A stretch of DNA of 32,000 nucleotides from positions 2,550,001-2,582,000 of the forward strand of contig OW818675.1 of NCBI GenBank assembly GCA_942493095.1. The letters run 5' to 3'. Each line of letters begins with the position of its first letter. Position 1 is the first letter of the stretch. A model generated the notes under the pieces. That model was not told the DNA's origin. It saw nothing but the letters and a program-made list of their open reading frames with translations, and did not search any database. The stretch comes from Candidatus Electronema halotolerans. GTDB taxonomy: Bacteria > Desulfobacterota > Desulfobulbia > Desulfobulbales > Desulfobulbaceae. The position numbers and the translations under genes are program-made. Below, piece after piece: positions 1 to 32,000 of the stretch.

Positions 1-1
1 G

Positions 2-2314
2 GTTGCCATATCTCAGGAATTGCTGGAGGGGATTTCCTTCATCCAAACTGATGAGCATTTTTTAGCTTCCATTGATCTGATCAACAACTATCAGGATAAA
101 GACAACTACAACGCTGTCCTGCTCGATGAAGAGAAAAAAATTATCAACAGGCAGCTGCTCACCCGGGTTAAACTCTCTTTAAATCACCGCATAGTGCTGT
201 ATGACAGAGATGAGGAGCTGGTCGCCTTTGTTGAACAGGAGCAAGATGGATATCGTCTTTATTTTGTTTCATACTCAGGTGGGCGGAAAACCTTGTGCAG
301 CCGCCGTGAAGATCAGAAATTGTATGTCTGTGATCCTTTTCCTGCAACTCTGCCTGTTGATCTTCATCATCACTCCTATTACTCACATGCTTCGGCCAGG
401 CAGGGCACGCTCACCTATCATATAGACAACGGGCATATCAGAATAAGTTCCCACTTGAGCATCTTTGATGATGCGGATGAGAATATATTGGCGCATATTG
501 AGATGTCACATATTTTTCATGACGAATATTTCACAAACTTGTCTAAGGATATGGGACTTGTGATCAAAGGAAGCACGGACCGGAAAGACCATGTCAATGT
601 GAATTTTCTATCGGCGACAACCAGTTTGGAGAATTTTTCCATTGCTGACGGGGAGGCATCCTGTTTCAGCACTGCAAAAATTGACACCTTGGACGGCGCT
701 TTTTTCTACCATGTCGCGCTCAATAAAGAAAAGCTGCTCGTCTCATTAAAGAAGAACAGAGAACAGCTTTATATTATTGTCAGCATTGTTACTGCTCTGG
801 TTCTGGTGCTGCTTCACTTTGTCTTTGCTAAAACCCTTGTCAAGCCGCTGGAACTGCTCATGGAGCAAATCCGCAAAATCGAAGCTCAGGATTACACACC
901 ATCGACCTTGGCGCAAACTGGTGATGAACTGGAAACTATATCAAAAAACATCAACCAGTTGGCCAGCACCATCCAAGACCGCGAAGATGCCCTGCTGGCC
1001 TCGCAGAAAAACTTGGAGTATCTTTCGCATCATGATCCATTGACCGGTCTGCCCAACCGCCGTCTGTTCATGTCGCATTTGCAGCAGGCCCAAGGGCAGG
1101 AAGCCAGACTTGCGGTGCTCTTTCTGGACCTTGATGAATTCAAACAGATCAACGACACCTTGGGTCATGATGTCGGCGACCAGCTTCTTGTGGAAGTATC
1201 TTTGCGGCTGGCTGCGGTGATGCGTTCTTCAGGCATCTTGGCCCGCATCGGCGGGGATGAGTTCAATATTCTGCTGGAGCATGTTGCATCTGCTCATGAG
1301 GTCGAGGCGGCAGCTGAAGCGCTGCTGGCGGTGTTCAGGAAACCTTTTGCCTGCGCCGGACATGAGCTGAACACCAGTGTCAGCATTGGGGCGGCGTTCC
1401 ATCCTGATGACGGTGAAGATGCAGTCACCTTGATCAGACATGCCGACATGGCCATGTATCAGGCCAAGGCTACAGGCGGCAATGGCTGCTGCTTTTTCTC
1501 TGCTGACTTGGCAGCCCGGGTGCAGCAGCGCATCGACCGGATCAACGCCCTGAAAAGGGCACTGCTCCATCTTGATGAATTTCACCTGCTGCATCAGCCG
1601 AAAGTGTCCCTGCTGACCGGCAGGGTGGAAGGAATGGAGGCATTGATACGCTGGCAGAGTGCCAGCTTGGGCTTTATGCGGCCTGATCAGTTCATTCCGC
1701 TGGCGGAAGAGACCGGTTTGATCATTCCCTTGGGTGCATGGGTGGCGGAACAGGCCTTCAGAGATTTTCTGACCTTGCAAAAAGCAGGCTGTCCAATTCG
1801 CAAGGTCAGCATCAACCTTTCAGCTGTTCAACTCCTGAACAGCGATATCGTTGCCATGATTACAAAAGCTGTCAGCAGAACCGGCATCCTGCCGGAGCAG
1901 ATTGAACTGGAGATAACCGAAAGCTGCATTGCCATCAATGAGAAGAAAATTATTCAGACACTCAGGCAGCTCCGCAGCATGAAGATTGAGCTGGCCATAG
2001 ATGACTTCGGCACGGGCTATTCCTCAATGAGTTATCTCCAGAAGCTCCCAGTCACAAGGTTGAAAATTGATAAATCATTTGTCGATCATATTCAGACTTC
2101 CAAAGAGAACCAAGCCATTATTCAGGCAATCATCACCTTGGCCAAAACCTTGAGACTGGCTGTCACCGCAGAAGGGGTTGAAAATGAAGAACAGCTGGAG
2201 TTTTTGAAGCAGGCAGGATGTGATGAAGTGCAGGGGTATTTTTATGCTAAACCGCTTTCCTTGGAAGCATTTAAGAACTTTTCCCGAAACATGGCCGAAT
2301 CGTCTGTGCAGTGA
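2..2314 (+). CDS. Membrane-bound c-di-GMP turnover protein with sensor, TM, HAMP, GGDEF and EAL domains. Probably 5'-truncated by the window edge.
   Basis: The reading frame is open back to base 2; the track start at 20 is a TTG. One TM segment (LYIIVSIVTALVLVLLHFVFA) is followed by a HAMP-like helix. The GGDEF motif is intact (RIGGDEFNILL). EAL signatures are present (EALIRW, DDFGTGYSS, AEGVENEEQ). Confidence 0.9.
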   Translation, partial: VAISQELLEGISFIQTDEHFLASIDLINNYQDKDNYNAVLLDEEKKIINRQLLTRVKLSLNHRIVLYDRDEELVAFVEQEQDGYRLYFVSYSGGRKTLCSRREDQKLYVCDPFPATLPVDLHHHSYYSHASARQGTLTYHIDNGHIRISSHLSIFDDADENILAHIEMSHIFHDEYFTNLSKDMGLVIKGSTDRKDHVNVNFLSATTSLENFSIADGEASCFSTAKIDTLDGAFFYHVALNKEKLLVSLKKNREQLYIIVSIVTALVLVLLHFVFAKTLVKPLELLMEQIRKIEAQDYTPSTLAQTGDELETISKNINQLASTIQDREDALLASQKNLEYLSHHDPLTGLPNRRLFMSHLQQAQGQEARLAVLFLDLDEFKQINDTLGHDVGDQLLVEVSLRLAAVMRSSGILARIGGDEFNILLEHVASAHEVEAAAEALLAVFRKPFACAGHELNTSVSIGAAFHPDDGEDAVTLIRHADMAMYQAKATGGNGCCFFSADLAARVQQRIDRINALKRALLHLDEFHLLHQPKVSLLTGRVEGMEALIRWQSASLGFMRPDQFIPLAEETGLIIPLGAWVAEQAFRDFLTLQKAGCPIRKVSINLSAVQLLNSDIVAMITKAVSRTGILPEQIELEITESCIAINEKKIIQTLRQLRSMKIELAIDDFGTGYSSMSYLQKLPVTRLKIDKSFVDHIQTSKENQAIIQAIITLAKTLRLAVTAEGVENEEQLEFLKQAGCDEVQGYFYAKPLSLEAFKNFSRNMAESSVQ

Positions 2315-2317
2315 AAT

Positions 2318-2345
2318 GACCGCTGCCAGACAAAGGACAGCGGTC
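2318..2345. terminator. Hairpin shared by two convergent genes; possible bidirectional terminator.
   Basis: GACCGCTG (2318-2325) pairs with CAGCGGTC (2338-2345) around a 12-nt loop. It lies 3 nt after the GGDEF-EAL stop and 12 nt after the stop of the minus-strand small ORF. There is no strong U-tract on either side. Confidence 0.4.
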
Positions 2346-2357
2346 TGCTCCGATCTT

Positions 2358-2483
2358 TTACAAGGCTTGGCTGCCTGTGGCCGACACTGCTGCCTTGATG
2401 TATGGGTCGTCGCAAGACGGAGCGGCGCAGAAAAAAAATACCGCTGCGGCCAAAAAAAGTGCATAAACAATACGTTTTTTCAT
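2358..2483 (-). CDS. Small (41 aa) signal-peptide or lipoprotein-like protein. It is not in the ORF track because it is under 60 aa.
   Basis: My translation is MKKRIVYALFLAAAVFFFCAAPSCDDPYIKAAVSATGSQAL. GGAGG (2490-2494, minus strand) sits 6 nt upstream of the ATG at 2483. A near-consensus promoter lies upstream on the same strand: TTGACA at 2573-2568, an 18-nt spacer, then TATTAT at 2549-2544. The hairpin at 2318-2345 follows the TAA stop. The N-terminus has a basic, hydrophobic signal-peptide shape with Cys residues. Confidence 0.55.
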   Translation of the reverse strand: MKKRIVYALFLAAAVFFFCAAPSCDDPYIKAAVSATGSQAL

Positions 2484-2696
2484 TGCGAGCCTCCTTCTAT
2501 CTGAACAGAACGAAAAAATAACAAAAAACAACGATTATAGCATATAATACCATTTATTTTTCAACTATGTCAAGAAACAAATCCTCTGCCAGCAGGTGTG
2601 CAATCTTTTGATCATTTTGATTTTGCTCAACAAACGATTCATGCCCATGCAGAACAGCTTCCTGCTCCTTCCTGACTCCCTCCTTGGCTTAGAACA

Positions 2697-5600
2697 ATGA
2701 AAAAGCTTCTTGCCGCCTTTGCCGCCAACACGGTATTTGCCAATATTGTCCTGCTGCTGATTCTGGTCGGCGGCGGCCTGTCCCTCAGCTCCATGCTCCG
2801 GGAAACCTTTCCAGAGTTCTCGGTTGACAAGATTTCCATCCGCGTCGCCTATCCCGGCGCAGACCCGGAAGAGGTGGAGGAAGGCATTGTTCTCAAAATT
2901 GAGGAGGCCTTGGAGGGTCTTGAGGGGGTTAAGGAATACACAACCACTGCTGCCGAGAACATGGGCAGCGCAATGGTGGATGTGCTGGAGGGCAGCGATG
3001 TCAGCGAGGTGCTGGACGATGTCAAATCCAAGATTGATGCCATTTCCACCTTTCCGGTTGATGCGGAAAAGCCGGTGGTCACAGAAGTGACCATGCGCCG
3101 CTCGGTGAGCATGCTCTCTCTGTCCGGCCCGATGGCGGAAAAGCAGCTCAAGGTTTTGGCCGAGCAGCTCAAGGAGGAAATCCGAGCCTTGGACGGCATC
3201 TCGCAGGTGGAGCTGTTCGGCACACGGGACTATGAAATTTCCATTGAAGTCTCGGAGGAGCAGCTCCGCCGCTACGGCATCAGCTTGGCGCAGGTTGCCG
3301 AGGCAGTGCGCAGCTCAAGCCTCAACCTGCACGGCGGCACCATCCGCACCCAAGGCGAGGAAATCCGGGTGCGGACTGTGGGCCGCAAATATACGGGCAA
3401 GGAGCTGGCCGAGATTGTCGTCTTGGCAAATCAGGCGGGCGAGCTTATCAAGCTGGGCGGCATTGCCACTATCCGGGACGGATTCACAGAGGATATGATC
3501 AGCTCCGAAGTTGACGGCGAAGCAGCAGCCTTTATCATGGTCTTTAAGACCACTGAGGAGGACTCAATAAAGATTGCCGACACCGTTAAAAAATACATGG
3601 AAGAGAAGCAGTCCCAGCTGCCGCCGGGTGTGCATTTGCAGGAATTTTACGATGGCACCAAAGAGCTGCGCTCGCGCATCAGCCTGCTGACGAAAAATGG
3701 TTTTATGGGACTGGTCTTGGTATTTTTTCTGCTCTGGCTCTTCCTTGACCTGCGGCTCTCCTTCTGGGCCGGCATGGGCATTCCCATTTCCCTGTCCGGG
3801 GCCATGTTCATTCTCTGGTGGATGGGCGAGACTCTGAACATGATTTCGCTTTTCGGCTTCATCATGGTGCTGGGCATTGTCGTGGATGATGCGATTGTGG
3901 TGGGAGAGTCCATTTATTTTCACCGCACCTCAGGCAAGCCGCCTCTGAAAGCGGCAGTGGATGGGGTTGCCGAAGTGGCCATGCCGGTTGTCGCGGCTGT
4001 CACCACCACGATTGTCGCCTTTGTGCCGCTCTCGTTCATTGGCGGCATCATGGGCAAGTTCATTGCGATCATGCCGGTGGTGGTCAACTCCAGTCTTTTG
4101 GTCTCGCTCTGGGAATCCCTTTTCCTGCTGCCCGCCCATCTCAGCCATCTGCCTGATCTGAGTCAGCGCAAACCAAGCCGCTCGCCCTTGAGCTGGCTCC
4201 AGCGCGGCACCCAAGCCAGTTTGGAATGGTTCATCAGCAAACTTTATATGCCTTTTTTAGCTGCGGCCCTGAACTGGCGCTACATTTTCCTTGCCTGTTC
4301 CATCAGCGCCCTGATTTTGGCCGTGGGGCTGATCCAAGCCGGAGTAGTCAAGTTTCAAGTTTTTCCCAAGTTAGACAGCTTTCTCATCACCTCGACTGTG
4401 GAATTCCCCGACGGCACTCCGGCCGCCGTGACCCAGCAGGCGGTTGACCGCTTGGAGCAGGCCTTTCTCAAAGTGGCGGAACGAAACAAGAATGCGGATG
4501 GCAGGTCAATTATTGAGAAACGGCTCAAATTGGTGGGCCAGAGTCTGGGCGGCGAGCAGGGCGGCAACGGGCCGCATCTCGGCTCGGTGCAGTTCATTCT
4601 TCTGCCTGCTGAGGAACGCAGCATCCACTCCAATGACCTGCTGGTTGCTTGGGAGCAGGAAGTTGGCTCGATTGCCGGAGCCAGATCGCTGACCTTCAGC
4701 GGCGAGCGGCACGGCCCGGGCGGCTCGGAAATAGAAGTCTGGCTTCAGGGCAGCAAAATGGATGATCTGCTGGCTGCCGCCGGGCAGCTCAAGGAAAAGC
4801 TCCGCACCTTCAGCGGCGTGCTGCAAATTCGTTCTGATTTCTCGCCCGGCAAGAATGAGTTCCGACTCTCCCTAAAGCCAGAGGCCAGAGCCTTGGGCCT
4901 GACAGTCGAGGATTTGGCCCGGCAGGTCAATGCCGGTTTTTATGGCCGGGAAGCCCTGCGGATTCAACGAGGCCAGGATGACATCCGGGTCAAGGTGCGC
5001 TACACGCAGACGGAGCGGAGCAGCGTGACCGATTTTCAGGAGATGCGCATCCGCACGGCTGCCGGGCAGGAAATTCCTCTGCTTTCAGTTGCGGATATTG
5101 ACTTCGGCCCCGGCTTCTCGACCATCACCCGCACCAACGGCCTGCGCCGGGTGGCGGTGACAGCGGAAGTGGATGCCAAGCGGGCCAATGCCCAAGAGGT
5201 CTTTGCCGCCCTGTCTGCTGAGAACGGCTTTTTTCAGCAGCTTGAGGCCCAGCATCCGGGCCTGCACATCTCCATGCAGGGCGAAAAAAAGAACATGCGG
5301 GAATCGTTCTCCTCAATTGAAATCAGCTTCCCCCTGACCGTGCTGGGCATCTTTGTGATTATCGCCACCATCTTCCGCTCATACATCCAGCCGCTTGTCA
5401 TCTTGGTCAGCATTCCCTTCGGCATCATCGGGGCAATCCTCAGCCATCTGCTCATGGGCTATGATTTGTCGATGATGTCCATGTTCGGCATTGTCGCCTT
5501 GACCGGCGTGGTGGTCAATGACGCGATAGTCCTGATTGAGCGGATCAACGAGAATCTGGCTGAAGGCATGTCCTTTCACAATGCCATCATCAAGGGAGGA

Positions 5601-5891
5601 GCGCGCCGCTTCCGGGCCATCCTCCTGACCTCAGTGTCAACCGTGGGCGGCCTGGCCCCGCTGATCATGGAAAAGGACATGCAGGCTCAGTTTCTTATTC
5701 CTATGGCCCTCTCGCTCGCAGGCGGAGTTATCGGCTCCACTATCCTGACCTTGGTCCTGATTCCCAGCCTGTTGGTGATTGTCAACGATGGCCGCAGGCT
5801 GACCGGTTGGCTGCGCACCGGCATCTGGCTGGAGCGCGAGGCCTTGGAGCCTGCCGCCGCCCGGCAGGTGGAGAGCAGAATGTTTGACTGA
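2697..5891 (+). CDS. RND efflux transporter permease of the AcrB/AcrD/AcrF family (1064 aa).
   Basis: Length and architecture are typical of RND permeases. There is an N-terminal TM helix, two large periplasmic loops and two blocks of about 6 TM helices. The RND-like motif GFIMVLGIVVDDAIVV is present and is repeated in the second half (GIVALTGVVVNDAIVLIE). Confidence 0.9.
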   Translation: MKKLLAAFAANTVFANIVLLLILVGGGLSLSSMLRETFPEFSVDKISIRVAYPGADPEEVEEGIVLKIEEALEGLEGVKEYTTTAAENMGSAMVDVLEGSDVSEVLDDVKSKIDAISTFPVDAEKPVVTEVTMRRSVSMLSLSGPMAEKQLKVLAEQLKEEIRALDGISQVELFGTRDYEISIEVSEEQLRRYGISLAQVAEAVRSSSLNLHGGTIRTQGEEIRVRTVGRKYTGKELAEIVVLANQAGELIKLGGIATIRDGFTEDMISSEVDGEAAAFIMVFKTTEEDSIKIADTVKKYMEEKQSQLPPGVHLQEFYDGTKELRSRISLLTKNGFMGLVLVFFLLWLFLDLRLSFWAGMGIPISLSGAMFILWWMGETLNMISLFGFIMVLGIVVDDAIVVGESIYFHRTSGKPPLKAAVDGVAEVAMPVVAAVTTTIVAFVPLSFIGGIMGKFIAIMPVVVNSSLLVSLWESLFLLPAHLSHLPDLSQRKPSRSPLSWLQRGTQASLEWFISKLYMPFLAAALNWRYIFLACSISALILAVGLIQAGVVKFQVFPKLDSFLITSTVEFPDGTPAAVTQQAVDRLEQAFLKVAERNKNADGRSIIEKRLKLVGQSLGGEQGGNGPHLGSVQFILLPAEERSIHSNDLLVAWEQEVGSIAGARSLTFSGERHGPGGSEIEVWLQGSKMDDLLAAAGQLKEKLRTFSGVLQIRSDFSPGKNEFRLSLKPEARALGLTVEDLARQVNAGFYGREALRIQRGQDDIRVKVRYTQTERSSVTDFQEMRIRTAAGQEIPLLSVADIDFGPGFSTITRTNGLRRVAVTAEVDAKRANAQEVFAALSAENGFFQQLEAQHPGLHISMQGEKKNMRESFSSIEISFPLTVLGIFVIIATIFRSYIQPLVILVSIPFGIIGAILSHLLMGYDLSMMSMFGIVALTGVVVNDAIVLIERINENLAEGMSFHNAIIKGGARRFRAILLTSVSTVGGLAPLIMEKDMQAQFLIPMALSLAGGVIGSTILTLVLIPSLLVIVNDGRRLTGWLRTGIWLEREALEPAAARQVESRMFD

Positions 5892-5946
5892 GATGCTTGG
5901 CTGAATCTGCGATGCTTCATCGCAAGATGGGCGGACTGTGGTGGGC

Positions 5947-6140
5947 GTGGATTGGTGAATTCAAGTTCCAAGTGTAACTTTTTTTGGTTGCAAGAAAAGG
6001 CAGTTACGGGAGTGTCACAACTTTGCTTTTGTCGTTAACTAAGAGAAAATAATTGAAAATTTACATGAAGTATTCAAAGTGCCAGCCAACCTATGCTTTT
6101 TGGATAACCAAAAAAAGTTGCACTTGCGAGTTGAATCCAC
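5947..6140. repeat. Imperfect inverted-repeat pair of about 35-43 bp flanking an AT-rich core of about 116 bp. Candidate MITE, IS end remnant or large structured element.
   Basis: The left arm is GTGGATTGGTGAATTCAAGTTCCAAGTGTAACTTTTTTTGGTT (5947-5989). The reverse complement of the right arm (6106-6140) is GTGGATTCAACTCGCAAGTGCAACTTTTTTTGGTT. The arms share the outer GTGGATT and the inner CAAGTG(T/C)AACTTTTTTTGGTT. Confidence 0.45.
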
Positions 6141-6271
6141 AACTCACTTTACGGAGTAGTTGTCTCAGTAATGCTAACCAATTGGTATCACATAATTTTT
6201 GATACAGCAACACTCAACAGGGGCATCACCCGATTTTGTCAACCACGGAAAAACTCGGAGAGCCGAAAACC

Positions 6272-9200
6272 ATGTCGATCCATCTGCAAATCAAGCATGT
6301 TGACTCTCAGGACGGCCAGCCGCAATTCGTTGTTGTGCGCGGCAGCGACCTGAAATCTTCGGATTCGGTGACGCTGACCGGGCCGGATCAGACCATTGTT
6401 CCCGGTCGTCCGCACAGCAATTTGCAGCAGGACTTGCGCTGGTATCTGGAGCAATTTCTTGAACTGCCCACAGGCGCGTATCCTGAGCTGGCCGAGCGGG
6501 TGCAGGATACGTTGCAACAATGGGGCCAGGACTGTTTCGAGTCTCTGTTCCAGAAGCAGGCCTATCTCTGGTTTGAGGAGGCCCGCAAAGCGGGTTTGGA
6601 AAACCTGCATCTGAAGATTTCTTCCGATGATCCGCGTGTGCTGGCTTGGCCTTGGGAGGCCCTGCATGACCCGGAAACCGGCACCTTGGCTCATCATTGC
6701 CGGATTGAGCGGCAGATCAGCAAGAATGTGCCAGACCCGCTGCCCTTGCCGGAACATCTGCCCAAAGATCGCATCAACATTCTGCTGGTGATTGCCCGGC
6801 CCCACGGCGACCAAGACGTGGGTTTTCATGCCCTGTCCCGTCCGCTGGTGGAGCTGGCCCGTGCCCAGCAGATGCCGGTGCATATTGACGTGCTCCGCCC
6901 GCCCACCTTTGACCGGCTCCGGCAGCAGCTTCACGACAAGCCCGGTTTTTATCACATTGTCCATTTTGACGGCCACGGCGGTTACGGTGCAACAGAGGAG
7001 CGCATTTCCTCGGACGTTTTCAAAAGTTCGGTTCAAGGCAGGCTGCTTTTTGAAAATGACGAGGCTGAAGCGGCTCCGGTGGAAGCGGCGAAACTCAGCG
7101 AGCTGCTGGCTGAATACCGCATTCCGATCATGGTGCTCAATGCCTGCCAGTCGGCCCGGATTGACGATCAGGCCGAAGATGCCTTTGCCTCAGTAGCGGC
7201 GGCCCTGCTCAAGGCCGGTATCCGCAGCGTGGTAGCAATGGGCCACAGCCTCTATGTCAGCGGGGCGCAGCAGTTCGTGCCCGCCTTTTATCGCCGCCTG
7301 CTGGAGAGCGCCAATCCAGCCGAGGCAGTCCGGGCCGGGCGGCAGGAGATGCTGGCTCATGATCAGCGGCCCTGTCTGTTGGGCGAATATCCCTTGCAGG
7401 ACTGGCTGGTGCCGGTGCTCTATCAGCAGATGCAGACGGATGAAACTGTGCTGGCCCGACCGGTTGCAGCGACTCCGGCGGGCAAATTCACTCTGGCGGA
7501 AGAGGCCGCACCAGACCCTCTCCCGGAGCAAGCCCGGCAGTTGGGCGATGACGGTTTTATCGGGCGGCAGCAGGCTGTGCAGCAGTTGGAACGCGCCCGG
7601 CTGCAACAAGAGCAGGCAGCTTTCCTGATCCACGGCATGGCCGGTGCAGGCAAGACCACGCTGGCAAAAGGTTTTCTCCACTGGCTGCGGGATACGGGCG
7701 GCTTGGAGCAGCAGGTTTTCTGGTTCAGTTTTGACGAAATTCGCTCTGCCGAGTTTGTCATCAACGAGTTGGTGGACAGCATTTTCGGCACAGATGCTCG
7801 TGCGGCTGCGCTGGAACAGAAGCTGGCCGGGTTGATCAAGGTTTTTCGCGAGCATCCGTTTCTGCTGATCTGGGACAACTTCGAGTCCGCTTCCGGGCTT
7901 GCAGGCACGGAAGTCCGGCCCATGCTTTCCGAGGAAGATCGGGGCCTGCTCAAGGAGCTGCTGGCCAAGCTGCGGGGCGGCAAGACCAAGGTGCTGATCA
8001 CCAGCCGCTCAACGGAGAAATGGCTAAGTACCGGGGAATGCTTCCGCCTGCCGCTGTCCGGCCTGCACGGGGAAGAGCTGTGGCAGTTCTGCAATCAGGT
8101 GCTGCGTAATCTGGGCCTGAAGGTCAAGCGGGATGACGAGGATTTCCGCGCTTTGATTGAGGAATTAGACGGCAATCCCTTGGCCCTGCGCACGGTGCTG
8201 CTGCAATTGCAGGAGAAGAAGCCTGCGCACTTGCTGGCTGCGCTGCGCAAGAAATTTGCTCTGCTGGAGGGGGACGAATCGAGCAAGCGGATTTTGGCGG
8301 CCTTGGCTGTGCTGGATCAAGGTTTGCCGGAGGAATATGGCCCGGTGTTGCAGTTGATCGGGTTGCATCGGCGGTTTGTGGATATGGATTATCTTGCCAA
8401 GTACATGCTGCACACCGAGGAAATCACCGAGCCGATTCAGAACTGCTTTGCCCTGCTGGAAACTGCGGGCCTGCTCTCTGCGCTGGGCAGCAACATTTTC
8501 CAGATGCACCCGGCCTTGCAGAGCTATCTTGCCCAGCAGCATCCGGCTGAAGAAGCCTTGCAGCGGGCCTTTGTTGATTTCATGGGCCGCTTTGCCGACC
8601 AGCTTGCCCCAAAAGAACTGCATGAACAGCGCGTTCCTTTTGCCCTGCATCAGGGTAATTTTCATCATGCTTTGGACTTGGCGCAGCAGCTTGACGATAT
8701 GGACTGGGCTGTTGCAGCCCTGACCCAGAGTTTGGCTGCTTATTTCCAAAACAGCCGCGACTATGCCGGAGCAGCACAGCTCTTTGCCGATCTTGCCGAG
8801 CATCGGCACCAAAAGAACGATCATGAGGGCGAGGCAGGAGCTTATCACCAATTGGGGAAAATCGCCCAAGAACAGCGGGATTTTGCCGCTGCGGAACAAT
8901 GGTATAAGAAATCGCTGGCGATTAAGGAAAAACAAGGCAACGAGCACGGCGCGGCGACCACCTATCATAATTTAGGAGCAATCGCCCAGGAGCAGCGGGA
9001 TTTTGCCGCTGCTGAACAATGGTATAAGAAATCGCTGGCGATTAAGGAAAAACAAGGCAACGAGCACGGCGCGGCGACCACCTATCACCAATTGGGGATA
9101 ATCGCCGAGGAGCAGCGGGATTTTGCCGCTGCTGAACAATGGTATAAGAAATCGCTGGCGATTAAGGAAAAACAAGGCAACGAGCACGGCGCGGCGACCA

Positions 9201-10060
9201 CCTATCACCAATTGGGGATAATCGCCGAGGAGCAGCGGGATTTTGCCGCTGCTGAACAATGGTATAAGAAATCGCTGGCTATCGAAGAAAAACAAGGCAA
9301 CGAGCACGGCGCGGCAAGTTCGTATCACCAATTGGGGATAATCGCCGAGGAGCAGCGGGATTTTGCCGCTGCGGAACAATGGTATAAGAAATCGCTGGCG
9401 ATTAAGGAAAAACAAGGCGACGAGCACGGCGCGGCGACCACCTATCATAATTTAGGAGCAATCGCCCAAGAACAGCGGGATTTTGCCGCTGCGGAACAAT
9501 GGTATAAGAAATCGCTGGCGATTAAGGAAAAACAAGGCGACGAGCACGGCGCGGCGACCACCTATCACCAATTGGGGATGATCGCCCAGAAGCAGCGGGA
9601 TTTTGCCGCTGCGGAACAATGGTATAAGAAATCGCTGGCTATCTTTGAAAAACAAGGCAACGAGCACGGCGCGGCAAGTTCGTATCACCAATTGGGGATA
9701 ATCGCCGAGGAGCAGCGGGATTTTGCCGCTGCGGAACAATGGTATAAGAAATCGCTGGCTATCGAAGAAAAACAAGGCAACGAGCACGGCGCGGCGACCA
9801 CCTATGCCCAATTAGGCTTATTGTCTGGCAGGATGGAACAGCAGGCTGATGCTGGCGGGTGGTTGCTCAAGGCTATTCAGAATTTTGCTGCCAGTAATGA
9901 TCAGCATAACACGATTCGGGCAATGGTAGATTATGTCCAGAATCTCCAATCCGCTGACCCGGCAACCCAAACCCTGCTCCGGCAAAAATGGCAGCAGGCC
10001 GGACTGGACAAAATCATCACCCTTGAGCAATTGGAGCAACAACTCAATGACCACACCTGA
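6272..10060 (+). CDS. CHAT (caspase-like) protease fused to an NB-ARC-type STAND NTPase and a TPR repeat array; about 1262 aa from the ATG at 6272.
   Basis: CHAT dyad: HFDGHG (His codon 6974-6976) and LNACQS (Cys codon 7145-7147), plus the PWE-type motif WPWEAL. Walker A is GMAGAGKTTLA (from 7634) and Walker B is FLLIWDN. VLITSR and GNPLAL are NB-ARC/AP-ATPase signatures. At least 8 near-identical 40-aa TPR units follow. I prefer the ATG at 6272, which has GGAGAG 9 nt upstream, over the track's TTG at 6236. Confidence 0.9.
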   Translation: MSIHLQIKHVDSQDGQPQFVVVRGSDLKSSDSVTLTGPDQTIVPGRPHSNLQQDLRWYLEQFLELPTGAYPELAERVQDTLQQWGQDCFESLFQKQAYLWFEEARKAGLENLHLKISSDDPRVLAWPWEALHDPETGTLAHHCRIERQISKNVPDPLPLPEHLPKDRINILLVIARPHGDQDVGFHALSRPLVELARAQQMPVHIDVLRPPTFDRLRQQLHDKPGFYHIVHFDGHGGYGATEERISSDVFKSSVQGRLLFENDEAEAAPVEAAKLSELLAEYRIPIMVLNACQSARIDDQAEDAFASVAAALLKAGIRSVVAMGHSLYVSGAQQFVPAFYRRLLESANPAEAVRAGRQEMLAHDQRPCLLGEYPLQDWLVPVLYQQMQTDETVLARPVAATPAGKFTLAEEAAPDPLPEQARQLGDDGFIGRQQAVQQLERARLQQEQAAFLIHGMAGAGKTTLAKGFLHWLRDTGGLEQQVFWFSFDEIRSAEFVINELVDSIFGTDARAAALEQKLAGLIKVFREHPFLLIWDNFESASGLAGTEVRPMLSEEDRGLLKELLAKLRGGKTKVLITSRSTEKWLSTGECFRLPLSGLHGEELWQFCNQVLRNLGLKVKRDDEDFRALIEELDGNPLALRTVLLQLQEKKPAHLLAALRKKFALLEGDESSKRILAALAVLDQGLPEEYGPVLQLIGLHRRFVDMDYLAKYMLHTEEITEPIQNCFALLETAGLLSALGSNIFQMHPALQSYLAQQHPAEEALQRAFVDFMGRFADQLAPKELHEQRVPFALHQGNFHHALDLAQQLDDMDWAVAALTQSLAAYFQNSRDYAGAAQLFADLAEHRHQKNDHEGEAGAYHQLGKIAQEQRDFAAAEQWYKKSLAIKEKQGNEHGAATTYHNLGAIAQEQRDFAAAEQWYKKSLAIKEKQGNEHGAATTYHQLGIIAEEQRDFAAAEQWYKKSLAIKEKQGNEHGAATTYHQLGIIAEEQRDFAAAEQWYKKSLAIEEKQGNEHGAASSYHQLGIIAEEQRDFAAAEQWYKKSLAIKEKQGDEHGAATTYHNLGAIAQEQRDFAAAEQWYKKSLAIKEKQGDEHGAATTYHQLGMIAQKQRDFAAAEQWYKKSLAIFEKQGNEHGAASSYHQLGIIAEEQRDFAAAEQWYKKSLAIEEKQGNEHGAATTYAQLGLLSGRMEQQADAGGWLLKAIQNFAASNDQHNTIRAMVDYVQNLQSADPATQTLLRQKWQQAGLDKIITLEQLEQQLNDHT
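8841..9810 (+). repeat. Tandem 120-bp (40-codon) in-frame repeats encoding the TPR array. There are 8 near-identical units plus degenerate flanking units.
   Basis: The string ttttgccgct recurs at 8881, 9001, 9121, 9241, 9361, 9481, 9601 and 9721. By direct comparison, 8988..9279 is perfectly 120-periodic. The unit consensus is YHQLGIIAEEQRDFAAAEQWYKKSLAIKEKQGNEHGAATT. Confidence 0.95.
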
Positions 10061-10442
10061 ACAAGACCGCCGCATCCTCCACACCCTGGCCGCCGCTGAC
10101 CCGGATTTTGCCGCGTTTCAGGAAAAATTCCCCGTCGCCGCTCCTGCCGACTTGGCCCCGGACATCATTCAGGATACGCTGGTCGTCCTCAATCAAGACC
10201 CGCAGCAGGCCGCTGTCATCAATGCCCTGCGCAATCAGGACCAAACCTGCAAGAGCTTTGCCGGCGGCACGGAAATCACTGCTCTGGTCGCTGTCGCCTT
10301 TGTCCTCCGTACCCACATCAAGGTCGAACGCACCAGCTCCGGCAAATGGCGTTTCCTGATCGAGCATAAACCGGCGGATTCCAAACTGCTCACGGCCCTG
10401 CTCGCCAAGCTGGAGCAGCTTTTTAGCGACAGCAGGACGTGA
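10047..10442 (+). CDS. 131-aa protein of unknown function, translationally coupled to the CHAT-NB-ARC-TPR gene.
   Basis: The ATG at 10047 is preceded by GGAG (10033-10036) and overlaps the upstream gene's last 14 nt (stop at 10058-10060). Sequence from the track (residue 39 onward) begins MTTPEQDRRILHTLAAADPDF and ends LLAKLEQLFSDSRT. I recognise no motif in it. Codon usage and composition look like those of the neighbouring genes. Confidence 0.6.
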   Translation: MTTPEQDRRILHTLAAADPDFAAFQEKFPVAAPADLAPDIIQDTLVVLNQDPQQAAVINALRNQDQTCKSFAGGTEITALVAVAFVLRTHIKVERTSSGKWRFLIEHKPADSKLLTALLAKLEQLFSDSRT

Positions 10443-10565
10443 AGGCAGCATCCAGCACTCAGTGTGATTGCCTGCATCGTCCTGATCTGTCGGCAGCTTT
10501 AAGTTTCGGCGTACTTTGGCCTAAACGCTCTCAGAGGACGGGCAGCGACTGCAAGGGAGACCATC

Positions 10566-10594
10566 AAAAAAACCCCGCTGCAAAGGAGCGGGGT
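10566..10594 (-). terminator. Rho-independent terminator for the minus-strand OMP gene. It may also stop the plus-strand CHAT operon.
   Basis: ACCCCGCT (10572-10579) pairs with AGCGGGGT (10587-10594) around a 7-nt loop. The A-run at 10566-10572 reads as a U-tract on the minus strand. It lies about 30 nt downstream of the OMP stop at 10626. Confidence 0.75.
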
Positions 10595-10625
10595 CTTAAC
10601 TGCGGCAGATGCCGATTGAGGCTGA

Positions 10626-11597
10626 TCAGAACGAATATCTCACTGCGGCATTGAAGGAGCTGGTTTTCACATCATTGAACAGGGTATGATCGTCATTGCC
10701 CAGATCAAGCGCGGATGTCCGCATGTATTCATAGCCCACGTCCATGCCGATGTTCTGGGTGAATTCATAGGCCACGCCTGCCCCGACCTTGTAGGCGAAA
10801 CCGGTGTCGCTGTCCTCGTCATCATTGACAAAGGTGATTTCCGCCTTGCCTGCGCCCATGCCTGCCATGCCATAAACGGACAGGGCATTGCAGTTTGCGC
10901 CGAAAATGCCGAAAGTAGGCACTGGCAGATGATAAAAGCCGTTCAGCATCAGCGTCTTGATGGTGATGTCTGACAGTCCTGGCGAGGAGAAATCAGCCGT
11001 CTGCATGGCCATCTCGCCTTCAGCCCGGAAATTGCCGAAGCGTCGGCCTCCGGCCAGACCTGCCCCATAGCCGGTGTCTGTCTCGCCCCTGAAGCCGTAT
11101 TCAGCTTTGTCAACATCCATGGAACCGCTCCAGACCATTCTGGCGATGCCCTTGACATACCAAGGGTTATACTGATCATCGTGCGTCTTGCGGGTCTTGA
11201 GGGCATTGATCTCATTGTCGTGCCGATCAAGCCGGGTCGAGTTGGCTCTGATCTCGCTGTCCTGACGGGCCTGATCCGACTGAAGCGCATCAATTTCACT
11301 GTCTTGGCGGGCCTGATCCGCTTGGAGGCTGTTGATTTGATCATCCTGCCGGGTCTGGCTGGAGTTCAGGCCGTTGATCTGACCATCCTGCCGCGCCTGG
11401 CTGGAATTCAGGCCGTTGATCTGCTCGTCTTGGCGGGCTTGGCTTGAATTCAGCATGTCAATCTGATCCTGACAGTCGTCAGGGCAGCCCGGCCCTGTCG
11501 GCCCTTTGGTCGGCACATATTTGGACCCGGCCACGCTGTAGCCTGCAGCCGCTAACAGCAGGACTGAAGCCGCTGCCGCGCTTACTATTTTTTTCAT
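10626..11597 (-). CDS. Outer-membrane protein with a signal peptide, an Lpp-like 14-residue-repeat coiled coil and a C-terminal OmpA-like/OMP_b-brl beta-barrel.
   Basis: The start at 11597 (MKKIVSAAAASVLLLAAAGYSVAG) has GGGGAG upstream; the track's longer start at 11693 is unlikely. There are seven 14-aa repeats (INGLNSSQARQDxQ type). The C-terminal half alternates Gly and aromatic residues and ends in ...AAVRYSF, a terminal Phe typical of OMPs. Confidence 0.8.
   Translation of the reverse strand: MKKIVSAAAASVLLLAAAGYSVAGSKYVPTKGPTGPGCPDDCQDQIDMLNSSQARQDEQINGLNSSQARQDGQINGLNSSQTRQDDQINSLQADQARQDSEIDALQSDQARQDSEIRANSTRLDRHDNEINALKTRKTHDDQYNPWYVKGIARMVWSGSMDVDKAEYGFRGETDTGYGAGLAGGRRFGNFRAEGEMAMQTADFSSPGLSDITIKTLMLNGFYHLPVPTFGIFGANCNALSVYGMAGMGAGKAEITFVNDDEDSDTGFAYKVGAGVAYEFTQNIGMDVGYEYMRTSALDLGNDDHTLFNDVKTSSFNAAVRYSF
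11184..11462 (-). repeat. In-frame 42-bp tandem repeats encoding the coiled-coil segment of the OMP.
   Basis: The protein units are IDMLNSSQARQDEQ, INGLNSSQARQDGQ, INGLNSSQTRQDDQ, INSLQADQARQDSE, IDALQSDQARQDSE, IRANSTRLDRHDNE and INALKTRKTHDDQ. The DNA shows recurring ggccgttgatct and ctggctgga blocks. Confidence 0.85.
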
Positions 11598-11811
11598 GAT
11601 CTCCCCTTTTGTTCTGGTTGTTCTGTCCGCGCCGGATGGAGCTTCTTCTCTGTAATCATAATGGAACAGGGATTGAAAAGCAAGAGCAAACATGGCAGTG
11701 CAAATTTTTGCATCAGTCGTGAAAATGCCTTCCCTGACAGGAGATTTCTTATGTCAGGAACTGGTCGGCAAGTCGATTTCCGCCTGTTTTTCCCTTGTTT
11801 CGGAACAATTT

Positions 11812-11994
11812 TTAATACTGCTCCTGTGGCGGCAGCACTTTGGCCTCGTCGATCAGCATGATGGGGATGTTGTCCCGGATTTCATAGAGAAGCTGACAGG
11901 CGGCGCAGGCAAGGCCGTCCTGGCTTTCCGTGAGCTGAACCGGCCCTTTGCATTTGGGGCAGACAAGGATGTCAAGAAGCTGCTGGCTGATCAT
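11812..11994 (-). CDS. Trm112/YcaR (UPF0434) family small zinc-ribbon-like protein (60 aa).
   Basis: LLDILVCPKCKGPV...LACAACQLLYEIRDNIPIML is the characteristic Trm112p-like pattern and size. Confidence 0.85.
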   Translation of the reverse strand: MISQQLLDILVCPKCKGPVQLTESQDGLACAACQLLYEIRDNIPIMLIDEAKVLPPQEQY

Positions 11995-12084
11995 GGCGTT
12001 TATTTCAGGTTGGATTGATCACTGTTGAGGGTTGCTTTTTTTGTCTTTGCGCGGAGCCGCAGGGCGGTGCTCTGTCTGCGCAAA

Positions 12085-12993
12085 TCAGACCTTTTCCTGC
12101 GCGGCCCGGCCCAGAATCCCGGCAGGCCGGAAGATCAGGATCAGCACGAGGAGGGAGAAGGCGAAGACATCCTCGTAGTCGCTGGAAACATAACCTGCGG
12201 CAAAGGCTTCGGTCAGGCCGAGGATGAAGCTGCCTATAACTGCGCCGGGAATGGAGCCAATGCCGCCCAGCACTGCGGCGGTGAAGGCTTTGATCCCGGC
12301 GATGAAGCCGATGGAGACGTTGATCTGGCCGACATGGGAGGCGATGAGCAGCCCGCCCAGCGCGGCCAAGGCCGAGCCGATGATGAAGGTGGCGGAAATG
12401 ACCCGGTTGATGTCAATGCCGAGCAGGAGGGCCATAGTTTGATCTTGGGCTGTGGCCCGCATGGCCTTGCCCAAGCGGGTGAATTTGATCAGCCACGTCA
12501 GGCCGACCATTGCCACTGCCGTGATGGCCAGAATCACCAAGTCGGTGGAGCCGGTGACTGCGGCCAAGGGTTCCGGCAGCTCAAAAAGCGGAATCAGTTC
12601 CGGGAAGGGCAGGAAATCCGGGGTCTGGGCCAGCAGGACATAGTTCTGGAGAAAGATCGACATGCCAATGGCTGAGATCAGCGGCGAGAGCCGGGGTGCC
12701 TTGCGCAGGGGCCGGTAGGCTATCTGTTCGGTGGTGAAACCGTAGGCAGCGGCCCAGACTGAGGCGGCCAGCACGGCCAAGATGAAGATTGCCGCTCCGG
12801 GAAAGCCGTAAATGGACAGCACTGTGGCGGCAATGTAGGCAGTAAAGGCTCCGATCATGTAAATCTCGCCGTGGGCAAAATTGATCAGGCCGATGATGCC
12901 ATAGACCATCGTGTAGCCCAGCGCAATCAGGGCGTAGATCGAGCCGCGTGTCAGGCCGCTGAAAAAAAGTTCGGTCAGATAGGTTGCGTCCAT
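12085..12993 (-). CDS. livH: Branched-chain amino acid ABC transporter permease of the LivH family.
   Basis: 302 aa and polytopic. The N-terminus LFFSGLTRGSIYALIALGYTMVYGIIGLINFAHGEIYMIGAF is the canonical LivH/BraD signature. Confidence 0.85.
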   Translation of the reverse strand: MDATYLTELFFSGLTRGSIYALIALGYTMVYGIIGLINFAHGEIYMIGAFTAYIAATVLSIYGFPGAAIFILAVLAASVWAAAYGFTTEQIAYRPLRKAPRLSPLISAIGMSIFLQNYVLLAQTPDFLPFPELIPLFELPEPLAAVTGSTDLVILAITAVAMVGLTWLIKFTRLGKAMRATAQDQTMALLLGIDINRVISATFIIGSALAALGGLLIASHVGQINVSIGFIAGIKAFTAAVLGGIGSIPGAVIGSFILGLTEAFAAGYVSSDYEDVFAFSLLVLILIFRPAGILGRAAQEKV

Positions 12994-13013
12994 CGGTTTC
13001 TGTCCTTGATTAG

Positions 13014-14615
13014 TCAGACGTTTCTGGTTTTCTGACAGACCGCTCTGAAGGCCGAAGGCAAAGCAGCGGCCAGTTCTGAAGCGGTGAAACCTTGACCGCG
13101 CTCCTCAGCTAAGATGTCCGCCGCCAGACCGTGGAGAAAAACACCGACTGCGGCTGCATCCCAGAGCGGACAGCCTTGGGCCAGCAGGCCGCCGGTCAGT
13201 CCGGCCAGCACATCGCCAGTGCCGCCAGTGGCCAAGCCGCTGTTGCCGCTGCTGTTGACTGCCCAGCGGCCTTTGCTGGAGCAGACCACAGTTCCCGCCC
13301 CTTTCAGGACGGTGATGATTTCTTGGCCGTCCCGGACATCCGCTTCTGCCAGCCAGTCTGCCGCCTTGAGCCGATCCGTCTGGATTTCGGCAGCAGTCAG
13401 GCCGGTCAGACGGGCCATTTCGCCGGGATGGGGCGTGAGGATGCGTGGCCCGCCGCTGTCCTCAAGGCAGAGCAGATTTTGGGCCAGCAGGTTGAGCGCG
13501 TCCGCATCCAAGAGCAGCGGCAGGTGCAGACGGCGGTGCAGGCGCAGGAGCAGCTCACTGGTTTCCTCGGCTGTGCCAATGCCAGGGCCGATGACCACTG
13601 CCTCCTTGTCCTCGGCCAATTCTGCGATCAGTTCGTGATCGGCGACAGACAGGTATTTTGTTGAATGCGGCAGAGGCACGGTCATGGCTTCCGGCAGGGC
13701 GGTCTCAAAAATCGGGTCAAGGGCGGCAGGCACGGCCAGCGTCACTAAGCCGCAGCCACTGCGCAAAGCAGCCTGCGCAGCCAGCAGGGCGGCCCCGGTC
13801 TTGCCTTCAGACCCGGCCAGAATCAGCAGATGGCCAAAGGTGCCTTTGTGGCCTGCCTTGGGCCGAGGCCGGAGCAGCGGAGCAATGCGCTGCCGGTCAA
13901 GCAGCTCACCGGGCAGATGGGCTGCAGCCAAAGCCTGCGGCGGAATGCCAATGTCAGCAACGACAAGCTTGCCGACTGCTGCGCCGCCGTGCAGATACTG
14001 GCCCGGCTTGGGCAGGGCAAAAGTCACGGTCAAATCAGCCTGCACCGCGCAGCCGAGCGGCATTCCAGTCTGGCCGGACAGCCCGGATGGCATGTCAACT
14101 GCCGCCACTGGCCAGTGCTGCCGCTGGGCCAAGGTGTTGATGAACTGGACCGCAGCGGCAAAGCGGCCTTCCAGCGTGCGGGTCAGGCCAGTGCCAAACA
14201 GGGCATCAACCAAGCTGTGGACAGGCCGGGTGAAGTGCAGCTGGCGGATGCGCTCCTCAAGGTCAGGCAAGTCCTGCTCCTGCTTGACAAGGCTGTGGTT
14301 AAGCCAAAGTTTGCCGCAGATTTCGGCATTGACTGCCGCGTCACCTCCCAGCCGGTCCGGTTCAACAAAAAAGATGAGAAACGGTGCGCCACCCCGTTGC
14401 AGGACATGGCGGGCGACCACCAAGCCGTCGCCGCCGTTGTTGCCCGGCCCGACAAAGACGCAGACCGTCCGGCCAGCAACCGGGCCAAACTCGGCTTCCA
14501 TCTGCTCCAGCATGGCCCGGCCCGCGTTCTCCATCAGGACAAGGCCGGGAATGCCGAAATCCTCCATAGCGGCCCGGTCAAGGGCCTGCATCTGCTCCGG
14601 GGTGACGAGGTTCAT
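13014..14615 (-). CDS. nnr: Bifunctional NAD(P)H-hydrate repair enzyme Nnr (YjeF_N epimerase plus ADP-dependent dehydratase).
   Basis: The epimerase motif GPGNNGGDG and the C-terminal carbohydrate-kinase-fold motif GGTGDVLAG are present. The start at 14615 (MNLVTPEQMQALD) fits typical family N-termini; the track start at 14711 adds an implausible leader. Confidence 0.88.
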   Translation of the reverse strand: MNLVTPEQMQALDRAAMEDFGIPGLVLMENAGRAMLEQMEAEFGPVAGRTVCVFVGPGNNGGDGLVVARHVLQRGGAPFLIFFVEPDRLGGDAAVNAEICGKLWLNHSLVKQEQDLPDLEERIRQLHFTRPVHSLVDALFGTGLTRTLEGRFAAAVQFINTLAQRQHWPVAAVDMPSGLSGQTGMPLGCAVQADLTVTFALPKPGQYLHGGAAVGKLVVADIGIPPQALAAAHLPGELLDRQRIAPLLRPRPKAGHKGTFGHLLILAGSEGKTGAALLAAQAALRSGCGLVTLAVPAALDPIFETALPEAMTVPLPHSTKYLSVADHELIAELAEDKEAVVIGPGIGTAEETSELLLRLHRRLHLPLLLDADALNLLAQNLLCLEDSGGPRILTPHPGEMARLTGLTAAEIQTDRLKAADWLAEADVRDGQEIITVLKGAGTVVCSSKGRWAVNSSGNSGLATGGTGDVLAGLTGGLLAQGCPLWDAAAVGVFLHGLAADILAEERGQGFTASELAAALPSAFRAVCQKTRNV

Positions 14616-14854
14616 GATTTTCTGGGGGGATGAAAAGATTGAGACCGTGATCAGCAGGCAGCAGAAACGCCGCAATATCTTGACTGTAGCATGTTCAGCC
14701 CGAACAGGCAAGGCTGTTGATGAGCGACTTCTCGCTGCCGGGCAGGAGACCGCAGCAGGCAGTCCGCATAGGTCAGTCGGATATCCAGCATATCCACCAG
14801 TCTGCCGTCATAGCCGACTGCATCCACGTTTCGCCCTTTCAAGATCATCTCAAG

Positions 14855-17800
14855 TTACTTCGCACACCATTCATACGCATTCTGGAACATCCTCAGCCAC
14901 GGCGAGACCTCCAGCCCGTGCATCTCTCTCGGCAGCCAATGGCACTGCCAGGGCAGGAAGGCCCGCTCCGGGTGCGGCATCAGGGCGAGATGGCGGCCAT
15001 CGGGCGAGCACAGCCCGGCAAAGCCGTCCGGCGAGCCGTTGGGATTGAAGGGATACTGCTCGGTTGCCGCGCCGCTGTCGTCGGCATAGACCAAGGGCAC
15101 CAGCCGCTGCCCGATCACCTCAGCCCGCACTGCCGTGTCTGGGAAATGCAGCAAGCCCTCGCCGTGGGCCACGTGAATGCCGAAGACGAGGCCGCTCATG
15201 CCGCGCAGCATCATGGCCGGGCTGTCGGTCACGCGCACGGTCGTCCAGCGGGACTCAAAGCGGCCCGATGTGTTGTGGATGAAGCGCGGCTGTGCCTCTG
15301 CCTGCAAGCCCTGCCAAGGCACCCAGCCGAGCAGGCCGAAGAGCTGGCAGCCGTTGCAGATGCCGAGGGTGAAGGTGTCGGGCCGCTGGAAGAAGGCATC
15401 AAACATGGCCCGCAGCCGCTCGTTGAAGAGGATGGTTGCGGCCCAGCCTTTGGCCGACTCCGGCACGTCGGCGTAGGAGAAGCCCCCGACTGCCGCAAGT
15501 CCCCGGAAGCCGTCCAATGTCACCCGCCCGGCGAGCAGGTCGGTCATGGTGATGTCCCACGGCTCAAAGCCCGCAGCGTAGAAGGCGGAACTCATCTCGC
15601 GGTCAGAGTTGGAACCCTCATCGCGGAGAATGGCGACCTTTGGCTTGCTCGTCGCAGTCAGTACGACCTTGGGCGAAGGCTGGGGCGTAAAAGGCAGATG
15701 GTACGCTGGAGCGGTGCGGTCGAAGATGCTCTGCCGCTCCGCCTCGGCACAGGCCGGATTCACTTGCAGGCGTTCAAGCTGATAGCTGGTCTTCTCCCAC
15801 TCCTGCCGCAGGACGCGCATGTCCTCATCCAGCACCCGCTCACCGTTGTGCCGGATGCGGACTTGCTTCTCGGCCAGCGTAGTTCCCAGCAGCGCGCAAG
15901 GCACCTCAGCCACGGCCAGTAGCTGCCTGATATGCTCAAGCTGCTCCTGCCTGCATTCCAGCACCAAGCCTAGCTCTTCAGCGAACAGGGCCGGTATCGC
16001 TCCGGCGGCTTCGTCCTCCAAAGCAAGCTCCAAGCCGCAGTTGCCTGCAAAGGCCATCTCCAGCACGGTGGTGATCAGGCCGCCGTCCGAACGGTCATGC
16101 CCGGACAAGATCAGGTTGTGGTCGATCAGCTCCTGCACCGCCGCGAATGCTTGGCGGAGCAGCACCGAGTCGTCCATGTCCGGGCTTGCATCGCCGAGGC
16201 TGCCAAGGGTCTGGGCCAAGGCCGAGCCGCCCAGTCGCGCTTTGCCCGGAGCGAGATCAAGCAGGAGCAGAGCCGAACTTGGCTCCTTGATATCCGGCGT
16301 GACCACCTTGCGAATGTCGCTCATGGCCGCATAAGCGGAAATGACCAGCTCGCGGGGTGACTTCACTGTCTCGCTGCCGACCTTGGTCGCCATGGAGAGC
16401 GAATCCTTGCCGCCGTCAACCGCCATGCCGGTGGCGATCATCGCATCGCGCATGGCCCGCGCCGCATCGTTCAGGGCCGCACCTTCACCCGCCAGCTTAG
16501 GTGCCCACATCCAGTTTGCCGAGCACTTGACCTGCTCCGGGTCGTCAATCTTAGCCCAGACAAGATTTGTCCATGCCTCGCCGACAGCCATGCGCGCCCC
16601 TGCTGCCGGGTCAAGCAACATCTTGATCGGCTGCTCGCCAATGGCCGTGGCAATGCCGGTCAGACCACAATGCGACTGGGCGACCACGGCCACATCGCCC
16701 ACGGTGAGCTGGAGCGGGCCGCAGCACTGCTGCTGGGCAATCAGGCCGGTGACAGAGCGGTCAACCTTGTTGGTGAGGAAGCGTTTCGAGCCGACCGAGA
16801 CAAGGCGGAGGACGTTGCGGAGGGCATCGCGCACGGATGATGGAGAATGTAGGGGCGAAAAATTTTTCGCCCCTACGGACATGCGGTTATCCGTGAACGT
16901 CTTCTGCGGGATATGCCCCAGCACCTCCTTCAGCTCCACATCCACCGGGGTGCTGTTGTCCTGCTCGTCCGAGACCACAAAGCGCAGGTCGCCGGTGACT
17001 TCGCCCAGCACCTCGCAGGCCACCTTCTCGCGCTCGCATAAGGCGAGGAATTGCGCGATGTTCTCCGGCCTGATCAGCAGGCCGTTGCGCTCCTGATACT
17101 CAGCCACGTAGATTTCCAGCACCGACATGGTGGGGTCGCCGACGCGTATCTTGCGGATTTCGATGCGCCCGCCAGAGTGCTCGACCAGCTCCTTGAGTAC
17201 ATTGGCCGGGCCGCCCGCGCCCTGATCGTGGATGACCTCGATCAGCGTCCTGCCGCCCATCTCATTGCAGGCCCGGATGACCCGGTTCATCTTCTGCTCC
17301 ATCTCCGCGTCGCCGCGCTGCACCGCGTTGAAGTCCAGCTCCGCCGCGTTCTCGCCCTGAAGCATGGACGAGGCCGCACCGCCGCCAAAGCCGACCCGGT
17401 AGGCTGGTCCGCCCACCTGCACGATCAGCATCCCCTGCGCCGCCTGCTCCTTCTTAATATGACGGTCGTCAATCTGGCCGATGCCGCCGGTGAACATGAT
17501 CGGCTTGAGATAGGCCCAGCGTTCGCCGCCCTCCACGCGCAGGTCAAAGGAACGGGTGAAGCCCTGAATCAGCGGCTCGCCGAACTTGTTGCCATAGTCG
17601 GACGCGCCATTGCTGGCCTCGATCTCAATGGTCAGGGCTGAGGCTAAGTTCGATGGGCAGGGATGGTGCTGCTCCCAAGGCAGTTCATAACCGGGAATGT
17701 GCAGACTGCCGACGCAATAGCCAGCTGTGCCTGCCATGACAAAGCCGCCCTTGCCCGTGCCCTGCACGTCGCGGATGCGGCCACCAGTGCCAGTCTCCGC

Positions 17801-18655
17801 GCCGGGGAATGGAGCCACGCCGGTGGGGAAGTTGTGGGTCTCAGCCGTCAGCAGTGGATGATAGCGGACATCCACCGCCCGCAGCGGCGAGGGCTGGCCG
17901 GGCTGCTCCGGCTGCAAGGTAGTAATATCATGCCCGGCAACCACGCTGGAGTTGTCGCCAAAAGCCACCAGCGAGCCTTTCGGATTGGCCTTGAGCGTGG
18001 CCTGCACCACATCAAAGAGCGTGCCGTCCTGCTCTGCGCCGTCCACCACCTGCCTGCCCCGGAAGAAGCCGTGCCGCGAGTGCTCCGAGTTGGCGTTGTT
18101 GAGGTCCATGATCTCAACAATGGTCGGGTTGCGCTGGTGCTTGCCGACAAAGTAGTCGTAGTAGAACTGGCGGTCGCGCTCGTCCATCGAGATGCCGGGC
18201 AGGTTGAGCAGCGCGTCCGGCCCTTTGCCGAGCAGATCAACCTCATAGACCGGCTCCGGCGTGATGCCGGTCTCAAAGGTGGTCAGCGGATGCGCGTAGT
18301 GGCACTCGGTCATCCGGTCGTGGTGCGCAGCGATGAAGGCGGCCATGTCCTTGTCCTCCGGCACGACATAAACGCGGGAACGCTCGGCGCGGGTGACGCA
18401 GTCCAAGCCGGTCGCTCGGCAGATCGAGACAAGGTTGGATGACCAAGCAGTGGCGAAGTTCAGGCGCGGCCCGACTTCAACCACACGCTCGCCGGTCAGC
18501 ACCGGTTCAAGGGAGACGGTCTCGGCAATGAAGCCGTCCGCCAGCAGCAGGCGCAGGCGGTGCAGCTCTTCGTCAGTCAGGGCGCGGGTGGATTCTATGT
18601 TGAAGCAATAGGCGCGGGCCGCGTCAAGGCGGCGGTGCAGGCGGGTGATAGGCAT
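14855..18655 (-). CDS. purL: Phosphoribosylformylglycinamidine synthase, large single-chain form (1266 aa).
   Basis: Full-length single-chain PurL architecture. The C-terminal glutaminase domain has the catalytic-Cys context LGICNGCQLF and HGEG. The FGAM synthetase core is typical. Confidence 0.95.
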   Translation of the reverse strand: MPITRLHRRLDAARAYCFNIESTRALTDEELHRLRLLLADGFIAETVSLEPVLTGERVVEVGPRLNFATAWSSNLVSICRATGLDCVTRAERSRVYVVPEDKDMAAFIAAHHDRMTECHYAHPLTTFETGITPEPVYEVDLLGKGPDALLNLPGISMDERDRQFYYDYFVGKHQRNPTIVEIMDLNNANSEHSRHGFFRGRQVVDGAEQDGTLFDVVQATLKANPKGSLVAFGDNSSVVAGHDITTLQPEQPGQPSPLRAVDVRYHPLLTAETHNFPTGVAPFPGAETGTGGRIRDVQGTGKGGFVMAGTAGYCVGSLHIPGYELPWEQHHPCPSNLASALTIEIEASNGASDYGNKFGEPLIQGFTRSFDLRVEGGERWAYLKPIMFTGGIGQIDDRHIKKEQAAQGMLIVQVGGPAYRVGFGGGAASSMLQGENAAELDFNAVQRGDAEMEQKMNRVIRACNEMGGRTLIEVIHDQGAGGPANVLKELVEHSGGRIEIRKIRVGDPTMSVLEIYVAEYQERNGLLIRPENIAQFLALCEREKVACEVLGEVTGDLRFVVSDEQDNSTPVDVELKEVLGHIPQKTFTDNRMSVGAKNFSPLHSPSSVRDALRNVLRLVSVGSKRFLTNKVDRSVTGLIAQQQCCGPLQLTVGDVAVVAQSHCGLTGIATAIGEQPIKMLLDPAAGARMAVGEAWTNLVWAKIDDPEQVKCSANWMWAPKLAGEGAALNDAARAMRDAMIATGMAVDGGKDSLSMATKVGSETVKSPRELVISAYAAMSDIRKVVTPDIKEPSSALLLLDLAPGKARLGGSALAQTLGSLGDASPDMDDSVLLRQAFAAVQELIDHNLILSGHDRSDGGLITTVLEMAFAGNCGLELALEDEAAGAIPALFAEELGLVLECRQEQLEHIRQLLAVAEVPCALLGTTLAEKQVRIRHNGERVLDEDMRVLRQEWEKTSYQLERLQVNPACAEAERQSIFDRTAPAYHLPFTPQPSPKVVLTATSKPKVAILRDEGSNSDREMSSAFYAAGFEPWDITMTDLLAGRVTLDGFRGLAAVGGFSYADVPESAKGWAATILFNERLRAMFDAFFQRPDTFTLGICNGCQLFGLLGWVPWQGLQAEAQPRFIHNTSGRFESRWTTVRVTDSPAMMLRGMSGLVFGIHVAHGEGLLHFPDTAVRAEVIGQRLVPLVYADDSGAATEQYPFNPNGSPDGFAGLCSPDGRHLALMPHPERAFLPWQCHWLPREMHGLEVSPWLRMFQNAYEWCAK
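16849..16876. repeat. Perfect 28-bp palindrome inside the purL coding sequence.
   Basis: GTAGGGGCGAAAAATTTTTCGCCCCTAC equals its own reverse complement. It is translated within purL as ...SVGAKNFSPLHS... and in the opposite-strand frame as ...GEKFFAPT... Confidence 0.95.
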
Positions 18656-18671
18656 GGTGTGGTTCCTGTTT

Positions 18672-18720
18672 TATAAATGAAAGGGCCGTCTGCTCCCCGT
18701 GCATAAGGAACAGACGGCCC
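18672..18720 (-). terminator. Rho-independent-type hairpin on the minus strand, immediately upstream of the purL start.
   Basis: GGGCCGTCTG (18683-18692) pairs with CAGACGGCCC (18711-18720) to give a 10-bp stem. On the minus strand it is followed by TTTCATTTATAAAAC. It lies after the stop (18766) of a 65-aa minus-strand ORF fragment and 28 nt before the purL ATG. Confidence 0.55.
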
Positions 18721-18956
18721 GCATTCTACTCCAGTCGGGCGGAGAATTCTATGGCAAGAGTATGGCTACGCCGTCTCCACCTTGAGCACATCTGCCGGCC
18801 TGCCGCTGTAGCTGCTGCGGATCATCTCCTTCAGGGGGTCGTAATCATTGACCCAAATGTCAAGGCTGCTGACTGCCGAACCGCTGAAGCCCGGCAGGGT
18901 GAAGTCGCCATTCTCAGTGACCGTCACTGCCGCGCCTGCCTGCCCGTCCTCCTGCA

Positions 18957-19293
18957 TGTCCACATTTCATCGGCTTCGATGAATATTTTTCCGTTGCGGG
19001 ACATATTGAAAGCCTATTTTTTGACTTCATTTCGTTTTTTTAACATATTTTTGAAGCCATATTTTTGAGATGAAAACTGCTCTCGCAATCCCAGCTAAGG
19101 ATATTCTTTCAACAAGAAGCTTGTCAACACATGCGCCATTCAGCATCAGATATTGTTTTGTTCTGAGGATTCTCAACGAATTGACGTGAGCAGTCCTTGC
19201 ATGTAAATTTTTTCCCCATTCGCATTGTGATGGATGGTCTGCGCTCCTGATCAAGAGCCGATGGGACAGAAAGCATCCCCTGCCGCCAGGCAT
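18957..19293 (-). pseudogene. Decayed and truncated IS1-family-like transposase remnant (InsA-like HTH plus the start of the DDE part, with frame breaks).
   Basis: ORF 19027..19293 contains ...CVDKLLVERISLAGIARAVFISKIWLQKYVKK. From memory this resembles the HTH region of IS1-family transposases (LLLERISLAGIARVTGVS..WLQ.YV). A second frame starting at the ATG at 19004 reads MSRNGKIFIEADEMWT, similar to the IS1 DE(L/M)W motif, and then breaks off. The surrounding DNA is AT-rich. Confidence 0.4.
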
Positions 19294-19482
19294 ATTATAT
19301 TTTTCAGCAATTTCAATACATTTTCAATCTATCACTCACAATTCACCATCATCCGGCATCCATAAAGTTCATCAACAAAAACTGATCAGCGCAACCTGCC
19401 AAGCCAGTCCCGGCTCTCTTTTCCTGCAAGGAAAATCAGGCCTGAAGACGGAGGGATCGGCACGGCTCTGCTCACGAATTTC

Positions 19483-19512
19483 TTGACATGTCTGCGGAAT
19501 TGCCGGTACGAT
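19483..19512 (+). promoter_or_regulatory. Sigma70-like promoter candidate for the vWA-XpaC-SBP-TelA operon.
   Basis: TTGACA (19483-19488), an 18-nt spacer, then TACGAT (19507-19512). It lies about 50 nt upstream of the ATG at 19566. Confidence 0.35.
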
Positions 19513-19565
19513 GGAGCCAGCAGACTGTCCTGATTCAGCCCTTCATCACCTCCGGGAGAATGCGC

Positions 19566-21185
19566 ATGAAGCTGTTCCGCCTTGCGGCTCTGATCACCTG
19601 CCTTGCGGCCCTTGCTCTGTCCAGCTGCGACCAGCCGTCCCAGCAAAACCAGAAAAAAGCTGCTCCGCCTGCGCCAAAGACATCGCTGGCCCTCGTCTCC
19701 GGTTCAGAAAATGCCGCCTTGGAGCCGCTGCTCCAGCAATTTGCCAGACAGCAGAATATTGACCTGTCAGTCACTTACATGGGTTCAGTTGACATCAGCT
19801 TGGAGCTGGCCAAAGGCGCGGCCTCCCAGTTTGACGCAGTCTGGCCCGCCTCCAGCCTCTGGCTTTCCCTTGGCGACAAGCAGGGCGTGGTCAAGAACGC
19901 CAAGTCGATCATGCGTAGCCCGGTGGTCTTTGCAGTGCGCAAGTCCATTGCCGAAAAGCTGGGCTGGGACCAGAAAGATGTCACAGTCATGGATATTCTG
20001 GAGGCTGTGGAGCAGGAGCATCTCCGCTTTGCCATGACTTCCGCCACCCAGTCGAACTCTGGCACCTCAGCCTTTATCGCCTTCCTCACCGCCTTTGCGG
20101 GCGGGCCGGAGGTGCTGACAAGCGAGCATCTTAACGATCCTGCCGCAAGAGACAAGATCAAACGCTTCCTGCGCAGTGTCAACCGCTCCTCTGGCAGCTC
20201 CGGCTGGCTCATGGACATGCTGCGCAAGGATTATTTGTACTATGACGGCATGGTCAACTATGAGTCCATGGTGATTCAGTTCAACCGGCATCTGCCGCCT
20301 GGGCAGGAGCCGCTCTATGCGGTTTATCCGGTAGATGGCATCTCCATTGCCGACAGCCCTTTCGGCTTTATCGCCAAGGGTGATCCGGCCAAGGAGGCGG
20401 CCTTCAGCAAGCTGCAAGAGTATTTGCTCAGTCCAAACATGCAGGAGCGCATTCAGGGGCTGGGCTGCCGCACCGGCCAGATTGGCATGGAAGCGGATAA
20501 AGCCAAAAACGCGGTCTTCAATTCTGACTGGGGCATTAATGTCAGCAGAATCCTTACACCGATTCGGCTGCCTGCCGCGCCCGTGGTGGCTGAAGCTCTC
20601 AATCTCTACCAGACCGCTTTTCGCAAGCCCTCGCTCACCGCCTATGTGCTGGATTATTCCGGCAGCATGGGCGGCAACGGCGTGGAGCAGCTCCGCAAGG
20701 CCATGCGCACCCTGCTGGATCAGCGGATTGCCAAGGAATACATGCTCCAAGCCTCACCGGACGACCTGACTGTTGTTGTGCCCTTTAACAGCGGCGTGAT
20801 TGATGTCTTCCAAGCCCAAGGCAACGAGCCGCAGGCGCTGGGCGATCTGCTGGCCAAAATTGAAGCCTTGGAGCCGGGCGGCGGCACCAACATGTACGTG
20901 GCCGCAGCAGAGGCCATGAAGCGGATCAAGGCGCAGGCCGAGTCTGGCAAGTACCATGCTTCGGTGATTGTCATGAGCGACGGCAAGAGCGAGGGCAGTC
21001 TGGACCAGTTCAAAGCCATGCTGCAAGGCACCGGCTTGGGCAAGGATATTCCGGTCTTCACCATTCTCTTTGGCGAGGCCCAGCCGAAGCAGATGAAGGG
21101 CTTTGCTGAGGCCATGTCAGGCCGGATGTTTGATGGCCGGGTGGATGTGGTGAAGGCGTTCCGGGAAGCCAAAGGCTATAACTGA
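19566..21185 (+). CDS. Lipoprotein with an N-terminal periplasmic substrate-binding-protein-like domain and a C-terminal von Willebrand factor A (vWA) domain.
   Basis: The start at 19566 (MKLFRLAALITCLAALALSSC) has GGGAG 7 nt upstream and a lipobox, LALSS-C. The SBP-like region carries WPAS and SNSG motifs. The vWA MIDAS motif is DYSGS (20652-20666), followed by GGGTNMY and VIVMSDG. Confidence 0.85.
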   Translation: MKLFRLAALITCLAALALSSCDQPSQQNQKKAAPPAPKTSLALVSGSENAALEPLLQQFARQQNIDLSVTYMGSVDISLELAKGAASQFDAVWPASSLWLSLGDKQGVVKNAKSIMRSPVVFAVRKSIAEKLGWDQKDVTVMDILEAVEQEHLRFAMTSATQSNSGTSAFIAFLTAFAGGPEVLTSEHLNDPAARDKIKRFLRSVNRSSGSSGWLMDMLRKDYLYYDGMVNYESMVIQFNRHLPPGQEPLYAVYPVDGISIADSPFGFIAKGDPAKEAAFSKLQEYLLSPNMQERIQGLGCRTGQIGMEADKAKNAVFNSDWGINVSRILTPIRLPAAPVVAEALNLYQTAFRKPSLTAYVLDYSGSMGGNGVEQLRKAMRTLLDQRIAKEYMLQASPDDLTVVVPFNSGVIDVFQAQGNEPQALGDLLAKIEALEPGGGTNMYVAAAEAMKRIKAQAESGKYHASVIVMSDGKSEGSLDQFKAMLQGTGLGKDIPVFTILFGEAQPKQMKGFAEAMSGRMFDGRVDVVKAFREAKGYN

Positions 21186-21769
21186 TGATCAAAGAACTTG
21201 CCTCCGGCATTGGCGCAGCCCTCATCTTCCTTGCCCTGCTCTTCAAAGGACTGTTCTGGTGGCTGAGTCTGCTGATGGCCATTGGCAGCTATGTTGGCAT
21301 CCGCCTGCTCTTCCCGCCGGAGCAGCAGCGGGTCTTGGCGGAACTGCCCGAAGGACTTTCGCGGGATGCCTTTGACGAATTTCTTTCCCAATGCGGGCTG
21401 GCTCTGTCCCTGCTGCGGGATGACGCAGACGCGATCAGCAAGGATTCGTTCAAAAAGACTGTGCTCCATCTCTGTGACTTGGGCGATGAGCTGCTTGTCA
21501 ATTTTGAAAAAGACCCGCAGGACATGCGCATAGCCCAAGCTCTGCCAGACCGCCTCCAGCGGCTGCATGACATCCTCAGCGGTTACAATGACCTTGCCGG
21601 GCAGAGAATTCAGTCGCCTCAGACAGCGCGTGCCTTGGAGGAAACCGAAAAGGCGGTGACGAAGGCGGTGGGCAAATTTGAGCAGATGCACCGCCGCCTG
21701 CTCGAAAACGATGCCATTGACCTGAGCACCAGTGCCAAGACCTTTGACAACCTGCTTGACTTTGACTGA
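21185..21769 (+). CDS. XpaC-like (5-bromo-4-chloroindolyl phosphate hydrolysis family) membrane protein with 2 N-terminal TM helices and a cytoplasmic helical domain.
   Basis: The ATG overlaps the upstream TGA (TGATG, 1-nt overlap). The TM pair is GIGAALIFLALLF and LSLLMAIGSYVGIRLLF, followed by about 140 helical residues. The size (194 aa) and the pairing with a TelA gene match the known XpaC-TelA (xpaC-yaaN type) association. Confidence 0.65.
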   Translation: MIKELASGIGAALIFLALLFKGLFWWLSLLMAIGSYVGIRLLFPPEQQRVLAELPEGLSRDAFDEFLSQCGLALSLLRDDADAISKDSFKKTVLHLCDLGDELLVNFEKDPQDMRIAQALPDRLQRLHDILSGYNDLAGQRIQSPQTARALEETEKAVTKAVGKFEQMHRRLLENDAIDLSTSAKTFDNLLDFD

Positions 21770-21787
21770 ACCCGCAAGGAGATGAAT

Positions 21788-22888
21788 ATGCAGAAATTTT
21801 TAGGACTGATCATCCTGCTGGCCGTGGCCGGAGCTGCGGCTTTTTTCATGCTGGGCAAGGACAAACTCACCTCGCTCACCGGCGGTGGCACTGTTGCCAC
21901 AGCTAATCTCACCCTTGTCACCGGCAAGGCTGGATCAGAAAAGATCAGCTTTCTCCAGTCAGACAAGGTGCGGCGGCTCCTTGCCAAGCAGGGCCTGCGG
22001 GTTGAGGTGCGGAAATCAGGCAGCGTGGAAATGGTGCTGGAGACCACGGCCAGCGGCGAGGACTTTCTCTGGCCGGCCAGTCAGGTCAATGTCGAGTTCT
22101 TCAAGAACAGCGGCAGCAGCTTCCAGCAGTCGGCTGACATTTTCAACTCGCCGATTGTTCTGTATTCATGGGATATTGTCACAGATGCCCTGATCAAGGC
22201 CGGGATAGTCCAGCATCGGGACGGAGTCAACTACATCATTGACCTGCCTAAGCTGCTGACCATGATCATGGCCAAAAAGCAATGGAAGGAAATCAACCTG
22301 CCTCAGCTCTACGGCAGCATGATCATCCGCACCACTGATCCGAGCAAGAGCAATTCCGGCAGCATGTTCGCGGCCCTGATTGCCAACACCTTGAACGGCG
22401 GCGAGGTTGTCGCGGCGGACAGCGTCGGCAGTGTGCTGCCGCACGTCAAAGACTTCTACGCCCGGCTCGGCTATATGGAAGACTCTTCCGCTGTGCTCTT
22501 TGAAAAGTTCCTTCAGCAAGGCGTTGGCGCCTATCCGCTGATTGTTGGCTATGAAAATCAGCTTGTTGAATACTCGCTGACGCACAAGGAGCATCTTGAT
22601 CTGCTCAAAGCCAAAGTGCGCATCCTTTATCCAGTGCCCACGGTCTGGGCCAGCCATCCGCTGATTGCGCTCAACGACAAGGGCAAGAAGCTGCTGGCTG
22701 CGCTCAAGGAACCGGAAATGCAGAGCGTGGCTTGGGAGGAGCACGGCTTTCGCAGCGGCCTGATGGGCGTTGAGAATGATCCTGCTGTGCTGGATGTGAT
22801 CGGCCTGCCCAAGAGCATTGATGCGGTCATGCCCATGCCAAGCGCGGCGGTCATGGAAAAAATCACCAGACAACTCAGCAGCTTCTGA
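21788..22888 (+). CDS. N-terminally membrane-anchored periplasmic SBP-like protein, a paralog of the N-terminal domain of the vWA lipoprotein.
   Basis: AAGGAG (21776-21781) lies 6 nt before the ATG at 21788; the track start at 21782 is too close to the SD. The TM anchor is FLGLIILLAVAGAAAFFML. Blocks shared with 19566..21185 are LWPASQ versus VWPASS, SPIVLYSW versus SPVVFAVR, and TTDPSKSNSGSMFAALI versus MTSATQSNSGTSAFIAFL. Confidence 0.8.
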   Translation: MQKFLGLIILLAVAGAAAFFMLGKDKLTSLTGGGTVATANLTLVTGKAGSEKISFLQSDKVRRLLAKQGLRVEVRKSGSVEMVLETTASGEDFLWPASQVNVEFFKNSGSSFQQSADIFNSPIVLYSWDIVTDALIKAGIVQHRDGVNYIIDLPKLLTMIMAKKQWKEINLPQLYGSMIIRTTDPSKSNSGSMFAALIANTLNGGEVVAADSVGSVLPHVKDFYARLGYMEDSSAVLFEKFLQQGVGAYPLIVGYENQLVEYSLTHKEHLDLLKAKVRILYPVPTVWASHPLIALNDKGKKLLAALKEPEMQSVAWEEHGFRSGLMGVENDPAVLDVIGLPKSIDAVMPMPSAAVMEKITRQLSSF

Positions 22889-22918
22889 GCTGCGCCCCAT
22901 TGACAGGAGGATAGGATA

Positions 22919-24064
22919 ATGACAGACAACTTGCCGGTTCTGAGCCTGACAGGCCAGAAGAACGAGCTGCTGTGGCGGAGGCTGGCCGAGAAAAGCCCGG
23001 ACAAGCTCAAGGCGGCGCAGGCAATGGTGCGTGACCTTGACTTCAGCCGCGCCCAGTCAGTGCTGGCCTTTGGCGTGAGTAGCCAGAAGGGGCTGGTTGA
23101 TTTCACCGACTCAGTCCTGACCAATGTCCGCTCCGGTGATGCCGGGCCTGCGGGCCAGCTCATGGCTGATTTGAAAGGAAAAATTCTTGATCTTGATGTG
23201 CGCGCCCTGCCCCAGAGCGCGGGCGGCAAACTGAGCCGCTTGGTCGGTGCGCTGCCGGTGATCGGCGGCTGGCTGTCAGCGCAGGTTGATGCGGCCCGCG
23301 CCTTCATCCGCCGCTACGAGACCCTCAAGGTGCAGATTGACGACATCACCAGAAAATTGGAGTCGGAGAAGACGAATCAGATCGCCCATCTCAACCGCTT
23401 GGACACGCTGTATGAGCGCAACGATGAATACTTTGACCAGCTCGAAGTGGTGATTGCCGCAGGTGAGCTGAAGCTGGCCGAGATGGAGGAGCAGTTTGAG
23501 CAGCAGCGGCAGTCCTTGGCCGCTCAGAATGGCGTGGATGCCAAAGACCTGCAAGATTTGAAAGACTTTGGCGACTGCATCCACTCCTTGGACCGGCGGC
23601 TCTACAATCTCAAACTGGCCCGCATGTCGGCACTGACCTCTGGCCCGACCATCCGGGTGGCCCAGCAGGGTTCCAAAGCGATTGTTGAGATGATTCAGGA
23701 TTCGATTCTGATGATGATCCCGGAATGGAAAAAGCAGCTCGTGATCGCCATTGCCCTGTTTGACCAGAAGCGGGCTATGGCAATGGTCAATGAAACCAGA
23801 GAGATGACCAACAGCATGATGCTCTCCACTGCCGAGATGCTCGGCGAAACGCAGCGGGAGGTCAAGAAGGCTCAAGGCGAGGGCTTTGTCAAAGTCGAAA
23901 CCTTGCAGAAGATGACTGACAAACTGATCAACACTATTGATCAGGGCATTAAAATGGATATGGAAAACAAGCAGAAGCGGGCCGAGAGCCTCCAGAAGCT
24001 GTCCGAAGCTGAGGAGAAGCTGAAATCCGCCCTGCAATCTGCCAGCGAATCGGTGCTGGGGTGA
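22919..24064 (+). CDS. telA: TelA-family toxic anion resistance protein.
   Basis: 381 aa, all-helical and coiled-coil rich. It matches the TelA/KlaA/YaaN pattern as I recall it (…AQAMVRDLDFS…VLAFG…, RYETLKVQIDDI…L…L…L). AGGAGG lies 9 nt upstream of the ATG. Confidence 0.8.
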   Translation: MTDNLPVLSLTGQKNELLWRRLAEKSPDKLKAAQAMVRDLDFSRAQSVLAFGVSSQKGLVDFTDSVLTNVRSGDAGPAGQLMADLKGKILDLDVRALPQSAGGKLSRLVGALPVIGGWLSAQVDAARAFIRRYETLKVQIDDITRKLESEKTNQIAHLNRLDTLYERNDEYFDQLEVVIAAGELKLAEMEEQFEQQRQSLAAQNGVDAKDLQDLKDFGDCIHSLDRRLYNLKLARMSALTSGPTIRVAQQGSKAIVEMIQDSILMMIPEWKKQLVIAIALFDQKRAMAMVNETREMTNSMMLSTAEMLGETQREVKKAQGEGFVKVETLQKMTDKLINTIDQGIKMDMENKQKRAESLQKLSEAEEKLKSALQSASESVLG

Positions 24065-25269
24065 AGCCTGCCGCGCTCTCCCTTGCTCAAGCCTGTGCCG
24101 TTCTTGCCGATCACCTCTCCCCGCTGCCGCCGGAGCGCGTCCCGCTGACTAAGGCACTTGGCCGGGTCAGTGCGGCGGCAATTTGTGCCGCCCGCCCCAG
24201 TCCTGCTTTTTCCCAATCCACCAGAGACGGCTTTGCTGTGGCCGCCCAGCCGCTCGCTGTCGATCAGGGTGCGGCTGTCTTTCAGGTCATCGGTGAGATG
24301 GCGGCAGGCTGCGGCGAGCAGAAAGCACTTGCGCCCGGCCAAGCAGTGCGGATCATGACTGGCGCGCTGCTGCCTTCAAATGCAGTGCGGGTTATTCCTT
24401 TTGAAGTCTGTCAGGAGAACGATAAAACAGTGCAGGTGCCGCTGGCCGAATTAGAGAACAGGCAGCTTCACATCCGCTGCCAAGGGCAGGACATTCAGGC
24501 CGGACAGGTGCTGGCTGCGGCTGGTACTCGCCTGCTGCCGGATCATCTGCGCTGGCTGGCGGAAAACGGCTCTGAGGAAATTACGGCGCATCGGCTGCCG
24601 CGAGTCGCAGTCTTATGCACTGGCAGCGAGTTGGTCAGCGCAGGAGAAACGCTCCAGCATGGCCAGAAGATTTCCAGCAACGGGGTTTTGCTGACCGCCC
24701 TGCTGGAAGAACAGCACTGCACCTGCGTCCGCTCTGTCACGGCTGCGGACAAGGCCGAGCCGACTGCCGCCCTGATTTGTGCGATTATTGCGCAAGACCA
24801 GCCTGATCTGCTCATCAGCACCGGCGGCATGGGGCCGGGCAAGTTTGATTTGACCGAACAGGTATTCGCCCGGCTCGGCGGCAAGCTGTTCTGCAACCGC
24901 CTGCGTCTCCGGCCCGGCAAAGCAACCCTGCTGGGAATGCTTGGCAAGCGGCCATTCCTTGGCCTGCCCGGCCCGCCGCCCGCCGTGCGCCTGCTTTTTC
25001 ATGAATTAGTCGCACCAGCCCTGCGCCAATTAGCCGGGGAAGCTGCTTCTGACAGATTGCTTGAGGCGGTGCTTGATCAGCCCTTGCCAGTTCGGCAAAA
25101 AGACAGGGCAGAGCTGGTGTTGAAAGGCGGCAGAGCTTGGCTGGATGCGGCAGGCTGCCTGCGGGTGCGTCCGGCAGCAACGCTGGAGCCGGTCAATGCG
25201 ATCATGCACCTGAGCGGGAACAGATCAGAGCGGGTGCAAGTCCGGCTGGTCGGCCCGCTGGCAGCTTGA
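24061..25269 (+). CDS. moeA: Molybdopterin molybdotransferase MoeA.
   Basis: The N-terminus LSLAQACAVLADHLSPLPPERVPLTKALGRVSAAAI…SPAFSQSTRDGFAV is the MoeA signature. The central MoCF-binding domain has ISTGGMGPGKFD. The GTG start overlaps the telA stop by 4 nt (GTGA). Confidence 0.88.
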   Translation: MKPAALSLAQACAVLADHLSPLPPERVPLTKALGRVSAAAICAARPSPAFSQSTRDGFAVAAQPLAVDQGAAVFQVIGEMAAGCGEQKALAPGQAVRIMTGALLPSNAVRVIPFEVCQENDKTVQVPLAELENRQLHIRCQGQDIQAGQVLAAAGTRLLPDHLRWLAENGSEEITAHRLPRVAVLCTGSELVSAGETLQHGQKISSNGVLLTALLEEQHCTCVRSVTAADKAEPTAALICAIIAQDQPDLLISTGGMGPGKFDLTEQVFARLGGKLFCNRLRLRPGKATLLGMLGKRPFLGLPGPPPAVRLLFHELVAPALRQLAGEAASDRLLEAVLDQPLPVRQKDRAELVLKGGRAWLDAAGCLRVRPAATLEPVNAIMHLSGNRSERVQVRLVGPLAA

Positions 25270-26082
25270 GCAGAAAAAGGTTGCCCGTCCGCCAAGCTGT
25301 TCTTTGCAGATATTCTCTCCGCAGACCGGGCAAGGCTGACCCTGCCTGCCATAGACTGCCAATTGCAGTTGAAAATGGCCCGGCTCGCCGCTGGAGCCAA
25401 GAAAATCGCTGACCGTTGAACCGCCTGCGGCAATGGCCCGCTGGAGGATGGCAACAGCGCAGTCGGCAATGCGCTGCCAGTCTGCCAAGCTCAGGCAGCC
25501 TGCCGGACACTGCGGGTGAATCTTGGCGGCAAACAGAGTCTCGTTGGCGTAAATGTTGCCGATGCCGCTGATTTGCCGCGCATTCATGAGCAAGGTTTTG
25601 ATTGGCTGCCTGCGCCCTTGCGCCAGCCGGGCCAGATTGGCGGCAGTGAAATCCGGGCTGAATGGCTCCAGCCCCTGACTGTTGTTGAACGCCTCCTCCA
25701 GCCTCGCCGCCTCCTCGCCCGGCCAGACCATGACACTGCCAAAGCGGCGGGCATCGTTGAAGCGCAGCTCCAAGCCGCTGTCCAATGCCAAGCCGAGATG
25801 GTCATGCGCTGCCCGCGCTGCTGCCTTGGCAAACAGGCCCAGCTTGCCAGTCATGCCGAGATGCACGACCAGCACGCTGGCGTTGTCCATGCGGATGAGC
25901 AAATATTTTGCCCGCCGATCAAGGACAGTGACTGTGCTGCCGCAGATGCACTCTTCCAGCAATTTCAATGGCACGGGCAGCCGGAGCCTCTTGCCGGAGC
26001 AAAACACAGCCGTGATCTTCCGGCCCGGCAGATGCAGCAGCAGCCCTAAACGGGTGACTTCAACTTCCGGCAGTTCAGGCAT
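25225..26082 (-). CDS. mutM: Formamidopyrimidine-DNA glycosylase (Fpg/MutM).
   Basis: MPELPEVE is the catalytic N-terminal Pro context, so I use the start at 26082 rather than 26088. The C-terminal zinc finger is CPVCG…CSSCQ. The 3' end overlaps the convergent moeA 3' end by 45 bp. Confidence 0.92.
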   Translation of the reverse strand: MPELPEVEVTRLGLLLHLPGRKITAVFCSGKRLRLPVPLKLLEECICGSTVTVLDRRAKYLLIRMDNASVLVVHLGMTGKLGLFAKAAARAAHDHLGLALDSGLELRFNDARRFGSVMVWPGEEAARLEEAFNNSQGLEPFSPDFTAANLARLAQGRRQPIKTLLMNARQISGIGNIYANETLFAAKIHPQCPAGCLSLADWQRIADCAVAILQRAIAAGGSTVSDFLGSSGEPGHFQLQLAVYGRQGQPCPVCGENICKEQLGGRATFFCSSCQRADQPDLHPL

Positions 26083-26166
26083 GGGCAATGGTGAATTGAA
26101 ACAGCGGCATGTTGGCCGTTATTTTTCAAAAAAGTCCGAGAGGCCCGACAAGCGCCCTGAGCGCAG

Positions 26167-26943
26167 TCAGGCCAGCCCGTACTTGTCGGCATAGCCTCTT
26201 GGCGTGATCATTTTGTCTTGAAAGACAAAAGTGCGGCTGTTGCCAATAATTACAGTGCTCTGCATGCCGATATCCGCTTCCAGCATCCGCGCCAGATCAG
26301 TGAGGCAAACGCTTTCATGACTGCGAGTTGCCCCGGAGACGATGCCGACAGGGGTTGTCTCCGAGCGGTGCTCCAAGAGAATTTTTCTGGCCCGGACAAT
26401 CTGATTTTTGCGCCTGCCAGACTTGGGATTGTAGAGGGCAATGACAAAGTCCGCTGCTGCCGCTGCCTGCAGGCGTTTTTCAATCAGCTCCCACGGAGTC
26501 ATCAGATCAGAAAGGCTGACAGCGGCAAAATCGTGCATCAGCGGCGCGCCCAGCACTGCTGCGCAGGCATTGAGGGCGGCAATGCCGGGAATGATTTCAA
26601 TCCGGCAGGTGCTGCCCTGCTCCTGCGCCAGTTCATAGACCAGCCCGGCCATCGCATAAATGCCTGGATCACCGCCGCAAATCAGGGCCACCTTTCTGCC
26701 GCTTTCTGCCAAGGCCAAGGCGCGGCGGCAGCGGTCAATCTCCTGCATCATGGCTGAGGAGAGCACCTCCTGTTCCGGGCGGAGCAGCTCTGTGATCAGG
26801 TCAAGATAGGTGCGGTAGCCCGCGACAACCTCGGCCTGATCAATGGCAACGCGGGCGCGGGGCGTGATCAGGTCTGCCGCCCCAGGGCCGGTGCCGACCA
26901 CTGTGAGCAGACCGGCTCTGGAATTGTCTGGAGTATTCATCAA
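26167..26943 (-). CDS. cbiH: Precorrin-3B / cobalt-precorrin-3B C17-methyltransferase (CobJ/CbiH), a tetrapyrrole methylase.
   Basis: LLTVVGTGPGAADLITPRA…AEVVAGYRTYLDLI…GGDPGIYAMAG are class III SAM-methyltransferase motifs with the CobJ/CbiH GYxxY context. I cannot tell the aerobic from the anaerobic variant. Confidence 0.75.
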   Translation of the reverse strand: MMNTPDNSRAGLLTVVGTGPGAADLITPRARVAIDQAEVVAGYRTYLDLITELLRPEQEVLSSAMMQEIDRCRRALALAESGRKVALICGGDPGIYAMAGLVYELAQEQGSTCRIEIIPGIAALNACAAVLGAPLMHDFAAVSLSDLMTPWELIEKRLQAAAAADFVIALYNPKSGRRKNQIVRARKILLEHRSETTPVGIVSGATRSHESVCLTDLARMLEADIGMQSTVIIGNSRTFVFQDKMITPRGYADKYGLA

Positions 26944-26973
26944 ACTGTTTTAGAAGGCAAAAAGACTGACAGG

Positions 26974-27588
26974 TTATGCGCCAGCCTCTTTTTTCTTGTC
27001 ATAGAGGAGCAGAAAGACAAGCAGGCCGATGAACAGCCCGACATGGATGAAGAGGAGAAACACCGCCGTCTGCATGGAAGTGGCCAACTCCACAATCTTG
27101 ATTTTCAGCTTGTTGACAGCGCGAAAGTTTTCCCGATGCTTGTCCTTGTCATCTTGGCTGGGCGAATACAGGGTGTAGGAATCAGCCTCGGTTTTGTACG
27201 GCAGAGCAATACGGTGCCGCTGGTAGAAAAACTGAGCTGCCAGTTTCCTTTTGCTGACGCTGGCCCCTGTTTCCACGTATTCGGCATAAATGGGCTGCAT
27301 TGCTTTGTTCAACGCATCAGCCGTCTCCTGCTGGGCAGCATAGTTGCCTTGTGCCGCAACTGTGAGCAAGGCTGCATTGACGAACAAGATGCCGACAAGC
27401 AGCACGGCAGGCAGTTTTTTCTCCTTAATCTGCCAGAAACTGACCGGCAGCAGCACTGAGAGGATGAATACTGCGGGTAGCTGGACCGCATCCTGCTTGA
27501 AGGTTCCGGGCAGCAGCCAGCTGCCGAGCAGAAACAGTGCCCATAACAGGGCGGTGATGACAGGCATTTTGTTCATCATGATATCCAA
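26974..27588 (-). CDS. Hypothetical membrane protein with 3 N-terminal TM helices, a soluble segment of about 85 aa and a C-terminal TM helix.
   Basis: This is the only long ORF here, and its hydrophobic segments are plausible. The start is ambiguous (Met at 27588, 27579, 27576 or 27567); the first options overlap the vapC stop. No recognisable motif. Confidence 0.55.
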   Translation of the reverse strand: MDIMMNKMPVITALLWALFLLGSWLLPGTFKQDAVQLPAVFILSVLLPVSFWQIKEKKLPAVLLVGILFVNAALLTVAAQGNYAAQQETADALNKAMQPIYAEYVETGASVSKRKLAAQFFYQRHRIALPYKTEADSYTLYSPSQDDKDKHRENFRAVNKLKIKIVELATSMQTAVFLLFIHVGLFIGLLVFLLLYDKKKEAGA

Positions 27589-27977
27589 TTTGTTGTCCGC
27601 AAGCCTTCCACTCTTGCAAACTCGCGCAGATTATTGGTGACCAAGGTCAGCCCTTCACTTCGGGCATGTCCGGCAATATGCAAGTCATTGACCCCGATGG
27701 TTGTTCCTTTCCGTTCCAGATCAGCTCGAATCTCCCCATAATGAACAGCAGCTTTTCTGCCGTACTCTAGCACTTCCAGTCGGGAAACAAAATCCTCAAC
27801 CTGCTGCAAATTATGCTCTGGCTTGGCACTTTTTTCGGCTCCATGCAGAAGTTCGGCAAACGTTATCGAACTGACGCACATTTGGCCAGCATGACGATTG
27901 AAAAGTGCCAGCACAGCAATGGGGCGGCGTTTAATGACATAGATGGCGATATTGGTGTCCAGCATGTATTTCAGCAT
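27576..27977 (-). CDS. vapC: Type II toxin VapC (PIN-domain ribonuclease).
   Basis: MLKYMLDTNIAIYVIK… carries the PIN acidic residue context. The protein is 133 aa and sits immediately downstream of an AbrB/SpoVT-type antitoxin with a 1-nt overlap (TGATG). Confidence 0.9.
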   Translation of the reverse strand: MLKYMLDTNIAIYVIKRRPIAVLALFNRHAGQMCVSSITFAELLHGAEKSAKPEHNLQQVEDFVSRLEVLEYGRKAAVHYGEIRADLERKGTTIGVNDLHIAGHARSEGLTLVTNNLREFARVEGLRTTNWIS

Positions 27978-28210
27978 CAGAACGCTTCCCGTTCCTGCTG
28001 TTCCTGACCAGCCCGCTCCCTCATGAAATCATCAGTGACCCGCTCCTCAGAGAGAAAAAAACTGTCCCAAGTATTTTCCAGCGGCGACAAAATGCGCTCT
28101 TGCCCCTGCACCCGAACAGCAACTTTTTTTACATGGTCAGGAAAACGGACTTTCGCAGGCAGGCGCACAGCCTGCGTCTGATTGTTGTTAAAAATTGAGC
28201 CAGTGTGCAT
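27977..28210 (-). CDS. vapB: Type II antitoxin VapB (SpoVT/AbrB-like DNA-binding domain).
   Basis: The start at 28210 (MHTGSIFNNNQTQAVRLPAKVRFP…) has AGGAG upstream, and the protein is 77 aa. The track's longer start at 28273 is unlikely. Confidence 0.85.
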   Translation of the reverse strand: MHTGSIFNNNQTQAVRLPAKVRFPDHVKKVAVRVQGQERILSPLENTWDSFFLSEERVTDDFMRERAGQEQQEREAF

Positions 28211-28235
28211 AGCATTCTCCTGTGGTTCAGTTTCT

Positions 28236-28258
28236 GGTATATACGAACAGTATATACC
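28236..28258. promoter_or_regulatory. Palindromic candidate VapB(C) operator overlapping the vapBC promoter.
   Basis: GGTATATAC (28236-28244), gaaca, then GTATATACC (28250-28258): perfect 9-bp arms. It lies 26 nt upstream of the vapB ATG and contains TATA-rich -10-like hexamers. Confidence 0.55.
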
Positions 28259-28320
28259 AAATCGAACACCCATGCAACCTGAACGATCTTCAACAATTCA
28301 GCAGAAGAGCGGCAAGCGCA

Positions 28321-29613
28321 TCAATCTTTCTCCAGCTCCCGTGCCATCCGCATTCCTTCTGCCACATCCACCCGCCAGAGCAATGCGCCGCCAGCTATGA
28401 ACAGGATGACTAACGAGAGAATGCCGGTGCGGGAATCGCCGGAGATGATCCCGACCAAGCCCATCAGCAGCGGCCCGATGACAGCGGCAAATTTGCCGAG
28501 CATGTTGTAGAAGCCGAAAAATTCGGCAGATTTATTATGAGGAATAATGCGGGAATACAGCGAGCGGCTCAAGGATTGGACTCCGCCTTGGATCAGGCCG
28601 ATGCCGACCGCAAGAATGTAAAATTCCCGCTGTTCGCGCATGAAATAGGCCCAGACCGTGATCAGAACATAGATGCCGATGCCGATCAGAATGCCGGTTT
28701 TGGCTCCCAATTTTTCGCCGATTTTGCCAAAAGCAATGGCGGCTGGGAAGCCGACAAACTGGGTGATCAGCAGGGCCGTCATCAGCCCTTTTGTCTCAAA
28801 GCCGATTGCCAGCCCGTAATCAACGGCCATGCGGACGATGGTGTCCAAGGCATCAATGTAGAGCCAGTAACCGAGCAGAAAGACAAAGACTATTTTTAAT
28901 CTGCGAATTTCGGCAAAGGTCTGGGCAAGCTGCTGAAAACCGTCGGTGACAGTCTTCAGACTGAGCCGCTCCTGCTGACCCTGCCGAGGTTCATTAACAA
29001 AAAGGAGGATCGGCAGGGAAAAAATGGCCCACCAGAGAGCGACCGTGATATATGACCAGCGCACGGCTTCAGCGGCATCAGCAAGGCCGAAAAACTCTGG
29101 TTTCAAGGTCATGAAAACATTGAGAGCAAAAAGAAGTCCGCCGCCCAAATAGCCGAGGGAAAAACCAAGTGCTGAGACAAAATCCACTTTTTTCGGCCCG
29201 GCAACTGAGACTAAGAGTGCGTCATAAAATACGTTGGCACCAGAAAAACCAATGGTGCCGAAAACGTACATGCAAGCGGCGGTCAGCCAGTCGCCCTTGC
29301 TGACAAAATACAGGCTGCCGGTCATCAGGATGCCGAGAAAGGCGAAAAAGCAAAGAAAGCGTTTTTTCGCGCTGCCCCGGTCAGCGATTGCGCCAAGAAT
29401 CGGTGCGGCAGCGACAATGACCAAGCTGGCAATGGAGTTGGCCGCGCCAAGCCGGAAGGTGCTTTCCACTGCCGGGCTGCCTGCGCTCCAATATTGTTTG
29501 AAAAAGACAGGAAAAAATCCGGCCATCACGGTGGTGGCAAAGGCGGAGTTGCCCCAGTCGTACATAGCCCAGGAAATGACTTTTTTGGTGTCGTGAACAG
29601 GCGGCTGTTTCAT
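28321..29613 (-). CDS. MFS transporter of the UMF1 (Atg22-like) family.
   Basis: 430 aa with about 12 TM helices. The N-terminal WAMYDWGNSAF motif is typical of the UMF1 family. Confidence 0.8.
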   Translation of the reverse strand: MKQPPVHDTKKVISWAMYDWGNSAFATTVMAGFFPVFFKQYWSAGSPAVESTFRLGAANSIASLVIVAAAPILGAIADRGSAKKRFLCFFAFLGILMTGSLYFVSKGDWLTAACMYVFGTIGFSGANVFYDALLVSVAGPKKVDFVSALGFSLGYLGGGLLFALNVFMTLKPEFFGLADAAEAVRWSYITVALWWAIFSLPILLFVNEPRQGQQERLSLKTVTDGFQQLAQTFAEIRRLKIVFVFLLGYWLYIDALDTIVRMAVDYGLAIGFETKGLMTALLITQFVGFPAAIAFGKIGEKLGAKTGILIGIGIYVLITVWAYFMREQREFYILAVGIGLIQGGVQSLSRSLYSRIIPHNKSAEFFGFYNMLGKFAAVIGPLLMGLVGIISGDSRTGILSLVILFIAGGALLWRVDVAEGMRMARELEKD

Positions 29614-29623
29614 GGCTATTTCC

Positions 29624-30997
29624 TCAAATCTCTTGATTTTTCACCAGCAATTCCACACACCGCATAAATTCCCGCCCTCGGTGCTCATAGTTGTCAAACA
29701 TGTCAAAGCTGGCGCAGGCCGGAGCGAGCAGGACAGTGTCGTCCGGCTGGGCTGCGGCAAAACTGATGCGCACAGCTTCGTCCATACTTTCGGCAAACTG
29801 ATGTTTGATTCCAGCAGCCTGCGCTGCGTCGGCCAGCTCCGGGCCAGCTTCGCCAATCAACACTGCCTGCCGGACATGCTGCTGCAAGGCTGGAACCAGC
29901 TCGCTGAAATCGCCGCCCTTGTTTCGACCACCCGCAATCAGAATCACATCTTTATGAAAGCCAGCCAAGGCGGCCTGCACTGCGCCGATATTGGTTGCCT
30001 TGGAATCATTGATGAAATGAACTTCGTTAATTTCCCCAGCAGGAGTCATCCGATGCAAAGGCGGCTGATACTCGGCCAGCCCGGCCCGGATGCCCTCAAT
30101 TGAGCAGCCAAAGGCCCGCGCCGCCAGCACTGCCGCTGCCGCATTATAAACATTGACTAAGGAACTGAGGCGGGTGCCAGCCAGCTCGTAGATTTCCGCT
30201 GCGCCGTCCGGGGCAAAGCCCGGCTCCAGCCGCACCTGCTGGCCTTCGACCTTGGCCCGGCTGCCGAGCTGCGTGCCAAAACCAAGCACTTGACCTGCGC
30301 CCGGCACGGTTCTGGCCATAACTTCAGGATCATCCATGCCGATGATGGCTGTGTCACCCGGTTTTTGCTGAGAAAAGAGATTGAGCTTGGCTGCCGCATA
30401 GTTGGTAAAGCTGCCGTGGCGGTCGATGTGGTCGGGAGAGAGATTGAGCAGCAGGCCGATCTCAGGGCGAAAACTGCCTGCTGCGTCAAGCTGAAAACTG
30501 GACAGCTCCAGCACGGCTGCTTCCGCTGCGCTTGGTTCCGTGAGAAAATCCAAAACTGGAGTGCCGATATTGCCGCCGACAAAGACCTTTTTGCCAGAAC
30601 TGCGCAAAAGCTGGCCGAGCAGACTGGTGACAGTGGTTTTGCCATTCGAGCCAGTCACAGCAAGCACTGGCACGGGAATGCGTCCGGCAGCCAAGGCCAG
30701 CTCGCCGAGCACCGGCACTCCTCGGCTGCGGGCGGCGGTCAGCACGGGCAAATCCAGCGGCACCCCTGGACTGACCACGATCAGGTCCGCAGCCGCGAAA
30801 AAAGCTGCTGTGTGGCCGCCGGTCTCCAGCTCTGCCCCGCACTGATCAAGCACAGCCTGTTCTGCCGCAAAAATCTGCGGGCGGTGTTCAGAAACCGCGA
30901 CCCGCAGCTTCTGCTGGTGCAAATAGCGCACTGCTGCCAGCCCGGATTTGCCCAGTCCGACCACAACCGCTTTCATGCCCGCCTGCAAGACAATCAT
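29624..30997 (-). CDS. murD: UDP-N-acetylmuramoyl-L-alanine--D-glutamate ligase MurD.
   Basis: The N-terminal Rossmann motif VVGLGKSG, the Mur ligase P-loop VTGSNGKTT and DRHG are present, and the overall length fits. The start is uncertain (30997 or 30976); the track's 31039 would overlap the PilZ gene. Confidence 0.9.
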   Translation of the reverse strand: MIVLQAGMKAVVVGLGKSGLAAVRYLHQQKLRVAVSEHRPQIFAAEQAVLDQCGAELETGGHTAAFFAAADLIVVSPGVPLDLPVLTAARSRGVPVLGELALAAGRIPVPVLAVTGSNGKTTVTSLLGQLLRSSGKKVFVGGNIGTPVLDFLTEPSAAEAAVLELSSFQLDAAGSFRPEIGLLLNLSPDHIDRHGSFTNYAAAKLNLFSQQKPGDTAIIGMDDPEVMARTVPGAGQVLGFGTQLGSRAKVEGQQVRLEPGFAPDGAAEIYELAGTRLSSLVNVYNAAAAVLAARAFGCSIEGIRAGLAEYQPPLHRMTPAGEINEVHFINDSKATNIGAVQAALAGFHKDVILIAGGRNKGGDFSELVPALQQHVRQAVLIGEAGPELADAAQAAGIKHQFAESMDEAVRISFAAAQPDDTVLLAPACASFDMFDNYEHRGREFMRCVELLVKNQEI

Positions 30998-31028
30998 TTC
31001 TTTTTCCGCAGAGCGGACATTCGGTCTG

Positions 31029-31394
31029 TCAATCTGCAATTGCTATATATTCCACCGGTTCATCGCCCAGCACCAAGGAATCGCTGGTTTCAGCAAGGAG
31101 CATGTTCTGGAGAAAGAGCAGGCTGTCAATGGTCATGGCCGTAAATTTCAAGGCTATGCCCTGCTCGCTGACCCTAATCACCGTCCCTTGCGCGGTTATT
31201 TCTGTATTGCCCTGCGGCTGCTTCAGCCGGATCAGACAAGTGTCTCCGGGCTTCTGGGCAACGCAGCCATTGACAAAAATGCCGCCAAGACTGAGATTGC
31301 TGACAGCGTGCGCGCTGCTCTTGGTGTCGAAATCAAGAAAGACCTCCTGCTGCATGTCCACCCGGATGAAATGACGACGGTCTCTGCTCTTCAT
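31029..31394 (-). CDS. PilZ-domain c-di-GMP binding protein (about 121 aa).
   Basis: RDRRHFIR (RxxxR) and NLSLGGIFV (D/NxSxxG) are the PilZ motifs. CAGGAG lies 6 nt upstream of the ATG at 31394, which I prefer over the track start at 31451. Confidence 0.8.
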   Translation of the reverse strand: MKSRDRRHFIRVDMQQEVFLDFDTKSSAHAVSNLSLGGIFVNGCVAQKPGDTCLIRLKQPQGNTEITAQGTVIRVSEQGIALKFTAMTIDSLLFLQNMLLAETSDSLVLGDEPVEYIAIAD

Positions 31395-31564
31395 GCGCGG
31401 CTCCTGAAAGAAAAAACGTTGAAACAGGGTACTGGCCTTGCGTGAATCCATGCAACAATAATGCCGTTCCCCTGAAAAGGAAGGGCCGTTCTATCATCAT
31501 CAATTTTTTCATCCCATTCTGAGCAGCACCCATTGACAGGCTCAAGGTGCTGGCAGGGACAGGG

Positions 31565-31599
31565 TGACAAATTTTGTCAGCAACTGACAAAATTTGTCA
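31565..31599. promoter_or_regulatory. Two 15-bp palindromes spaced 20 bp centre to centre. Candidate operator overlapping a minus-strand promoter for pilZ-murD.
   Basis: TGACAAATTTTGTCA (31565-31579) and TGACAAAATTTGTCA (31585-31599). On the minus strand the distal one supplies a TTGACA -35-like hexamer. Confidence 0.45.
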
Positions 31600-31622
31600 A
31601 GAAAAATCTTTCAGGAGGTATG

Positions 31623-31657
31623 AAAAAACGCCTGCTCTGTTGCAGAGATCAGGCGTT
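31623..31657 (-). terminator. Rho-independent terminator of the FKBP gene.
   Basis: AACGCCTG (31627-31634) pairs with CAGGCGTT (31650-31657), with inner CTCTG/CAGAG pairing. The A-run at 31623-31628 reads as a U-tract on the minus strand. It lies 31 nt downstream of the stop at 31688. Confidence 0.8.
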
Positions 31658-31687
31658 GGCAGGCAAAGCAACTGAGGAAAGACTGCT

Positions 31688-32000
31688 CTACTCTTCCTCG
31701 CTCTTGATGACCTCCAGCAGCTCCACTTTAAATTTGAGCAGAGATCCCGGCGGAATCACTGGCGGCGCGCCTTGATCGCCATAGCCTAATTCCGGCGGCA
31801 CATACAGCTCAAAAACACTGCCCGGAGTCATGAGCTGAAGCCCCTCAATCCAGCCGGGAATCACCTGCTTGACCTGGAACCGGGCCGGTTCATTGCGGCT
31901 GTACGAGCTGTCAAACTCAGTGCCGTCCAAGAGCGTGCCCTTGTACTGAACCTTGACCGTGTCGCGGACTGTCGGCTTGTCGCCCTTGCCCTCTTTGATG
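31688..32000 (-). CDS. FKBP-type peptidyl-prolyl cis-trans isomerase, C-terminal part only; the gene continues beyond the window.
   Basis: My translation upstream of the track ORF gives IKEGKGDKPTVRDTVKVQYKGTLLDGTEFDSSY…VIPGWIEGLQLM…PPELGYG. This is the classic FKBP_C signature. Confidence 0.9.
   Translation of the reverse strand, partial: IKEGKGDKPTVRDTVKVQYKGTLLDGTEFDSSYSRNEPARFQVKQVIPGWIEGLQLMTPGSVFELYVPPELGYGDQGAPPVIPPGSLLKFKVELLEVIKSEEE

Follow-up and report, generated by a model that had tools for sequence, protein, structure and literature searches.

A tandem array of eight near-identical 120-bp units in Candidatus Electronema halotolerans is probably the ligand-sensing TPR solenoid of a CHAT-STAND, NLR-like protein of the high-internal-conservation (HIC) class, an array that evolves in concert and in which old variant blocks have been reassorted among the units. 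Its host belongs to the cable bacteria, which grow as multicellular filaments of centimetre length. The window analysed here is a stretch of 32,000 nucleotides (GCA_942493095.1 OW818675.1:2550001-2582000), and the features discussed below are collected in Table 1.

Results

The array occupies the sensor position of a CHAT-STAND protein

The open reading frame that contains the array can be read from a TTG at 6236 (1274 aa), and the ATG at 6272 agrees with the deposited protein: the N-terminal 848 aa, which was the part queried, matched 'hypothetical protein GCAAIG_11405 [Candidatus Electronema halotolerans]' (1262 aa) with 100% identity and 100% query coverage. Pfam placed a CHAT domain first (E = 2.8e-25), then NACHT (1.4e-9) and NB-ARC (2.8e-9), and finally TPR_12 (1.1e-71; TPR_10, 2e-47), which is the tripartite effector-NTPase-repeat architecture of HIC repeat NLR/STAND receptors. 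In keeping with the TPR sensor proposed in the first-pass annotation, the array takes the place of the sensor in a STAND/NLR-like protein. From its sequence the CHAT domain, with its His-Cys catalytic dyad intact, is predicted to be a protease. Among 117 full-length homologues the His and Cys motifs were conserved in 111 and 99, respectively, Walker A in all 117 and Walker B in 110. The array is bounded on both sides by degenerate units; the two lead-in units, predicted by AlphaFold2 to form helical hairpins, differ from the array units at 72-85 of 120 nt and the C-terminal cap at 72 of 120 nt, the counterparts of the cap in orthologues reading YAVLGLLAG or HQLGQLA...

Table 1. Features of the array gene and its downstream neighbour, in window coordinates.
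Feature	Coordinates	Strand	Basis
CHAT / NACHT-NB-ARC / TPR STAND (NLR-like) protein gene, 1262 aa	6272..10060	+	ORF list, translation, Pfam
CHAT domain (predicted caspase-like protease)	6584..7372	+	Pfam CHAT, aa 117-379 of the 1274-aa ORF
CHAT His motif HFDGHG, residue 231	6962..6979	+	motif scan
CHAT Cys motif LNACQS, residue 289	7136..7153	+	motif scan
STAND NTPase module	7586..8242	+	Pfam NACHT and NB-ARC, both above gathering thresholds
Walker A GMAGAGKT	7634..7657	+	motif scan
Walker B FLLIWDN	7859..7879	+	motif scan
Two degenerate helical-hairpin units, N-terminal lead-in of the TPR solenoid	8603..8842	+	unit comparison, AlphaFold2
Eight near-identical 120-bp (40-aa) TPR units	8843..9802	+	Tandem Repeats Finder, unit comparison
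C-terminal cap, a degenerate unit (YAQLGLLSG...), with helical tail	9803..10057	+	unit comparison, orthologues
Conserved 131-aa partner gene	10047..10442	+	ORF position, conservation in relatives

Anatomy of the 120-bp array

Tandem Repeats Finder called a repeat at 8843..9813 (period 120, 8.1 copies, 90% matches, 0% indels, score 1567), and comparison of the units in the register from 8843 gave starts at 8843, 8963, 9083, 9203, 9323, 9443, 9563 and 9683. Pairwise, the eight units differ at 2-22 of 120 nt (mean identity 91.0%), and the 120-nt windows flanking the array differ from them at 72-87 positions. At the protein level mean pairwise identity is 0.90 over 320 aa, above the level of at least 85% unit identity over at least 100 aa that defines HIC repeats (Dyrka 2014, PMC4986451). 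The earlier description of near-identical 120-bp TPR cassettes thus held, as did the perfect 120-periodicity that it had reported for 8988..9279, which proved to be the longest such run, with 172 matches at lag 120. The span that it gave (8841-9810) needed correction at its end: the last full unit, the eighth, stops at 9802, and 9810 already lies a few bases inside the degenerate cap.

Variation within the array is narrowly placed. There are 24 variable nucleotide columns spread over 15 codons, and amino-acid changes are limited to eight of the 40 unit positions (3, 6, 9, 10, 28, 33, 39 and 40). All of the variants that had been listed at first inspection as clustering at the same unit positions were found on translation (HQLGK/HNLGA/HQLGI/HQLGM, AEEQ/AQEQ/AQKQ, IKEK/IEEK/IFEK, QGN/QGD and ATT/ASS), and the recurrence of blocks was confirmed, GCAAGTTCG occurring exactly twice in the window, at 9314 and 9674, and CATAATTTAGGAGCA likewise exactly twice, at 8966 and 9446. 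Each of the eight units nevertheless carries a distinct combination of variants. The array lies in frame within the ORF at 6236/6272..10060, and a contingency (phase-variable) repeat locus was rejected, since a 120-nt unit inside a coding region is a multiple of three and the frame is kept at any unit number.

Location of the variable residues on the predicted fold

The AlphaFold2 model (pLDDT about 95 across the repeats) has two helices per unit, helix A comprising unit residues 34-40 and 1-10 and helix B residues 14-31, and the units carry the TPR superfamily signature (L7, G8, A20, F/Y24, A/S27) in stacking helix-turn-helix units. The best Foldseek superpositions were with LGN/Pins TPR domains (TM 0.82-0.85; 0.82-0.86 when the CTPR matches are included), and the closest PDB sequence match was the KLC1 TPR domain (phmmer 4e-15), an alignment to KLC repeats introducing two one-residue deletions per Electronema unit. 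The model is a confident TPR solenoid whose nearest counterparts are KLC and the LGN/Pins TPRs, the latter with repeats of 40 residues.

Six of the eight variable residues fall on helix A with i, i+3/4 spacing. When the numbering was anchored on L7, G8, A20, Y24 and S27, the variable positions corresponded to canonical TPR positions 2, 3, 6, 9, 12, 13, 31 and 36, of which 2, 6, 9, 12 and 13 are five of the six positions that contact ligand on the concave face of TPRs (2, 5, 6, 9, 12 and 13; PMC1261162; hypergeometric P = 4.7e-4). By homology, these five would lie on the concave ligand-binding surface. The suggestion that variability affects a putative ligand-recognition surface is thus supported for five positions, and the concave assignment applies to those five. 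Of the other three, unit position 28, the most variable in the family, falls late in helix B and unit position 33 in a loop. A comparison of 37 related arrays (internal identity 60-89%) showed within-array variation to be highest at unit positions 28, 6, 39, 9, 36, 10 and 33, and six of these seven are also variable in the Electronema array (P = 4.8e-5).

Unit number, homogenisation and exchange between units

The first-pass annotation had proposed comparing unit number among relatives, and it does differ: the Electronema halotolerans gene has 8 units and its orthologues at four other cable-bacterium loci have 5, 6, 2 and 11. Over 120 homologues the number ranged from 1 to 14, with a 40-aa period in every one. 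Metagenome contigs scanned for exact matches to the junction of array and cap yielded none, and the differences in unit number are those seen between species. The nearest neighbour of every Electronema unit is another unit of the same array (94-98% nucleotide identity), and mean nucleotide identity is 0.91 within the array compared with 0.71-0.84 to orthologous arrays. In a four-gamete test 42 of 153 site pairs were incompatible (Rm at least 2), which requires exchange between units. Because orthologues differ in unit number, nearest neighbours are intra-array and site pairs fail the four-gamete test, both concerted evolution, as found in HIC repeat receptors, and exchange between units are supported. 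Rhabdochromatium has an independent 120-bp array of 9.5 copies that are 91% identical.

The variant blocks, synonymous states included, are common to a sister lineage sampled in another metagenome, and the same small set of residue alternatives recurs in a gammaproteobacterial homologue. By canonical position this alphabet is S/I/L at 2, I/R/M at 9, Q/E at 12, E/K at 13, K/F/E at 31 and N/D at 36. The idea of a recent expansion with gene conversion consequently stands for the homogenised scaffold and the inter-unit exchange, but not for the variants themselves, which are old; the blocks predate the homogenisation.

Selection on the units

The 32 invariant codons have pN = 0 and pS = 0.16, and purifying selection acts on the unit scaffold. 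Over all units dN/dS was 0.22, and at the eight variable codons pN (0.27) was lower than pS (0.52), values obtained from few units in the presence of recombination. No signal of positive selection was found by dN/dS over the eight units, and diversifying selection is therefore not demonstrated. Old blocks and a restricted alphabet that crosses phyla are at least as compatible with the upkeep of a small number of functional unit types as with an open-ended arms race, and perhaps more so.

These values also bear on a neutral reading, in which a very stable, consensus-like TPR module under strong purifying selection has been resized by tandem duplication and unequal recombination without adaptive effect, its differences being remnants of ancestral unit types and not a recognition surface that has been tuned. 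Such a history would sit comfortably with the low dN/dS and the absence of amino-acid change in 32 of 40 codons, with a unit consensus conserved over 535 units from 88 arrays, with unit variants that are ancient and common to other lineages and with an internal identity that runs continuously from 0.2 to 0.9 across the family. However, the differences are not scattered over the surface, being concentrated at contact positions (P = 4.7e-4) and at family hypervariable positions (P = 4.8e-5), and independent homogenisation in distant lineages has spared the same positions. We therefore regard a purely neutral origin as rather unlikely, if the most serious of the alternatives.

Reliability of the assembly

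Near-identical repeats had been flagged as an assembly hazard, and for relatives assembled from short reads the hazard is real, but the sequence analysed here comes from a circular Nanopore (Flye) MAG that received one round of short-read polishing. Placement of variants among near-identical units of an assembly polished in this way could be partly artefactual. That the deposited copy number, or the arrangement of variants over the units, might be wrong finds some support in relatives: at the array their short-read assemblies break or may have collapsed, one ending inside it, E. marina has only two units, 99% identical, in a damaged gene, and many of the contigs with the partner gene measure no more than 1-3 kb. 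In the source assembly, in contrast, the 0.96-kb array is well below Nanopore read length, the ORF runs uninterrupted through it and each unit has its own variant combination; moreover, the variant blocks were found independently in another metagenome and a comparable 9.5-copy array lies on a 67-kb contig of the Rhabdochromatium marinum genome assembly. Even with the short-read polishing round taken into account, an artefact of assembly or polishing is highly improbable.

A translationally coupled partner gene

The ATG of the partner gene overlaps the stop codon region of the CHAT-STAND-TPR gene by 14 bp in another frame. It lies directly downstream in four cable-bacterium loci, where it is 74-78% conserved (74-92% among cable bacteria overall), and in Rhabdochromatium a gene in the same position is 45% identical. 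Nitrosomonas has a 143-aa gene lacking a Pfam match in the equivalent place, a comparison made by position only. No Pfam domain was detected in 60 partner homologues, the AlphaFold2 model of the partner (pLDDT 70) had no fold match in the PDB, and the protein had no match in PADLOC-DB 2.0.

One could imagine that the CHAT-STAND-TPR gene and its coupled partner of 130-143 aa make up an uncharacterised module of two genes for immunity or kin recognition, with the TPR units acting as a combinatorial code and the partner as substrate or death effector. The ancient alphabet of unit types, reassorted by unequal recombination, would then set ligand specificity, and the module would be a bacterial counterpart of the fungal het/NWD allorecognition receptors. 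We hold this extension to be unlikely. The taxa in which the proposed module occurs (cable bacteria, Thiothrix/Thiolinea, Rhabdochromatium, Nitrosomonas and Magnetococcales) are described as filamentous or aggregate-forming.

Genomic context

The array had also been expected to behave as a diversifying sensor in a conflict system. The CHAT-STAND-TPR protein matched no PADLOC-DB 2.0 model other than the generic 'TPR' one (PDLC01169, 1.6e-17), apart from two weak matches inside the repeats, and the gene is flanked in the window by housekeeping genes, so that this expectation gained nothing from defence families or neighbours here. It is the domain architecture that suggests a conflict or immune role. 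The ORFs of the window that were scanned contained neither gRAMP nor CRISPR.

Housekeeping flanks, which recur in Nitrosomonas, are what might be expected of a housekeeping or developmental regulator, a STAND-CHAT protein sensing some endogenous cue (damage to the filament, for example, or coordination between cells) with its TPRs as a scaffold for self proteins, and the lack of a match to a known defence family, the restricted and conserved alphabet at the variable positions and the conservation of the partner gene among cable bacteria point the same way. However, close relatives show no synteny for the module, unit number and sequence change between species, the orthologous module in Electrothrix sp. 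YB6 adjoins GmrSD, HEPN/MNT and TumE genes, and the architecture is common to experimentally tested antiviral STAND proteins (PMC10907252) and fungal allorecognition NLRs (PMC4986451). A regulatory role of this kind is accordingly improbable.

Discussion

For a ligand-sensing solenoid as proposed here, the scaffold would be held near-identical inside each lineage by unequal crossing-over and gene conversion between the 120-bp units, which would also alter the number of units from one lineage to another. Differences persist at a few positions, mostly on the exposed face of helix A that may line the concave binding groove, and consist of old multi-nucleotide blocks drawn from a small, family-wide alphabet and reassorted among units, not of new mutations; specificity would therefore be tuned by the types of unit present, their order and their number. 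By analogy with characterised STAND/NLR proteins, a ligand in the groove would license NTP-dependent oligomerisation and so activate the CHAT protease; candidate roles for the 131-aa partner, which is translationally coupled to it, are those of substrate, effector and regulator.

If this is correct, reshuffling of repeats rebuilds the sensing surface of an NLR-like receptor in cable bacteria, the same device as in fungal non-self recognition, and does so in filaments where a single infected or foreign cell puts the entire wire at risk. It would also extend the theme of HIC-repeat NLRs to the Desulfobulbaceae, in a compact two-gene module with defined variable positions. In practical terms the locus is a warning of breaks or collapses at the CHAT-STAND-TPR gene in short-read MAGs of these organisms, and the array is a convenient marker for strain typing.

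A limited search of the literature found no analysis of this protein family, of such a gene in cable bacteria, of the 40-residue unit, of its position-specific variation or of the partner gene. The TPR-like repeats of 42PR, said to have been described by Marold et al. in Structure in 2015, are reportedly natural, bacterial, of high internal identity and of the KLC/TPR_12 type. The Electronema array resembles them in its near-identical tandem units of that type, but falls outside the 42PR class, with a period of 40 aa (120 nt, no indels) instead of 42 and a fold closest to LGN/Pins. Type III-E Craspase likewise joins TPRs with a CHAT caspase-like protease (TPR-CHAT), which cleaves a co-encoded partner protein, but its domains come in the opposite order, it lacks a STAND NTPase and it is activated by a CRISPR effector.

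In the antiviral STAND proteins Avs1-4 and bNACHT, TPR-like sensors bind phage proteins and trigger activation of the effector (PMC10907252). The Electronema protein shares their effector-NTPase-sensor layout but is known from sequence, and it matched none of their PADLOC models at E <= 0.01, and so falls outside the Avs and bNACHT families as modelled there. Avs sensors are not known to be arrays of near-identical units.

There is also a close likeness to the fungal NLRs with HIC repeats of TPR, ANK or WD type (Podospora NWD/HET-E family and sesB-like/NB-ARC/TPR genes; Paoletti 2007, Dyrka 2014), with which the Electronema protein shares the tripartite effector-NOD-repeat architecture, units at least 85% identical, concerted evolution, differing repeat number and concave variable sites. 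Fungal NLR TPRs show polymorphism in repeat number, and a KLC-like TPR model puts the sites that vary in them on its concave side (PMC4986451). The Electronema protein differs in being bacterial, in its CHAT effector and in its 40-residue repeat. Positive selection has been shown in the fungal NLRs, whereas the Electronema array gives no such dN/dS signal; polymorphism within a species was established by PCR in Podospora, whereas the Electronema differences are known between species only; and, unlike the fungal variants, those of Electronema form a small, ancient alphabet. Bacterial NLRs with WD and TPR repeats of 80-90% internal identity have been described, and rapid diversification has been proposed for them (Dyrka et al. 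2020, bioRxiv 10.1101/2020.01.06.895854). [quoted passage not shown] Repeat style, architecture and proposed meaning are thus all published and no new mechanism is involved; because HIC TPR and WD repeats are already on record in fungal and bacterial NLR-like proteins, the Electronema array is a clean new example and not a new kind.

A tandem array of near-identical TPR units in a STAND protein

A single strong tandem array was called by Tandem Repeats Finder at 8843..9813 of the window (period 120, 8.1 copies, 90% matches, 0 indels, score 1567). When the eight units were compared in register from 8843, pairs of units differed at 2-22 of 120 nt, with a mean identity of 91.0%, and the 120-nt windows flanking the array on both sides differed from the units at 72-87 positions. 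The 24 variable nucleotide columns are spread over 15 codons, and amino-acid changes are limited to 8 of the 40 unit codons (positions 3, 6, 9, 10, 28, 33, 39 and 40). The specific sequence statements of the first-pass annotation, checked by repeat finding, unit comparison and translation, were all correct: perfect 120-periodicity was confirmed for 8988..9279, the amino-acid variants that it listed were reproduced by in-frame translation, and the two segments said to occur twice have exact matches in the window only at 9314 and 9674 (GCAAGTTCG) and only at 8966 and 9446 (CATAATTTAGGAGCA). A nearest-neighbour test for clustering of the variable columns was uninformative (P = 0.44); the clustering is visible instead as haplotype blocks. 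Phase variation by frameshift was ruled out, as the unit length is a multiple of 3. Units four apart average 7.25 differences, and units at any other spacing 8-14; this weak signal is a hint that four units (480 bp) were once duplicated together within the array.

The array forms the C-terminal portion of the STAND gene (see table), the N-terminal 848 aa of which match the 1262-aa hypothetical protein GCAAIG_11405 of Ca. Electronema halotolerans, located on a 3.2-Mb contig, with 100% identity and 100% query coverage. By its Pfam matches, the protein has the effector-NOD-repeat plan of NLR-like proteins. The His (HFDGHG), Cys (LNACQS) and Walker A/B motifs are intact, and they are kept in most of 117 full-length homologues.

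Features of the window, with amino-acid positions for the domains of the STAND protein
Feature	Location	Strand	Remarks
AcrB-type pump gene			housekeeping; upstream of module
STAND gene	6272..10060	+	host of the array
CHAT caspase-like protease domain	aa 117-379		Pfam 2.8e-25
STAND NTPase	~aa 450-670		Pfam, above both NACHT and NB-ARC thresholds
TPR_12/TPR_10 repeats	after NTPase, third in order		Pfam 1.1e-71
TPR array	8843..9802		eight units
Partner ORF (131 aa)	10047..10442	+	ATG at 10047 overlaps STAND gene end
Outer-membrane beta-barrel gene	10626..11693	-	housekeeping
Second tandem repeat	11326..11453		42 bp x 3, 83% matches; inside beta-barrel gene
purL	14855..18655	-	housekeeping; 4.8 kb downstream of module, opposite strand
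vWA/TelA cluster	19488..24064	+	grouped with housekeeping genes
GGDEF/EAL gene			housekeeping
YjeF gene			housekeeping
MoeA gene			housekeeping
MurD gene			housekeeping

Reliability of the assembled array

The first-pass annotation had warned that the repeats were an assembly hazard. The window comes from the circular BRK-cMAG, for which Flye was run on Nanopore reads and the assembly polished with Racon, Medaka and one Illumina Racon round (PMC10030654). Because the 0.96-kb array is far shorter than the reads, its copy number is probably right. Short-read polishing or a population consensus could have altered which of the near-identical units carries which variant. Relatives do show the hazard. 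The contig of a sister lineage (L007) stops inside the array: the repeat gives way abruptly at ~3508 to unrelated sequence, which fills the last 120 nt of the contig. The break could mark the insertion of a mobile element or a chimeric assembly. In the short-read MAG of Ca. Electrothrix marina (L004 10001..12700) the homologue occupies three reading frames, with residues ~340-459 missing and only two units present; either the gene is a pseudogene or the short-read assembly has collapsed and misassembled the locus. In Ca. Electrothrix laxa a frameshift in an A10 run (L001 12549..12558) just before the array truncates the annotated 869-aa 'TPR repeat' protein, and the six units of the array, one of which is 9 nt short, are read in a different frame; a homopolymer error of Nanopore sequencing is more probable here than a pseudogene. 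Many contigs with the partner gene measure just 1-3 kb.

Most variable residues coincide with predicted ligand-contact positions

The AlphaFold2 model of 8501..10057 is a regular solenoid (mean pLDDT 86.7, ~95 over the repeats), in which each unit is predicted to consist of helix A (residues 34-40 and 1-10), a 3-residue turn, helix B (14-31) and a 2-residue loop. The top Foldseek superpositions were to LGN/Pins TPR domains and designed consensus TPRs (TM 0.82-0.86); the top PDB sequence match was the kinesin light chain TPR, relative to which two single residues are deleted in each array unit. The 42PR class was ruled out by the period of 40. In canonical TPR numbering (anchored on L7, G8, A20, Y24 and S27) the variable residues fall at positions 2, 3, 6, 9, 12, 13, 31 and 36, and the six on helix A are spaced i, i+3/4, that is, on one helix face. 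Magliery and Regan listed 2, 5, 9, 12, 13, 33 and 34 as hypervariable positions of the concave TPR face, and the peptide contacts in HOP co-crystals are at positions 2, 5, 6, 9, 12 and 13 (PMC1261162). Five of the eight variable positions belong to this six-position contact set (hypergeometric P = 4.7e-4). The proposal that variation lies on the ligand-recognition surface is borne out for five positions, as contacts predicted through canonical numbering; unit positions 28 (late in helix B) and 33 (loop) were assigned to no face.

The family as a whole varies in the same way. The 40-residue period is shared by all 120 of its closest members to the window protein, which have 1-14 units and internal identities of 0.2-0.9, the window protein carrying the most homogeneous array among them. 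In 37 arrays of 60-89% internal identity the greatest within-array variation was at unit positions 28, 6, 39, 9, 36, 10 and 33, six of which also vary in the window array (P = 4.8e-5). Residue alphabets drawn from 535 units were restricted at the variable positions, the main residues being I/R/M at position 6, Q/E at 9, E/K at 10, K/F/E at 28, N/D at 33 and S/I/L at 39. An independent 120-bp array (9.5 copies, 91% matches) was found in Rhabdochromatium marinum (NRRS01000016.1; L006 8547..9688), in a homologue with only 57% identity to the window protein in its N-terminal part; its variable positions are those of the window array, as are the residues that alternate there (E/Q, E/K, K/E/F/L and N/D).

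Concerted evolution and exchange between units

Comparison across relatives showed that array lengths differ: against eight units of 91% internal nucleotide identity in the window there are five in Electrothrix sp. YB6 (70%), six in E. laxa (84%), two in E. marina (98-99%) and 11 in E. gigas (66%). The nearest neighbour of each window unit always lies in its own array (94-98% identity), whereas units of other species average 71-84%, a pattern of concerted evolution. In the four-gamete test 42 of 153 informative-site pairs failed (Rm at least 2), and therefore segments have been exchanged between units. The variants move as multi-nucleotide haplotypes (for example CAT-AAT-TTA-GGA-GCA, GCT-ATC-GAA/TTT and GCA-AGT-TCG), several of which, synonymous states included, also occur in the sister-lineage array from an independent metagenome. 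Homogenisation of the scaffold is thus recent, whereas the variant blocks are old. A diversity-generating retroelement is an unlikely source of the variation, given that no reverse transcriptase was found among the ORFs scanned and that the variants are lineage-shared multi-nucleotide blocks and not adenine-directed.

The 32 codons without amino-acid change have pN = 0 and pS = 0.16, and the scaffold is under strong purifying selection. At the eight variable codons pN was 0.27 and pS 0.52, and over the whole unit dN/dS was 0.22, giving no sign of positive selection, though eight recombining units make this a weak test. The first-pass annotation had read the array as a recent expansion with gene conversion in a diversifying sensor. 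It holds that the units evolve in concert and exchange segments as mosaics, that their number differs between relatives and that variation is concentrated at predicted ligand-contact positions, but 'recent' variation and active diversifying selection were not demonstrated.

To look for strain variants, metagenome contigs were scanned for exact matches to the junction between the array and its degenerate C-terminal cap, with no hit, and an exact look-up of the 1262-aa protein in the contig index gave no match. A protein-database search with the array only returned 177 candidates, all of 560 aa or less, and missed the array's own protein, so it was uninformative on same-genome paralogues.

A two-gene module in changing surroundings

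The partner gene is equally placed in four other cable-bacterium loci (74-78% identity), and the gammaproteobacterium R. marinum has a homologue of 45% identity at the equivalent position. An unannotated 143-aa gene without a Pfam match, similar to the partner in size, stands at its position in Nitrosomonas aestuarii. Since the STAND gene and its partner are kept together across relatives, the unit of inheritance is the two-gene module. The partner has a strongly conserved C-terminal motif (LRTHIK.ER...GKW.F.IEHKPADSKLL). Searches of Pfam (E <= 10), NCBIfam and PADLOC gave nothing useful for it, none of 60 homologues had a Pfam domain, and its AlphaFold2 model (30 homologues, pLDDT only 70) had no PDB match below E = 1 in Foldseek.

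The module is not syntenic between the window and its relatives. The purL C-terminus (3..524) of the sister lineage (L007; 91% aa identity) lies directly upstream of the module (613..3570). In the window purL is downstream on the opposite strand and the AcrB-type gene is upstream, so there has been a rearrangement of the module or of the DNA around it. The Electrothrix loci have no flanking gene in common with the window. Downstream of the module in YB6 (L009 11888..19474) come TumE, RhuM, GmrSD_N, HEPN (MAE_28990/RiboL-PSP) and nucleotidyltransferase (HEPN/MNT) genes, a defence/toxin-antitoxin neighbourhood that the window lacks. The conflict function proposed earlier was not demonstrated for the window locus: PADLOC returned only a generic TPR model for the host protein, and the flanks are housekeeping genes. 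A foreign composition was rejected, module GC (0.53-0.61) being inside the range of the flanks. Across 5700..10800 a promoter scan found no sigma-70-like promoter, and terminator-like sites were fewer than in shuffled sequence. The vWA/TelA cluster comprises a solute-binding/vWA fusion, an XpaC-like (Halogen_Hydrol) protein, an unannotated 368-aa protein and TelA, and has the layout of a tellurite-resistance-like stress module.

Comparison with known NLR repeat systems

Fungal NLRs carry highly internally conserved WD, ANK and TPR repeats that are polymorphic in number and evolve in concert; on a KLC-based model of the TPRs, sites that vary or are under positive selection lie on the concave side (PMC4986451). 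Dyrka et al. reported WD/TPR repeats of 80-90% internal identity in bacterial NLRs too (bioRxiv 10.1101/2020.01.06.895854), and descriptions exist of antiviral STAND proteins whose sensors are TPRs and of DGR-diversified STAND sensors in multicellular bacteria (PMC10907252). A limited literature search found no mention of cable bacteria as a lineage for such arrays. As this style of repeat is already documented in fungal and bacterial NLRs, the window array is a well-preserved further case, although it differs from the textbook picture in its 40-residue period, in the restricted alphabet that its family shows across phyla at the variable positions, and in the conserved small partner gene that the locus adds.

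Follow-up and report, generated by a model that had tools for sequence, protein, structure and literature searches.

A widespread gene module in Candidatus Electronema halotolerans may link a periplasmic binding-protein pair to XpaC and TelA

Four genes of Candidatus Electronema halotolerans, g1-g2-g3-g4, form an operon (19566-24064, forward strand) that encodes a lipoprotein with binding-protein (SBP) and vWA domains, an XpaC-family membrane protein, a membrane-anchored binding-protein paralog and TelA. Coordinates are those of the window, by which we mean the whole 32,000-nucleotide stretch analysed (positions 2,550,001 to 2,582,000 of contig OW818675.1). A preliminary description of this DNA had treated the four genes as one coupled envelope module, and the genes were found to be syntenic in ~100 loci from many phyla, an arrangement far beyond chance. 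Our leading interpretation, to which we give about an even chance, is that the periplasmic binding-protein pair senses a ligand, probably anionic, and passes the signal across the membrane to XpaC, which in turn would control TelA. The operon would then exemplify an envelope signalling module that is widespread and self-contained, with TelA appended as its cytoplasmic effector.

The open reading frames are present and packed as tightly as first described. The start of g1 at 19566 is supported by a 100%-identical 539-residue NCBI protein (P0121) of Ca. Electronema halotolerans. At the g1/g2 junction, the stop codon TGA (21183-21185) and the ATG at 21185-21187 have an A in common (TGATG), giving a 1-nt overlap at 21185; the g2 stop codon (21767-21769) is separated from g3 by 18 nt. 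We place the true start of g3 at ATG 21788, because the ribosome-binding site AAGGAG lies at 21776-21781 and homologs begin with MQKF. The ATG at 21782 given in the list of open reading frames leaves no spacing from this site and was dropped. The g3 stop codon (22886-22888) is followed after 30 nt by the g4 ATG at 22919, itself preceded by AGGAGG. A consensus scan placed a promoter-like site (TTGACA, 18 nt, TACGAT; 10/12 matches, a pattern match only) at 19483-19512 on the forward strand, 54 nt 5' of the g1 start. The region just 5' of the operon is AT-rich. It also holds an open reading frame (19027-19293, reverse strand) whose residues 54-84 are 62-69% identical to IS1-family transposases (E 6e-5) and which had neither a Pfam nor an NCBIfam match; the adjoining IS remnant noted earlier thus reduces to a 30-residue trace. 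Within the window, the operon is flanked by the housekeeping genes PurL, MoeA and MutM.

Pfam matches to SBP_bac_11 and VWA, together with the identical NCBI protein, identify g1 (19566-21185, forward strand) as a lipoprotein that combines two domains. The N-terminal type II binding-protein domain covers residues ~44-298 (SBP_bac_11, E 8.6e-21, 75.2 bits, cut-off 25) and the C-terminal vWA domain residues ~358-539 (Pfam VWA, E 7.6e-10). By the signal peptide and lipobox criterion g1 is predicted to be a bacterial lipoprotein: its lipobox, LALSSC (LSSC), places Cys21 at 19626-19628 with Asp at +2, C21 is invariant in the cross-phylum alignment of the g1 family (A2), and a Cys after a hydrophobic N-terminus occurs in essentially all 106 full-length homologs. 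The residue at +2 after the lipid-modified Cys varies among homologs (G in 34, D in 29), and membrane sorting may therefore differ among lineages. The MIDAS residues of the vWA domain (20652-20981, forward strand) comprise D363-x-S365-x-S367 (20652-20666), T441 (20886-20888) and D472 (20979-20981); none of the five varies in an alignment of 33 sequences from across phyla, and the DxSxS motif was present in 106/106 homologs. The lipoprotein with a binding-protein fold and a MIDAS-type vWA domain proposed in the preliminary description is thus borne out. g1 carries the label 'Ca-activated chloride channel family', which is misleading.

The product of g3 (21788-22888, forward strand) had no Pfam or NCBIfam match and no PDB sequence match, and its SBP-like character, also part of the original proposal, was upheld by profile-profile comparison and structure search. 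An hhalign comparison of the g3 and g1 family alignments (A1 against A2) gave 98.9% probability (E 3.6e-17, 295 columns), and BLASTP of g3 against g1 gave 25% identity (E 2e-7). The AF2 model of g3 (pLDDT 90.3, pTM 0.84) found its best Foldseek matches in 1sbp, 5um2, FbpA/FutA/HitA and ModA (E 4e-10 to 1e-8), that is, in sulfate-, ferric/iron- and molybdate-binding proteins; at rank 19 stood 6lkg, described as a signal-transducing protein of a two-component system. On the strength of these alignments and the model, we class g3 among the type II binding proteins and regard it as paralogous to the N-terminal domain of g1. Its architecture consists of an N-terminal signal-anchor helix (21788-21862), a linker and a two-lobe domain. 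In 112 homologs the N-terminal segment lacks a lipobox and includes a stretch of 17-20 residues without charge, in keeping with the membrane tether previously suggested. Among its invariant columns is an S-N-S-G motif (22349-22360, forward strand; residues 190-193 numbered from 21782), situated in the model at the N-terminus of helix 191-204, and hhalign aligns this motif with its counterpart S163-N164-S165-G166 in g1. The motifs common to both proteins (GSEN/GGEK, GSV, SNSG and SSG) lie in the model of g3 where they cap the N-terminal ends of helices, a predicted arrangement typical of oxyanion binders, among which the best fold matches are also found. We suggest that SNSG may be an anion-binding site.

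Between the two binding-protein genes lies g2 (21185-21769, forward strand), which matched the XpaC family (PF10112, Halogen_Hydrol) over profile positions 5-186 of 191 (E 4.5e-17, 63.1 bits, cut-off 29.8). Residues ~6-42 (21200-21310) form a two-helix membrane hairpin, and the XpaC family alignment is hydrophobic over positions ~7-43. The helical domain of ~150 residues after the hairpin is probably cytoplasmic, because a natural SARP-XpaC fusion exists (locus L100), and the earlier picture of a 2-TM XpaC-like protein is retained. The last gene, g4 (22919-24064, forward strand), encodes a toxic anion resistance protein, TelA (PF05816), matched over nearly the full family profile (positions 2-331 of 332, E 1.2e-72, 245.2 bits, cut-off 30) and ~31% identical to Firmicute TelA proteins. 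It has neither a signal peptide nor a membrane helix, and its description as cytoplasmic TelA holds. The AF2 model (pLDDT 78.6; helices 113-201, 208-281 and 326-380) predicts a long-helix bundle, and a structure search with it returned no significant or informative PDB match.

Comparison across loci showed that g1-g2-g3 is an essentially invariant core, with TelA as an optional fourth member. Every assessable locus (55/55) had g1 5' of g3, and the XpaC-like gene was immediately 5' of g3 in 59/63 loci, with an estimated g2-to-g3 gap of median 0 nt (<=30 nt in 58/59); the other estimated gaps in the module are short as well. TelA was immediately 3' of g3 in 51/68 loci, ~75% of those seeded with g3, and beside the core in 0/3 seeded with g1; since it is missing in the remaining ~25% of g3-seeded loci and in 3/3 g1-seeded loci, the core must be able to work without an adjacent TelA. 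The three-gene core is hosted by Desulfobulbaceae (cable bacteria), Armatimonadota, Verrucomicrobiota, Planctomycetota, Acidobacteriota and Melainabacteria, and two Firmicute loci (L101, L102) contain the XpaC-TelA dyad alone. All cable-bacterium loci examined retain the block with differing flanks, and it is vertically conserved. No neighbour beyond the four genes was conserved, the largest neighbour cluster reaching <=7/93 loci. In particular, no ABC permease or ATPase was conserved within ~3.5 kb of the module when the 6-kb flanks of 93 loci were searched, and neither directly adjoins the module here; the sole permease found in the window (BPD_transp_2, 12085-12993, reverse strand) lies ~6.6 kb upstream on the opposite strand.

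Rare relatives carry other outputs, a SARP-type transcription activator or a cyclase. In one locus (L096), which lacks XpaC and TelA, a pair of SBP-vWA genes precedes a SARP-TM-g3-type SBP fusion; in another (L100), SBP-vWA is followed by a SARP-hairpin-XpaC fusion, a g3-like gene and TelA; and one cyclase-TM-g3-type SBP fusion was found. This sample, two loci and one singleton, comes from a divergent branch whose g3 is ~32% identical to that of the window. Fusion of SARP to a g3-type domain or to XpaC, and of a cyclase to a g3-type domain, fits an extracytoplasmic sensor. The outside-in sensing device envisaged in the preliminary description gains indirect support from these cytoplasmic signalling fusions and from the lack of a conserved transporter, while sensing, ligand and complex are matters that we infer.

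In the mechanism that we favour, the binding-protein domains of g1 and g3 would form a periplasmic receptor pair, and the MIDAS of the g1 vWA domain would clamp an acidic side chain on a partner protein, for which g3 is the most plausible candidate. The receptor assembly would change when it binds a small and probably anionic ligand, and the membrane helix of g3 would relay this change to the hairpin of XpaC. The cytoplasmic domain of XpaC would in turn hold or release TelA at the inner membrane face, where TelA may protect or remodel the membrane.

The strongest competing explanation, in our view rather unlikely, is that the module monitors or scaffolds the envelope by protein contacts, with no small ligand, the SBP folds being degenerate interaction modules. 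Upon a change in envelope geometry, g1, possibly at the outer membrane where +2 is Gly, would touch the inner-membrane g3/XpaC pair via its MIDAS, working in the manner of RcsF-IgaA or as a static tether that positions TelA. Conservation speaks for this: g1 and g3 are each ~50% identical across phyla, with a mean column identity of 56-62%, which is unusually high for ligand-binding proteins and could reflect protein contacts, not a ligand pocket. The invariant MIDAS is a protein-binding device, the variable +2 residue may entail lineage-specific sorting, and Firmicute XpaC and TelA sit in envelope-stress regulons. Yet the conserved motifs at helix N-termini of both lobes have the pattern of a working anion site, the closest folds are ligand-binding oxyanion and iron binders, and the activator and cyclase fusions are easier to reconcile with a sensor that can be switched than with a static scaffold.

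A Ter-like resistance or anti-phage module, in which the vWA protein acts as TerY and TelA blocks entry of phage, colicin or toxic oxyanions, seems improbable. Membership of g4 in the TelA family is consistent with it, as are the IS1 trace and AT-rich stretch and the Aravind group's view that TelA and vWA proteins act just beneath the membrane to keep out phage or xenobiotics (PMC7824862). However, 0/4 proteins matched a PADLOC-DB v2 model (E up to 0.01). Genes for TerB, TerC, TerD, a kinase or a phosphatase were absent among the window ORFs searched and unconserved in ~93 loci, as was the TerY-kinase-phosphatase triad of the Ter tellurite-resistance and phage-inhibition cluster (terZABCDEF). 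While g1 resembles TerY and TerF in that its vWA domain has a complete MIDAS and occurs in a stress context with TelA, it is predicted to be an exported lipoprotein whose vWA domain lies in the periplasm joined to a binding protein, a layout not known for TerY. The housekeeping flanks and the vertical conservation across cable bacteria likewise argue against this reading. That g1 and g3 are ordinary solute-capture proteins for an ABC or TRAP transporter encoded elsewhere, next to XpaC and TelA for regulatory convenience, is very improbable despite the SBP_bac_11 membership of g1 and the fold matches to sulfate, iron and molybdate transport proteins, given the lack of conserved transporter genes within ~3.5 kb in 93 loci, the vWA fusion of g1 and membrane anchor of g3 in every homolog examined, the position of XpaC between them and the fusion of g3-type domains to cytoplasmic signalling domains in rare relatives.

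Returning to the sensing interpretation, we put forward tentatively a broader proposal, namely that g1, g3 and XpaC constitute an uncharacterised class of extracytoplasmic receptor with interchangeable outputs (TelA, a SARP-type activator or a nucleotide cyclase). If true, the receptor would in this operon provide both the first defined upstream signal and the first post-translational regulator for TelA, whose mechanism has, to our knowledge, gone unexplained since the 1990s. Both TelA and XpaC turn up repeatedly in regulons for envelope stress and influence how well cells resist nisin, daptomycin, bacteriocins and tellurite, and we know of no established mechanism or input signal for either. 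The module makes the pair accessible to experiment: the two SBP domains coupled to it are very conserved and could be screened directly for their ligand, and the natural transcription-activator variants mean that a regulon could be read out. As the core spans many phyla, findings from whichever host proves tractable would give an annotation to hundreds of 'hypothetical protein' clusters, and they would also correct the chloride channel label of g1.

Anantharaman, Iyer and Aravind reportedly predicted TelA/TerB-centred membrane sensory complexes, including periplasmic binding-protein-II domains, by comparative genomics in 2012 (Mol Biosyst 8:3142). The present operon is alike, a TelA neighbourhood with binding-protein-II proteins being conserved here, and the general association of TelA with binding proteins was probably already predicted then; the present analysis adds the three-gene core that lacks TelA and the exchange of the output for SARP or a cyclase. 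The PspB/C-PspA and LiaI-LiaH systems are comparable only in the way they work, as a small membrane protein with a soluble long-helix partner that acts on the inner side of a membrane under stress; they are unrelated in sequence and fold, Pfam having given only TelA and XpaC and the TelA model having no significant PDB match. Comparable on the input side are LuxP-LuxQ, TorT-TorS, ChvE-VirA and the Venus-flytrap domains of BvgS, where an external type II or related fold controls a membrane signalling partner with no cognate transporter. Here, by contrast, the usual output is the XpaC hairpin and TelA, not a histidine kinase, and there are two paralogous binding domains, one of them fused to a vWA domain.

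The nearest relatives on the output side are the Firmicute XpaC-TelA (YaaN) pairs (B. subtilis xpaC-yaaN, L. monocytogenes lmo1966-1967 and E. faecium xpaC-telA), which belong to the same two Pfam families and are likewise co-oriented in one operon. Deletion of xpaC in E. faecium lowered the daptomycin MIC 8-fold and redistributed phospholipid microdomains only with telA intact (PMC6811118). The B. subtilis xpaC-yaaN operon belongs to the core sigma-W regulon (PMC3498285), LiaR induces xpaC in E. faecium, and in L. lactis the gene has been connected with resistance mediated by CesSR (PMC10269926), and the Listeria pair is bacteriocin-induced, with a telA mutant sensitive to nisin (PMC12791056). 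Together, the Firmicute genetic data point to modulation of TelA by XpaC at the membrane. The operon described here differs in its diderm host and in combining the pair with two SBP paralogs, g3 lying between XpaC and TelA. Whereas the known input of the Firmicute pairs is transcriptional (sigma-W, LiaR/CesR), the present operon seems to bring along an extracytoplasmic receptor of its own.

Four co-oriented plus-strand genes were found precisely where the preliminary description had placed a tightly coupled envelope module: g1, an SBP_bac_11-vWA lipoprotein (19566-21185); g2, an XpaC-family (PF10112) protein (21185-21769); g3, a membrane-anchored type II binding protein (21788-22888); and g4, TelA (22919-24064). 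Examined by Pfam, BLASTP, hhalign-type profile-profile comparison and an AF2 model, every anatomical detail proposed there held up, and the two binding-protein domains proved to be paralogs as stated. All four proteins passed family tests, g3 solely at the profile-profile and fold level. Read in the sequence, the g1 stop codon (TGA, 21183-21185) has one base in common with the g2 ATG (21185-21187). The g2-g3 gap is 18 nt, with g2 ending at 21769 and the g3 ATG at 21788 lying six bases past AAGGAG; the ATG at 21782 chosen by the ORF lister was rejected, as it directly adjoins the ribosome-binding site and homologs start with MQKF. A further 30 nt separate the end of g3 (22888) from the TelA start (22919), which is preceded by AGGAGG. 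The g1 start at 19566 was fixed by a 100% identical 539-residue protein (P0121) from Candidatus Electronema halotolerans, a match by which the host is assigned to the cable bacteria. Pattern matching located a promoter-like TTGACA-18-TACGAT at 19483-19512 and no terminator-like site between the four genes, the single hit (21820) falling within the g3 membrane-helix codons. Rfam and tRNA scans of the whole window returned no RNA features.

Within g1, Pfam placed SBP_bac_11 (8.6e-21) ahead of a vWA domain (7.6e-10), and the sequence opens with a lipoprotein signal (LALSSC, Cys21, Asp at +2). Of 106 full-length homologs, essentially all have a cysteine past the hydrophobic N-terminus and every one has DxSxS; C21 and the five residues of the MIDAS, the vWA metal site (D363, S365, S367, T441, D472), are invariant across 33 aligned sequences from different phyla. 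Public annotation labels such proteins 'Ca-activated chloride channel family protein' or 'substrate-binding and VWA domain-containing protein'.

The g3 product, a 'hypothetical protein' in public annotation, matched nothing in Pfam, NCBIfam or PDB sequence searches, the last run with the g3 profile. We identified it as a type II binding protein from three comparisons: BLASTP against the g1 N-terminal domain (25% identity over 308 residues, E 2e-7), profile-profile comparison of the two families (98.9% probability, E 3.6e-17, 295 columns), and fold matches of an AF2 model built on an alignment of 34 homologs (pLDDT 90.3, pTM 0.84) to sulfate-binding protein (1sbp, 5um2), ferric-binding proteins and ModA (E 4e-10 to about 1e-8). 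g3 is a true paralog of the g1 binding-protein domain. Its N-terminus carries 17-20 uncharged residues and no lipobox in 112 homologs and forms helix 3-27 in the model; we read it as a signal anchor. Both paralogous domains are predicted to sit on the periplasmic side of the inner membrane, the g1 domain tethered by its lipid and the g3 domain by its membrane helix. Motifs common to g1 and g3 (GSEN/GGEK, GSV, SNSG, SSG) lie at the N-termini of model helices 52-58, 81-86, 191-204 and 236-246. Residues invariant in g3 include G51/K54, G80/S81, S190-G193, S235/S236, Y257/E258, W289/H292 and H321/R324. Sulfate, phosphate and molybdate binders hold their oxyanions at the N-termini of helices. Because the shared motifs cap helix N-termini and oxyanion binders are the best fold matches, we favour an anionic ligand for the binding-protein pair and name no specific anion. 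An exhaustive profile search of 1.84 billion representatives placed 407 clusters in the g3 family at E up to 1e-30. The typical member is a stand-alone protein of 350-400 residues, and named members come from cable bacteria, Desulfamplus, Capsulimonas, Opitutaceae and Acidobacteriota; g1 relatives were additionally found in Planctomycetales and Obscuribacterales.

The g2 protein scored 63 bits against PF10112 (cut-off 29.8), with a hydrophobic stretch at about positions 7-43 of the family alignment. TelA scored 245 bits in Pfam, lacks an export signal and is modelled with very long helices. Sequence searches of the PDB gave no significant match for g1, XpaC or TelA. The TelA fold search was uninformative (best E 0.03, TM-scores < 0.3); ClyA/NheA/AhlB-type long-helix toxins were abundant among its matches, a generic helical resemblance that we did not take as evidence. 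TelA was the best conserved of the four at most cable-bacterium loci (78-90% identity vs 61-86% for the others, comparing the window TelA with loci L006-L019 and L014) and the least conserved across phyla (about 33-36% vs 45-55% for g1 and g3); the contrast suggests that TelA diverges faster between lineages or has been replaced by different paralogs.

Gene order was scored at 93 distinct loci with a g3 relative, using the window proteins as queries and, for the fast-evolving g2, an iterated search. A single-sequence scan of the genome collection reached close relatives only (10 loci); distant loci came from an alignment-based metagenome scan. The g1 gene lay upstream of g3 on the same strand at all 55 assessable loci, an XpaC-like gene immediately 5' of g3 at 59 of 63, and TelA immediately 3' at 51 of 68. 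Of the four XpaC misses, two had already been matched by g2 in the first search and failed only the stop-to-stop ORF criterion, and the remaining two had just an unassigned ORF, or no gap, at the g2 position. Among culturable carriers, Desulfamplus magnetovallimortis (L003) has all four genes and Capsulimonas corticalis (L001) has the core with no TelA beside it. Loci seeded with g1 contained g1-g2-g3 in 3/3 cases and an adjacent TelA in 0/3. Estimated gaps were short, with a g2-g3 median of 0 nt (<= 30 nt in 58/59) and medians of 14 nt for g1-g2 and 29 nt for g3-g4. The hairpin membrane protein is always encoded between the two binding proteins, and the soluble long-helix protein usually comes next. 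All-against-all clustering of flanking ORFs revealed no further conserved neighbour (largest cluster <= 7/93 loci) and no conserved ABC permease or ATPase. On these counts the unit is a three-gene core, g1-g2-g3, with TelA as a frequent but optional fourth gene; no transporter or fifth gene belongs to it, and chance adjacency of the four genes is excluded.

Among cable bacteria the four genes remain together and the flanks vary. In other Electronema genomes g1 and g2 are separated by two small additional ORFs (L006 4501-5379), one for a membrane protein of 175 aa and one for an exported protein of 110 aa with a weak CarboxypepD_reg match. In one Desulfobulbaceae MAG grouped with the cable-bacterium relatives (L012 4562-5239), a second XpaC paralog occupies this position. 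The window has neither addition, its g1 and g2 overlapping by 1 nt. Downstream, a MoeA-type molybdopterin molybdotransferase (24061-25269, plus strand; MoeA_N 1.8e-34, MoCF_biosynth 5.2e-24) may be co-translated with the module in this species, since its GTG start overlaps the TelA stop (GTGA). MoeA was rejected as a fifth member: it follows TelA, together with MutM, only in the closest relative (L006) and in no other cable-bacterium or distant locus, and an oxyanion-type binding fold beside a molybdenum-cofactor gene is probably a coincidence.

Upstream, an AT-richer stretch separates PurL from g1 (18960-19480; GC about 0.50, compared with 0.62-0.64 for the upstream flank and 0.57-0.59 for the module). 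The insertion-sequence remnant reported here earlier was partly borne out: by tblastn, a minus-strand ORF (19027-19293) matches cyanobacterial IS1 copies over 30 residues at 62-69% identity (E 6e-5), a trace of the helix-turn-helix of an IS1-family transposase, and this ORF has no Pfam or NCBIfam match and no flanking or terminal repeats. A strong terminator-like hairpin (18683-18720; 16 pairs, 10 G-C, then a T-run) lies in the same intergenic region on the minus (PurL) strand, some 30 nt before the PurL start, and its likelier role is to stop transcripts arriving from the IS1-trace side, not those of PurL itself. Elsewhere the window encodes a HAMP-GGDEF-EAL cyclic-di-GMP protein (20-2314, plus strand) followed by an AcrB-family RND transporter (2697-5891, plus strand), and a 204-residue predicted membrane protein with no Pfam or NCBIfam match (26974-27588, minus strand). 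A 1274-residue protein (6236-10060, plus strand) has a CHAT protease domain together with a NACHT/NB-ARC NTPase and numerous TPR repeats; such STAND-type architectures are characteristic of conflict or programmed-death systems, and this protein is unrelated to the module.

Variants from a divergent branch (two of 102 loci and one singleton protein) retain the SBP-vWA/anchored-SBP pair while the cytoplasmic part is exchanged. P0408 (673 aa, in two assemblies) joins a SARP-type activator (BTAD domain, 8e-21), one membrane helix and a g3-type domain; two SBP_bac_11+vWA genes precede it on its contig (L096), where XpaC and TelA are absent. The SBP_bac_11+vWA protein adjoining this fusion (L096 1880-5986) has 1368 residues, with an N-terminal extension of about 870 residues that lacks a Pfam match. 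The second locus (L100), found via a TelA homolog of the window protein, reads SBP-vWA, SARP-XpaC-type fusion, g3-like gene (32% identity, E 1e-55) and TelA; in its 488-residue fusion, a weak winged-helix match and BTAD (6e-23) are followed by a hydrophobic hairpin and then an XpaC domain (PF10112 30.7 bits, cut-off 29.8). Since the DNA-binding domain is fused to the XpaC N-terminus, this rare fusion points to a cytoplasmic N-terminus and, given a two-helix hairpin, to a helical domain that would likewise be cytoplasmic, on the same side as TelA. In the singleton P0506 a class III cyclase domain is joined through one membrane helix to a g3-type domain, a weak hint of another swap because its 2.7-kb contig has no informative neighbour. 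Judging from these architectures, a transcription activator can take the place of the usual cytoplasmic output. Exchange of the cytoplasmic part with the input kept is typical of the evolution of sensor modules, and we regard the variants as supporting evidence for one, not proof.

The earlier reading of the cluster as an outside-in sensing device feeding TelA is supported, and the finding is real. We propose that the two periplasmic binding-protein domains would form a receptor in which the vWA MIDAS grips an acidic residue of a partner (the invariant E258, E263 and D186 of g3 being candidates), that ligand binding would be relayed via the g3 helix and the XpaC hairpin, and that XpaC would control TelA at the membrane; we hold the chances of this complete scheme to be even. 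In Enterococcus faecium, xpaC deletion lowered the daptomycin MIC 8-fold, and phospholipid microdomains were displaced only with telA intact (PMC6811118), a dependence from which XpaC appears to restrain or position TelA. XpaC and TelA recur in envelope-stress regulons: xpaC-yaaN falls within the core sigma-W regulon of Bacillus subtilis (PMC3498285), xpaC is induced by LiaR in E. faecium and tied to CesSR-mediated resistance in Lactococcus lactis (PMC10269926), and the Listeria pair is bacteriocin-induced, with a nisin-sensitive telA mutant (PMC12791056).

A contact sensor or scaffold with no small ligand would account for the unusually high cross-phylum conservation and for the variable +2 sorting residue of the g1 family, but it is harder to square with the helix-cap motifs and the signalling fusions, and we consider it unlikely. 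A Ter-like defence role is very unlikely: the module drew zero PADLOC matches; TerB, TerC, TerD and the kinase/phosphatase are absent from the window ORFs searched and from the conserved neighbours; and the flanks are housekeeping genes. Plain transport is less likely still, given the missing transporter, the anchoring of the binding proteins, the vWA fusion and the signalling fusions. By the features tested, the module is not a Ter cluster, a catalogued defence system or a transport system.

In the library searched, no paper combined the module's protein names, and none linked cable bacteria to tellurite resistance. The Firmicute XpaC-TelA pair is the nearest system with any experimental work behind it, and we confirmed its bare dyad at two loci (L101 and L102). 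The closest published idea is that of Anantharaman, Iyer and Aravind, whose comparative genomics in 2012 reportedly predicted TelA- and TerB-centred membrane sensory complexes, possibly with periplasmic binding-protein-II domains. Nothing sets the window copy apart from the rest of its operon family, which is widespread and whose general logic was probably anticipated a decade ago. New here are the g1-g2-g3 core with TelA optional, the paralogy of g3 to the g1 domain, the lack of a transporter or fifth gene, and the apparent output swap. The module would not shock a specialist, but it gives experimenters a tangible way in to the signals to which TelA and XpaC respond.
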